The notes below the pieces were generated by a model. It searched no databases and was not told where the DNA came from. It was given only the letters and a program-made list of their open reading frames with translations. Source: Nemertoderma westbladi (taxonomy: Eukaryota; Animalia; Xenacoelomorpha). Taken from it: DNA of 64,000 nucleotides. Where the stretch lies: assembly GCA_032718475.1 (NCBI GenBank), contig JAUCBJ010007430.1, positions 61,880-125,879 of the forward strand, given 5' to 3'. Position 1 is the stretch's first letter. Each line of letters opens with the position of its first letter. Shown piece by piece: positions 1-64,000 of the stretch. The translations under genes were made by a program, and so were the position numbers.

Positions 1-404
1 GTGGATTAGCTGCTCCTTGTGACTTATCATACTTCTCGCTACACACGTCGTGTCATGTTTTGTCGAATGTAGTGTAGTATGGTCTAGGTCGTGTGAAAAG
101 GAATGAGTCGAAGTTGTAGTTAATAAACTACATGTACTTTGTATATCGTCTTCTCGTCACTTATATCCAGTGTGCGCACAGGCGCTCGAGTATACCACCC
201 TATCGGCGTTCTACAGGCGTATGCGTTTCCCGCTACGACTGCCGATGGTCTGGTTTCCCACACTTGATGTAGGTTGAATTGATCTGTCCCGATCAGCATT
301 GCTACCGATCTATAATTGACAGGACATTCAGGTACACCAAGGTGTCTGAAATACTTACGGTCCTCTAGAGATTGCTCTGGGACAGGACCTAGTAGGTTAC
401 AAAG

Positions 405-2523
405 TTAGTCCACAAAGGTGTGCCAATGTTTCGAGTTACCTGAAAACTTCGGTGGTTGTTGCACCGGTAAACCTTGTCTCGCTGCGAATTTCGCTATCTC
501 CTCGGCCACGTTCAAAGTTTCGCGTCCTTGGTTGGCAATCGAGTTGATGTTCTCTCGTCTTGGCGCTTTTCCTTGATACGAGGTGTTTCTCGAGGGTTGT
601 TTTCTTTGCTGCTTCGGGTGTCTAAAGTGTTCGAACTCGTTACCTCGCGAACTATCAGTTTGAGTTTCCTCTAAACGTTCCTCTATCTGGGCCAACTTGT
701 CTACAACTGGGCGCATTATTTCGGCGAGTTGTTGCGTACTAATTGCGTCCGTTGGTTGTAACGCTTTCTGTGTTGGTGTATTTTGTGGAGGATTATCGAT
801 AAAGGAGTTATCTGAACGCTCACGTTTATATTCGTCGGCCGCTCCTGTTCTAAATACCTCACGTTTCGGGTAATCCGATTCACTCGAAGTACTACTATCA
901 CCTGGATACGGTGGCTGACGTGCTCGTGTCCGTTGTGTCGTTCGAATTCTAACATTCCGTTTTGGAACATCGTCCACTGTTCTCCGTTGTTCAGTAGGCT
1001 CACAAGTCTTCCTCGAAGTCATAGATTGCGATGTAAACTGATTAAACGGTCGCGTATCCACTGGTCTCCGTTGTTCGGTAGGCTCACAAGTCTTCCTCGA
1101 AGTCGTAGATTGCGATGTAAACTGATTAAACGGTGGTCGGACGACAGCGTTTGAATCAAAAGGCTGTGTAGGCCTAAACGTCATTGGGTACGTGTAGTGC
1201 GTAATGGGTTTTGGTGTCGAAGATTGACTCACCTGTTTTGTCGTCAGTAGTGCAGGTCCGGTCAACAATGTAATCGGTGTAATCAGTGGGTTACTTACCT
1301 TGACTTTCAGAATGGGCGACGACGTTGCTCTTGGCGGTGTAAACTTGTCCGGAATAACAAACCTGTGTTCCGTCGCACCATGGATAGGAGAAATATTACT
1401 ACTACCAGCAATCGAAACAGGTTTCTTAGTCGTAATCGGTGCAAACATAGGAGTTACTTGAGGGAATCTTTGACATAAGTCTTTGACCAATTGTCTTTCT
1501 CGCCCAGGTGCCCCTACACTTCCTTCCTTCATTCGTTCCTGAATTTGGCGGTGCCTTACCTCTATCTGGTCCAAATCATGTCCGTCACGAGATCTCATCG
1601 ATCGATCGCGGGCTTGTAGATCCAGATCTTCCTTCGCATTGGCTAATTCTCTCGCCTTCTTCTCGAGTTCGAAATGAAGTTTAACTTCTTTCTCGCGTTG
1701 TTCCGTCTGTTGTTGTTGCGCCTCGAACTCCGCTTGTCGTATAGCTGATTGAGCCTTTATTTGCCGTTTTTTCATCTCGGCTCTCGCTTCTGAAACTAAC
1801 CTTTGTCGCTCTAGCTCGGCCGCTGCTGCTGCCGCTTGTCGCTCTAACTCGGCCACTGCTGTTCGTTGCGCTAACTCGGCCGCTGCCGCTTGTTGTGCAA
1901 TGTCCAACTCTAGCCTTTCCATTTTGGCTGCTTCCAACTCGGCCTGTTCTTGCAGATTAGAGATTCTCGCAACATTCGCAACGCGTAGTTTCTCTTCCTC
2001 TGCTGCCGCTTGTATCATTAGAAGTTGAGTTTGTTCCTCCATCTCCTGTTGTTGTCTGTCGAACTGTTGTTGCTGTTGAGAAATTTCTGACGTTACCATA
2101 CTTACCTCGTTAATTTCACTACGAATACTTACCAACGATTGATCAAGTATTCCCGGTGCCAGCTCGATTTGTGCGAGTGAAGTTTCCCTCGTAGCCTCTG
2201 GCACGGTTTCCCAATCTCCGACGTCTTCGCCGCACATACGTAAGTGGTCCGTCAGATGTTTCAATTGTCCATCTAGTCGGTACAGTTCCTGTTCTTCCTC
2301 GGGCTGCAATAATTCGTCCGAAACTGACTCACCTAACAACTGGTCCGCTTGTTCCTGTTGTATCTGCCTAATCGTCGACTTAAACTGAATCAGTTTCTCT
2401 CTAGCGATCATTAGTTTCTCGAGGATTCTAAGTTGAGTATCCACGTCCTGTCTCTGTCTAGCTAGATCTTGTAGACCAATTAGATTATCTACGGACTTAT
2501 GTACTCTACTTTGTACTCTAACC
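405..2523 (-). pseudogene. gag: gag fragment of A' (coiled-coil region up to the PPKFSGNSKHW motif)
   Basis: ORF 405..2444 is near-identical to residues ~152-870 of the 8926..11757 ORF; truncated at both ends by deletions. Confidence 0.88.
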
Positions 2524-4389
2524 TGGATAAAATTAGCCTAAACGGCCAATTTTACAGCAAATAAATGTCACGGAATAAGTATATAATAAAATTAGCCTAG
2601 CGGCCAATTTTATAACAAATAAATCGGATAACGATATGCGTTATCAAAAGGTAAATTAAATACAATAATTACGGACTAATTCAGCAATGAACAAAGAAAT
2701 CGTACAGAATGCATAAATACTTGAGACAGTGGAACCCACAATAATTTTAACTAATACAGTAATGCCTAACTTATTTATGCAACTTTTCGAACTCACCCAC
2801 TCCAATGATTCTCCAGAAAAACAGATTCCCAGATACAAACCGGACGTGAACCTTTCCGTTTCCAGCGTTGCGGACGAAGTGCGATTTTCCCAACCAAAGT
2901 TGTTGGGTTATCTATCTCCCAAACTTGCTAAACACGGTCTTGCTCTCGTTACAGTCTAGAAATGAGTTCTGAATCCTGAAAAACAAAAGAGTTAGGTTTT
3001 ACTTTTACGAAAATTTTGTACCGGTATAATATGGTATTTAAACCCTTTTTAAACACCGGTATTCAATTCCAAATATTTTACACGCGGTTCAAATCAAATT
3101 TTATTTCAAAAAAAAAATTAGCACTTATATACACTTATATAAACTTTTACCTCAAAATACAAAATTTTCAAATAACTTTAGTCCTACCGAACCGTAGTTC
3201 AGTAAAACATATTCCTACTATTCTAGGAAATATGTTAAATAATACACATATTCCTACTATGCGAAGAGACAGTAACAATACCTGCAATATCCTACTGTAA
3301 AGTTTGTGAATCAAATCATAAATCCGACCTTCTCACCAAAATAGTAAACTCCAAGTAGGCGAATATATATTGCAGTATCGGTCCCTTATAACCGGTGAGG
3401 CAGAAAACAGTCTACGAACAGACAAACTTCGATAAAACAAAATCCCGCGCAGCGAATCCTAAAATCAGGCTGACTCACTGACGGACTAAGGGGCTTGTAT
3501 ACTTTGCCGCGGTGTGATTTATATGGTTGGGCGAAAAGGACGCTAGCTAGGTGCAGAGATCTGGAGAGGTCTAACTAGCGGACAAAGTGCAGTACAGACA
3601 AAAGTTAATTTTATATATTTTGAGGTGTAAATAATTTCTAACGCGCGTGTTAATTCTGAACAGTCAAGATCAGTTTTGCTCCTTCATATATATAATTACT
3701 GGGTACGGTGTGCATTTTACACATATTCTAATTTTGTAACTTGTAGGTCCAATACTCACGAATGATAAGGCTCCTTCCCCTCTTGCGTATTTCCAGGACT
3801 CAAATTCAGGCATAAGGTTAATACTACGCCCAGAATTCGGCAATTTTTTATTTACCAGGTCCCTAATACTAAGAAGAAATGTGTTAGTTTACTACAGTAG
3901 GCGTACGGTTACTAATAGCTAGCCTGGCGTCCTATCTAGAATTTTTGTTACCTAGGTGGGCTTGGTAACTTCCTATCAGGATGTCGGCGGGGACACGGTA
4001 GATGTTAGTATCCCTAATAGCCTCAATTTATTTGCGCCTAGTCGTAAACTGCCCTACCGCCTGAACGGTACAATCCCAATTCAGGTGAAACACAGTAACC
4101 CTCCTGGCCTACAAGTTCTAATGCAATGGACACCGTTGTACTACAAATAGTCACAGACGCACCTGTACTTAGCAAGAGTTAGGCGTACAGTTTGCTGCAC
4201 CCTACCAATGTGTATGCTTTGTACCGGTGTGCCTACGTCCTATCTGCGTACTAGTATCTCTGCCTGCTCTCTCCCTCCCCGTAGGAATATGAAGGTCTAC
4301 TGCGGTTTTTTCCTGAATTAAAACAGTACAGTCCCTAGATGTAATTTTAGGCGTACAGCGTGTCACTACCTCTACCTTCGATCTTTAGT

Positions 4390-5119
4390 CTTATTCTTAG
4401 GTAGCAAGGCATCGAACGCTGTCTAACCTTTCAGGCGATGGGCGAATAACTAAGAGTGATATTGCGGGTTGTCTCCTGTCTACATTCCTTAGATGTTCCC
4501 GTTCATTGCTGTGGCCCGATGTTTAGCCAGCCATCCTGTCCCTTAGTTGGGTTCACCGTGGTGAAGCATAGTAAAACAGATAGAAAAGGGCAGATGTGAC
4601 AAGTATTTCTAACTTTTATTACAAAATCAAACAATAACTATTATACAATAAACAGATGAGAAATAATAGTGATGTAGAGAAGAATCGCACCTTTTATACC
4701 AAATTTGTGCTGCAATCAATCGAGAAAATTCTCGATTGTTCTATAGGTTCTAACAGGTTTTTAAAGATAGCTATTGGTCCAGCAAATATATAACTTGTAC
4801 GACATTGGTTACAATCTAATAACTACAATCTCATTGGTTAACCTTACTTCGAGCAAATGCAATTAATTTGTAGCGGTCAATTTAAATGAGTTGAAATTCT
4901 GCACAAAAAATAATTCGCACCTACTAGGATTCGAACTCAATACACACTACATATAATTTCCAACGCTCTACCGACTGAGCTACTGAACCATTTGACTAAT
5001 CATCGTACAAATAGATATAGCAAATACAAATGAGGACTTAATGTAATCTTTTAACAAAGTTAATTCGAATAAAATAAAAATTTTGAAAATCCACGGCATT
5101 TAGAGAATATAATTCTATA
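4390..5119 (-). repeat. 5' LTR of A' (U5 end undefined; at least this long)
   Basis: Starts TATAGAATTATATTC on the minus strand; matches 6218-6986 and 22415-23233. Confidence 0.85.
4915..4989 (-). promoter_or_regulatory. tRNA-derived Pol III type-2 promoter module in LTR A
   Basis: A box TAGCTCAGTCGG with intact D-arm GCTC...GAGC and B box GAGTTCGAATCC; acceptor, anticodon and T stems do not pair. Confidence 0.75.
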
Positions 5120-6217
5120 GTTTAGGAGACACATATACATAACGTTGTTTAGTAGACACAAATACATAACGTTGTTTAGGAGACATATATACATAACGTT
5201 GTTTAGGAGATACATATACATAACGTTGTTTAGGAGACACATATACATAATGTTGTTTAGTAGACATATATACATAACGTTGTTTAGTAGACACATATAC
5301 ATAACGTTGTTTAGTAGACACAAATACATAACATTGTTTAGGAGACATATACAGATAACGTTGTTTAGAAGATACATATACATAACGTTGTTTAGGAGAC
5401 ATATACAGATAACGTTGTTTAGAAGATACATATACATAACCTTGTTTAGGAGACATATATACATAACGTTGTTTAGGAGACACATATACATAACGTTGTT
5501 TAGGAGACACATATACATAACGTTGTTTAGGAGATACATATACATAACGTTGTTTAGGAGACACATATACATAATGTTGTTTAGTAGACATATATACATA
5601 ACGTTGTTTAGTAGACACATATACATAACGTTGTTTAGTAGACACAAATACATAACATTGTTTAGGAGACATATACAGATAACGTTGTTTAGAAGATACA
5701 TATACATAACGTTGTTTAGGAGACATATATACATAACGTTGTTTAGGAGACACATATACATAACGTTGTTTAGGAGACACATATACATAACGTTGTTTAG
5801 GAGACACATATACATAACGTTGTTTAGTAGACACAAATACATAACGTTGTTTAGGAGACATATATACATAACGTTGTTTAGGAGATACATATACATAACG
5901 TTGTTTAGGAGACACATATACATAATGTTGTTTAGTAGACATATATACATAACGTTGTTTAGGAGGCACATATACAAAACGTTGTTTAGGAGACACATAT
6001 ATATACATAACGTTGTTTAGGAGACACATATACATTACGATGTTTAGGAGACACATATAAATAATGTTGTTTAGGAGACACATATACATAACGTTGTTTA
6101 GTAGACACAAATACATAACGTTGTTTAGGAGACATATATACATAACGTTGTTTAGGAGATACATATACATAACGTTGTTTAGGAGACACATATACATAAC
6201 GTTGTTTAGGAGACACA
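5120..6217. repeat. 27-bp tandem satellite, about 41 units, consensus ~CATATACATAACGTTGTTTAGGAGACA
   Basis: Read directly; gives a 9-aa periodicity (MCLLNNVMY) in the ORF track; no unique spacers. Confidence 0.97.
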
Positions 6218-6344
6218 TATATAATTATATTCCCTAAATGCCGTGGATTTTCAAAATTTTATTTTATTCGAATTAACTTTGCTAAAGATTACATTAAGTC
6301 CTCATTTGTATTTGCTATATCTATTGTACGATGTTTAGTCAAGT

Positions 6345-6419
6345 GGTTCAGTAGCTCAGTCGGTAGAGCGTTGGAAATTATATGTAGTGTGTATTGAGTT
6401 CGAATCCTAGTAGGTGCGA
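6345..6419 (+). promoter_or_regulatory. tRNA-derived Pol III promoter module in LTR A (U3)
   Basis: GGTTCAGTAGCTCAGTCGGTAGAGCG...GAGTTCGAATCC; A box 6352-6363, B box 6396-6407. Confidence 0.75.
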
Positions 6420-6494
6420 ATTATTTTTTGTGCAGAATTTCAACTCATTTAAATTGACCGCTACAAATTAAATTGCATTTGTCTCGTACCTAGA

Positions 6495-6762
6495 TTAACC
6501 AATGGGACTGTAGTTATTAGATTGTAACCAATGTCGTACAAGTTATATATTTGCTGGACCAATAGCTATCTTTAAAAACCTGTTACGAACCTATAGAACA
6601 ATCGAGAATTTTCTCGATTGATTGCGGCACAAATTTGGTATAAAAGGTGCGATTTCGTTCATTAGTTATCTTCTCATATCTTCATATCCCTCATTAGTTA
6701 TACATCACTATTACTTCTATTCTGTTTATTGTATAATAGTTATTGTTTGATTTTGTAATAAA
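6495..6762 (+). promoter_or_regulatory. LTR A Pol II promoter and polyA signal: three CCAAT boxes, HSE-like palindrome, TATAAAAGG, AATAAA
   Basis: CCAAT at ~6499, 6528 and 6559; CAATCGAGAA-TT-TTCTCGATTG at 6599-6620; TATA at 6639-6647; AATAAA at 6757-6762; all retained in the other A LTRs. Confidence 0.6.
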
Positions 6763-9700
6763 AGTTAGAAATACTTGTCACATCTGCCCTTTTCTATCTG
6801 TTTTATCATGCTTCACCACGGTGAACTCAACTGAGGGACAGGATGGCTGGCTAGACATCGGGCCGCAGCAATGAACGGGAACATCAAAGGAATGTAGACA
6901 GGAGACAACCCGCAATATCATCTTAGTTATTCGCCCATCGCCTGAAAGGTTAGACAGCGTTCGATGCCTTGCTACCTAAGTATAAGACCAAAGATCGAAG
7001 GTAGAGGTAGTGACACGCTGTACGCCTAAAATTACATCTAGGGACTGTACTGTTTTAATTCAGGAAAAAACCGCAGTAGACCTTCATATTCCTACGGGGG
7101 GAGAGCAGGCAGAGATACTAGTACGCAGATAGGACGTAGGCACACCGGTACAAAGCATACACATTGGTAGGGTGCAGCAAACTGTACGCCTAACTCTTGC
7201 TAAGTACAGGTGCGTCTGTGACTATTTGTAGTACAACGGTGTCCATTGCATTAGAACTTGTAGGCTAGGAGGGTTACTGTGTTTCACCTGAATTAGGATT
7301 GTACCGTTCAGGCGGTAGGGCAGTTTACGACTAGGCGCAAATAAATTGAGGCTATTAGGGATACTAACATCTACCGTGTCCCCGCCGACATCCTGATAGG
7401 AAGTTACCAAGCCCACCTAGGTAACCAAAATTCTAGATAGGACGCCAGGCTAGCTATTAGTAACCGTACGCCTACTGTAGTAAACTAACACATTTCTTCT
7501 TAGTATTAGGGACCTGGTAAATTAAAATTGCCGAATTCTGGGCGTAGCATTAACCTTATGCCTGAATTTGAGTCCTGGAAATACGCAAGAGGGGAAGGAG
7601 CCTTATCATTCGTGAGTATTGGCCCTACAAGTTACAAAATTAGAATATTCGTAAAATGCACACCGTACCCAGTAATTATATATATGAAGGAGCAAAACTG
7701 ATCTTGACGGTTCAGAATTAACACACGCGCGTTAGAAATTATTTACACCTCAAAATATATAAAATTAACTTTTGTCCGTACTGCACTTTGCCCGCTAGTT
7801 AGACATCTCCAAAATCTCTGCACCTAGCTAGCGTCCCTTTCGCCCAACCATATAAATCACACCGCGGCAAAGTATACGAGCCCCTTAGTCCGTCAGTGAG
7901 TCAGCCTGATTTTAGGATTCGCTGCGCGGGATTTTGTTTTATCGAAGTTTGTCTGCTCGTAGACTGTTTTCTGCCTCACCGGTTATAAGGGACCAATACT
8001 GCAATATATTCGCTTACTTGGAGTTTACTGTTTTGGTGAGAAGGTCGGATTTATGATTTGATTCACAAACTTTACAGTAAGATATTGCAGGTATTGTTAC
8101 TGTCTCTTCGAATTAGTAGGAATATGTTTTACTGAACTACGGTTCGGTAGGACTAAAGTTATTTGAAAATTTTGTATTTTGAGGTAAAAGTTTATATTTG
8201 ATTAGCTAAGTGCTAATTTTTTGAAATAAAATTTGATTTGAACCGCGTGTAAAATATTTTGGAATTGAATACCGGTGTTTAAAAGGGTTTAAATACCATA
8301 TTGTACCGGTACAAAATTTTCGTAAAAGTAAAACCTAACTCTTTTGTTTTTCAGGATTCAGAACTCATTTCTAGACTGTAACGGGAGCAAGACCGTGTTT
8401 AGCAAGTTTGGGAGATAGATAACCCAACAACTTTGGTTGGGAAAATCGCACTTCGTCCGCAACGCTGGAAACGGAAAGGTTCACGTCCGGTTTGTATCTG
8501 GGAATCTGTTTTTCTGGAGAATTATTGGAGTGGGTGAGTTCGAAAAGTTGCATAAATAAGTTAGGCATTACCGTATTAGTTAAAATTATTGTGGGTTCCA
8601 CTGTCTCAAGTATTTATGCATTCCGTATGATTTCTTTGTTCATTGCTGAATTAGTCCGTATTATTGTATTTAATTTACCTTTTGATAACGCATATCGTTA
8701 TCCGATTTATTTGTTATAAAATTGGCCGCTAGGCTAATTTTATTATATACTTATTCCGTGACATTTATTTGCTGTAAAATTGGCCGTTTAGGCTAATTTT
8801 ATCCATCTGCTATAAAATCGGCCGGTAGGCTAATTTTATATGACTGTAATTAGTACCGTTTAAATATAAATACGGTAAATTTGATACTTTGACACTCACA
8901 TTTTACTTGACTTACAACTACCGAAATGAGTGACAAACAAGACTATACGAAGAATACACCTACCGACTATGACTCATGTGACGCGGATAAGTCAGCAGCG
9001 GAAGAACTACAGGGGAAGACTCGCGAGCCTACCGAACCTACACCGTGTGCGTCACCAGTACATCCAACGGGAGTACCGGATGCCGTAGTACGAGGCGACG
9101 GCAGGACCGAGGACTTTCTAACTGTTCCGCAACCTAGATACAGGGAAACGGACATGGTAAGTTCAGTAGGAAGCCAGGAGAGCGTGGTTAGAAGCGTCGG
9201 CGGCTACATGGCGCATATTACCAGGAGTATTGGAGAAGGCCAACGCATATTAGACGAGTTGACCGCTCCGATGTCTCGGTTTGAGTTCTACACCCTCCAG
9301 GTTAGAGTACAAAGTAGAGTACATAAGTCCGTAGATAACCTTATCAGTCTACAAGATCTAGCTAGACAGAGACAGGACATGGATACTCAACTTAGAATCC
9401 TCGAGAAACTAATGATCGCTAGAGAGAAACTGATTCAGTTTAAGTCGACGATTAGGCAGATACAACAGGAACAAGCGGACCAGTTGTTAGGTGAGTCAGT
9501 TTCGGACGAATTATTGCAACCCGAGGAAGAACAGGAACTGTATAGGCTGGATGGACAATTGAAACACCTGACGGATCACTTACGCATGTGCGGCGAGGAC
9601 GTCGGAGATTGGGAAACCGTGCCGGAGGCTACGAGGGAAACTTCACTCGCACAAATCGAACTGGTACCAGGAATACTAAATCAATCGTTGGTAAGTATTC

Positions 9701-10721
9701 GTAGCGAAATTGGCGAGGGAAGTATGGTCACGTCAGAAGTTGCTCGACAACAGCAACAGTTCTACAGACAGCAACACGAAATGGAAGAACAAACTCAACT
9801 GCTAATAATACAAGCAGCGGTAGAGGAAGAGAAAATACGTGTAGCGAATGTAGCGAGAATCTCTCATCTGCAGGAACAAGCTGAACTAGAAGCAGCCGGA
9901 ATGGAAAGGTTAGAGTTGGACATTGCCCAACAAGCGGCGGCAGCCGAGTTAGCGCAACGAACGGCAGCAGCCGAGTTAGAGCGACAAACGGCAGCGGCAA
10001 TGGCAGCGTCAGAGTTAGAGCGACAAACGGCAGCGGCGGAGTTAGAGAGAAAAAGGTTAGTTTCAGAAGCCAGAGTCGAGATGAAGACACGGCAAATAAA
10101 GGCTCAATCAGCTATACGACAAGCGGAGTTCGAGGCGCAACAACAACAAACGGAACAACGAGAGAAGGAAGTTAAACTTCGTTTCGAACTCGAGAAGAAG
10201 GCGAGAGAATTAGCCAACGCGAAGGAAGATCTGGATCTACAAGCCCGCGATCGATCGATGAGATCTCGAGACGGACACGATTTAGACCGGTTAGAGGTAA
10301 GACACCGCCAAATTCAGGAACGAATGAAGGAAGGAAGTGTAGGGGCACCTGGGCGAGAAAGACAATTGGTTAAAGACTTATGTCAAAGATTCCCTCAAGT
10401 AACTCCTATGTTTGCACCGATTACGACTAAGAAACCTGTTTCGATTGCGGGTAGTAGTAATATTTCTCCTATCCATGGCGCGACGGAACACAGGTTTGTT
10501 ATTCCGGACGAGTTTACACCGCCAAGAGCAACGTCGTCGCCCATTCTGAAAGTCAAGGTAAGTAACCCACCGATTACAGATCATAGTAGTTTATTGACCG
10601 GACCTGCACTACTGACGACAAAACAGGTGAGTCAACCTTCGACACCAAAACCCGTTATGCACTACACGTACCCAATGACGTTTAGGCCTACAAGGCCTTT
10701 AGATTCAAACGCTGTCGTCCG

Positions 10722-10970
10722 ACCACCGTTAAACCAGTTTACATCGCAATCTACGACTTCGCGGAAGACTTGTGAGCCTACCGAACAAAGGAGACCAGTG
10801 GATACGCAACCGTTTAATCAGTTTACATTGCAATCTACAACCTCAAGGAAGACTTGTGAGCCTACCGAACAACGGAGACCAGTGGATACGCGACCGTTTA
10901 ATCAGTTTACATCGCAATCTACGACTTCGAGGAAGACTTGCGAGCCTACCGAACAACGGAGAACAGTGGA
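10722..10970 (+). repeat. 84-bp in-frame tandem repeat in gag (3 copies; 2 copies in A')
   Basis: Repeated peptide PFNQFTSQSTTSRKTCEPTEQRRPVDT. Confidence 0.9.
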
Positions 10971-13900
10971 TGATGTTCCGAAACGGAATGTTAGGATTCG
11001 GACAGCACAACGGACGCGAGCACGTCGACCACCGTATCCAGATGACAGTAGTACTTCGAGTGAATCAGATTACCCGAAACGTGAGGTATTTAGAACAGGA
11101 GCGGCCGACGAATATAAACGTGAGCGTTCAGATAACTCCTTTATCGATAATGCTCCACAAAATACACCAACACAAAAGGCGTTACAACCAACAGACGCAA
11201 TTAGTACGCAACAACTCGCCGAAATAATGCGCCCAGTTGTAGACAAGTTGGCCCAGATAGAGGAACGTTTAGAAGAAACTCAAACTGATAGTTCGCGAGG
11301 TAACGAGTTCGAACACTCTAGACACCCGAAGCAGCAAAGAAAACAACCCTCGAGAAACACTTCGTATCAAGGAAAAGCGCCAAGACGAGAGAACATCAAC
11401 TCGATTGCCAATCAAGGACGCGAAACTTTGAACGTGGCCGAGGAGATAGCGAAATTCGCAGCGAGACAAGGTTTACCGGTACAACAACCACCGAAGTTTT
11501 CAGGTAACTCGAAACATTGGCACACCTTTGTGGACTACATCGAAACACAAATAGCAGCGTGCGCCTTTACATCGAGGGAGAAATTCAACTACCTGCTACA
11601 AACGCTGACGGGAGAACCGAAACGTCTAGCGGAAACCTTTGTCGGTGTACCAGATGCCTTCGAACTAGCGTATGATCGCTTAACTTCGATTTATGGAGGC
11701 ACGGTGAGTATGGCTAAGTCAGTGATAGAAGAACTCTGTAAAGGGGGGGGGCTATAACAAAACCCGTTGACTTACTAAAATTAGCTGACGAGATTATGAA
11801 CGCCATTACTACACTACGCTCGATTGGACAACTTGACTACGCGAACACTCCGACAGTTCTATTAAAAATAATAGGAAGATTACACCATCGACTTCGTCGG
11901 GAGTGGCGAAAGGTAGAATATCAGCGAGAAGAGAGAGGCGGATTCTTGAAGTTGGAAGACGTCTACTTACTGATATCCAGAGAGGCAGTCGTTGAGACGC
12001 GTTCGAACTACACGGACCAACATATCGTGGCGGAGGGAATAACATTACCATCCTCGAACTGACAAAAACCCCAAACAACATCCACCAAGACGGTTACTTA
12101 TGCCACATCGACCGACACCCGACAATTTTCGGACAATAATAAGGTATCCGCACCAATTGGAACCAAACAGATCCGACAGCAACTGACCACAGATTTTAGC
12201 GGTTGCCAATATTGTGAACGGCTAGGTAAACGACATACTAGCCATAAACTGAGAGGTTGTCGACTATTCCGCGAATTGAACTCGGAGGAACGACGATTAC
12301 AAATACGACCATTGGACTCTTGTTGGCGGTGTATGCTACATGGACATGTCCGTAAGGACTGCCCAAATACAGACACTTGTCCTTCTTGTGGACGCAACCA
12401 CGACGGCTTGCTACATACAGACAGTCATACGCCGACCTAACGCTTCACCAGGGAACACCCGGAAGCTGCAGCAAGATGCAACACAGCATATAAGGGTCGA
12501 GAGTCGAATACAACACCGACATTCGTGACGCACATTAGAGATTGCTTCTCGGAACAATCAGGATCGTCAGATGAAGAGTCGGAAGACGAAGACGTTTACT
12601 TTGATACTGGAGACGAACAACCATCGATTGCGCTTCTGACGCCTGATCAACTAAAGGGGTTTAGTATAATTCCTGTCAAGATTACTGGCACAAAAGGGAG
12701 CAAGAGGATCTACGCTATCCTGGATTCAGCCTCATCTCATAGCTACGTGGATGAGAAAGTAGCTGATGTTGTCACGGATCTTAGACAAGGTAAGAACGTC
12801 AGTTACACCGTAAGTAGTATGCATGGACAATGTGCAATACCAGTGACACGAGTTAAGTTGAACTTAGACACTCTTCTTCCGAAATCGCAACATAGCGAAA
12901 AGGAGAGGTCTTTGTTACCCTTTAAGGATTTAACCTTTGCGGCCACAAAGGACTTTAGTAACCTACTAGGTCCTGTAGAACAATCTCTAGAGGACCATAA
13001 GTACTTCAGACACCTTGGTGTACCTAAATGTCCTGTCAATTATAGGTCGGTAGCAATGCTGATCGGGACAGATCAATTCAACCTACATCAAGTGTGGGAA
13101 ACCAGACCATAGAAAGTCGTAGCGGGAAACGCATACGCCTGTAGAACGCCGATAGGGTGGTATACTCGAGCGCCTGTGCGCACACTAGATATAAGTGACG
13201 AGGAAGAAGATGTACAAAGTACATGTAGTTTATTAACTACAACTTCGACTCATTCCTTTTCACACGACCGAGACTATACTACACAAGCGTCGACAAAACA
13301 CGACAACATGACAAGTACGACGTGTGTAGCTAATACGATAAGTCACAAGGAGCAGCTAATCCACCAGGTGAGTTTAGAACTTGGGGAGAAGACGAGTCAG
13401 CCAGAGATTCCATCGACGACAGATGATAACGCCGGAAGGCTTGCGAGTCTACCTACACCAATAACCTCAACAATGCCCGTCGATATCGATGACGACGCGT
13501 TAAGAAATCATCAAGTGGAACAAGCTGCATTGGACAAAGAATTAACGGAGAAGACTATCAGGTGGTTAGAACAAGATACAGCCGAACCTGGTAGCTACAA
13601 ACCATGTATGTCGGAACAAGAGAAACAATCTTTGAAGATCATGGAAGATACTATCCGCCAGACGAAAGACGGACATTATGAGGTGGGATGCTATGGCGTA
13701 ACCAACGTCCTAAACTTATAAATAACTATCCGCTAGCCTTAAGACGTTTACACTCGATACGACAACGTCTATTAAAGGACGAGAAAGCCCATCTGCAGTA
13801 TAATACTCAGATGGAGACGTATTTGACCAAAGGATACGCTATCCGAATGACTAACCCAGAGATAGTGACTGACCAGACATACTACTTGCCACATCACTAC

Positions 13901-15488
13901 GTGAGACACCCCGACAAACCAGACAAAGTACGTGTAGTCAATGACTGTGCGGCTCTGTTTGAGGGAATGTCCCTCAATAGTGAGTTAATGGATGGACCAA
14001 ACATGAATAATTATCTTATGGGGGTGATTATGCGCTTCCGTCAGCGTCAAGTAGCCTTTACTTGTGATGTCGAAGCTATGTTTCACCAAGTGAGAGCGTT
14101 AGAGCAAGATAGAGACAGTTTGAGGTTCCTCTGGTATCCGGAAGGAGACTTAAGTCTACCACCGGCGACTTACCAAATGCAAGTTCGCGTTTTCGGTGCC
14201 AGGGACAGCCCAAACTGTACGATGTACGCCCTAAAACAAGCCGCTAGGGATCAGAAACATATATATGACCCAGAGATAATTAAGATCGTAGAACGTGACT
14301 TTTACGTAGACGACGGCTTACAGAGTTGTGACACAGTAGAACGTGCTATAACAGTAGCACATCAATTACGGGACTGCTTAGCGGGCGGAGGTTTTAACCT
14401 CACCAAATTCGCCTCAAACAGTGCCGAATTGGTAGACTCATTCGGAACGACTGAGCGTGGAGGTGGTGACATTGACCTAGAGTTCGAACCACTACCGACG
14501 ACCAAGGTGTTAGGGCTCTTTTGGGACCCAAACACGGACAACTTTCGAGTGAAGGTGAGACTGGACACTCAAGAAAACACTCTGACAAAGAGATCCTGCT
14601 TGTCAAAATTGAGTCGATTGTTCGATCCATTAGGATTCATCAGTCCAATATTACTGCAAGCCAGAATTTATATGCGCAGTATTTGGAAGGATGGACTGAC
14701 ATGGGACGAGCCGATCTCATCAGAACAAGTGGACTTATGGAAAACCTGGGAGGCAGAATTATCTTCGCTAGAGGATCATTCCATACCCAGAGTGTACTTT
14801 CCATTACAAACGACGTTTCCTGACAACCTGGAATTACATTGTTTCTCCGACGCCAGTGACAACGGCTTTGGTGTGGCAGCATACTTGCGCAGACAAGTAG
14901 ACTCAGACGAGTTTGATGTTTCGCTCATTACTTCTAAGGCTAAAACAATGCCTACTAAGTATATGATGACACCACGAGCTGAGCTACAAGCCGCAACCCT
15001 GTCAACCACAATCGTGAACCTTATACAGACGGAACTACAGTCAAGTTTACAGATATTTTATTGGACTGACGCGACGTTGGTTTTATTTTACATAAACAAC
15101 GACACACTTGAATTCAAGACATTCGTAGCTAACCGTCGCGCAGAAATTCTAGACCGTTCAATAAAGGAAGATTGGCGACATTGTCCCGGACCACAAAACC
15201 CAGCCGATATTGCGTCACGAGGAATGATGCCTGAGGAATTCTGTAAACCGGAAAACAAAGAATTTTGGCAGCACGGACCACAGTTCTTGCAGGGATCAAC
15301 ACTACATTGGCCGCCACTATACGACAACAAGTCTAACACTATCCCTAAAGACGCGGAAATCAAAAATCCAAAGAAAGGGAAAGCAAAGAAAAGGACGGCG
15401 GCTAAACTCAAGAAAAAACCAAAGGCGAAATGGAAAGATATAACTTCCAAAGTCAAGAACGGAAGACTTGCGAGCCTTTCTACACCAA

Positions 15489-15890
15489 ACATATCGCCAG
15501 ACATATCGCCAGACATATCGCCAGACATATCGCCAAACGATCAACCAGACGCGTTACTAGACGGTCAACCAGACGTTTTGCCAGACATGTCACTAGATAT
15601 TTCGCCGGATGTTCCGCGAAACATTTTACCAGACATGTCACAAAATGTTCTACCAGACACTAGTAACATATTGACAAATAATAAAGCCGCAGTTTCTCTA
15701 TTGGAGCGGCCTTCTATCGACAAACAACCAGATACGTTACCAGACGTATCGCCAGACACGTTACTAGACGGCCAACCAAACATTTTACCAGACATGTCAC
15801 AAAATGTTCTACCAGACACTAGTAACATATTGACAAATAGTAAAGCCGCAGTTTCTCTATTGGAGCGGCCTTGTATTGACAAACTACCAA
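15489..15890 (+). repeat. Repetitive in-frame linker between RNase H and integrase (12-bp ATATCGCCAGAC x4 plus a longer duplicated block)
   Basis: ISPD repeats and duplicated NILPDMSQNVLPDTSNILTN.KAAVSLLERP. Confidence 0.85.
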
Positions 15891-18448
15891 ATTTGACACA
15901 CTTGAGCAACAATAAGCACAGTGAAACCTCATGTATTACAGATGTGGGTAGTACCTACGCTAATGTAAATACAGGTGTTACTTTGTGCTCAAGAGACATA
16001 CCAAACTTGCAACCTATGGTGAGACCCGGGATTAATAACGGCAGAAAAATAAGTTTACCGAAACCCACTGACCCCATAGAGTTCAAACCACCATTAACGA
16101 TCGACTTACAAAGTACCGACAATTAAGGTAAGAAAACAAAGAAGGACAAATTACTTGTAGACCCGGACGGATTAACAGTCAACAAGGGAATACCTACCGG
16201 CGGACCCGTGGGCCCTTCTAGTAAATCAAAACCTTCCAAATTCTCCATTGACTTACCTGATGACGTCACAAATACTTACGTCGACCGCATTGTAAACCTA
16301 ACAGATTCTTGGACAAACGCTTGCCGAAAATTAGCGTGGATTGTACGTTTTGTACAATACGTTAAAGGCAAACGCGACTTTACACGTCGACTTACATTGA
16401 CTGAGATTGACAGGTGTGAAATTAAATTAATTCGCCATTACCAACTGCGATATTTCGCACGCGAATTCACATCTATAAATCAAGGTCAACCAATCAAGTC
16501 GTCACCAATATTGAGTTGGAGTCCGATAATTTATAATGGCTTAATTTGTCATAAATCTCGGCTTCAAAACATTGACTTTAACACAAACTTTAGATACCCA
16601 ATAATAATACCGCAGCATCACGAATTACAACGTGCAATGATACTGGACGCACATTTACATCTGAAACACGCTGGAAGACACCACTGTCTTTCCTACTTAC
16701 GTACAAGATTTGTATTAATTAGACCCAGTAAAGCGTTAAGTTCAGTGACACGTACATGTATTATTTGTAAAAAGGTACACTCTAGAATAGGTAACCAAGA
16801 AATGAGTGGACTTCCACAAGCACGACTTCAAGCATTCAGACCACCTTTTACAGAGACTGGAATTGATTGCTTTGGTCCCATACATACGAAACGTGGACGT
16901 ATACTAGTAAAACGCTGGGGACTGATTTTCACATGTATGTCCAGTAGGGCAGTTCATATTGAACGTGTGATGGATCTTTCCACCAACGCGTTTATACTAC
17001 CATTGCGGCGATTTATCGCTAGACGCGGACTAGTGAAATGCTTGTACTCAGACCAAGGGACAAACTTTGTTGGTGCTCGAAATGAGATTGCTAGAGCCTT
17101 TAAGAAATTAGATCATGATCAAATCTCAAACGAACTACGTCCTTACAAGATTGTTTGGAAGTTTAATCCTCCAGATAGTCCATGGAGAGGCGGAGTCTGG
17201 GAGAGATTGATTAGATCTATAAAAACAGCCATGGCAAAAGTAATTCCAGTAAACCACATTTTGACAGACGACCAACTGACAACACTGTTTGTTGAAATCG
17301 AGGCAATACTAAATACTAGACCAATAGTATTAGTACCCGATGACAAACAATCCCAGTTTGCTTTAACACCGGCACACCTGCTTATGCAGGCACCGACTAC
17401 TTTGACGCCTATTTCTTTTCCAACAGAAAGCGACAGCTACGGTAGAAAAGCGTGGAAAATCACGCAACTACTAGCTAACAAATTCTGGGAAATATGGCAA
17501 AACCATTATTTGCCCTCTATTTCTGCCAGAACAACTTGGTACAATAACACCCGCGCATTAAAGCCGGGAGATCACGTGCTGTTAGCAGAAGTGAATCTAA
17601 AAAGACGCTTCTGGATAACAGGTGTAATTTTAGACACACATCCATCTATGGATGGAGTAACAAGAACTGTGACGGTACGGACAATTGACGGTCGTACAGT
17701 AGACAGACCGACTCAACGTCTCGTACTTCTTGAAGAGACTCGTAACGAGTCTGGAGACTACAAATCTCCAACTAATGTTAGTAAATAATTAGGAGTTTAC
17801 AAATAGATTTCCACGTACCTGTACACTATAGTAAAGACAGCGGTAGAATTCCATTGTCTTTATATGTGAACATTGAGGGTAGTACCCTTATGTGTCACAT
17901 AGGAGCGGGATTTGTAGGAATAAGAAATGGAATTCTACTTGGAACTCACAATATTGAGACATTTTCGAAATTTTAGACAATCCATTTGGATTTGAAAAAT
18001 TTTTAAAATTTTCTCCAGTGAATAGATTTCAGGGTACAGTCGGGTGGAACTTAAAATTAGAGAAACAAGAGAGGAAGACTTGCGAGCCTTTCTTAAAATT
18101 TAATTAAATTTTACACGGTCTTGTTTCAATAAGTTACGTCAAAAAATAGACTTCCCTATATTTATTACTAATACTTGACTGCTTATTTTCTGATAATAGT
18201 TTGGGATCAAAAAGTGAGTATTTTAGACTCACAGCCAGTTTAGCCCAAATTCGTTTTTATTTCGGCAAAAAATTTTAGATAAGAAGCAGCGTTCATTAAA
18301 GAAACCCTAGATCTTAGGCTATGGGTAGGAGGTTAGAGCGTTGTCGAGCCAAAAGGGCAGACGAAAACTCTCACATCTCCTCACAACTAACTACAAACTC
18401 TGTTGTATTCCCTCTAGTAGTAATGATTATGTAACTACACCTCTAATT

Positions 18449-21400
18449 ATGGAGAAGGAGATACATGGAGAGCCGAGATGGGGATATGATATCCAAGAGG
18501 AAGCAGCAGCGCCATTCGAAAGATTTGGAGCCAAAGACTACACTATATTTGGTATAAAAGAATTATCAGAAAGTACTGCGAAACTCGCGAGAACTAAATA
18601 TGACTCGAATGTATTAAAGAGAAGGCAAAACGCATTAAATGAAAGAATCGAAAGTTTGCGCAAAACCTTCAATGAACTTTACCCGTGCGACGCTTTGTGT
18701 GATACGGGAGACATTAGCGAAGACCCCGATACTGAAATTAGTCGTTTGTATCATACCATGCAATACCTAAAGGCGCACGAACCTATGCCTGCGGTACGAG
18801 ATGAATTCGATGGAATGCACCTTTACTGACGAACTCGAGGGGACGATAGAGAAACCAAGGAAGCATTTTCAGTTTATAAACTTTATTATCAATGCGGTTC
18901 TTGTATGTGCGAACAACGGAATGCGATTCCAATGCGTTTGAATAAGGAAAATCCCGAACCGATATTGGCGAGGTGTTCGAACCATCAACAACTACGCTAC
19001 CAGGAAGGAGGGTATCCTTTATCAAATCCATATCATTCGTTTGCTATGACTGGACCAAAGGCGGGAGAAACTGTCGTTTACCCACCTAAGGTTGTTGAAC
19101 CCTTGAACTTACGCTGGACAAGGCGAATCAGTCAACCCGCGAAAAGAAAGAAGCTCTTAGCCTATACAGAGCCTACAAGGCTTTCGAGAAAGGTGAGATG
19201 GAAGAAGATTTGGATAGAGATAGAGAAGATTTGGCAACCTTCGGAAGAATTGTTGGACGAATGGAATAGAACGTTTAGATCGTTTCAGGAAAATGGTTAC
19301 ATGTTTTACGATAACGAGGGCGGCAGTCATCAACAGAGTTTGACTTCTAAGACTATACAAATCAGAGCGGCGGACGGAGTCTTGCACGTTTTCAGTAGAC
19401 AGAGGAGCGACAAACGAATGCCGATACCTCCAGCAAATACAAAGCGACACCATCTCATCACTGACATAGTAAAGAAGATGGACCAAGATTGTAATATCGA
19501 CCCTAGAATGCTACCGAAGATGGTAAGAAATATGATTTTAGATAAAACTGTTGTAAAGATTGGATCAGGAGTAAGGGAGGACTTAATTAGCGACTTCGCC
19601 GGCATGACGGACAGCGATGACCGACTACCGACACCTTACGTCAACACTCGACCCCTTATCTTGTGGTCTATAGAACAGGAATATTTTCGTGAGTATAATA
19701 CTCAGAAGACTGGAACTGGATACATTTCCTACCTGTTATTCAATTGGGATTATAAGGAAAGTAAGAGCGCTAAGTATATTGAGACTTATGGAGAAGGTGA
19801 TACTCCAGATATGAGTGAGTTTGAATCACAGCTCAAATGGAGAGGATGCGTGTATTGGGCTATTACGTCACCTCCAAGAGCGGTCCTACAATATTATTTA
19901 GCAATAGAGTCGTCAGTGAATGTTTGCTTAATCGCCGACATTGTGTCTCGGACTCTCAAAAGACATCCACTTTGTCTCGGAGAAGATCATACGTTCTACA
20001 TGGAAGGGAGAATTCATACCGACGTGTTTAGACGATTTCTTGAACCCTTCTACAACTCCGACGCTCAGTGTAATGCCTTTACTCGAGCAGGATTTAGTAT
20101 ATTTCGAGACGTGTATCTTCGCTGTGCGGGATCTCTTATCGAAAGGCCATCTATGTTTACATTGTTACTCTATGAAGGAGAACGTATCGTGGAGATTACG
20201 GATGAATCACGGCAGACGCGCGCGCCTATCGGTCACCTTGGTGATGATTTCGAAGTAACTACTACGATCACTGACGATCCTTTAGAGGAACTTCTTGAGA
20301 TAGAAAGGAACCTCCCGAAGAAATCTCAGACAGAGATTCGACAACTTGAAGCAACAGATGCTGTAGTTTGTATACAACCTTCAGAAACCTACCAACCCAT
20401 AGATCCAGATGATTATGATTATAGTGTGGGAGGAAGCGCTCGACCAATTGGAGATCTTATATATGAACGAGTGTGGTACCCTGCCAATACGATGTGTGGT
20501 AAATGTGGCGTCGCTGGACATCATTTGACCAAGTGCAGTGGAAAGCACATTACTACGACTCAACTAATCTGTGGATGGTGTGGAGATCAAGGGTCTCATA
20601 CCTTTTATACTTGCTGGAGATTTATGGCTCAATGTACTTATTGCAATATAAAAGGGCATCGAGCATCTGAATGCCAACTAAGAGACATACCTTATGAACA
20701 CGAATCTGTAAAACTCGTGAGAAAACTATTTGATGAGTGGGAAGATTTAGCCGACGAACACGTATCGGCACAAAGAAGACGATTTCCGATGAGGGCGCAT
20801 CTCGGATTTTGGGCGGTAAATCCCCAAACGATGATGTCGGAAGGATACATCTCCGCTATGCCCCAATATGACGAGCTTATCGGTAGTCGATATTTTGCCT
20901 CACGACAGTGGATTCCGAGTGGTGCACGAGTATCTATTACAGATTCACCCAGACAACAAGAACACGTGGAATTTTCAGAAAGTCGTAAATCGTATCACGT
21001 ATGGTGAATTTGATCGTTTCTGAACTGAAAAGCGGAATAAGGGAGCTTGGTTAACCGTCGCATGGGCATACCGAGCCGCGTTTTACCACAAACGTATACG
21101 AGCGAGCGTATTCGAGGAAGAGGAGATCCTAGAGGCGACAAATATACCAGCCACTCCGGTTGCGCCGTCTGCACGTCACCCTCGGGAGGACGGACAGGGT
21201 AGGATCATAAGGGTCCAGAAAGTTAGCCAACAATTAAAGAAGTCTATTAATATAGAAGAACGCAAGGGAGTTGAGCCGACCATTCGAATTACTCGGGATA
21301 CGGTATCGCTTCCTAGAGAACCAACAGGAGGATCGGGACATACACCAGCTGATCCAAAGGGGGCGCAAGCTACTCTTGGGTCTGCGTCATCCGCTTCCCG

Positions 21401-21623
21401 CGCGTTCCCAGACGTTCTACCAACTGTAGTGACAACTGATCGGTCACGAGGAATCGGACGAGGATTCGGGATACCTAATAGACGAATTTGTGAGGAAACG
21501 GTCGCACCGTCTCTCAACGTCCAAGCGAAACCAGTGACTCGCCCCACGAGTCCCATATCGCGAGCAAAGTCACCTGTGCGCAGTTTTCGAGGACGCGGCA
21601 GGGCTCGATCCACTAAGCGATAA
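18449..21623 (+). pseudogene. ORF2 of element A: putative DnaQ-like 3'-5' exonuclease with CCHC zinc knuckles
   Basis: ATG at 18449; the in-frame TGA at 18827 joins ORFs 18341 and 18905; basic C-terminal tail in a shifted frame to 21623. Motifs FYDNEG, LPKMVRNMILDKTVVKIGSGVREDL, YVNT, QYYLAIES, CGKCGVAGHHLTKC, CTYCNIKGHRASEC. Homologous to ORF2 of family B. Confidence 0.75.
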
Positions 21624-22414
21624 AAGGGAGGGCAAGGGTGGACAGAAGACTCGTGAGCCTTTCTTGTGAATTTGCGATTTATTTGAATTATATGTTTTAT
21701 ATTTAATTAGTAAGTTTTGTATTCTGGAAGAACTCATATTTAGTAAGATTTATATTCAGTAAGAATTTATATTTTGCAAGATTTATATTTTATATTTGTG
21801 TTTATTCCGAACTTATGTAATTTATATTGTTCCGAATACTATGCAATTTATATCTTATAAGCAGTATTTGTATTTACAGTGAAATAGAAAGTAAGAGTAG
21901 ATGGAAGACTCGTGGGCCTTTCTTATAGTTTCATTTGTAAAGTGTTATATTTGTATTTAGAAAGTTTTATAGTTAGAAAGTTTTGTACTTAGAAAGACTC
22001 ATATTTGTAATTATTCCGAACTTATGCAATCTACATTTAGGCACGAAAGTATTTGTAATTATTTGAATTTATGCAATATTTGAGATGCAATAGTAGATGG
22101 AAGACTCGCGAGCCTTTCTTATGATTTTCATTTATTTGTATTTGTAATTGTTTGAACTTATGCAATATTGAGATGCAATAGATTTATATTGGTGAATTTA
22201 ATTTAGATTTATATTGTACTTACTTAGTAAAGCCTTAAATATGTAAAGTTTGAATTTGTAATTATTTTGTATCGAATCATTATGTAGAAAGGAAGCATTG
22301 CTTGAAATTTAATTTGTAAATATGTAAGTACGCCCTAAGTATTCTATAATTTGATTGATTATTGGTGAAAACCGTATATTTTATGCACGACAATATCCTG
22401 TTTTCATGGAGCGG

Positions 22415-23233
22415 TATAGAATTATATTCCCCAAATGCCGTGGATTTTCAAAATTTTTATTTTATTCGAATTAACTTTGCTAAAGATTACATTAAGTCCT
22501 CATTTGTATTTGCTATATCTATTGTACTGTATTGTATTGTATCTATTGTATTGCTTTCTATTGTACGATGATTAGTCAAGTGGTTCAGTAGCTCAGTCGG
22601 TAGAGCGTTGGAAATTATATGTAGTGTGTATTGAGTTCGAATCCTAGTAGGTGCGAATTATTTTTTGTGCAGAATTCCAACTCATTTAAATTGACCGCTA
22701 CAAATTAATTGCATTTGCTCGAAGTAAGATTAACCAATGAGACTGTAGTTATTAGATTGTAACCAATGTCGTACAAGTTATATATTTGCTGGACCAATAG
22801 CTATCTTTAAAAACCTGTTAGAACTCATAGAACAATCGAGAATTTTCTCGATTGATTGCGGCACAAATTTGGTATAAAAAGGTGCGATTTCGTTCATTAG
22901 TTATCTATTCTTCAGTATATCTTTCTTCAGTATATCTTTCTTTCTCAGTTACATTATTTTAGATTACATTGTTTATTGTATAATAGTTATTGTTTGATTT
23001 TGTAATAAAAGTTAGAAATACTTGTCACATCTGCCCTTTTCTATCTGTTTTATCATGCTTCACCACGGTGAACTCAACTGAGGGACAGGATGGCTGGCTA
23101 GACATCGGGCCACAGCAATGAACGGGAACATCAAAGGAATGTAGACAGGAGACAACCCGCAATATCATCTTAGTTATTCGCCCATCGCCTAAAAGGTTAG
23201 ACAGCGTTCGATGCCTTGCTACCTAAGTATAAG
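22415..23233 (+). repeat. 3' LTR of element A, truncated by B insertion
   Basis: Follows PPT-like GGAGCGG (22408-22414); matches 6218-6986 with indels downstream of the TATA box. Confidence 0.9.
22582..22656 (+). promoter_or_regulatory. tRNA-derived Pol III promoter module in the 3' LTR of A
   Basis: Same sequence as 6345-6419. Confidence 0.75.
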
Positions 23234-24502
23234 TGTACGCGCTTTTGAAGACCTTTAGCAGTTTAACCTGCCAAAATTTATATGTCTTTTGGTTTATAAA
23301 TAGACTTTAGAAGATGACAAATATTTAATACCAATAAACACAACATTAGCAGAAGCCAGCCTAGTGCGCGTCCATTCACCCGCTGGATATACCCGGGAGA
23401 CTGGATTCTGAGGGCTTAGATTATTATTGCAGTGTAAGCTTACTGTATTGTATTATTCGATTGATCGTTAATAAATTTCTGACTAATATTATTTACTTTC
23501 GGGAAAATATTAACAGTTCCTTTAGGACGTGGCGCTCTATCTAGGTAAACAGAGATATGACTTATACTAATCACAACGGCAAGTCGGTAAGGCTTATGAT
23601 TCACGTATGAGGCGCATTCTTTAGGAAATGCTTAGTTATCAGTCACAATCATGCACACTACCGGTAACACACAATACTGCCCACTAATTTGCCGACCGTC
23701 AATGATTTTTATCATATATAAAGAGAACAGCAACGGACCAATGTAGTGCTTATCAAATAGCATTAAATTCACTACATACACAATAATATAAGTCGCAATC
23801 GCTATATATAACCCGTCTCTCTAACCTGTAGTGTATCAAGAAAATTGGGAAATTTGGGTTCTTTATAAATGTTCTCCAAATAATATTCAACCAACTAATA
23901 CAAAATATGACAACAGTAAAACATTAAGACGGTAGGTTAAGATATGATATGACAAGTAATGATATGTGATATATGACATAGACTGGACTGATAACAGTTA
24001 TACGCTCTATAATCTTGAGCCTACTAATGTTTCTTCTAAAGTATGAAAACGAATTGATTCTAGAGCCGGTGTTCCTGGCCTAGATACCAACAACACAAAG
24101 TATATCAAGAAAAACAGTAAGACTGAACACTCCTAGTATCATCGGCCGAATATCTACACGTCGACAGAAAAAATCGCTCTGATTGGCTCAAACCAAACAA
24201 AGAACCGTGCGTCCAATGGCTGTTTCCATGCCAGCAACCAGCTGCTAGATGTCGCAATCTGGATCATCAAGGCCAAGCCGTGTAAAGGTATTTGGGGCAT
24301 TGCGGGTTTTTTGCCTTACCATGTCCGCCAAAGCAGGTATATAGACGAATGACTTTTATGTCCGTTAAAACACCTTACGGTACCTTGCGGGCGAGGGGAA
24401 TATATATACAGTTTAGAGAACCTTTTTAGAGTATTCCAGCGCCTGGGGGGAAACTGGATTGCGAAGCAAAGGGGCCAGTTATATCCCACAGAAGCTTTTA
24501 CA
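23234..24502 (-). repeat. 3' LTR of family B (duplicated copy), 1269 bp, TGT...ACA
   Basis: Minus strand TGTAAAAGC...GCGCGTACA, preceded by GGGAGCGG; matches 44582-45852. Confidence 0.93.
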
Positions 24503-24580
24503 CCGCTCCCAGAAAATGGGATTTGAGTCTATAAAATATACAAAATCACAGTTTCTAATATACATAAATACTCTAAACAG

Positions 24581-27500
24581 TTAGTCTTTCTTGCGTGGAC
24601 GGCGTTTACGCAGTTTTTTAAAGCTAGCCAGAGTCCTTTTCTCTTTGGGGCGAGCCACTTTACAAGGAGGGCTATAACTCCTGGGTGAAGGGTGCAATAT
24701 GATTGCATCAGAGGGTGTAGGATTATGGTCGGTGTATCCGCCAGTCGAAGTACCGGGTTGATTGACATCATCGTCAGGGGAGAGAGGTCTAACGGCTTTG
24801 AGAGCTCGTTTCAAGACAGCCGCTCTTACGGGTCCTTTACGAGTGGTCTGAACGAGGGCCGTGGGTGGACCATAGGCAGTTAGAAACCTCCGGGGTTTAA
24901 TGGTCCTTTCCAACTCGCGTTCGCGGGCTCGGTATTCGTAAGGCCGTCGATATACTTCCTGTAACTCGGGGTGTGAGTTAACAAACAAGTCTCCATAGTC
25001 CGGATCCTGACGGATATAATTGATTAAGTTATAGGAATGAAGGTCGCTAGGATTAACACTCCTGAGAAATTTGCGTACGAATTTGGTTGAAATACATTCT
25101 CCGACGCGCTTCAGTAGCTCGTAACTTGATATGCGTGATTTCTGTTCAACCGAAGCGAATAGATAAGGATGGAATGCATAAACTCCTTCGTAAGCGTGTC
25201 TGGGATAATAGCGATGGCGCGAATCACAATGTAAATCAGCGTTCGCTTCCCAAACTCTGATGTAACGTAGTGTGATCATTTCATCTACGCTTTCCAAATC
25301 GTGATTAAAAGGGCAATCGAAACTGGCATGTCCCTTTAGTTGACAATGGTGACATTGAGTCATAAATTGAGGGCAAACTGCAAAAATATGCAAGTTATTG
25401 AGTCTGCAATATGCGCAATAAATTTCCATAGTCGGTTGTTCTTGGAAATAGGAACAGCGGACGTTGGTGTCCATGGGCGTATCGTGGTCTCTCGATGCGC
25501 ATAACCGACAACGTTGCCTAGAAACATAGTTGGCATGTCGATAATCGTACGCAGTGAGACACTGTGGACCTTGATACCATTCTATGATGTAATCGTTGTC
25601 GCTGTTCCGGGGCGCGATAGGCTGAATCTCTTCAGATTCTAGACATATTGGTTCGTCTTCCAAGTGCATAGCTGAAGTGGGCGCGTCTGTCTCTTCAGGT
25701 GGACCTATTGTCTGAATTTCCACGACAGAATAACCTGTGGGGATTCGAGGTCTTTGTATAACAGAGGAGTGCAAGTTCGATATACAAACTTCTTGGAAAA
25801 CGGCGAATCCAGCGCTATCCAACTTCTCTGCAGCTGAGTTTCTTAGGCTGAGCTTGGTCAAAGCGCGGTCTTTAAATTGGCTATCCACGTTGCAGAACGG
25901 GGTTAAAAATCGCCGGAAACATTCGAAACGGATGAATTTATTATGTTCATCTAGCTTAGCGAGTTTGGTCCCAAGTATTAATGGATGGGCGCGTATAGTA
26001 CGACTGCACACATCGGCTAGCCAACCGGCAAGTGCGGTGTTTTCAAAGATCGTGTATATAGCTAAGGAGGGACGGAGTGGAACACTCATGAAGCTATACA
26101 CGGCGCCAGGTGCGGTCAATGGTCCATCAAAGTATAATCGAGAATAATGGTCTCCGTATACTTGTTGATAGTTAATGGGATTTCCGACTTTGAAATTCCA
26201 TCCGTATTCCTGAAAGGCAAGATGTCCGATGGAAGTTCGTTGCACCTTTGTAATGTTGCTAGGCGTATTAGCATACATAGTGCGGAAGAAACCTCGACCT
26301 TCTGCCCAGGGAGCAATCAGCTGAGTATCAACGAAAGGGTATGGAATGTTCTCCATATTCCGAAAGTCGTTTTGGAGATCTCCATAAACAGCTGACCCGA
26401 TTTTAAGGATTCTTTCGTTGAACAACATCTCGAGTACGGGCTGGGGTAACATCGATCCATCGATGCCCATGGCCGGTTTGCGTTCGGTGTCAATGACGTA
26501 ACGCTGCGCGAGTTCGAATTGTCCATGTCGGAGATTCTTTTGTGTTTCGGTGAGAGTTTCAAAAGAATAATCAATCACGTCGGAACACGCTCGAGTAAAC
26601 ACGTGGGTAGAACCAGCTAATCCGCATATGTGGATCATGCGCGTAGTTCCTAGTTCTCCGACCGGAACGCTACCTTCATTATCGTAGGTGACAACTCCAT
26701 ACATCTCAATAACATTAAGAGTTTCATTCCACTCCTTGGTGGCGTTCTCTAGGGTCATCCCTACTGGATGCCACAAGGTGGCGCATTGGTTAGCGTCAGG
26801 GAGATCACTATACTTCATATGCCGAGTGGTATACGTCTCCACATTTCCATATCTTTGTATTTTCTCTTCTTCAAATAATACATCTAGATTCCAATGGACT
26901 AATCGAGTTTTAATAAATCCATCGAGATTATAAGGAGGTTCTATATCTTTCTCGATTCGAGAAATGTTATATGGTTTTCTAAATGAGTTTACCTTTACTA
27001 ACTGATCCAGATGTTTCTGCAATTGTTCGAGTTCGACAATGTCTAGAGGGTTTATTAGTGGTAGAAACTTTAAATTATGTGTCGGGTCCTCTGGTTTTAC
27101 CATATAATATTGAGTCAGATTAACGTAATAAGGGTGGTCTTTAATCCCATAAAACGAGTTCTGTAAAGGTCTAGCGCGTATGTTGACATCGTGTACCATA
27201 CGACGGACAAGATCCGCACGATTGTCCGGAGGTTCAACGAGTATACCGTCAACACGAGCGGCCTCGATCGGCGGACGCTGTAACATAGGGGCGTCAGCGA
27301 TAAGATTTTGCGATCCTGTACTGATATCAACCGGTTGAGGTTGTATCGTCGCGAAGAGCTTGTCCCCGAAATGTGGAATCATCGAGGGATGATGAATGGT
27401 TTTAGAGTAGAGGTCCGTCATGAGGATTTGAGCTTCCGGTTGGGCTAAAGCGGCTTCTTCTCTCTCTTCCAGTTTCGTGTGTTTCTCTTCGAGTAGATTT

Positions 27501-28515
27501 TCTTCCGCTTGTCTCTGTAAGCGTTCATCTAAAAATTCTTGTAGAGAATACGTGCGTCCAAGCTCGATGTCTTCCTCGAGGTTTTGGATTTCTCTATCGA
27601 ACTGTGGCAAGGCTAACTCCTTCACCGATTGGACTTGTTGTTGTAATTTACGTTTCTCTAAACAATCTTGTGTTCCCTTTCCGATTTTCTGTCGAATGGC
27701 GTCTAAAGCGTTTCTTATAACGCTCTCCTCGACTTCCGTGGCGGGTTGCATCGGGTTTAATCCTGGACGATTGTAAGGATCAAAGGGCGATATTAGCTGC
27801 CCGCGTCCCAATCCGGCTAAGTAGGATGGGCGGATGTCTAACGAACCCACTACCGGAGCACCACCGATTAATTGTTCGGGTAACACTAAGTCTTTGAACA
27901 GGGAATATAGTTCGGGAGGATCAGTGATACTGTTAGGATCAAGAGTTTGAGGTCTCACTAGGGAATGAGGAGGCCTGACCGAGTATTCCGGAACTCTGAT
28001 CATGGGTTTATTCAGTGATCGTTTAAGACGAGCGATCGCGGGTGGTATGTCGAACAGGTTTCGCTCGAAACTCCCGTAAGTGTAACGCGTAAAACTATGT
28101 TTAGCGCAACGTCTCCGCGGATGTTTGTGTCTTTCAGTTTGTTGGTTGGGTCTAGGGCATTCGTCACAATAATACCAAAGACGTACGTCCTGTAGAGGAA
28201 ACGCGGGTGAACGTTCTCCAGTTTTGCAATATTCTTCCATTTGTTCAAAACTATCCGGGATCACAGGTAGTGGACGATCGGCGGTAAGATACATCATAGT
28301 GAAATAGAGCCGTTTGAGTTCTACGACAGGGTCGTGATGTATACCTTGAGGATATCGAGTCTCTAAGTTCTGCTGACTAGCGATGTTGAGATAGGTTTCT
28401 CTCAAAAATTCTAGGTATTCGTTGAAGTCGATGCGTTTATCCGGTTCTTCAACGTTTTCTCTTTCCAGTCTATTACGAATAGAATTTTCGTGATCTATTC
28501 TCGGTTTATCATTAC
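24581..28515 (-). pseudogene. ORF2 of family B, 5'-truncated by the duplication junction but open for ~1310 codons
   Basis: 1320-aa ORF in the track (first ~9 residues come from junction sequence). Motifs TYDNEG, LPQPVLEMLFNERILKIGSAVYGDL, FVDT, PLRPSLAIYTIFEN, CHHCQLKGHASFDC. Confidence 0.85.
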
Positions 28516-28528
28516 TGTGAATTAGCTG

Positions 28529-30321
28529 TGAATCACAGCTCAAATGGAGAGGATGCGTGTATTGGGCTATTACGTCACCTCCAAGAGCAGTCCTACAATA
28601 TTATTTAGCAATAGAGTCGTCAGTGAATGTTTGCTTAATCGCCGACATTGTGTCTCGGACTCTCAAAAGACATCCACTTTGTCTCGGAGAAGATCATACG
28701 TTCTACATGGAAGGGAGAATTCATACCGACGTGTTTAGACGATTTCTTGAACCCTTCTACAACTCCGACGCTCAGTGAAATGCCTTTACTCGAGCAGGAT
28801 TTAGTATATTTCGAGACGTGTATCTTCGCTGTGCGGGATCTCTTATCGAAAGGCCATCTATGTTTACATTGTTACTCTATGAAGGAGAACGTATCGTGGA
28901 GATTACGGATGAATCACGGCAGACGCGCGCGCCTATCGGTGATGATTTCGAAGTAACTACTACGATCACTGACGATCCTTTAGAGGAACTTCTTGAGATA
29001 GAAAGGAACCTCCCGAAGAAATCTCATACAGAGATTCGACAACTTGAAGCAACAGATGCTGTAGTTTGTATACAACCTTCAGAAACCTACCAACCCATAG
29101 ATCCAGATGATTATGATTATAGTGTGGGAGGAAGCGCTCGACCAATTGGAGATCTTATATATGAACGAGTGTGGTACCCTGCCAATACGATGTGTGGTAA
29201 ATGTGGCGTCGCTGGACATCATTTGACCAAGTGCAGTGGAAAGCACATTACTACGACTCAACTAATCTGTGGATGGTGTGGAGATCAAGGGTCTCATACC
29301 TTTTATACTTGCTGGAGATTTATGGCTCAATATACTTATTGCAATATAAAAGGGCATCGAGCATCTGAATGCCAACTAAGAGACATACCTTATGAACACG
29401 AATCTGTAAAACTCGTGAGAAAACTATTTGATGAGTGGGAAGATTTAGCCGACGAACACGTATCGGCACAAAGAAGACGATTTCCGATGAGGGCGCATCT
29501 CGGATTTTGGGCGGTAAATCCCCAAACGATGATGTCGGAAGGATACATCTCCGCTATGCCCCAATATGACGAGCTTATCAGTAGTCGATATTTTGCCTCA
29601 CGACAGTGGATTCCGAGTGGTGCACGAGTATCTATTACAGATTCACCCAGACAACAAGAACACGTGGAATTTTCAGAAAGTCGTAAATCGTATCACGTAT
29701 GGTGAATTTTATCGTTTCTGAACTGAAAAGCGGAATAAGGGAGCTTGGTTAACCGTCGCATGGGCATACCGGGCCGCGTTTTACCACAAACGTATACGAG
29801 CGAGCGTATTCGAGGAAGAGGAGATCCTAGAGGCGACAAATATACCAGCCACTCCGGTTGCGCCGTCTGCACGTCACCCTCGGGAGGACGGACAGGGTAG
29901 GATCATAAGGGTCCAGAAAGTTAGCCAACAATTAAAGAAGTCTATTAATATAGAAGAACGCAAGGGAGTTGAGCCGACCATTCGAATTACTCGGGATACG
30001 GTATCGCTTCCTAGAGAACCAACAGGAGGATCGGGACATACACCAGCTGATCCAAAGGGGGCGCAAGCTACTCTTGGGTCTGCGTCATCCGCTTCCCGCG
30101 CGTTCCCAGACGTTCTACCAACTGTAGTGACAACTGATCGGTCACGAGGAATCGGACGAGGATTCGGGATACCTAATAGACGAATTTGTGAGGAAACGGT
30201 CGCACCGTCTCTCAACGTCCAAGCGAAACCAGTGACTCGCCCCACGAGTCCCATATCGCGAGCAAAGTCACCTGTGCACAGTTTTCGAGGACGCGGCAGG
30301 GCTCGATCCACTAAGCGATAA
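28529..30321 (+). pseudogene. Duplicated 3' half of element A ORF2
   Basis: Copy of 19822-21623 with an added frameshift near 28778 and a 9-bp deletion. Confidence 0.9.
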
Positions 30322-31112
30322 AAGGGAGGGCAAGGGTGGACAGAAGACTCGTGAGCCTTTCTTGTGAATTTGCGATTTATTTGAATTATATGTTTTATAT
30401 TTAATTAGTAAGTTTTGTATTCTGGAAGAACTCATATTTAGTAAGATTTATATTCAGTAAGAATTTATATTTTGCAAGATTTATATTTTATATTTGTGTT
30501 TATTCCGAACTTATGTAATTTATATTGTTCCGAATACTATGCAATTTATATCTTATAAGCAGTATTTGTATTTACAGTGAAATAGAAAGTAAGAGTAGAT
30601 GGAAGACTCGTGGGCCTTTCTTATAGTTTCATTTGTAAAGTGTTATATTTGTATTTAGAAAGTTTTATAGTTAGAAAGTTTTGTACTTAGAAAGACTCAT
30701 ATTTGTAATTATTCCGAACTTATGCAATCTACATTTAGGCACGAAAGTATTTGTAATTATTTGAATTTATGCAATATTTGAGATGCAATAGTAGATGGAA
30801 GACTCGCGAGCCTTTCTTATGATTTTCATTTATTTGTATTTGTAATTGTTTGAACTTATGCAATATTGAGATGCAATAGATTTATATTGGTGAATTTAAT
30901 TTAGATTTATATTGTACTTACTTAGTAAAGCCTTAAATATGTAAAGTTTGAATTTGTAATTATTTTGTATCGAATCATTATGTAGAAAGGAAGCATTGCT
31001 TGAAATTTAATTTGTAAATATGTAAGTACGCCCTAAGTATTCTATAATTTGATTGATTATTGGTGAAAACCGTATATTTTATGCACGACAATATCCTGTT
31101 TTCATGGAGCGG

Positions 31113-31287
31113 TATAGAATTATATTCCCCAAATGCCGTGGATTTTCAAAATTTTTATTTTATTCGAATTAACTTTGCTAAAGATTACATTAAGTCCTCA
31201 TTTGTATTTGCTATATCTATTGTACTGTATTGTATTGTATCTATTGTATTGCTTTCTATTGTACGATGATTAGTCAAGTGGTTCAGT
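31113..31287 (+). repeat. Duplicated A 3' LTR, left part (continues at 43929-44581)
   Basis: Matches 22415-22589; interrupted at TCAGT by element B'. Confidence 0.92.
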
Positions 31288-32474
31288 TGTAAAAGCTTTT
31301 GTGGGATAACTGATTCGTTTGCCTTGCTAACCAGTTCCCCCCCAGTCGCTGAATACTCTAAAAGGGGATCTATAACTCGAATAGCGCAAGCTACCAGCTT
31401 ATTGGCTGATTTGCTGTACGCAGGTATCTGGGCTCTGTTTAATCGGCCAACCAGCCTAGGAAGGTTGCGTCATAGCCTTGTTTTTGTATCTCCCAATAGA
31501 ATTTGAGTTAGCCTTGATTTTGACCTATCACAGAGCTACTGAACTGAAATTTTCCTATCTCACTGCTCTTTCTCTGTGTTGAACGGGAGCTTCGTGGAAT
31601 AAGGGTAGTTGGTATCCTCGTATAGAGGGTAGTCACGAGTTTTTCAAAGCCACGAAAGAACGGCTTTGTAGTGTTTTGTGCTTTCTGCTTTTTAGCTCAA
31701 CACTAGTAGGTTTAATTATAAGGACATATATCCTTTAACTGGCGGCTGTGAATATCACACGGCTTTTAATAACTGCTGCTAAAAATTACCTGCTCAATCA
31801 ATACTGTATACTGCTATTTGTTGTCGGTTATTCATTATATTGGTTGATGAATTATTATATTGGAATAACGAGAAATAACCCCGAAAACCCAATATTCTTG
31901 ATATACCTAAGGTAAGAGAGAAAGGTTACCAATAACGATTGTGACTTATGTTAAAGTGGTTTGAAGTGAATCTAATGTAATTTGATAGACCCTACATGAG
32001 TCAGTCTGTGTTCCTTTTATATGTGACTAAAATCAGTGAAGATTGGCAGATTAGTGTGCAGTATTGTGCAGCATTGTGTATGAGTGAGTCTGTTAAAGAA
32101 GCAATTCCTAAAGAATGCGCCATATATGTGAATTATAATTAAGCCATATCGTTGTGAGTAGTTTAAGTCATAACTCTGTTTATATAGATAAAGCGCCACG
32201 TCTTAAAGGAACTGTTAATATTCCCGAAGGTGAATAATATTGTCAGAGATTATATAATACTGTCAGTCGAATAATACATTAGGCTTACATAGCAATAAAA
32301 TTAAACCGTCGAACCCAATCTCCCGGGAATATCCAGCGGGTGAATGATCGCGCACAGATTGGTTTCGACTAGTGTAGTGAATCAAATACTTGTCATAGGC
32401 TAAAAAGCGATTTAATATCTAGAAGACATCTTAATTTGGCGGATTAAACTGCCAAAGGTCTGAAAGCGCGAACA
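31288..32474 (+). repeat. 5' LTR of B'
   Basis: TGTAAAAGC...GCGCGAACA; direct repeat of 42742-43928. Confidence 0.96.
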
Positions 32475-32486
32475 TTAAAGGATATA
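32475..32486 (+). promoter_or_regulatory. Non-tRNA primer-binding site of B' (TTAAAGGATATA), complementary to LTR 31727-31738
   Basis: Starts at the first base after the LTR; no TGG; 12/12 complementarity to TATATCCTTTAA. Confidence 0.75.
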
Positions 32487-32542
32487 GCTTCTTTATTGCA
32501 GTAAGCAATAAAGTTGAAAATACCGGTCAACCGGTAAACTTG

Positions 32543-33415
32543 AACCGGTACTTCTGTAGGTCAGTAGGCCCAACTGCAAGAACCTGTACTGCTGTAGGCC
32601 CGTAGGTCCAACTGCCAGAACCGGTACTTCTGTAGGTCCGTAGGCCTAACTGTCCTAACCGGTACTTCCCGTATAAGTACATTAGTATTATTCGATTTGA
32701 TTGTTGTATACCGGTAGGTCTTAGTACTTAATCAGGGAACGGCCGCCCTGGTTTTTTATTGAGATTTTACTTATTTCTGTCAAGTTTTATTTGTTTGTAG
32801 GCCAGTATTGAACAGAAGAAGTGTAAGCCTGATAAGATTGTGCAGACAATTTGTAGGCTGAGCTGTTGTCTGATTGCTGTTAAGTCTGAACGGATTGCAG
32901 TGTGTGTAGATCACCTGTCCGATAAAGAACGGTTAGGAAGTAGGGGCAGCGAACGCTGTAAGGTAAACCCCCAATTAAAGAATAAGTCGTACTACTGGGT
33001 TAGAACGCATACTACCTAATTATTTCGGAGTCTGCATGTCCTGTAGTTTATTTAGGCTTGAGAGTAGTCTGTCATCGTTTAGTCTGTACTTTGTTTGTGT
33101 AAGTCTGTACGGGTAGCGTATAATTTTATTTAGATAATTTGTAGGCTGGATAGTTGTCTGGCTGTTATTAGGTCTGAACGGATTGCAGCGTGTGTAGATC
33201 ACTTGTCCGATAAAGAACGGTTAGGAAGTAGGGGCAGCGAACGCTGTAAGGTAAACCCCCAACTAAAGAATAAGTCGTACTACTGGGTTAGAACGCATAC
33301 TACCTAATTATTTCGGAGTCTGCATATACCGTAGTTTGTTTAGGCTTGATAGTAGTCTGTCAGTGTTCGGTCTGCATTTTGTTTGAGTAGTTTGTACGCG
33401 TAGCGTAATATTTAT
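32543..33415 (+). repeat. 5'UTR repeats of B': 38-bp unit x~3.3 (32543-32668) and ~288-bp unit x2
   Basis: Read directly; the same arrangement is present in B at ~61995-62121 and ~61260-61820. Confidence 0.85.
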
Positions 33416-34724
33416 TATTCAGAGTTTATGCGATTATTCGCAACATTCATTCCCCAAGTTTGTTCCTACAGTAATTGTGTTTGTTATACATACCGCTATA
33501 GTTAAATTAACCCCGGTACTACACGGGCTGCTTGGCGTAGGTAAAGACTGGTGATTTTGTGCATCGGTCACTCCAGCAGATGCCGTGGTTCTTTTAGCTG
33601 TTCAAGTATATTTAACTACTGATTATCTGTTGTACAAGTACTCGTACCTAATTTAGGGTTTAGTGTACAGTACTTTCCGAAGTAATTAGTGTAGACATTA
33701 TATTTGTGTTGTAAAGTGGTTGATAGGCACGTTCGATTAGCTCTATTAACTTCTAGGTAGGAACACTCCGTGATACATAACGTAGAACCTATAGCGATAC
33801 GGCTATAGGTCGTCAGGCGGTGGTATTTTCCTATCTGGACAACGCAGTGTACTTACTACTACTTATTATTTCAAATACCGTAGTACCCTGTCCGTTGTAA
33901 TAACCAGATTCTAACCCTTTGTTAGGCTGGTTTGTAGACTTCTTGTAAAATCACCCTAAAAATTCGTATTTTGTGTTTTTTGTAAATTTTTGTGTTTATT
34001 TAGAGATTGTAATCTCAACCCGAATTGTACGTAATTTGTAGTATTAAGTAACTTAGGTAAATTAGAATTATTTGTTTTAGTGTCCTATAAGTAACACTTC
34101 ACTGAAAGCGCACCGCTTTGTGTAGTGATTACCCCCAGAAATAATAACATTTATTTCAAACATTGACAAAACCCATTAAAACGGGTATATATATATTATA
34201 AATCAAATCTAACGATTTATAAATATTAGGCCTACCATACAACCATTAGGTCTCAATATCAGTTGGATTACTGCTCAAATAACGGTAGTAAAGTAAGTAA
34301 AGTAACCAAGTAACCCTAAAAATTCAGAAATTCAATTATTTAAAGTAATTGATATACCGGTATTTACGATAGGCCTATTATCTTTATTTCTATAAATTTA
34401 GGCTAAAATTATACCGGTACTTGTAATTAATTCTAGTCCAGAATTATATATACTACAAACTGTAAGCTGTATACCGGTATTCCCGATAGGCCTATTATAT
34501 ATTTATATATATTTGTGCTAAATTTATACCGGTATTCGGTGATAAACCTAGTCTGTAATAATAGTTATATATACTATAAGCATACCGGTATTCTAATATA
34601 TTATATATCACGCTACACTGAGTGGCAGTACCGGTAATTAATTACTAGGCTAACAGTTAATACTGAGTTACTAGACTTGCTCAGACTGTGATACAGCAGT
34701 AGACATTCAACTGTATACATAAAC

Positions 34725-37700
34725 ATGTCTGATACTAAGCAGAACCTGTCAGACAGTATATTAGATGTAACTATCTGCGACTCAGATAGAGGCGTAGAAC
34801 CTTCTAGTCGTAAGTTCAGTTCACCTCCCACTGTGAGGAAAGCCATCCCTCCAGTAGTAATAAAAGAACCTAGGCTGGTCCAACATCGTAGGTCTATCAT
34901 AGGCACTCGAGCTCAGGTCAAACGGGACCAAGAAGCAGCGGAACAGCAACAACCCGCGAGCCAAGAACTTACTTCTCAACAGCCCGATAGCTCCAGTAGT
35001 GAAGATACGGTAGAACTGACACCCGAACGCGGAGCAAGGATGATGGATGAGGCTTATTCAGATCCCCTTCTCATCCTTCCTGCAGCCGTACTCACTAGGT
35101 TATTGATCGCTGTGGAAGAACACCAGATCGATTGGGCGAGAAGCCAGCGTTCAACTAGAGATAGTTATGCGGGATACACGAGTGAAGAACTGAAGTCTAT
35201 TGTCGAGTCGCAATGGAACTTCCCCGGACCCGGACTCCCGTTTGATTTATCAGAAGCTGCCTGGGAAGACATACACCGGATGGGAGTAGCCAAGGAAACC
35301 ATCGATCCAGCTGTGTGGAAGAGGTCCGCAGCCGGATACGCACAGGGATTCTTCAGCTCTATAGAGCGATTAAAAGAACAACTGTTTCATCAACCTCAAG
35401 GACCTCAAGAGCAGGGATTGCTGCTTTATCAAGTTAGAGAAAGAATTCTACGAATCAGGCTAATCTTATCGGCCTTTGAGGAGGCTTCTAAACGAAGACA
35501 AGACACGTCGTTGCAAGTCGCCGTCAAGACTTGGTTTCAAAGGGTGAATCTCCAGGTTCAAGGAACTGCTCAGTGGAAAGCTCAGCTAGAGGAGCGATCA
35601 ACCCATGGAGAATCAACAGACGCCACTTTTTCCCAAGTGGAAAGTGAAGCGACGGCAGAGAAACGGCATAAGAGGGATGCCATTGACATCTATCTGTCAG
35701 ACTATCAACGTTTTTTAGGTGATGACGAGTTGAGGAGAAGGTTAGAGGGACTTAGCCCTAATAGTGAAGGAACCAAGCTTGTGTTGGATGCCATCGATGT
35801 GGAAATGAGGGCTGCGAATCAGGCTAAATTTGATGAACAACTCCGCCTGACACGAGTCCAAGAAGAACATGTAAAGAAAAAACGTATAGAAGATAGAAAG
35901 ACAGCAGCAGCGGCAGTGGCAGCGGCAGAAGCGGATAGAAAAGCGGCAGAGGCAGCGGCAGAGGCAAAAGCGGCAGCGGCAGAGGCAGCGGCAGAGGCAA
36001 AAGCGGCAGCGGCAGAGGCAAAAGCGGTAGCTGCGGCCGAAGCGGAAAGAAAAATAGCAGTAGCAGAAGCAGAACGGAGGGCGGCTGAAGAAACCATCCA
36101 ATTAGAATTGGAAAACATTCAGGAGAATCAAGACTGCATAAATAAACAGTTAACAGCTAGTAATATGCAGATGATGAATCGATCTACTCCCAAAAGACAG
36201 GGATATACATCATCTGAGGAAGGCGATACCACCGATACTGAAGGCAAAGGAAATAGGTCTCGTTTAAGCAGACGTAAAAGAACATTCCACCGTCAGAAAT
36301 TGCCTGATTTGCCTCCAGCTGTTAGAAGGCAACTAAATAACACCAACTTAGGTAGTACAGAGCCCACAGACCAAATAATTAAAATAGAAAGACTCCCTAC
36401 TATAGTAGATGAGCCTGAAATAATTAGGCCTGTTCTTGAAATCACCCCTTCGGTGATAGACACACCTGTGCTCCCTGAAGCCACCTCTAAATTCCCTCTA
36501 CATAGCACTAAGCTACCTGTGCCCAGTAGAACTGCCCAGGAGACAGTTCAGGTCCTGGACCCCGAGCGAAATATTCCAGATTTGTCGCCCGTTGTCCCTC
36601 GTCCGCCCGCTACAACGTTGGCGACTCCCGCTTCGGCGGTCGAATGGGTGGACGAGAGACGACGGGGGATGGATCTCCTGCTCGGACAGATGCAGGAGAC
36701 AGTTCTACAATTCAAAGGCACAGTAAGGGAAAGTAGGCTAGAGTTGCAAGAAGTGCAGCAAAGTATTGCGCTAGAACGCGATAAATTAGTAAATTTACAA
36801 AAGGGTATATCAACACCCCCTGTAACAATGTGTCAACCCGTTAGGTCTGAAGTATCCCATGCGCAAGGTGTGGAGCCTACACGCATCTATACTGCTAGCG
36901 AAGTAGAAACTCCTATAGTGAACCCTATTAAGGGTAATTATAGACCTGTTGATAATGATATTCCATATAGAACTGATCATAATCCGAGAAATTTATATAC
37001 CGATAACTCGATATTAAATAACACGATGGCCCAAGAAAGTTTTACGCGTCAAATGGCTAGAACCGAAGCCCGGCAAGCGGTGAAGGTGGGAGAGATCGTC
37101 AAGTTCAATGGAGATGAGATGAAATGGTTACCTTTTAATGAATATTACAAAGATAACATACAGAACTCTGTGCTATCTAATGGAGAGAAACTTAGATTCC
37201 TCATCGAGTGCTTGGAAGGATCTCCCAAGTCAATGGCGTTAAAATTTATTGGACATCCAGATGGATTAAGACAAGTTTGGGATACACTAAACATCAGGTA
37301 TGGTAATAGGACTAACATAGCTAGGTATTTATATGCGAAATTAATGGCGCCCCGAAAGTTTCTTAGCAGCGGGATTATAGAGTTTTCCGATGAGATTCAG
37401 GAGATCTGTAGACAACTAGATTGGTTAGGTAAGTCTCATGAATACCAGAATTCTATGGTTGTAGGAGCCTTAGCATCTACTTTGCCCAAGGGTGGAGTAG
37501 GTACACGCTGGGACAAGAAGGTGTTATATATGATGGAACAACAACAACGAGACCCTACCATGGCTGATCTCATGTCATTCTTAGATGGAGAAGTGAAATT
37601 ACAGCTCCTAAGACAGTCCAGAGAGAAGACACTGGAAAACAAGGTAAGTGAGAAACCCGTCTCCAGAAGAAAGGTAACACCAGTGTGTTATACCGACGAC

Positions 37701-39677
37701 GGCGAAAGCCAAGCTTCCCAAGGGGAGGATAGCGGGAAAGACACTGAAAGATCTTATTATGTCAATAAAATGCCTAAAGATCAGGTAAGTAAATCCAAGT
37801 CTCGACCCAATGACAGAAGGGAACCGGTACAAAAAACCCTTCCTACGTCTCCTAAAAGAATTCAGGTGAGAAAGCCCGAGGAAAGAACAAGTGTGCACCA
37901 CATAGCACAGGTTAAAGTAAGTAACATCAAGCCGAAATGTGTGCTGTGCGACGGGCCCCACCGTTTAAATGCGTGTGATAAATTCCTGAGGAAATCACTC
38001 GAGGATAGACGTGAAGTCATGTGGGATAAGCGGTTGTGTTATAATTGCCTCAGACGAGGACACCAACGGCGAACCTGTAACTCCGACGCAAGGTGTGCAA
38101 AGTGCGGCGCAAAACATCATATCTTGTTGCACACGGAATTCGAACGAAACAGCCCGAGTCAGGTAAGTGAGTCCGAACTACATGTCCAATTCAGTGATGT
38201 GAACGACACTGATCAATCTGAGATGGAAGGATTCTATACGGACGAGTTCTCCGACCAAAACGAATCCTGTTACCTAATAAACACCACCGCAGTGTATCGA
38301 GTACTCGTGCATGAGGAAGACACAGACAGCGACCTTACCTTAACTACTTCCGATCAACAACCATCTTGGAAAGCGCCAACTTCCAATATAGGGATCCGAG
38401 AATTTCCTGTAGTCCAGTTACGGGTCCACGGACCTCAGAAGAGCTATATAGTGAACGCCCTCCTGGACTCCGGTAGCACAGGAACATTCATCGATAAAGA
38501 ACTAGCCGAAGTCATCTTTGCTGGACAACCCAAGTTCCGAACCAAGCTAAACATGTCAGGGATCATGCAGGTTTGGAATTCTACTGTAGCTGCCGACTAT
38601 TATATAGGTGAGTTGTCCACTCCACAGGATAAACTAGGAGAATACAGTATAAGGTCAGTAAAAATGGTGGCAATAAAGAACTTCGCTACCACCCAAGTGG
38701 AACCTTATAATTGGGACGAAGATGATCATGCCCAACAACTTAACATCCCTAGATTCGACACCGATTATCCTGGAGTACAAATATTAATCGGTCAAAACGC
38801 GCATGAGGCGCTGGAGACATTAGAGAAACGACCTACTCAACCGCAACCACTTCAGACCTATGCGGTAAGAACTAGAGTAGGTTGGTACCTTACTGGACCT
38901 TCCCGTAGAACGCTCAGGGAAAGACTGCTTCAAGATCGCGTCTGCCAGGTGAGTGAATGGGAAGATGATACTAGTGAGGGAGACGACCCAACTGAGGGAA
39001 CACCACACTCCTCAGATAATGACAATCTTAGCTCCAATGTAGATCAATGGAGATATTGCCCCAAGAAGTTTAATCCAACTGACATCGCTTCCAGAGGAGC
39101 AACTCCTCAAGAACTGACAGATACTACAGACCGGTTAGGTGAACCCGACTTCCTGAGTAAGGAGGATGAATGGCCTCCCCATCTTACTCCGACTGAGATT
39201 AGACCAGCCAAGGGAGCGGAGAAAGTTAAACCTAAAACCCGGACGGGTGGAGCGGAGTTATTTGAACCCGGGATAGATCTGTCGGTATTACATATTGCCA
39301 GGGACGACGCCGTGGATCTGGACCTCCCCACCGCGAGTGGATCCTTCATGAAGATCAGAGAGAGCGATTGGAGCCCTGGAACATCAGACGTCTCGCAGGG
39401 ACTCTCACCTCTCCTGCAGAGAGCGACGGACCACTATAGCTCCTGGAATCGGCTTTGTAAGGCCGTCGTGTACCTAGAGCGATGTTTCTATCGTCACTAT
39501 TCCAGGACGAAGAGGAAACCTGGAATTGTATTCGGGATGCAGCGACTCAATCACCCAGTCGGTCGTTTGTGTTTACCGGAAGGGAATGGAGGACTCTCCG
39601 GAAACTGTGGAAGGCAAGATTCTCTTCCCACGACCACCTCCCTAATCCTTCAAACATCTAGGGACTCCATAACGTAA
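34725..39677 (+). CDS. gag: Gag-protease of B' with in-frame fused pol remnants (1650 aa)
   Basis: Open frame; knuckles CVLCDGPHRLNAC, CYNCLRRGHQRRTC, CAKCGAKHHILLH; protease LLDSGS; deletion junctions at ~39024 and ~39512 relative to 51814..59949. Confidence 0.88.
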   Translation: MSDTKQNLSDSILDVTICDSDRGVEPSSRKFSSPPTVRKAIPPVVIKEPRLVQHRRSIIGTRAQVKRDQEAAEQQQPASQELTSQQPDSSSSEDTVELTPERGARMMDEAYSDPLLILPAAVLTRLLIAVEEHQIDWARSQRSTRDSYAGYTSEELKSIVESQWNFPGPGLPFDLSEAAWEDIHRMGVAKETIDPAVWKRSAAGYAQGFFSSIERLKEQLFHQPQGPQEQGLLLYQVRERILRIRLILSAFEEASKRRQDTSLQVAVKTWFQRVNLQVQGTAQWKAQLEERSTHGESTDATFSQVESEATAEKRHKRDAIDIYLSDYQRFLGDDELRRRLEGLSPNSEGTKLVLDAIDVEMRAANQAKFDEQLRLTRVQEEHVKKKRIEDRKTAAAAVAAAEADRKAAEAAAEAKAAAAEAAAEAKAAAAEAKAVAAAEAERKIAVAEAERRAAEETIQLELENIQENQDCINKQLTASNMQMMNRSTPKRQGYTSSEEGDTTDTEGKGNRSRLSRRKRTFHRQKLPDLPPAVRRQLNNTNLGSTEPTDQIIKIERLPTIVDEPEIIRPVLEITPSVIDTPVLPEATSKFPLHSTKLPVPSRTAQETVQVLDPERNIPDLSPVVPRPPATTLATPASAVEWVDERRRGMDLLLGQMQETVLQFKGTVRESRLELQEVQQSIALERDKLVNLQKGISTPPVTMCQPVRSEVSHAQGVEPTRIYTASEVETPIVNPIKGNYRPVDNDIPYRTDHNPRNLYTDNSILNNTMAQESFTRQMARTEARQAVKVGEIVKFNGDEMKWLPFNEYYKDNIQNSVLSNGEKLRFLIECLEGSPKSMALKFIGHPDGLRQVWDTLNIRYGNRTNIARYLYAKLMAPRKFLSSGIIEFSDEIQEICRQLDWLGKSHEYQNSMVVGALASTLPKGGVGTRWDKKVLYMMEQQQRDPTMADLMSFLDGEVKLQLLRQSREKTLENKVSEKPVSRRKVTPVCYTDDGESQASQGEDSGKDTERSYYVNKMPKDQVSKSKSRPNDRREPVQKTLPTSPKRIQVRKPEERTSVHHIAQVKVSNIKPKCVLCDGPHRLNACDKFLRKSLEDRREVMWDKRLCYNCLRRGHQRRTCNSDARCAKCGAKHHILLHTEFERNSPSQVSESELHVQFSDVNDTDQSEMEGFYTDEFSDQNESCYLINTTAVYRVLVHEEDTDSDLTLTTSDQQPSWKAPTSNIGIREFPVVQLRVHGPQKSYIVNALLDSGSTGTFIDKELAEVIFAGQPKFRTKLNMSGIMQVWNSTVAADYYIGELSTPQDKLGEYSIRSVKMVAIKNFATTQVEPYNWDEDDHAQQLNIPRFDTDYPGVQILIGQNAHEALETLEKRPTQPQPLQTYAVRTRVGWYLTGPSRRTLRERLLQDRVCQVSEWEDDTSEGDDPTEGTPHSSDNDNLSSNVDQWRYCPKKFNPTDIASRGATPQELTDTTDRLGEPDFLSKEDEWPPHLTPTEIRPAKGAEKVKPKTRTGGAELFEPGIDLSVLHIARDDAVDLDLPTASGSFMKIRESDWSPGTSDVSQGLSPLLQRATDHYSSWNRLCKAVVYLERCFYRHYSRTKRKPGIVFGMQRLNHPVGRLCLPEGNGGLSGNCGRQDSLPTTTSLILQTSRDSIT

Positions 39678-41334
39678 CAACATATGGAGTGGGTGTGTGA
39701 CTCTATTATTTTATATTATTTTATTATTTTTATATTTCTGTATGTATTACTATGTAATTTTATTATAATCGTTTTCTTTAATTTTATTCAGTAGAATGTT
39801 ATTTTAGCGATTATTTAGTAGATTAGTGCAATATATATTCGCGTTTATTACTTAATTACGTATATATTATATTTAATGCGACGGCAAGAAATAATTCTTT
39901 TTCTCTTTCCTTACTGTCCGTATCATATTATAAATACGTGACTACAGTAAGATGAAATGTCCGTACTTATTAAAGTACAATAAAGCCACTACTATATTTA
40001 AGTATTATTGGTAGGCAGAGTATTAGGAATGCAAAGTTCAGATCCTCGTGTCTCGGCTAAACCAAGCTCTGGGTAGACCTTGGAAACGACTTGCCTCTTC
40101 ACACTGACATTGCTTCGTGCGATATTGCTCTCATACCGTATATTAAATAATACATATAGTAGCGTGATGTCCCTTTAACAGTAGCGTAAAACGCACATAA
40201 ATTTGTTAAACCTTTTGACCATCTGTAATTCTAGTCGATTAAGATATCGCGGCACCCACCGATATACTTGAAAGACAAATTCTAGAATCAGTGGTTAACG
40301 TCCCCAGACAAGTTCTGGAATAAATCGGTGCCCATCTCAAATATTAATTAGTTAATATTTACAAATCAAATAAGTCAAAATCTGTAAAATTCAGATCCTT
40401 CAACAATTCTAGTCAATTAAGATATCGTAGCATTTACCGATATTCTTAAAGAGACAATTTTCTTAGAATTAAGGATCTTGTGTCCCTAGACATGTTCTAG
40501 AATCAAAATATGCCCATTTAATTATCAAATAATAAAATTTCAGGGAATAAATTTAAATTCATGTCTTTTAATGAATTTAATAAATTGCCATTTTACGCAA
40601 TTTATAACATTCCCAAAAATTCCATTAATTAATAGATCAAGGGAGCGGAGATTTATCTTATTATGCATATGAGTGTGCGAAAGTCTCCCAAACATAGTCA
40701 ATAGCCGATAAAATTCATAAAGTCATGTATAAAACAGGACATTGACTATTAAAGAATTACTATTAAATAACATCCCAGATCTGTATGCATTGGAATTACC
40801 CTAATTCTACCGCTAGCTTTGCATAATGTCACCATAGCAACAACCACGCTAGAATTAGAATTGAGTTAAAAGAACAATAGAAAGCTTGTCCCATTGAATA
40901 GCATAGGGAATAAATAGCGCACTACTAGTATCCAAGGATACATAATAATACAGTGACATTCTGGAAGGCATTGACTAACGGACAAATGGCCCGAATGTGT
41001 GTAATTTGTGACAAGTTGTGTGTGTGGTATTTGTGAGTTTATAGGTGAATGTTACTGCTAAGGTGTGTTTACAGTAGCCAGTCGCAATCGTAAAAGTAAC
41101 CTAACTCTCCAAGGAAAACCTGAAGTACATCTAAGCCTTTGGGACGGACAGTCGAGTGACTTGTGCCGGTTGTCGTTGTCGTTGTGCGGCTACGTCGTTG
41201 GCGAAAGTACAGCGGCGACGACACATCGGCGCTGAGGATCTCGTACTGTCCGGGGGTAGATTGGGGTAGGCAGCGACGCCCGCTCGCCTAAATATAAACT
41301 CATTATAATATGGATAAACTCATATATAGCAGAT

Positions 41335-42663
41335 ATGACGGAGTTGATAGAAGATGGTCTTGGTATCGGGGAGCGATATACTCTACTTTTACAAGCGTTT
41401 GTTGATAGCTTAATACGCGGCGACGTTAGTCCAACTGCTGCGGAGGACGATGGTCGTTATATCGAACCGCCAATGTCCCAAGAGCAGCTCGCGCGAGTTG
41501 GACTATAGAAAATTCGCTGCTCGATATACGCAGCGTAATGGTACGTATATGGGCTTCTTAACTACTGATCATCCTATCGATTTACACAATACGGACTATG
41601 TCGACTATATATCCTGCCCAGCGGAGTCGGAACCATAAACTGAAATTCGAATGCGAAAATTCTATTCGAAATCGGCTCGAAAGAAAAGACATTAAAGAAA
41701 CAAATAAACGCGGTAACTCCAACATATATTTGGAATTCTTGATAGAAGCATTGTAACAACAAATAAATATCATTCGCGTTTCCTCTACCAGACGTGCGTC
41801 TTTGGTATTATTACGGTAAATGCCCTAGACCCAGCCAATAAACGGAAAGACATAAACATCCACGGAAACGTTGTGTTAAACACAGTTGTGTTCGTTATAT
41901 TTACTGGAGTTTCGAGCGAAACTTGTTTGACGTATCACCTATGCTCACTCGGCTCTAACGATCCTAGAGTAAACCTACAATCAGAGTCCCGGAATACTCG
42001 GTCAAACCTCCTCATTCCTTAGTTGGACCTCAGACCTGCGATCCTGGTGGTGTCGCGGATCCTCGCGGACGGTATTCACTGTTCAAGATCTAGTGCTACC
42101 CTAACAATTAATCGGTAACACTCCGACAGTGATTTCTAGCTAGCCGCCCATCTTACCTAGCCGGATTATGACGCAGACACCTAATATCACTATCCAACTG
42201 TATGGTCGTCCCGTTTAACGCGATACAACCCTTCATCAAGGTGAAGGAGAGCGTTGTACGAAACGAGTTAAACGCTATTCTATAAAGATCAAAAAAGAAA
42301 CCTGCGTTTGTTCAGATAAACGTAAGTTATAACAGTAAGTCCAATCGATAAACAAATTGGCCTTATCTCAGTTCGATTGGGAAACCTCGAATCTCAAAGA
42401 AGATATCAAGCTTAGAAAACCCTATTCTCTGCGAGAGTTTTGGACGAACGTATCCCATGACAAGCGGAGGAAAATCAGCTCGAGGAGAAGCATATCGAAA
42501 TGGACGAGACACCGACCGTAAACCCAAACCTTCTAATGCAATCATATTGCACCCTTCACCCAGGAGTTATGGCCCTCCTAGTAAAGTGGCTTCCCCCAAA
42601 GAGAAAATGACTCTTGCTAGCTTTAAAAAACTGCGTAAACGCCGTCCGCGCAAGAAAGACTAA
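41335..42663 (+). pseudogene. Degenerate, internally deleted ORF2 of B'
   Basis: Begins MTELIEDGLGIGERY (compare MTELIEDDLGIRERY) and ends KKLRKRRPRKKD; many frameshifts; exonuclease and knuckle region missing. Confidence 0.88.
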
Positions 42664-42741
42664 CTGTTTAGAGTATTTATGTATATTAGAAATTGTGATT
42701 TTGTATATTTTATAGACTTAAATCCCATTTTCTGGGAGCGG

Positions 42742-43928
42742 TGTAAAAGCTTTTGTGGGATAACTGATTCGTTTGCCTTGCTAACCAGTTCCCCCCCAGT
42801 CGCTGAATACTCTAAAAGGGGATCTATAACTCGAATAGCGCAAGCTACCAGCTTATTGGCTGATTTGCTGTACGCAGGTATCTGGGCTCTGTTTAATCGG
42901 CCAACCTGCCTAGGAAGGTTGCGTCATAGCCTTGTTTTTGTATCTCCCAATAGAATTTGAGTTAGCCTTGATTTTGACCTATCACAGAGCTACTGAACTG
43001 AAATTTTCCTATCTCACTGCTCTTTCTCTGTGTTGAACGGGAGCTTCGTGGAATAAGGGTAGTTGGTATCCTCGTATAGAGGGTAGTCACGAGTTTTTCA
43101 AAGCCACGAAAGAACAGCTTTGTAGTGTTTTGTGCTTTCTGCTTTTTAGCTCAACACTAGTAGGTTTAATTATAAGGACATATATCCTTTAACTGGCGGC
43201 TGTGAATATCACACGGCTTTTAATAACTGCTGCTAAAAATTACCTGCTCAATCAATACTGTATACTGCTATTTGTTGTCGGTTATTCATTATATTGGTTG
43301 ATGAATTATTATATTGGAATAACGAGAAATAACCCCGAAAACCCAATATTCTTGATATACCTAAGGTAAGAGAGAAAGGTTACCAATAACGATTGTGACT
43401 TATGTTAAAGTGGTTTGAAGTGAATCTAATGTTATTTGATAGACCCTACATGAGTCAGTCTGTGTTCCTTTTATATGTGACTAAAATCAGTGAAGATTGG
43501 CAGATTAGTGTGCAGTATTGTGCAGCATTGTGTATGAGTGAGTCTGTTAAAGAAGCAATTCCTAAAGAATGCGCCATATATGTGAATTATAATTAAGCCA
43601 TATCGTTGTGAGTAGTTTAAGTCATAACTCTGTTTATATAGATAAAGCGCCACGTCTTAAAGGAACTGTTAATATTCCCGAAGGTGAATAATATTGTCAG
43701 AGATTATATAATACTGTCAGTCGAATAATACATTAGGCTTACATAGCAATAAAATTAAACCGTCGAACCCAATCTCCCGGGAATATCCAGCGGGTGAATG
43801 ATCGCGCACAGATTGGTTTCGACTAGTGTAGTGAATCAAATACTTGTCATAGGCTAAAAAGCGATTTAATATCTAGAAGACATCTTAATTTGGCGGATTA
43901 AACTGCCAAAGGTCTGAAAGCGCGAACA
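42742..43928 (+). repeat. 3' LTR of B'
   Basis: Preceded by PPT-like GGGAGCGG; ends ACA followed by the TSD. Confidence 0.96.
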
Positions 43929-44581
43929 TCAGTAGCTCAGTCGGTAGAGCGTTGGATACACATTATATGTAGTGTGTATTGAGTTCGAATCCTAGTAGGT
44001 GCGAATTATTTTTTGTGCAGAATTCCAACTCATTTAAATTGACCGCTACAAATTAATTGCATTTGCTCGAAGTAAGATTAACCAATGAGACTGTAGTTAT
44101 TAGATTGTAACCAATGTCGTACAAGTTATATATTTGCTGGACCAATAGCTATCTTTAAAAACCTGTTAGAACTCATAGAACAATCGAGAATTTTCTCGAT
44201 TGATTGCGGCACAAATTTGGTATAAAAAGGTGCGATTTCGTTCATTAGTTATCTATTCTTCAGTATATCTTTCTTCAGTATATCTTTCTTTCTCAGTTAC
44301 ATTATTTTAGATTACATTGTTTATTGTATAATAGTTATTGTTTGATTTTGTAATAAAAGTTAGAAATACTTGTCACATCTGCCCTTTTCTATCTGTTTTA
44401 TCATGCTTCACCACGGTGAACTCAACTGAGGGACAGGATGGCTGGCTAGACATCGGGCCACAGCAATGAACGGGAACATCAAAGGAATGTAGACAGGAGA
44501 CAACCCGCAATATCATCTTAGTTATTCGCCCATCGCCTAAAAGGTTAGACAGCGTTCGATGCCTTGCTACCTAAGTATAAG
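43929..44581 (+). repeat. Duplicated A 3' LTR, right part, including the A and B boxes
   Basis: Matches 22585-23233. Confidence 0.92.
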
Positions 44582-45852
44582 TGTACGCGCTTTTGAAGAC
44601 CTTTAGCAGTTTAACCTGCCAAAATTTATATGTCTTTTGGTTTATAAATAGACTTTAGAAGATGACAAATATTTAATACCAATAAACACAACATTAGCAG
44701 AAGCCAGCCTAGTGCGCGTCCATTCACCCGCTGGATATACCCGGGAGACTGGATTCTGAGGGCTTAGATTATTATTGCAGTGTAAGCTTACTGTATTGTA
44801 TTATTCGATTGATCGTTAATAAATTTCTGACTAATATTATTTACTTTCGGGAAAATATTAACAGTTCCTTTAGGACATGGCGCTCTATCTAGGTAAACAG
44901 AGATATGACTTATACTAATCACAACGGCAAGTCGGTAAGGCTTATGATTCACGTATGAGGCGCATTCTTTAGGAAATGCTTAGTTATCAGTCACAATCAT
45001 GCACACTACCGGTAACACACAATACTGCCCACTAATTTGCCGACCGTCAATGATTTTTATCATATATAAAGAGAACAGCAACGGACCAATGTAGTGCTTA
45101 TCAAATAGCATTAAATTCACTACATACACAATAATATAAGTCGCAATCGCTATATATAACCCGTCTCTCTAACCTGTAGTGTATCAAGAAAATTGGGAAA
45201 TTTGGGTTCTTTATAAATGTTCTCCAAATAATATTCAACCAACTAATACAAAATATGACAACAGTAAAACATTAAGACGGTAGGTTAAGATATGATATGA
45301 CAAGTAATGATATGTGATATATGACATAGACTGGACTGATAACAGTTATACGCTCTATAATCTTGAGCCTACTAATGTTTCTTCTAAAGTATGAAAACGA
45401 TTTGATTCTAGAGCCGGTGTTCCTGGCCTAGATACCAACAACACAAAGTATATCAAGAAAAACAGTAAGACTGAACACTCCTAGTATCATCGGCCGAATA
45501 TCTACACGTCGACAGAAAAAATCGCTCTGATTGGCTCAAACCAAACAAAGAACCGTGCGTCCAATGGCTGTTTCCATGCCAGCAACCAGCTGCTAGATGT
45601 CGCAATCTGGATCATCAAGGCCAAGCCGTGTAAAGGTATTTGGTGCATTGCGGGTTTTTTGCCTTACCATGTCCGCCAAAGCAGGTATATAGACGAATGA
45701 CTTTTATGTCCGTTAAAACACCTGTAACGGTACCTTGCGGGCGAGGGAAATATATATACAGTTTAGAGAACCTTTTTAGAGTATTCCAGCGCCTGGGGGG
45801 AAACTGGATTGCGAAGCAAAGGGGCCAGTTATATCCCACAGAAGCTTTTACA
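44582..45852 (-). repeat. 3' LTR of B (1271 bp)
   Basis: Preceded on the minus strand by GGGAGCGG (45853-45860). Confidence 0.95.
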
Positions 45853-45930
45853 CCGCTCCCAGAAAATGGGATTTGAGTCTATAAAATATACAAAATCACA
45901 GTTTCTAATATACATAAATACTCTAAACAG

Positions 45931-48900
45931 TTAGTCTTTCTTGCGTGGACGGCGTTTACGCAGTTTTTTAAAGCTAGCCAGAGTCCTTTTCTCTTTGGGG
46001 CGAGCCACTTTACAAGGAGGGCTATAACTCCTGGGTGAAGGGTGCAATATGATTGCATCAGAGGGTGTAGGATTATGGTCGGTGTATCCGCCAGTCGAAG
46101 TACCGGGTTGATTGACATCATCGTCAGGGGAGAGAGGTCTAACGGCTTTGAGAGCTCGTTTCAAGACAGCCGCTCTTACGGGTCCTTTACGAGTGGTCTG
46201 AACGAGGGCCGTGGGTGGACCATAGGCAGTTAGAAACCTCCGGGGTTTAATGGTCCTTTCCAACTCGCGTTCGTGGGCTCGGTATTCATAAGGCCGTCGA
46301 TATACTTCCTGTAACTCGGGGTGTGAGTTAACAAACAAGTCTCCATAGTCCGGATCCTGACGGATATAATTGATTAAGTTATAGGAATGAAGGTCGCTAG
46401 GATTAACACTCCTGAGAAATTTGCGTACGAATTTGGTTGAAATACATTCTCCGACGCGCTTCAGTAGCTCGTAACTTGATATGCGTGATTTCTGTTCAAC
46501 CGAAGCGAATAGATAAGGATGGAACGCATAAACTCCTTCGTAAGCGCGTCCGGGATAATAGCGATGGCGCGAATCACAATGTAAATCAACGTTCGCTTCC
46601 CAAGCTCTGATGTAACGCAGTGTGATCATTTCATCTACGCTTTCCAAATCGTGATTAAAAGGGCAGTCGAAACTAGCATGTCCCTTTAGTTGACAATGGT
46701 GACATTGAGTCATAAATTGAGGGCAAACCGCAAAGATATGCAGGTTATTGAGTCTGCAATATGCGCAATAAATTTCCATAGTCGGTTGTTCTTGGAAATA
46801 GGAACAGCGGACGTTGGTGTCCATGGGCGTATCGTGGTCTCTCGATGCGCATAACCGACAACGTTGCCTAGAAACATAGTTGGCATGTCGATAATCGTAC
46901 GCAGTGAGACACTGTGGACCTTGATACCATTCTATGATGTAATCGTTGTCGCTGTTCCGGGGCGCGATAGGCTGAATCTCTTCAGATTCTAGACATATTG
47001 GTTCGTCTTCCAAGTGCATAGCTGAAGTGGGCGCGTCTGTCTCTTCAGGTGGACCTATTGTCTGAATTTCCACGACAGAATAACCTGTGGGGATTCGAGG
47101 TCTTTGTATAACAGAGGAGTGCAAGTTCGATATACAAATCTCTTGAAAACGGCGAATCCAGCGCTATCCAACTTCTCTGCAGCTGAGTTTCTTAGGCTGA
47201 GCTTGGTCAAAGCGCGGTCTTTAAATTGGCTATCCACGTTGCGGAACGGGGTTAAAAATCGCCGGAAACATTCGAAACGGATGAATTTATTATGTTCATC
47301 TAGCTTAGCGAGTTTGGTCCCAAGTATTAATGGATGGGCGCGTATAGTACGACTGCACACATCGGCTAGCCAACCGGCAAGTGCGGTGTTTTCAAAGATC
47401 GTGTATATAGCTAAGGAGGGACGGAGTGGAACACTCATGAAGCTATACACGGCGCCAGGTGCGGTCAATGGTCCATCAAAGTATAATCGAGAATAATGGT
47501 CTCCGTATACTTGTTGATAGTTAATGGGATTTCCGACTTTGAAATTCCATCCGTATTCCTGAAAGGCAAGATGTCCGATGGAAGTTCGTTGCACCTTTGT
47601 AATGTTGCTAGGCGTATTAGCATACATAGTGCGGAAGAAACCTCGACCTTCTGCCCAGGGAGCAATCAGCTGAGTATCAACGAAAGGGTATGGAATGTTC
47701 TCCATATTCCGAAAGTCGTTTTGGAGATCTCCATAAACAGCTGAGCCGATTTTAAGGATTCTTTCGTTGAACAACATCTCGAGTACGGGCTGGGGTAACA
47801 TCGATCCATCGATGCCCATGGCCGGTTTGCGTTCGGTGTCAATGACGTAACGCTGCGCGAGTTCGAATTGTCCATGTCGGAGATTCTTTTGTGTTTCGGT
47901 GAGAGTTTCAAAAGAATAATCAATCACGTCGGAACACGCTCGAGTAAACACGTGGGTAGAACCAGCTAATCCGCGTATGTGGATCATGCGCGTAGTTCCT
48001 AGTTCTCCGACCGGAACGCTACCTTCATTATCGTAGGTGACAACTCCATACATCTCAATAACATTAAGAGTTTCATTCCACTCCTTGGTGGCATTCTCTA
48101 GGGTCATCCCTACTGGATGCCACAAGGTGGCGCATTGGTTAGCGTCAGGGAGATCACTATACTTCATATGCCAAGTGGTATACGTCTCCACATTTCCATA
48201 TCTTTGTATTTTCTCTTCTTCAAATAATACATCTAGATTCCAATGGACTAATCGAGTTTTAATAAATCCATCGAGATTATAAGGAGGTTCTATATCTTTC
48301 TCGATTCGAGAAATGTTATATGGTTTTCTAAATGAGTTTACCTTTACTAACTGATCCAGATGTTTCTGCAATTGTTCGAGTTCGACAATGTCTAGAGGGT
48401 TTATTAGTGGTAGAAACTTTAAATTATGTGTCGGGTCCTCTGGTTTTACCATATAATATTGAGTCAGATTAACGTAATAAGGGTGGTCTTTAATCCCATA
48501 AAACGAGTTCTGTAAAGGTCTAGCGCGTATGTTGACATCGTGTACCATACGACGGACAAGATCCGCACGATTGTCCGGAGGTTCAACGAGTATACCGTCA
48601 ACACGAGCGGCCTCGATCGGCGGACGCTGTAACATAGGGGCGTCAGCGATAAGATTTTGCGATCCTGTACTGATATCAACCGGTTGAGGTTGTATCGTCG
48701 CGAAGAGCTTGTCCCCGAAATGTGGAATCATCGAGGGATGATGAATGGTTTTAGAGTAGAGGTCCGTCATGAGGATTTGAGCTTCCGGTTGGGCTAAAGC
48801 GGCTTCTTCTCTCTCTTCCAGTTTCGTGTGTTTCTCTTCGAGTAGATTTTCTTCCGCTTGTCTCTGTAAGCGTTCATCTAAAAATTCTTGTAGAGAATAC

Positions 48901-50183
48901 GTGCGTCCAAGCTCGATGTCTTCCTCGAGGTTTTGGATTTCTCTATCGAACTGTGGCAAGGCTAACTCCTTCACCGATTGGACTTGTTGTTGTAATTTAC
49001 GTTTCTCTAAACAATCTTGTGTTCCCTTTCCGATTTTCTGTCGAATGGCGTCTAAAGCGTTTCTTATAACGCTCTCCTCGACTTCCGTGGCGGGTTGCAT
49101 CGGGTTTAATCCTGGACGATTGTAAGGATCAAAGGGCGATATTAGCTGCCCGCGTCCCAATCCGGCTAAGTAGGATGGGCGGATGTCTAACGAACCCACT
49201 ACCGGAGCACCACCGATTAATTGTTCGGGTAACACTAAGTCTTTGAACAGGGAATATAGTTCGGGAGGATCAGTGATACTGTTAGGATCAAGAGTTTGAG
49301 GTCTCACTAGGGAATGAGGAGGCCTGACCGAGTATTCCGGAACTCTGATCATGGGTTTATTCAGTGATCGTTTAAGATGAGCGATCGTGGGTGGTATGTC
49401 GAACAGGTTTCGCTCGAAACTCCCGTAAGTGTAACGCGTAAAACTATGTTTAGCGCAACGTCTCCGCGGATGTTTGTGTCTTTCAGTTTGTTGGTTGGGT
49501 CTAGGGCATTCGTCACAATAATACCAAAGACGTACGTCCTGTAGAGGAAACGCGGGTGAACGTTCTCCAGTTTTGCAATATTCTTCCATTTGTTCAAAAC
49601 TATCCGGGATCACAGGTAGTGGACGATCGGCGGTAAGATACATCATAGTGAAATAGAGCCGTTTGAGTTCTACCACAGGGTCGTGATGTATACCTTGAGG
49701 ATATCGAGTCTCTAAGTTCTGCTGACTAGCGATGTTGAGATAGGTTTCTCTCAAAAATTCTAGGTATTCGTTGAAGTCGATGCGTTTATCCGGTTCTTCA
49801 ACGTTTTCTCTTTCCAGTCTATTACGAATAGAATTTTCGTGATCTATTCTCGGTTTATCGTTACGACTCCGCTGGGTATGATATTTAAATAGAACCATTT
49901 CCCTCTCTGTATCTACATCGTCCGTATCATGTAAATCGATAGGATGGCCGGTCGTTAAGAAGTCCATATACGTACCATTACGATTCATATAGCGAGTGGT
50001 GAATTTTCGATAGTCCAATTCACGCGCAAGTTGCTCTTGGGACATCGGCGGTTCGATATAACGACCATCGTCCTCCGTAATGGTTGGATCGGCTTCACCG
50101 CGTATTAAGCTATCCACAAATGCTTGCAAAGGTAAAGTATATCGCTCCCTAATACCAAGATCATCTTCTATCAACTCCGTCAT
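45931..50183 (-). pseudogene. Full-length ORF2 of B (~1417 aa when repaired): Cys/His motif, coiled coil, DnaQ-like 3'-5' exonuclease, CCHC knuckles, basic tail
   Basis: ORFs 47055..50183 and 45931..47124 are joined by one frameshift near 47140 that is absent from the duplicate at 24581-28515. Confidence 0.82.
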
Positions 50184-51813
50184 ATCTGCTATCTGAGTTT
50201 ATTAATATCAAATAAGTTTATATTTAGGCGAGCGGGCGTCGCTGCCTACTTCTCTTTGCCCCCGGACAGTGGGATTCTCAGCGCCGATGTACCGTCGTCG
50301 CGGTGTTTACGCCAACATGTAGCAACAGCACGACAACGATAACCGGCACAAGTCACTCCACTGTCCGTCCCAAAGGCTTGGATCCACTTAGGTTCTTTCT
50401 ATAGGAGAGTTGGGCTACTTTTACAATTGCGACTAGCTACTGTAAACATACTTTAGCAGTAACATTCACCTATAAACGTACAAATTCCACATAACTGTCA
50501 CCAACTGCACACATACAGGCCATTTGTCCGTTAGTCAGTGCCTTCCAGAATGTCACGTTATTACTGTGTATCCTTGGATACTAGCAGTGTGCTATATATT
50601 CTCTATGCTATGCAATGGGACAAGCTTTCTATTGTTCTTTTAACTTGCTTCTAATTCTAGCGTGGGTGTTGCTATGGTGACATTATGGAATGCTAGCGGT
50701 AGAATTAGGGTAATTCTCATGCATACAGATCTGGAATGCTATTTAATAATAATTCTTTAATTGTCAATAATATCCTCTTTATGTATGATTTTATTAATTT
50801 TATCGGCTATTGACTATATGTTGGAGATTCTCGCACTCTAATACACTCAATAGGGTGAATCTCCGCTCCCATGATCTATTAATTAATGGAATTTTGGGAA
50901 TGTTATAAATTGCGCAAAATGACAATTGATGAAATTCATTTAAAATATGAATTTAAATTTATTCCCGTGAATTTTATTATTTGATGTTAAAATTGACACA
51001 ATTTTTATTCCAGAGCATGTCTGGGGACATAGGATCCTTAATTCTATGACAATTGTCTTTTAAGCGTATCGGTAAGTGCTGCGATATCTTAATTGACTAG
51101 AAATTTAAAGGATCTGAATTTTACAGATTTTACTAAATATTAAATTAATATTTAAGATGGGCACCGATTTATTCCAGAACTTGTCTGGGGACGTTAACCA
51201 CTGATTCTAGAATTTGTCTTTCAAGTATATCGGTGGGTGCCGCGATATCTTAATGGACTAGAATTACAGATGGTCAAAGGTTTAACAGATTTATTTGCGT
51301 TTTACGCTACTGTTAGAGGGACTTCACGCTACTATATGTATTATTTAATATAAGATAGAAGAGCAATATCGCACGAAGCAATGTCAGTGTGAAGAGGCAA
51401 GTCGTTTCCAAGGTCTACCCAGAGCTTGGTTTAGCTGAGACACGAGGATCTGAACTTTGCATTCCTAATACTCTGCCTACCAATAATACTTGAATATAGT
51501 AGTGGCTTTATTGTACTTTAAGAAGTACTGACATTTCATCTTACTGTAGTCACGTATTTATAATATGATACGGACAGTAAGGAAAGAGAAAAAATAATTA
51601 TTTTCTCGCCGTCGCACTAAATATATATTATAAGTAATTACGTACGTAATAAACACTAATATATCGCACTAAACCACTAAATAATCACTAAAACAACATT
51701 CTACTAAATAAAATTGAATAAAAACGATTATAATAAAGTACATAATAAAGTTCGCATATAAAAATATAATAAAATAGATAAAACAATATAGTCATACACC
51801 CACTCCAGACGTA

Positions 51814-54800
51814 TCACGTTGGGGAGTCCCTAGATGTTTGAGGAATTAGGGAGGTGGTCGTGGGAAGGGTATCTTGCCTTCCATAGTTTCCAGAGAGTTC
51901 TCTGTCTCTTTCCAGTAAACATAAACGACCAACTGGGCGATTGAGTTGTTGCGTCTCAAAGATTATGCCTGGCTTCTTGAAGTTACGCCGCATGACGACA
52001 AGTTCTACTGAGCGCACTAAACCATCATCCGAGATGTGAGTCTCGATGATACGACCTGTCTGCCACTGTTTACGTGGGAGGTCTGGATCTACAATAAGCA
52101 CCATATCTCCGGCGCTGACGTTTTCTTGCTGCGCAAACCACTTAGTTCGAAGTTGTAGCATGGGCAGATAATGTTTCTCGAAATGGTCAGCGAAACGACG
52201 GGATAGCAACTGCATAAGTTGCCAAGTTCGACGGCAGTATTCGTCTCCGTCGGCAATCTCCGATCGTGGGAGCATGGCTACAGGTTTCTTCAGTAGGAAG
52301 TGCGCGGGTGTTAGCGCTTCCAGGGAATCGGGACTCGATGAGACTGGCATAAGCGGTCTCTCGTTGAGATAGGCAGCGATTTCCTCCATTAATGTCCGCA
52401 AAAGTTCGTCGGTGAGATATGCGCGGCATGGCACTATAAAGTGAAATGCGGTTTTGACAATTCGAATTAATCTCTCCCAACTTCCTCCCCACCAAGGGGC
52501 GTCGGCGGCGTTGAAGGTCCAGCTAGATGCTGTTATCCTTAGCTGGTCGTCCACCTGTCTTTGGTTCCAGTCCTTCACGTAAGCCTGTATTTCGTTGTTG
52601 GCACCAATGAAGTTCGTTCCCTTATCCGATCTCATGGTATTACTCGTCCCGAAGCGAGCGATCTGTCGTCGTAAACTTAAGACGAAGCTGTTGGTAGATA
52701 GATCGTTCACCATATCGAGATGGATGGCTCTACAAGTCATGCACACGAAGATGACACACCATCTCTTGACTATAGTCCTCGCACGATATACTTCAATAGG
52801 GCCAAATAAATCTACACCAGTATTAGTAAAAGGTGGTTCATAGAAGCTTACTCGTTCCCTAGGTAATTCTGCCTCTCGCTGTGTTAAAGGCCTACTGAAT
52901 GCTTTCCTACAGGGTATGCAGTTCCTAAGAACTTGGTTCAGAGCTCTACGGGGTTTATCAAAATAATAGCGAGTTCGAATTTCGCTAAGAATTCGTTCTC
53001 TACCAGCATGATAAAGTTTACTGTGAACATCTACAATCATCTTGATTTGTACTTCAAGATTTCTAATAAGTATGGGGAATTTGGTGTCAAAGGATAAGGG
53101 CGCGTTGGTGAGTCTTCCTCCAACACGTATTAACCCATCTATCATTGTGCTCGAGAATCGATCCCTTAAGCGCATCTGCGGATTTCTCAACAATAGGAAA
53201 TACTTTTCAGAATCCTCATAGCATTGCAGGAGTCTCAGTATCTGCCTATTGGTTTCTTCATGCTCCTGGTGACTAATTTTCTCCTTTAGAAAACGGTCAG
53301 ATGTCTTATATTTGGGTAAATTTTTAATAACATGAACTTGTGCAGATGTCAATGGAGCGGTATCACTAGTGGTCTTCGTCCTGGAGTAGTGATGATGAAA
53401 ACATCGTCTTAAATATGTGACGGCTTTACAGAGCCGATTCCAGGAACTGTAATGATGCATTGCTCTCTGCAGCATGGGTGAGATTCCTTGCGAGACGTCT
53501 GGTATTCCAGATTTCCAATCTTTATCTCTAATTTCCACAACAGACTTATTTGTGTTGAGGGATTGTGGATCCGAAGCATCATTCCCGGAAGTATGTAATA
53601 CAGATAGATCGATAGTCGGTTTAAATAACTTCGATTTACTCGCCCGGGTTTTAGGTTTGACTGTCTCCGCTCCCTTGGCTTGTCTAATCTCCGCCGTAGT
53701 AAGGTGAGGAGGCCATTCATCCTCTTCCTTGCTCAGGAAGTCGGGTCCACCCAACCAATCTGGAGTATCTATCAGTTCCTGTGGAGTTGCTCCCCTGGAG
53801 GCGATATCGGCTGGATTAATCGTACCAGGGCAATGTCTCCATTGTTCTATCTTTGTGCGACTAAGAATAATAGCTACCCTGTTAGTAACAAAAACGCTGA
53901 ACTGACAGACTTCATTGGTTAGATATTCCAACACGAGTAAAGCGTCAGTCCAATAAACCGTTTTCTCCAGTGGATAGTCGATTTGTTCCGTTACGTTCCG
54001 GCCGATGGCTGTAGCGTATAAAGCCGCCTTTAACTCCGCTCGAGGAACCTTTAACTTGTTATTAATCAATGCCTTAGAGGTAACCAAGGCGACTTTGATT
54101 CCATCCGGGGTTTCGACTCGCAGATATGCTACTATACCTATTCCCATGTCGCTGGCGTCTCCAAACACATGGAGTTGATAGGAATACGTAGGAATAACAT
54201 GGCCAAAATATGCACGGGAAATTGTAAAGTTCTCGATGGCAGGTAGAGAATCTTCCCATTTCATCCATTTCTTTAACAATTCCCCCTTAAGCGGATCGTC
54301 CCATGAGTGGTTTTCAAGCCACATTTGTTGTACTAAACTCCGAGCAATCAATATAACTGGGCTTATAAATCCCAATGGGTCGAAATAAGTGCTCAGGATA
54401 CTTAAACAAATCCGTTTGGTCCGAACTGGATTATCTCGCTGTTTTAACTGAAAAAACAGGATGTCTCTTTCAGTGTCCCACTTCAAGCCAAGCGTCTTGG
54501 TTTCAGGAAGATCGTCCTTTATTAAGTCTAGGTCTTTCGCTCCTCGGTCTGCTACCGGTATCGCTTCCAGAAACTCACGGGAGTTGCTGGTGAATTTCGT
54601 CAGTCGAAATCCACCTCTTTTCAAACACTCTACCATTCCTTTTGCGACATCTATGGCTTCTTCTACTGATGGAAGGGACCTTAAATTGTCGTCCATGTAT
54701 ATATTCCGTTTGATGTTGTCTATCACCTCTTTTGAGAAGGAGTCTCGGTTGTCATTCGCAGTGGTTCGCACCACGGAGCAGGCGTTGGAAGGGCTTGATA

Positions 54801-57800
54801 TGATTCCAAAAGCCTGGATGGTCATCCAGTACTCTACCGGTTTCTGATTGAGGTCTCCTTCCGGCCACCACAGAAATCTCAGGCTGTCTCTATCTCTATC
54901 CAGCGCCTTGACTTGTAAGAACATTCCTTCTATATCGGAGGCGAACGCGATGGAATATTGTCTTAATCTTAAAAGTATTCCCAACAAAGATTGGAGTAAG
55001 TTGGGTCCTGGTAACAACTCGGAATTGAGGGATTGGCCCATATATAGGGCGGAGCCATCGAATACGACTCGGACTTCATGGGGTTTACCGGGTTTGGGAA
55101 CGTAATGATGTGTTAAGTAATACGTTCTCTCAGTCACTGGTGTTCCTTCCGGTACTCGCTCCGCGTATCCCTTTGTTATAAATTTCTTCAGCTGAGTTTG
55201 GTACATTTCTTTAGCTGAAGTATTAGCCGTAAGGCGTCGATGTAATTGAGCGATTCTTTTCTCTGCCAAGGGTCTGTTATTTATAAATCTAGGTTCTCGT
55301 TTTCGAAATGGTAGGCCGATTTCATATCTACCTTGTTCCTTTAAAAAACGTGTAGTTGTTTCCTGGATTTGCTTGGCTCTTTCTTCTTCTATCGATAGGG
55401 CCTTATCATATGAATTGGGCTCTACCAGTTCTTGGGTAAAGAATCGTACGGCTAGTTCGTCCCGAGTTCTAGCGTTGCAGCGCTCTATCTCATCATTTAG
55501 TTCGTCACTGTAAGCGATGGGTTCCGATGGGTGAATCAGTTGACATAGGTTTACCTGATTTTTCCAAGTTTGGTTTTCTGTAAGTAGGTCGATGGTGTTC
55601 TCTTGATCGAAGAGTTGGTAGATGTCGTCATTATCTGAAGAGTATGGTGTTTCCTCAGTTAGTTCATCCACCTCACTGCTCTCCTCGCTCCAATCACTCA
55701 CCTGGTATACTCGTTCTTGTGGCCTTCTCTCTTCGAGAGTCCTGCGGGAAGGGCCAGTAAAGTACCAACCTACTCTAGTTCTTACCGCATAGGTTTGCAG
55801 TGGCTGCGGTTGAGCAGGCCGTTTCTCTAATGTTTCGAGCGCCTCGTGCGCGTTTTGGCCGATGAGTATTTGCACTCCAGGATAATCTGTCTGGAATCGA
55901 GGTATCTTAAGATGTTGGATGCTCTCATCCTCGTCCCAATTATAAAGGTCTGCTTGAGTAGTAGCGAAGTTCTTTATAGCCACCATTTTTACCGACCTTA
56001 TACCTTGTGCTCCTAACTTATCCTGGGGGGTGGACAACACACCTACATAGTAATCTGCCGTTAGGGTAGATTTCCAAACCTGCATAATTCCTGACATATT
56101 CAATTTAGTCCGGAATTTGGGTTGTCCAGCAAAGATATCTTCGGCTAATTCTTGATCGATGAATGTTCCTGTGCTGCCGGAGTCAAGGAGTGCGTTCACT
56201 ATGTAACTGTGGTTAGGACCGTGAACTCTTACCTGCACTACAGGAAATTCTCTGATTCCTACGTTGGAAGTTGGAGCTTTCCAAGATGGTTGTTTGGCAA
56301 AAGTAGTTGGGGGAAACTCATTGTTGGTGTCCTTTTCATAAGTAAGTGCTCGATACACTGCGGTATTGATTAGATAACAGGATTCGTTGGCGTCGGAGAA
56401 TTCGTCAGTATAGAATCCTTCCATCTCAGACTCCTGATCAGTGTCATTTACATCACTGAATTGGACATGTAGTTCGGGCTCACTTACCTGACTCTGTTTG
56501 TCTCGTTCGAACTCACTGTGTAACAAGATGTGATGTTTCGCGCCACACTTTGCACACTTTATGTCGGAGTAACAGGTTCGCCGTTGGTGTCCTGGTCTGA
56601 GGCAATTATAGCATAACCGCTTATCCCACACGACTGCACGTCTGTCTACAAGGGATTTCTTTAGAAATTCAGCACACGCACTCAAACGGTGGGTCCCGTC
56701 GCACAGCGCACAGTTAGGTTTTATGTTACTCACTTTACCTTGGGTAACTTGATGCACTCTCGTTTTTTCTTCGGGTTTTCTTCGGTGCATTCTGTTAGGA
56801 GACTGAGGAGGGGTCTTGGCAACCTGTTCTCTCCTATCGTTGTTTCGAGCCTTGTATTTACTTACGTCTTTTGAGGTTTTGTCAACGTAGTAAGATCGAT
56901 CAGTGTCTTTCCCGCTGTCCTCTTCTTGAGAAGCTTGGCTTTCGCCGTCGTCAGTGTAACACACCGGTGTTACTCTTCTCCTAGAAGCGGGTTTCTCACT
57001 TACCTTATTTTCCGATGTTTTCTCTCTGGACTGCTTGATGAGTTGTAGTTTTACTTCACCATCTAAGAAGGACATGAGATCGGTCATGGTAGGGCTTCGT
57101 CGTTGTTGTTCATTCATGTACAACACTTTCTTGTCCCAACGTGTACATACTCCACCCTTGGGTAAAGTAGAGACTACTGCTCCAATAACCATGGAACTCT
57201 GATATTCATGAGACTTACCTAACCAGTCCAATTGTCTACAGATTTCCTGAATTTCATCGGAAAACTCTATAATCCCGCTACTAAGGAAGTGTCGGGGGGC
57301 TACTAATTTTGCATACAAATACTTAGCTATGTTATCCTTGTTACCATACCTGATGTTTAATGTATCCCATACTTGTCTTAATCCTTCTGGATGTCCAATA
57401 AACTTTAACGCCATTAACCTGGGAGGTCCTTCCAAGCACTTGATGAGGAACCTAAGTTTCTCTCCGTTAGATAGTACAGAGTTTTGTATGCTATCTTTGT
57501 AATATTCGTTGAAAGGTAACCATTTCATCTCATCTCCATTGAATTTGACGATCTCTCCCACTTTGACCGCTTGGCGGGCTTCTGTTCTAGCCATCTGACG
57601 CGTAAAGCTTTCTTGGGCCATCGTGTTATTTAATATCGAATTATCGGTATATAAATTTCTCGGATCATTGTCAGGTCTATAGGGGATATCATTAATAACA
57701 GGTCTATAATCACCCTTAATAGGGTTTGCTATAGGAGTTTCTACTTCACTAGCAGTATAGATGCGTGTAGGCTCCACACCTTGCGCATGTAATACTTCAG

Positions 57801-59949
57801 ACCTAACAGGTTGACACAATTTTACAGGGGGTATTGGTATCCCTTTTTGGATATTGACTAATTTGTCGCGTTCTAGCGCGATACTTTGCTGCACTTCTTG
57901 CAATTCGGCCCTACCTTCCCTTACTGTTCCCTTAAGTTGGTAGACAGTCTCCTGCATCTGTCCGAGCAGGAGATTCATCCCCCGCCGTCCCTCCTCTACC
58001 CACTCGACCGCCGAAGCGGGAGTCGCCAACATTGTAGCGGGCTGACGTGGGACGACGGGAGACAAATCTTTGATTTCTCTCTCAGCTTCCAGGACAGGGA
58101 TATTCTCATGGACTGTTCTACCGGGCACAGGCAGTGTAGTACTGTGTAAAGGGAATTTAGAGTTAAGCTCTGGAAGTACAGGGGTCTCTAACACAGGAGT
58201 GACTTTGGGAACGACAGGCCTAATTATTTCAGGCTCATCAACTATAGTAGGGAGTCTTTTGACCTTAATAATTTGGTCTGTAGGTTCTATACTACTCAAG
58301 TCTGTGCTAGCTAGTTGTCTTCTAACAGCTGGGGGCAAATCAGGCAATTTGTGACGGTAAGATGTTTTTCTACGCCTGCTTAGACGAGATCTATTTCCTC
58401 CGCCTTCAGGATCGGTGGTTTCGCTTTCCTCCGATGACGTATATCCCTGGCGTTTGGGAGTAGATTTTCTCATCATCTGCATGTGACTAGCAGTTAACTG
58501 TTTATTTATGTTGTCTTGCGTCTCTTGCAGATTTTCCAACTCCAGTTGGGTAGTCTCCTCAGAGGCTCTCCGTTCTGCTTCTGCCACTGCCTTTGCTGCT
58601 GCCACAGTCGCTTTTCTTTCTGCTTCGGCTTCTGCCGCCGCTGCCTTTCTTTCTGCTTCTGCTTCTGCCGCCGCTGTTACTCTTTCTGCTTCTGCTTCTG
58701 CCGCCGCTGTTACTGCAGCTGCCTTTCTTTCTGCTTCCACTTCGGCCATTGCCGCTGTTACTGCAGCTGCCTTTCGGTCCTCTATCCTTTTTTTCTTTAC
58801 TAGTTCTTCTTGGACTCTAGTGAGGCGGAGTTTTTCATCAAACTCAGCTTGGTTAGCAGCTAACATTTCAGCATCGATTGAGTCTAACACACGCTGGGTT
58901 CCTTCACTATTAGGGGAAAGTCCAGACAGCCGTCTCCTCAACTCTTCGTCTCCTAGGAATCGCTGATAGTCGGACAGATATATGTCGATGGCGTCTCTCG
59001 TTCGTGGTCTCTCTGCGGTCTCTTCGCCTTCCACTTGAGAAAGGGTGGCATCGGTTGGTTCTTCATAGGTTAGTCTCTCAGACAGCTGGGATTTCCACTG
59101 GTCCGTTTCTTGTACTTTGAGACCTACCCGCTGGAACCAAGTTTTGACAGCAACTTGCAGCGACGTGTCCTGTCTTCTTTTGGAAGTTTCCTCAAAGGCT
59201 GATAGGATTAGTCTAATGCGTAGGGTTCTTTCGCGTACTTGATATAGCAGCTCTTCCTGCTCTTGAGGTCCTTGGGGTTGTCGAAACAGTTGTTCTTCCA
59301 ATCGCTCCAAGGAGCCGAAGAATCCCTGCACATATCCTGCTGCCGACCTCTTCCAAACAGCTGGATCCATTGTATCTTTAGTCACTCCCATCCTGTATAT
59401 ATCCTCCCAAGTGGCCTCGGACAAATCTAGCGGGAGTCCGGGTCCGGGAAAGTTCCATTGTGACTCGACAATAGACATCAATTCTTCCCTGGCGTATCCC
59501 GCATAATTGTCTTGGGTCGCTCGCTTATTTCTCGCCCAATCGGCTTGATGTTCCTCCACCGCAATCAATATAGTAGTTAGCACTGCGGCAGGAAGGGTGA
59601 GAAGGGGGTCCGAGTAGGCTTTAGCCGCCATCTGCAATCCGCGTTCGGGGGTCAGCTCGACAGTATCCGAATTACTGGAGCTATCGGATCGCTGGGAACA
59701 AGTTTCTTGACTAGGCTGTTGCTGCGGTGGGACAGCTGCTTCCTGGTTCCGTTTGACTTGGGCCCGAGTGCCGATGATAGACCTATGGTGTTGGATTAGC
59801 TTAGGGTCTGATACTACTACTGGAGGGATGACCTTTCTTTCAGTAGGAGGTGAGCTGAACTCCTTTCTTAATCGCTCCACACTCCTATCTGTGTCACAGA
59901 TGGTTGTATCGATTAGACTGTCTGATAGGTTTTGCTGGGTGTCAGACAT
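51814..59949 (-). CDS. gag-pol: Intact Bel/Pao gag-pol polyprotein (2711 aa)
   Basis: Single ORF: three Gag knuckles, LLDSGS, SDIEGMFLQV, IYMDD, VFGDAS, VPRAELKAA, NPADIASRG, HAGRE...CIPC, GVDLFGP, SDKGTNF, WERLIR. Confidence 0.97.
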   Translation of the reverse strand: MSDTQQNLSDSLIDTTICDTDRSVERLRKEFSSPPTERKVIPPVVVSDPKLIQHHRSIIGTRAQVKRNQEAAVPPQQQPSQETCSQRSDSSSNSDTVELTPERGLQMAAKAYSDPLLTLPAAVLTTILIAVEEHQADWARNKRATQDNYAGYAREELMSIVESQWNFPGPGLPLDLSEATWEDIYRMGVTKDTMDPAVWKRSAAGYVQGFFGSLERLEEQLFRQPQGPQEQEELLYQVRERTLRIRLILSAFEETSKRRQDTSLQVAVKTWFQRVGLKVQETDQWKSQLSERLTYEEPTDATLSQVEGEETAERPRTRDAIDIYLSDYQRFLGDEELRRRLSGLSPNSEGTQRVLDSIDAEMLAANQAEFDEKLRLTRVQEELVKKKRIEDRKAAAVTAAMAEVEAERKAAAVTAAAEAEAERVTAAAEAEAERKAAAAEAEAERKATVAAAKAVAEAERRASEETTQLELENLQETQDNINKQLTASHMQMMRKSTPKRQGYTSSEESETTDPEGGGNRSRLSRRRKTSYRHKLPDLPPAVRRQLASTDLSSIEPTDQIIKVKRLPTIVDEPEIIRPVVPKVTPVLETPVLPELNSKFPLHSTTLPVPGRTVHENIPVLEAEREIKDLSPVVPRQPATMLATPASAVEWVEEGRRGMNLLLGQMQETVYQLKGTVREGRAELQEVQQSIALERDKLVNIQKGIPIPPVKLCQPVRSEVLHAQGVEPTRIYTASEVETPIANPIKGDYRPVINDIPYRPDNDPRNLYTDNSILNNTMAQESFTRQMARTEARQAVKVGEIVKFNGDEMKWLPFNEYYKDSIQNSVLSNGEKLRFLIKCLEGPPRLMALKFIGHPEGLRQVWDTLNIRYGNKDNIAKYLYAKLVAPRHFLSSGIIEFSDEIQEICRQLDWLGKSHEYQSSMVIGAVVSTLPKGGVCTRWDKKVLYMNEQQRRSPTMTDLMSFLDGEVKLQLIKQSREKTSENKVSEKPASRRRVTPVCYTDDGESQASQEEDSGKDTDRSYYVDKTSKDVSKYKARNNDRREQVAKTPPQSPNRMHRRKPEEKTRVHQVTQGKVSNIKPNCALCDGTHRLSACAEFLKKSLVDRRAVVWDKRLCYNCLRPGHQRRTCYSDIKCAKCGAKHHILLHSEFERDKQSQVSEPELHVQFSDVNDTDQESEMEGFYTDEFSDANESCYLINTAVYRALTYEKDTNNEFPPTTFAKQPSWKAPTSNVGIREFPVVQVRVHGPNHSYIVNALLDSGSTGTFIDQELAEDIFAGQPKFRTKLNMSGIMQVWKSTLTADYYVGVLSTPQDKLGAQGIRSVKMVAIKNFATTQADLYNWDEDESIQHLKIPRFQTDYPGVQILIGQNAHEALETLEKRPAQPQPLQTYAVRTRVGWYFTGPSRRTLEERRPQERVYQVSDWSEESSEVDELTEETPYSSDNDDIYQLFDQENTIDLLTENQTWKNQVNLCQLIHPSEPIAYSDELNDEIERCNARTRDELAVRFFTQELVEPNSYDKALSIEEERAKQIQETTTRFLKEQGRYEIGLPFRKREPRFINNRPLAEKRIAQLHRRLTANTSAKEMYQTQLKKFITKGYAERVPEGTPVTERTYYLTHHYVPKPGKPHEVRVVFDGSALYMGQSLNSELLPGPNLLQSLLGILLRLRQYSIAFASDIEGMFLQVKALDRDRDSLRFLWWPEGDLNQKPVEYWMTIQAFGIISSPSNACSVVRTTANDNRDSFSKEVIDNIKRNIYMDDNLRSLPSVEEAIDVAKGMVECLKRGGFRLTKFTSNSREFLEAIPVADRGAKDLDLIKDDLPETKTLGLKWDTERDILFFQLKQRDNPVRTKRICLSILSTYFDPLGFISPVILIARSLVQQMWLENHSWDDPLKGELLKKWMKWEDSLPAIENFTISRAYFGHVIPTYSYQLHVFGDASDMGIGIVAYLRVETPDGIKVALVTSKALINNKLKVPRAELKAALYATAIGRNVTEQIDYPLEKTVYWTDALLVLEYLTNEVCQFSVFVTNRVAIILSRTKIEQWRHCPGTINPADIASRGATPQELIDTPDWLGGPDFLSKEEDEWPPHLTTAEIRQAKGAETVKPKTRASKSKLFKPTIDLSVLHTSGNDASDPQSLNTNKSVVEIRDKDWKSGIPDVSQGISPMLQRAMHHYSSWNRLCKAVTYLRRCFHHHYSRTKTTSDTAPLTSAQVHVIKNLPKYKTSDRFLKEKISHQEHEETNRQILRLLQCYEDSEKYFLLLRNPQMRLRDRFSSTMIDGLIRVGGRLTNAPLSFDTKFPILIRNLEVQIKMIVDVHSKLYHAGRERILSEIRTRYYFDKPRRALNQVLRNCIPCRKAFSRPLTQREAELPRERVSFYEPPFTNTGVDLFGPIEVYRARTIVKRWCVIFVCMTCRAIHLDMVNDLSTNSFVLSLRRQIARFGTSNTMRSDKGTNFIGANNEIQAYVKDWNQRQVDDQLRITASSWTFNAADAPWWGGSWERLIRIVKTAFHFIVPCRAYLTDELLRTLMEEIAAYLNERPLMPVSSSPDSLEALTPAHFLLKKPVAMLPRSEIADGDEYCRRTWQLMQLLSRRFADHFEKHYLPMLQLRTKWFAQQENVSAGDMVLIVDPDLPRKQWQTGRIIETHISDDGLVRSVELVVMRRNFKKPGIIFETQQLNRPVGRLCLLERDRELSGNYGRQDTLPTTTSLIPQTSRDSPT

Positions 59950-62175
59950 GTTTAGCTATACAGTTGAATGCTTACTGCTATAGTTACAGTTAAAGCAAGT
60001 CTAGTAATTCAGTATGACCGTTGGCTTAGTACCGGTAATTTATTGCAGTATATTAGAATACCGGTATGCACTTATAATTTATATATAAGTATTGTAAACT
60101 AGGTTTGTCACAGAGTACCGGTATATAAATTTAGCACAAATATATATAAATATATAATAGGCCTATCGTGAATACCGGTATACAGCTTACACTTATAGTA
60201 TATATAAGTATAATTATGAACTAGAATTAATTACAGAATACCGGTATGATTTTAGCTCAAATTTATAGAAATAAATATAATAAGCCTATGGTAAATACCG
60301 GTATGTCAATTATTTTAGAATAATTGAATTTCTGAATATTTTAGGGTTACTTGGTTACTTTAACTTACTTTATTACCGTTATTTAAGCAGTAGTCCAACT
60401 GATATTGAGACCTAGTTGTTGTATGGCAGGCCTACTATTTATAAATCGTTTGAGTTGATTTATAATAGATATATACCCGTTTAAAAGGGGTTTTGTCAAT
60501 ATTTGAAATAAATGTTATTATTTCTGGGGGAGTCACTTACACAGAAGCTGTGCGCTCTCAGTGAAGTGCTACCTATGGGACACTAAAACAGATAATTCTA
60601 ATTTACCTAAGTTACTTAATACTACAAATTGCTTACGATACGGGTGAGATTAAATCTCTAATTAAACACAACAAAATATTACGTACGAATTTTTAGGGTA
60701 ATTTTACAGGAAGTCTACAAACCAGTCTAACAAAGGGTTAGAATTCGGTTTATTACAACGGACAGGGTACTACGGTATTTGAAAATAATAAGTAGTAGTA
60801 AATATATTGCACTGTCCAGATAGGAAAATACCACCGCCTGACGACCTATAGCCGTATCGCTATAGGTACTACGTTATGTATCACGGAGTGTTCCTACCTA
60901 GAAGTTAATTACCGCGGACTACCAGATCCAGCGTGCCTATTAACCACTTTACAACACAAATATACTGCCTACACACTAATTACCTTCGGAAAGCACTGTA
61001 CACTAAACCCTAAATTAGGTACAAGTACTGGTACAACAAATAATCAGTAGTTAAATATACTTGAACAGTTAAAAGAACCACGGCATCTGCTGGAGTGACC
61101 GAAGCACAAAGTCACCAGTCTTTTCCTACGCCAAGCAGCCCGTGTAGTACCGGGGTTAATTTAACTATAACGGTATGTGTAACAAACACAATTACTGTAG
61201 GAATAAACTTGGGGACATGAATGTTGCGAATAATCGCATAAACTCTGAATAATAAATATTACGCTACCCGTACAGAATACTCAAACAAAATACAAACCAA
61301 ACGCTGGCAGACTACCACCAAGCCTAAATAGACTACAGTATGTGCAGATTCCAAAATGGTTAGTTAGTATGCGTTCTAACACGGTAGTACGACTTATTCT
61401 TTAAGAGGGGATTGACCTTACAGCACTGGCTGCCCCAACTTACTAACTGGCACTTTATCAGACAAACTCTACACACGCAGCAATCTCTTCAGACCTAATA
61501 ATAGCTAGACAACAATCCAGCCTACAAAATATCTGAGTAATAACTATTACGGTACCTGAACAGACTACACAAACAAACACAGGCCAAAACGTTGGCAGAA
61601 TACTGTCAAGCCTAAATAAACTACAGTATGTGCAGATTCCAAAATGGTTAGTTAGTATGCGTTCTAACACGGTAGTACGACTTATTCTTTAAGAGGGGAT
61701 TGACCTTACAGCTATGGCTGCCCCAACTTACTAACTGGCACTCTATCGGACAAACTCTACACACGCAGTAATCTCTCCAAACCCAACAACAATCCGACAA
61801 CAGTCCGGCCTACAATTATCTGAACAATCTGAGCAGACTTACACGTCTTCAGCTCAATATTAACTTACATGTAAATAAAACTGACAGAAATAAGTAAGCT
61901 CCAAAAGAAACAAGGGGTGTACAGTCCCTAATCTCTTAAACAGCCTACCGGTATGCAATAATCAAAATCGAATAATACTAATGTACTTATACTGGAAGTA
62001 CCGGTTAGGACAGTTGGGCCTACGGACCTACAGAAGTACCGGTTCTGGCAGTTGGACCTACGGACCTACAGCAGTACCGGTTCTGGCAGTTGGGCCTACT
62101 GACCTACAGAAGTACCGGTTCAGGTTTACCGGTCGACCGGTACTTTCAACTTTATTGCTTACTGCAATAAAGTCA

Positions 62176-62186
62176 ATAACTGTTAT
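62176..62186 (-). promoter_or_regulatory. Non-tRNA primer-binding site of B (ATAACAGTTAT), complementary to LTR site 62940-62950
   Basis: Abuts the LTR end; 11/11 complementarity to ATAACTGTTAT on the element sense strand. Confidence 0.72.
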
Positions 62187-63451
62187 TGTACGCGCTTTTG
62201 AAGACCTTTAGCAGTTTAACCTGCCAAAATTTATATGTCTTTTGGTTTATAAATATACTTTAGAAGTTGACAAATATTTAATACCAATAAACACAACATT
62301 AGCAGAAGCCAGCCTAGTGCGCGTCCATTCACCCGCTGGATATACCCGGGGGGCTGGATTCTGAGGGCTTAGATTATTATTGCAGTGTAAGCTTACTGTA
62401 TTATTCGATTGATCGTTAATAAATAATTTCTGACTAATATTATTCACTTTCTGGAAATATTAACAGTTCCTTTAGGACGTGGCGCTCTATCTAGGTAAAC
62501 AGAGATATGACTTATACTAATCACAACGGCAAGTCGGTAAGGCTTATGATTCACGTATGAGGCGCATTCTTTAGGAAATGCTTAGTTATCAGTCACAATC
62601 ATGCACACTACCGGTAACACACAATACTGCCCACTAATTTGCCGACCGTCAATGATTTTTATCATATATAAAGAGAACAGCAACGGACCAATGTAGTGCT
62701 TATCAAATAGCATTAAATTCACTACATACACAATAATATAAGTCGCAATCGCTATATATAACCCGTCTCTCTAACCTGTAGTGTATCAAGAAAATTGGGA
62801 AATTTGGGTTCTTTATAAATGTTCTCCAAATAATATTCAACCAACTAATACAAAATATGACAACAGTAAAACATTAAGACGGTAGGTTAAGATATGATAT
62901 GACAAGTAATGATAGTGATATATGACATAGACTGGACTGATAACAGTTATACGCTCTATAATCTTGAGCCTACTAATGTTTCTTCTAAAGTATGAAAACG
63001 AATTGATTCTAGAGCCGGTGTTCCTGGCCTAGATACCAACAACACAACAGTATCACAAAAAAACAGTAAGACTGAACACTCTTAGTATGATCGGCCGAAT
63101 ATCTCCACATCGACAGAAAAAATCGCTCTGATTGGCTTAAGCTAAACAAAGAACTACGTGTCCAATGGCTGTTCCCATGTCAGCAACCAGCTGTTAGATG
63201 TCGTAATCTGAATCATCAAGGCTAAGCTGTGTAAAGGTATTTGGTACATTGCAGGTTTTTGCCTTACCATGTCCGCCAAAACACGTATATAGCAGAATGA
63301 CTTTTATGTCCGTTAAAACACCTATAACGGTACCTTGCGGGCGAGGGGAATATATATATAGTTATAGAGCCTTTTAGAGTATTCCAGCGCCTAGGGGGGA
63401 AACTGGATTGCGAAGCAAAAGGGCCAGTTATATCCCACAGAAGCTTTTACA
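62187..63451 (-). repeat. 5' LTR of B (1265 bp)
   Basis: Homologous to 44582-45852; middle nearly identical, U3 end visibly diverged. Confidence 0.94.
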
Positions 63452-63990
63452 AACATTGCCGTACCATCTTTACTGTAATCAACTATTAGTCCCACTACAT
63501 GATAAATACGGACACAAGGAAATACTATACAAATTTGAAAAAGTACAAAATTACGCCCTACGAACTATCTTTGGGAAACGGATTAGGGACTCAACAGGAA
63601 CTGAACTACGAGAAAAAGCCAAAATACCAACCCTAAAAGCTGTAAGAGAATATTTCGGATTAATATATTTTTTTAAATACATAAACAACCTATCAGAACC
63701 ATTTAAAACATTAGACCATCCTTTTTTACCCAAAATAAACATTAGACTAAACAATCGAACAAAAAACATAATCATACCTAAAACTAGAAACAGATACGGA
63801 CATGAAAGTTTACTCGTGAATCTTATAAAATTATGGAATGCACTACCAATTAAAATAAAAAAAAATTACAAAACTAAAATATTTCAAAACAAAGTTAAAA
63901 AAACAGTTCCTATCGAAATATAGCCATGAGGATGCAACCTAGCGGATTTGCACCTGTGACTGCCGCCAATTAATATAACATTATTTATTA
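63452..63990 (+). mobile_element. 3' remnant of a non-LTR retrotransposon (CR1/L2-like RT C-terminus)
   Basis: KFEKVQNYALRTIFG...KIPTLKAVREY...YFFKYINN...IKLWNALP resembles the C-terminal extension of CR1/L2-group ORF2; short 3' UTR with an AT-rich tail. Confidence 0.65.
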
Positions 63991-64000
63991 TACTGTAGAT

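Follow-up and report, generated by a model that had tools for sequence, protein, structure and literature searches.

The window analysed here, a stretch of 64,000 nucleotides from contig JAUCBJ010007430.1 of Nemertoderma westbladi (GCA_032718475.1), holds Bel/Pao elements of two families, A and B, the second of which occurs as two variants, B and B', on opposite strands (Table 1). Pao-type Gag-Pol domains in the order PR-RT-RH-IN place B within Bel/Pao. Its protein has 334 homologues, and all 120 among the matches listed bear PF05380. The closest RT-RNase H relatives in the databases are 36-43% identical to B, and the named ones come from cnidarians, echinoderms, molluscs, a crustacean, a tunicate and fish. 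Both B and B' contain a purine tract.

Table 1 Features of the Bel/Pao elements in the window and signals around the predicted primer sites
Feature	Position	Strand	Remarks
B' element	31288-43928	+	from self-BLAST and ORF maps
B' 5' LTR	31288-32474	+	1187 bp, TG...CA
B' 3' LTR	42742-43928	+	purine tract just before
B' target-site duplication (TSD)	31283-31287 and 43929-43933		TCAGT
B' gag-protease frame	34692-39677	+	
B' primer-binding site (PBS)	32475-32486	+	directly after the CA end of the LTR; exact complement of 31727-31738
B' predicted self-primer site	31727-31738	+	LTR position 440-451; copy in 3' LTR at 43181-43192
TATA-like TATAACT	31371-31377	+	kept in B and B'; ~356 nt upstream of the site (B/B': 356-416 nt)
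Conserved block upstream of the site	31680-31726	+	kept in B and B'; putative role
Splice-acceptor-like pyrimidine tract and TAG	ending 31695	+	~ -32 from the site
Initiator-like ACACTAGTAGG	31700-31710	+	~22 nt before the site
Splice-donor-like site downstream of the primer site	31909-31917	+	present in B too; not joined to the primer
Poly(A)-signal-like GCAATAAA in the LTR	32292-32299	+	can pair with leader 32492-32499
U5 hairpin ahead of the LTR end	32435-32456	+	8 bp; kept in B via two one-sided changes; similar to the U5 stem of Tf1
Hairpin directly 3' of the PBS	32491-32513	+	9 bp; identical in B and B'
B element	63451-44582	-	from self-BLAST and ORF maps
B 5' LTR	62187-63451	-	1265 bp
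B 3' LTR	44582-45852	-	near-identical duplicate at 23234-24502
B gag-pol frame	51814-59955	-	2713 aa open; Pfam DUF1759, Peptidase_A17, Integrase_H2C2, DUF5641, in order
B extra ORF	45931-50198	-	env position, two frames
B PBS	62176-62186	-	11 nt; complement of 62950-62940; near-palindromic
B predicted self-primer site	62940-62950	-	LTR position 502-512
Family A, two head-to-head copies	6218-23233 and 5119-1	+ and -	around a 54-bp tandem array (5117-6231)

B' is non-autonomous though young. It lacks about 1.8 kb of pol, namely the RT and RNase H part that B has, and its two LTRs are identical at 1184 of 1187 positions. A tandem segmental duplication (99.4%; 19822-28515 and 28529-49864) covers parts of A and B, and as B' is inserted in the second copy only, it is younger than the duplication. 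B spans 18.9 kb, including the extra ORF, and its LTRs agree at 1220 of 1276 positions, with the differences unevenly distributed (39 in positions 1-450, 1 in 451-972 and 16 beyond). This unevenness and the absence of a TSD at the element flanks indicate that B is probably chimeric. The B LTRs become nearly identical a short way ahead of the primer site, possibly at a boundary of strand transfer or conversion.

Family A is the sister of B on an RT tree (support 97), and its LTRs start with TA, not TG. They include a tRNA-like stretch (6345-6420 and 22580-22655) with motifs that we take to be A-box- and B-box-like, and it is in this stretch of a family A LTR that B' is inserted (insertion point 31287/43929). 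Neither ARAGORN nor Rfam scored the stretch; ARAGORN returned no tRNA in the 64-kb window, and Rfam gave no match at E ≤ 1 in 6200-7600 and 31200-33200. The extra ORF is common to A and B (30% over 349 aa; 18830-21007 +, 47055-50198 -, 24581-28600 -) and combines a D-x-E motif, a zinc knuckle and a weak resemblance to DEDDy-type 3'-5' exonucleases. Searches of Pfam and PDB gave nothing significant for it, and only one relative was found among 1.84 billion representatives; a lead from the Atlas scored 0.85, and a single-sequence fold reached a pLDDT of 31.

The first-pass annotation of this DNA had claimed that both variants lack a TGG-type tRNA site and instead carry a PBS complementary to their own LTR, and the sequence bears this out. 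TGG is absent at the PBS start in both B and B'. The first 12 nt after the 5' LTR of B' are the exact reverse complement of a segment inside that LTR, the first 11 nt in B likewise complement a segment of the B LTR, and in each the 3' end of the primer segment meets the first base beyond the LTR. In the LTR alignment the two sites lie in register behind ACAYTAGTAGG...TTATA and differ at four positions, all of which are mirrored in the PBS, an agreement that counts as one comparison because it draws on two PBS/site pairs. A fifth PBS difference, at position 12, is not mirrored, and the pairing in B is therefore 11 nt long. Identity between B and B' around the sites is only ~45-60%, and the three B-type LTRs of the window all carry the B site without change. 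Comparable matches arose in 20 of 40000 simulated LTRs for B' and in 62 of 40000 for B, and matches to the element's own LTR, counting the PBS, number only 2 among the 10256 internal 12-mers of B' and 9 among the 16324 internal 11-mers of B. Predicted duplexes with the own site reach -11.6 and -10.6 kcal/mol, as opposed to +0.9 and -0.6 kcal/mol with the site of the other element. The B PBS, as a near-palindrome, repeats its own site directly at 10 of 11 positions and can dimerise (-5.0 kcal/mol); this weakens B taken alone and not the B/B' pair. The complementarity in B and B' is real and far beyond chance. With 12 nt in B' and 11 nt in B, both at offset 0, it also falls within the self-priming rule of a plant survey, which asks for at least 10 complementary nt starting 0-5 nt after the LTR (PMC6317226, excerpt).

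The 18-nt tRNA PBS of the ICTV profile was not found in B or B' (no TGG), a result that rules out priming by a whole tRNA only. Since protein domains define Bel/Pao, the missing tRNA PBS is attributed to an incomplete description of the family. Bases 1-5 of the B PBS (ATAAC, 62186-62182, minus strand) equal bases 1-5 of the Tf1 PBS as given in an excerpt of PMC11042837, a likeness that is probably coincidental because B' differs. Three further pairings were considered and set aside. A spliced primer has no candidate in B', and the one in B, a 10-nt match with non-canonical splice sites, does not reach the length of the contiguous match. A pairing of leader 209-221 with LTR ~980-1050 (11-13 nt) involves nearly the same sequence in both variants, and about one such pairing is expected by chance (estimate). 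A 9-nt match beside the B' PBS is absent in B.

A profile query yielded 110 loci with Bel/Pao pol, 78 from metagenomes and 32 from MAGs. The latter (L079-L110) sit in GTDB prokaryote assemblies and are most likely host contamination of the MAGs. Nineteen of the 110 loci, in which both LTR copies diverge beyond a common end, were chosen by eye; a TSD confirms this end in 5 of the 12 checked, and the ends of L009, L058 and L109 are doubtful. Under a first rule (offset 0-2 nt, any GT..AG, at least 10 nt) 10 of the 19 matched their own LTR, nine across a splice junction and one contiguously. Canonical donor and acceptor sites occur in eight of these nine, though only GT..AG had been demanded, compared with 0 of 121 chance spliced hits (11130 control positions). 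The second rule, set once the first result was known, allowed an offset of 0-4 nt and demanded canonical splice sites. It identified a PBS with a self-match of 10 nt or more in 14 of the 19 loci (controls: 11 of 2226 positions), 12 of them spliced at canonical GT-AG sites within the LTR and two contiguous like B and B'; the 14 loci collapse to ~12 families. Pairs drawn from different elements matched in 6 of 420 cases, three of them inside near-identical families. Another 63 loci without a defined LTR end gave 15 that score, as against 3 in a complement-only control.

In the spliced-type loci (L004, L006, L031, L038, L066, L067, L073, L079, L083, L089, L091 and L095), which make up ~10 families spread over the tree, 10-15 nt pair only across the junction, the introns measure 67-697 nt and just 3-9 nt of primer precede the donor. 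The sister loci L079 and L083 have changes mirrored between PBS and exon end, and L089 has a TGG one base beyond the LTR as well. The non-matching loci among the 19 include L101, which has a TGG tRNA-type site and a self-match of 4 nt. In L085 a single mismatch breaks the match that its sister L007 has. Exact pattern scans for the hairpin behind the PBS returned nothing from the metagenome or viral contigs, and protein scans of the viral contigs returned no relatives. In all 12 self-matching relatives checked, the gap between pol and LTR is 50-288 nt, which leaves no room for the extra ORF, so that this ORF is not needed for the signature. A role of the ORF as primer trimmer was rejected on the same grounds and for want of a significant Pfam or PDB match.

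The first-pass annotation had staked its reading on complementarity recurring in other relatives, and the 14 loci agree with it. Its further claim that self-priming arose in this lineage finds no support in the RT tree, a quick, unrooted tree of 102 rows covering Bel/Pao of marine-type datasets without named reference elements, across which the trait is scattered. The spliced label (9 rows) needs six changes on this tree, and 177 of 500 shuffles were as low. To judge from these loci, a self-complementary PBS is probably old and widespread in Bel/Pao and not special to B.

The conserved block upstream of the site contains TTATAAG, with TTATA at about -10 from the site in B and B'. We take ACACTAGTAGG, with its ACAYTAGT motif, to be initiator-like. 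A TATA box near -30 is lacking in both variants, as had been noted from the outset. Transcription starts at 31727 and 62950, which had been predicted, find no support in this arrangement or in the relatives, whose TATA boxes lie 29-142 nt upstream of primer or donor. In the six relatives with a clear TATA, the nearest box stands 142, 140, 124, 124, 36 and 29 nt before primer or donor. As four of the six fall at 124-142 nt, an internal primer is no less likely, and at least some relatives would seem to have primers internal to the transcript. In B and B' the conserved TATAACT is a candidate far promoter.

When the RNA is folded from the site itself, the helix between primer and PBS has a pair probability of 0.9-1.0 in B' and up to 0.95 in B. 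A leader of 22-32 nt lowers this to ~0.5 in B' and 0.1-0.5 in B, and with an unspliced leader of 320-380 nt the helix is absent. The folding would thus count against a long leader, and it is weighed lightly because long-range folds are unreliable. B and B' could also form the third duplex of the Tf1 'pretzel', for which 3 of 50 and 2 of 50 control windows were equally good; it competes with a local hairpin and is unenriched among the 14 relatives.

The B/B' family is abundant in the host sequencing runs, all seven of which are contigs. Only one PBS letter, 32479, is listed as varying in them, with C in 37 contigs of X1 (26% of depth), a run that may be the source of the window, and in 28 of X3 (28%), the two runs coming from separate studies. 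B has C at the equivalent position, paired with G in its own site, and under the self-primer model, copies with C at 32479 should have the matching change at 31734. Alternatively, this C may be a common unpaired variant, which would speak against the model. Contig depth at 31719 is 506867 in X1 and 301449 in X3, with ~26000 at 31628 and ~1100 at 31750, a profile of depth and not of copy number that weakly hints at a site-holding block kept across subfamilies with varying flanks. A few host contigs run from the LTR end through 4-10 PBS bases (32479-32484) into unrelated DNA and could be PBS-tailed insertions, deletions or chance. In run X4, which is RNA by guess only, no GT-AG joint occurs among the matches listed.

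Self-priming in one form or another is very probable in B and B'. It is favoured by the position at the LTR edge, the length of ~11 nt as in Tf1, the mirrored changes and the 14 of 19 unrelated loci; of the original proposal, the lineage-specific origin and the transcription start at the site lack support. The form towards which we lean, if only somewhat, is that an own-LTR segment of 11-12 nt, internal to the transcript but near its 5' end, primes the minus strand in cis instead of a tRNA. Transcription would start upstream of the segment, most simply at the initiator-like ACAYTAGT ~22 nt before it or farther up with removal of an intron. The segment would fold onto the PBS next to the U5 hairpin, and a cut at its 3' side by the RNase H of the element, as in Tf1, would free a 3'-OH. 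Plus-strand synthesis would copy the primer into the new PBS, whereby a change in the LTR enters the PBS in one cycle. From standard LTR replication, a primer derived from the element would impose exact complementarity, and its copying in each cycle would give rise to four exact mirror changes without stepwise compensation. Such copying is in keeping with a complementarity that begins sharply at the LTR edge, keeps to 10-12 nt from family to family and in some loci appears only upon splicing. B', without RT and RNase H, would use both in trans.

Against the internal cis primer stands sister family A, which has an undefined LTR end and gave no clear self-complement. A primer with a leader would also need a second cut or a stop of RT, neither of which is known from Tf1. 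On this reading B and B' would be the unsplit version of a broader Bel/Pao arrangement, the primer of most sampled relatives being divided by an LTR intron. More tentatively, and with slightly less than even confidence, much of Bel/Pao may have left tRNA priming for a non-cap internal self-primer that is built by the spliceosome in most sampled families, B and B' being intron-less and having their PBS rewritten each cycle.

An alternative closer to Tf1, in which the transcript starts at 31727/62950, its first 11-12 nt pair with the PBS and a single RNase H cut suffices, would draw on known chemistry and would account for the sharp 11-12-nt length, the highest helix probability for RNA starting at the site, and a U5 hairpin and possible third duplex in Tf1 order. 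We regard it as rather unlikely, given that no TATA lies near -30, that initiator-like and acceptor-like motifs are found 22-32 nt upstream of the site, and that the spliced relatives, with 3-9 nt of primer before the donor and a TATA mostly 120-140 nt up, indicate that the group can use internal primers. The covariation would be explained equally by a primer acting in trans, whether supplied by a solo LTR, by a separate short transcript of the LTR or by another packaged RNA through its 3' LTR. The distance of 750 nt between site and PBS, the poor folding onto the PBS in long RNAs and the abundance of the family in the host runs agree with this. The perfect match of both the chimeric B and the young B' to their own LTRs is nevertheless simplest in cis, no sign of a short transcript or of a terminator after the site was seen, and a trans primer appears very unlikely.

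The pairing could also be structural, closing R-U5 for packaging, dimerisation or poly(A) control, with priming left to another molecule such as a tRNA fragment. Other leader-LTR pairings near the poly(A)-like signal, the near-palindromic B PBS that can dimerise and the ICTV description of Bel/Pao as tRNA-primed (PMC8742986) are in line with such a role. It remains improbable, if less so than a trans primer: the pairing occupies the exact primer site and would block another primer, the PBS varies by family and yet matches the own LTR, often only once spliced, and the tRNA-type locus L101 has no self-match beyond 4 nt. Chance, or a functionless inverted duplication at the DNA level, might be suspected in AT-rich sequence with a near-palindromic B site. 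The simulated LTRs and the four mirrored changes argue strongly against it, and the spliced matches of relatives do not exist as contiguous DNA; this reading is largely refuted and its probability is close to nil.

Based on these comparisons, B and B' are best read as self-priming elements, in which a known mechanism recurs in modified form within a family that is described as tRNA-primed; the priming, the cut and the start site are inferred from sequence. ICTV and the papers searched treat Bel/Pao as tRNA-primed and call its replication poorly understood. If self-priming holds, it would occur in all three LTR-retrotransposon superfamilies, Bel/Pao being the third, and may be the usual mode for Bel/Pao of marine-type datasets, and LTR finders that demand a tRNA PBS would miss or mis-score many of these elements. 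Were the primer internal or built by splicing, reverse transcription would be coupled to the RNA processing of the host, and the route of primer maturation would be new relative to Tf1. The host harbours the young B/B' family in abundance, so that host RNA and long-read copies should reveal directly where transcription starts and which primer is used.

In the main texts and excerpts of the openly searchable literature, no paper on self-priming in Bel/Pao was found; the supplements of Bel/Pao surveys may list PBS types. The words primer, PBS and tRNA do not occur in the main text of PMC3118150, excerpts of PMC8220671, PMC5443660, PMC5445492 and PMC3601003 contain nothing on Bel/Pao priming, and Bel/Pao is absent from the self-priming list in the excerpt of PMC6317226. 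The ICTV profile of Belpaoviridae (Semotivirus) gives tRNA priming from an 18-nt PBS for tRNA-Arg or tRNA-Gly and a genome of 4-10 kb (PMC8742986). B and B' share with this family the order Gag-PR-RT-RH-IN (B only), TG...CA LTRs, a 5-bp TSD (B' only) and a purine tract, and differ from it in having no TGG site and, for B, in a length of 18.9 kb with an extra ORF. The rotifer elements Juno and Vesta carry a DEDDy exonuclease as ORF3 (PMC5408684, excerpt); the extra ORF of B lies in the env position and weakly resembles an exonuclease, a resemblance below every threshold.

Self-priming has been reported for Tf1/sushi, Tcn1 and the copia TAR lineage (excerpts of PMC6317226, PMC4600332 and PMC5341516). 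The plant elements Tcn1 (gypsy) and TAR/Houba/Osr-1 (copia) are predicted self-primers on the same type of evidence as B and B' (PMC6317226, excerpt), but belong to plants and to other superfamilies. Tf1 transcripts pair their first 11 nt with the PBS and are cut by RNase H behind base 11 (PMC7175516, excerpt). The RNA adopts a three-duplex 'pretzel' structure (PMC10085805, excerpt), and in about half of the Tf1 cDNA the 3' end bears a single-stranded DNA copy of the PBS (PMC11042837, excerpt). Like B and B', the Tf1/sushi chromoviruses of the Ty3/gypsy group (Tf1/Tf2 of S. pombe, Tj1, Tosmo1-3) have no tRNA site and, according to excerpts of PMC7175516, PMC4600332 and PMC10085805, a PBS of ~11 nt at the LTR edge that is complementary to the own LTR, with a U5 stem adjoining. 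B was considered as a member of this group and excluded, as it has Pao domains and gave no chromodomain hit; it would work like Tf1 without being one of its kind. B and B' differ from Tf1 in their Bel/Pao domains and in a site 750 nt from the PBS within a 1.2-kb LTR. A primer at the transcript start is a feature of Tf1, whereas that of B and B' may well lie inside the transcript, and in most of their sampled relatives, unlike in Tf1, the primer is split by an intron.

Follow-up and report, generated by a model that had tools for sequence, protein, structure and literature searches.

What does a Bel/Pao-type retrotransposon encode when the open reading frame in the position of env does not look like env? 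The window (the whole stretch of DNA analysed, 64,000 nucleotides from Nemertoderma westbladi) contains two large LTR retrotransposons, A and B, each with a second open reading frame (ORF2) 3' of pol, and a third element, C. The main features are:

8911..17788, forward strand: A ORF1, Bel/Pao gag-pol, interrupted; YVDD in the RT
18449..21623, forward strand: A ORF2, interrupted by an in-frame stop (18827-18829) and, near 21005-21023, by a break
24581..28515, reverse strand: second copy of B ORF2, open across the predicted exonuclease, knuckles and tail; 5'-truncated, the first ~108 codons absent
31288..43928, forward strand: C, sister of B, internally deleted; what is left of its ORF2 lacks the exonuclease
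44582..45852, reverse strand: B 3' LTR, TG...CA, preceded by a purine tract (45853-45870)
45931..50183, reverse strand: B ORF2, ~1,417 codons in two frames, with a frameshift near 47,140-47,160
51814..59955, reverse strand: B ORF1, gag-pol of Bel/Pao type, open, 2,713 codons; YMDD in the RT
62187..63451, reverse strand: B 5' LTR, TG...CA

We assigned A and B to the Bel/Pao type by their Pol domains only: PF03564, PF05380 and PF18701 lie above cut-off in both elements, with the motif order PR-RT-RH-IN, and in B ORF1 PF17921 is above cut-off as well. Where nematode Cer7-12 and Atlas have YVDN (PMC554778, PMC9094657), the RT reads YVDD in A and YMDD in B. Belpaoviridae are described as elements of 4.2-10 kb with an optional env and an 18-nt tRNA-Arg/Gly primer site (PMC8742986). 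A and B resemble them in Pol domains and domain order, B and C in LTRs and purine tract, and C in a 5-bp target duplication, whereas B departs from that profile in its length of 18.9 kb, its predicted nuclease ORF and the lack of a tRNA-type site. The two LTRs of B are 95.6% identical, and no target duplication was found at their ends; those of C (TG...CA, with a purine tract) are 99.7% identical. Both B copies lie in a local duplication (22585-28515 and 43929-49864, 99.4% identical), so they represent one duplication and not independent insertions. The B/C family is abundant and young, as judged by the 92,752 contig records of one sequencing run that map on B and by the near-identity of the C LTRs. 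The B ORF2 copy chosen for analysis was the second one, 24581-28515.

An envelope protein was considered and rejected for ORF2. There is no membrane segment (the maximum 19-residue hydropathy over all segments is 1.38, in agreement with the preliminary description) and no match to an env family; by its sequence, ORF2 is not an envelope protein. What it does contain is a series of blocks, listed here for B on the reverse strand:

49635-49661: RLYFTMMYL (block RLYxTMxYL), common to A and B
49446-49517: CxxC...RCxxH, common to A and B, a possible zinc site
48021-48035: YDNEG, ExoI-like, with D718 and E720; aligns with bacterial GFDTE
47724-47753: KIGSAVYGDL (KIGSxVxxDL), ExoII-like, with D819
47673-47684: FVDT strand, 3' of the ExoII-like block
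47538-47576: GHL and WNFK motif
47388-47405: Y927-x3-E931, ExoIII-like, with E where D is usual
about 46663-46860: three CCHC-type zinc knuckle motifs, with weak zf-CCHC and Air2 matches
46579-46602: WEANVDLH (block WExxxDxH), which reads WEANADLH in the other B copy
ending at 45934: Arg/Lys-rich basic tail, by sequence

Every one of these has a counterpart in A ORF2, between 18743 and 21620, where the acidic residues and tyrosine (numbered in the 18830 frame) are D161, E163, D251, Y356 and E360. In the second B copy, numbered in the 24584-28600 frame, they are D640, E642, D741, Y849 and E853, and the predicted nuclease domain covers about residues 590-960. The shared blocks claimed in the preliminary description are thus all present where it had placed them, with two amendments: its WExxADxH holds for the B copy at 24581-28515 but not for the copy at 45931-50183, and its three CCHC-type knuckles are all there but not all canonical in spacing. 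Those of B read CX2CX4HX9C, CX2CX5HX4C and CX2CX4HX4C, and A has two canonical knuckles and one CX2CX5HX4C. For the N-terminal blocks (49446..49661), searches of Pfam, NCBIfam and the PDB returned nothing with E < 0.8.

The ORF2s of A and B are collinear and, as had been noticed, very divergent, with 165 of 610 residues identical (27%, E=2e-51). This is close to the 29% of gag; identity is 44% for RT-RH and 42% for IN. ORF2 is, on these sequence comparisons, long retained, being shared by families whose Pol is only 42-44% identical, and the retention suspected earlier is borne out. A HMMER scan of 1.84 billion proteins returned one outside homologue, P0001 (E=4.5e-6; from a 9,449-nt contig and read as a protein alone), with the same domain order; A, B and P0001 are pairwise 22-30% identical. 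Three word-index protein searches (736-2344, 332-1059 and 314-1134 residues) returned zero ORF2 homologues, and none of 355 candidate ORF2 loci in metagenome contigs and 192 in viral contigs was confirmed. Searching DNA for the ExoII pattern gave 25 metagenome loci, none related beyond the motif, and no viral loci.

The dN/dS comparison suggested in the preliminary description gave 0.27 for ORF2 between B and C (376 codons), a value that covers the N-terminal part only because the nuclease is lost in C; for ORF1 it was 0.19. Of the 24 differences between the two B copies, 13 are synonymous; the p value against a null of transitions only is 0.03. In a small selected sample of 40 of the about 4,280 differences between the sequencing run and B, 13 fell in ORF2, 8 of them synonymous, and 19 in ORF1, 11 of them synonymous. 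As read from these substitutions, ORF2 is under purifying selection.

The central part of ORF2 had been proposed to be a DEDDy exonuclease of the WRN/EXD/RNase D group. A profile of A, B and P0001 matched a profile built from 78 bacterial DEDDy domains with a probability of 95.5% (E=1.6e-8, profile-profile), as against 0.26% for a reversed control and 1.58% for the best of 60 column shuffles. When the bacterial profile was set against all frames of at least 60 codons in the window, its top four places went to both B frames, to P0001 and to A. In the language-model Atlas the neighbours are PF01612 for both B (0.91) and P0001 (0.94), and the NCBIfam RNase D HMM matched B (E=0.0045). In the PDB the profile had a single sequence match, EXD2 (E=0.79), and Pfam gave no match on the B nuclease domain. 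An alignment-assisted model of P0001 residues 1-301, which is the protein modelled in place of the window's own ORF2, reached pLDDT 61 (core 80-93) and matched EXD2, Egalitarian, RNase D, Nibbler and WRN (Z 10-12.2, rmsd 3-6; Foldseek E=4.7e-6); its core is partly circular, since 40 bacterial DEDDy rows chosen by similarity went into it. Those rows ended before ExoIII, where pLDDT is about 48-54, and the structural alignments span the Y-x3-E helix (29..248 against 50..231 for WRN, 30..256 against 1..178 for RNase D). The structural expectation was borne out in part: the assisted P0001 model has a DnaQ-type Foldseek match, but the unassisted B model (3 rows) has pLDDT 33 and no Foldseek match at E<=0.001. 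Taken together, the profile match, Atlas, the HMM and the P0001 model support a predicted 3'-5' exonuclease fold of DEDDy type (EXD2/WRN/RNase D) for ORF2.

The blocks do not contribute equally. ExoII alone gives an hhalign probability of 96.0% (E=4.3e-9), and as a sequence match it is firm; ExoI (1.7%) and ExoIII (0.3-0.7%) are in register and not significant alone. Automatic alignments often favour a different register (Y-G-D/E, ~30 residues upstream), and one alignment that placed ExoI wrongly was left out of the results. One could suppose that the likeness is confined to the ExoII block and that the remainder of the domain is something else, given that no other block is significant alone and that the unassisted fold failed. 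We regard this as highly improbable. The three motifs are in the correct order and register in three divergent proteins, the ExoIII of P0001 (W-x2-P-L-x3-Q-x2-Y-x3-E) is near the bacterial pattern, ExoI of A has an independent weak match to DNA pol III epsilon (NCBIfam, E=0.066), and the two Atlas results, for B and for P0001, agree. The D and E of ExoI are invariant in 43 of 43 alignment rows, and a strand is predicted there in P0001 (58-65).

Compared with the cellular PF01612 domains (EXD2, WRN, RNase D/Rrp6, Nibbler/Mut-7, EXD1 and Egalitarian), ORF2 shares the motif order, ExoII and the predicted fold, and differs in its insertions, final E and fused knuckles. In B the first and third acids are 101 residues apart (bacterial median 59) and the third and fourth 112 (69). 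A, B and P0001 all read D-E-D-E with the tyrosine kept, and the E at the last acidic position, already noted for both families, recurs in P0001; the typical residue there is D (PMC3985635). Since Y-x3-E, with Y and E invariant, is found in 3 of 3 proteins and the canonical Y-x3-D is absent, we class ORF2 as a variant of the DEDDy fold and not as a canonical DEDDy site; on the sequence alignment this ExoIII register is the likely one.

Such a site could mean that the fold is catalytically weak or dead and that ORF2, in the manner of Egalitarian or EXD1, is an RNA-binding adaptor, which would carry element RNA to a site of transport or assembly. The final E in 3 of 3 proteins, the N of A at the conserved strand-5 D, the presence of Egalitarian among the top Foldseek matches (including its complex with I-factor RNA) and a long N-terminal region without a family match, which could recruit partners, would all suit an adaptor. 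Still, D-x-E, D, Y and the final carboxylate are kept across 22-30% identity, as would suit a working metal site, and the Foldseek ranks lie close together within the fold group, so that no subfamily is singled out; we consider the adaptor possible, if unlikely.

We tentatively favour ORF2 as a conserved accessory gene whose product, a predicted DEDDy exonuclease with knuckles, binds and trims the element's own RNA, an account to which we give a little less than an even chance. The knuckles (those of P0001 match retroviral NC at E=1e-4) and the basic tail would hold single-stranded RNA, by analogy with the knuckles of NC and Air2. The nuclease site would bind two metals despite the D-to-E change, and by analogy with RNase D-type enzymes the predicted enzyme would remove unpaired 3' nucleotides up to a duplex. 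The 3' ends of element RNA would be the likely target during replication.

A DNA-acting enzyme, serving in RT proofreading or cDNA-end trimming, would be in keeping with the WRN and polymerase exonuclease domains among the structural matches and with the DEDDy domain of Dada, proposed for DNA-end processing (PMC3706591). Dada resembles A and B as a mobile element with a DEDDy exonuclease, but it is a DNA transposon in which the domain lies inside the transposase with all four DEDD residues kept (PMC3706591). ORF2, by contrast, is separate and not fused to the RT, its CCHC knuckles suggest RNA, and the many variant copies give no hint of unusual fidelity; a DNA substrate seems very unlikely to us.

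Juno and Vesta are elements of the Ty3/gypsy type, and neither they nor Athena and Terminon elements are Bel/Pao, unlike A and B. In Rodriguez et al. (2017, PMC5408684) the bdelloid rotifer LTR retrotransposons Juno and Vesta and the Athena/Terminon elements are described as carrying a DEDDy ORF3. By that description, the Juno/Vesta ORF3 resembles the ORF2 of A and B as an RNase D-like DEDDy ORF 3' of pol, in the env position, without a membrane segment and with an altered acidic motif, and 3'-end processing or silencing is proposed as its role. The rotifer motif is DEED as opposed to D-E-D-E in A, B and P0001, and the triple knuckle of A and B is not among the features given there for the rotifer ORF3s (PMC5408684).

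The same account bears on a counter-defence nuclease, which would trim or destroy host piRNAs or siRNAs or double-stranded RNA of the element. The fold relatives Nibbler and EXD1 act in small-RNA pathways, Mut-7 is named in PMC5408684, and the family is, as noted above, abundant and young. Against this stand the purifying selection, with no sign of rapid evolution, and the statements in PMC5408684 that DEDDy ORF3 and copy number are not clearly linked and that the ORFs are covered by small RNAs. On balance we think counter-defence rather unlikely.

Novelty is narrower than had been supposed: DEDDy ORF3s replacing env are already published, in the account just cited (PMC5408684), but our literature search found no DEDDy ORF in any Bel/Pao element. 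Among LTR retrotransposons, enzymatic third ORFs are known chiefly from bdelloid rotifers. Nematode Cer elements reportedly have an RNase D-like domain. What this case adds is a predicted DEDDy-type cargo in Bel/Pao-type elements, kept across a deep split, together with a putative RNA-binding module and an unusual D-E-D-E site; it suggests that retroelements may have recruited RNA-trimming nucleases repeatedly.

For trimming of element RNA, the most specific candidate substrate in B and C would be a self-primer RNA, formed from these segments:

62176..62186, reverse strand: B primer-site position, 11 nt, complementary to the LTR of B itself; not a tRNA-type (TGG) site
62940..62950, reverse strand: B LTR partner segment, candidate self-primer, pairing with 62176..62186
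32475-32486, forward strand: C primer site, 12 nt, self-complementary, pairing with 31727-31738

No TGG tRNA-type site was found 3' of the LTR in B or C, and ARAGORN found no tRNA across the window. PMC6317226 takes at least 10 nt of pairing with the LTR, 0-5 nt after the 5' LTR, as the mark of Tf1-type elements; the site has 11 nt in B and 12 nt in C. The pairings of B and C have offset 0 and occupy homologous columns, and 4 of 4 differences are compensated. This pattern appears to be a signature of Tf1-like self-priming; a self-complementary site in place of a tRNA primer site would be a new feature of B and C. Self-priming has been described in chromoviruses of the Ty3/gypsy group and in certain copia lineages of plants, and Tf1/sushi elements resemble B in an 11-nt site that adjoins the 5' LTR and pairs with the element's own LTR; they make the primer by RNase H without an extra nuclease, whereas B carries a predicted nuclease ORF (PMC7175516, PMC6317226). 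In A, where the LTR end is undefined, no self-primer (contiguous, G-U-tolerant or splice-joined) was found near the LTR, and one candidate each at 7304 and 7226 was set aside, since neither lies close to an LTR end; Rfam gave no match at 6000-9000.

A more ambitious scenario holds that B and C are self-primed and that ORF2, a captured host nuclease, is the enzyme of primer maturation in a tRNA-free Bel/Pao start. The knuckles would grip the folded leader and the D-E-D-E nuclease would trim an unpaired 3' flap to the 11-nt duplex. As a whole we find it distinctly unlikely. In leader folding, the minimum-energy structure contains the primer duplex in C and not in B. The self-complementary site departs from the tRNA priming of the family and supplies a specific candidate substrate, and one B copy is naturally open across the predicted nuclease domain, which makes a direct assay possible.

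The window holds nested large LTR retrotransposons, among them A, B and C, and their features are as follows.

44582-63451, minus strand: element B, 18,870 bp long, whose TG...CA LTRs share 95.6% identity; its ORF1 (gag-pol) is open over 2,713 codons
45931-50183, minus strand: ORF2 of B
24581-28515: second ORF2 of B, a product of local duplication, open across nuclease, knuckles and tail
6218 to about 23233, plus strand: element A
31288-43928: element C, sister of B, which has lost internal sequence; its LTRs share 99.7% identity and it has a 5-bp target duplication

A Pfam domain search placed PF03564, PF05380 and PF18701 in ORF1 of both A and B and, because these domains are the Bel/Pao signature, we assign both elements to the Bel/Pao type. 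A has the RT motif YVDD, and B has YMDD. For ORF2, which follows pol where env would sit, we analysed the open copy at 24581-28515 and left broken copies unrepaired.

All ORF2 motif blocks listed in the preliminary description were found, and its reading that no transmembrane stretch is present agrees with a hydropathy maximum of 1.38 in any window. The ORF2s of A and B are 27% identical across 610 columns (E=2e-51), the N-terminal block being aligned separately; elsewhere the two elements share 44% identity across RT-RH, 42% across IN and 29% along part of gag. Because the divergence of ORF2 resembles that of the other parts, ORF2 looks to have been present in the A/B ancestor and inherited with the element since then, a view based on similar divergence and not on a tree. 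Between B and C, dN/dS, a measure suggested at the outset, was 0.27 for ORF2 (376 codons, N-terminal part only) and 0.19 for ORF1 (1,624 codons), and 13 of the 24 differences between two B copies of ORF2 are synonymous (p=0.03 or 0.0006, by choice of null). ORF2 is under purifying selection. Five putative active-site residues are identical among A and both B copies; ORF2 is real and conserved.

Pfam returned no nuclease match for ORF2. Among 1.84 billion proteins a single homologue was found, the unnamed singleton P0001 (648 aa, E=4.5e-6), and further protein and locus searches and pattern scans returned no other relative. P0001 carries D-V-E, KVGSxIxxD and W-x2-P-L-x3-Q-x2-Y-x3-E, followed by three knuckles and a basic tail.

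A profile of A, B and P0001 matched bacterial DEDDy domains (78 usable of 120 loci gathered by the ExoIII pattern) at 95.5%, E=1.6e-8, with the reversed control at 0.26% and 60 shuffles at 1.58% or less. Block by block, the signal came from ExoII (96.0%); ExoI and ExoIII lay in the expected register, yet scored inside the shuffle range. Among PDB sequences the profile matched EXD2 only (E=0.79), and in single-protein family searches B matched RNase D (E=0.0045), while ExoI of A matched pol III epsilon (E=0.066). In Atlas, a set of language-model neighbour clusters, PF01612 clusters stood at 0.91 (161 shared features, below the guide value of 170) and 0.94 (177). The Atlas, EXD2, RNase D and pol III epsilon signals are independent and weak, and agree with the profile match. 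Closest in Atlas (0.91-0.95) are clusters of unnamed eukaryotic proteins of ~213 residues; the few that have a record are mostly from Basidiomycota.

Structure prediction, to which the preliminary description had pointed, gave a divided result. AlphaFold of B from three alignment rows failed (pLDDT 33), whereas a model of P0001 1-301, aligned to A and B together with 40 of the 75 bacterial rows, which end before ExoIII, reached pLDDT 61 (core 80-93, C-terminal part below 60) and matched EXD2, Egalitarian, RNase D, Nibbler, EXD1 and WRN. The match of the model core is partly circular. The structural alignment with WRN (P0001 29..248 with 50..231) and that with RNase D of E. coli (30..256 with 1..178) both span the helix bearing Y229 and E233, and this part of the match is less circular because the bacterial rows ended before ExoIII. 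The ORF2 domain very probably has a DEDDy-type fold; that its DEDDy likeness is only partial we consider highly improbable, judging by anatomy and analogy.

In a gapless alignment of this helix, E233 presumably falls on D216 of WRN and D155 of RNase D (in mouse WRN this count misses by two residues). The last ExoIII acid is E in all three proteins (A, B and P0001), extending to P0001 what had been read from the two elements, whereas canonical DEDDy proteins have D at this position, with Y four residues before it (excerpt of PMC3985635). Because E replaces this D in all three, exonuclease activity is only putative. On anatomy and analogy, our tentative preference is that the ORF2 product would bind RNA and that its 3'-5' exonuclease would trim RNA of the element. 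The same basis gives smaller weight to a catalytically dead RNA adaptor, which is rather unlikely, and to a counter-silencing role, slightly more so; a part in DNA processing is quite improbable.

For a DEDDy ORF borne by a retroelement, the DEDDy ORF3s of bdelloid Juno and Vesta elements and Terminons, with a motif given as DEED and putative activity, are a direct precedent (PMC5408684), so that DEDDy ORF cargo is already known; no other was found in the literature searched. That search, which did not extend to Repbase, Dfam or most of the older subscription literature, found neither an exonuclease ORF nor self-priming described for Bel/Pao elements, and 'exonuclease' is absent from the main text of two Bel/Pao surveys (PMC3118150, PMC554778) and of PMC9094657. 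The RNase D-like domain mentioned in the preliminary description for nematode Cer elements may go back to cluster F.25, uncharacterised Caenorhabditis PF01612 exonucleases (excerpt of PMC3985635).

No TGG stands directly after the 5' LTR of B or C. Instead, the first bases there are exactly complementary to a segment of the LTR.

62176-62186 with 62940-62950: B primer site and LTR partner, 11 bases
32475-32486 with 31727-31738: C primer site and LTR partner, 12 bases

The pairing LTR segments occupy homologous alignment columns (505 and 504) and differ at 4 of 11 positions, all four compensated; each primer site pairs with its own LTR and not with that of the other element. Out of 20,000 trials with simulated LTRs, 131 and 53 produced a match of this kind, as did 9 of 16,324 and 8 of 10,256 internal 11-mers. 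Both sites agree with the self-priming criterion and with the 11-nt geometry of Tf1, as set out in excerpts of PMC6317226 and PMC7175516, respectively, and are a candidate Tf1-like self-priming signature in Bel/Pao-type elements. Against self-priming, the B segment is almost palindromic, the primer duplex is present in the minimum-energy fold of C and absent from that of B, and the pairing segment may precede the transcript start because TATA-like words are found only some 10 nt upstream of it; also against it, no self-complementary primer site was found in A. A captured nuclease maturing a self-primer is improbable in our estimate. A conserved 9-bp hairpin follows the sites of B and C.

The elements lie nested within one another's LTRs. 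A tandem duplication of ~8.7 kb (19822-28515 and 28529-31287 plus 43929-49864) covers 3' parts of A and B, and C inserted into its second unit later, in the duplicated copy of a tRNA-like segment. This segment, read by eye in both A LTRs (about 22580-22670 and its counterpart within 6218-6986), has A-box and B-box-like motifs and a T run downstream, with no ARAGORN or Rfam call. The A LTR starts (22415 and 6218) with TATA instead of TG, directly after a purine tract almost identical to that of B. A partial A copy lies inverted at 1-5119 (90-96% to 6218-13364), its head-to-head junction running through tandem 27-bp repeats (about 5000-6200). Repeats have expanded within coding and leader regions (about 14750-15850, 58570-58770, 10725-10976, 32832-33423 and 61244-61827): PD(I/V/M)(S/L) repeats between RH and IN and 84-nt gag repeats in A, and Ala/Glu gag repeats and 288-nt leader repeats in B and C. 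Just upstream of the ORF2 start, TATAAA precedes a TCA(G/T) word by about 28 nt in B (about 50190-50225, minus) and C (about 41290-41330, plus), which may serve ORF2 as an internal promoter or a splice acceptor.
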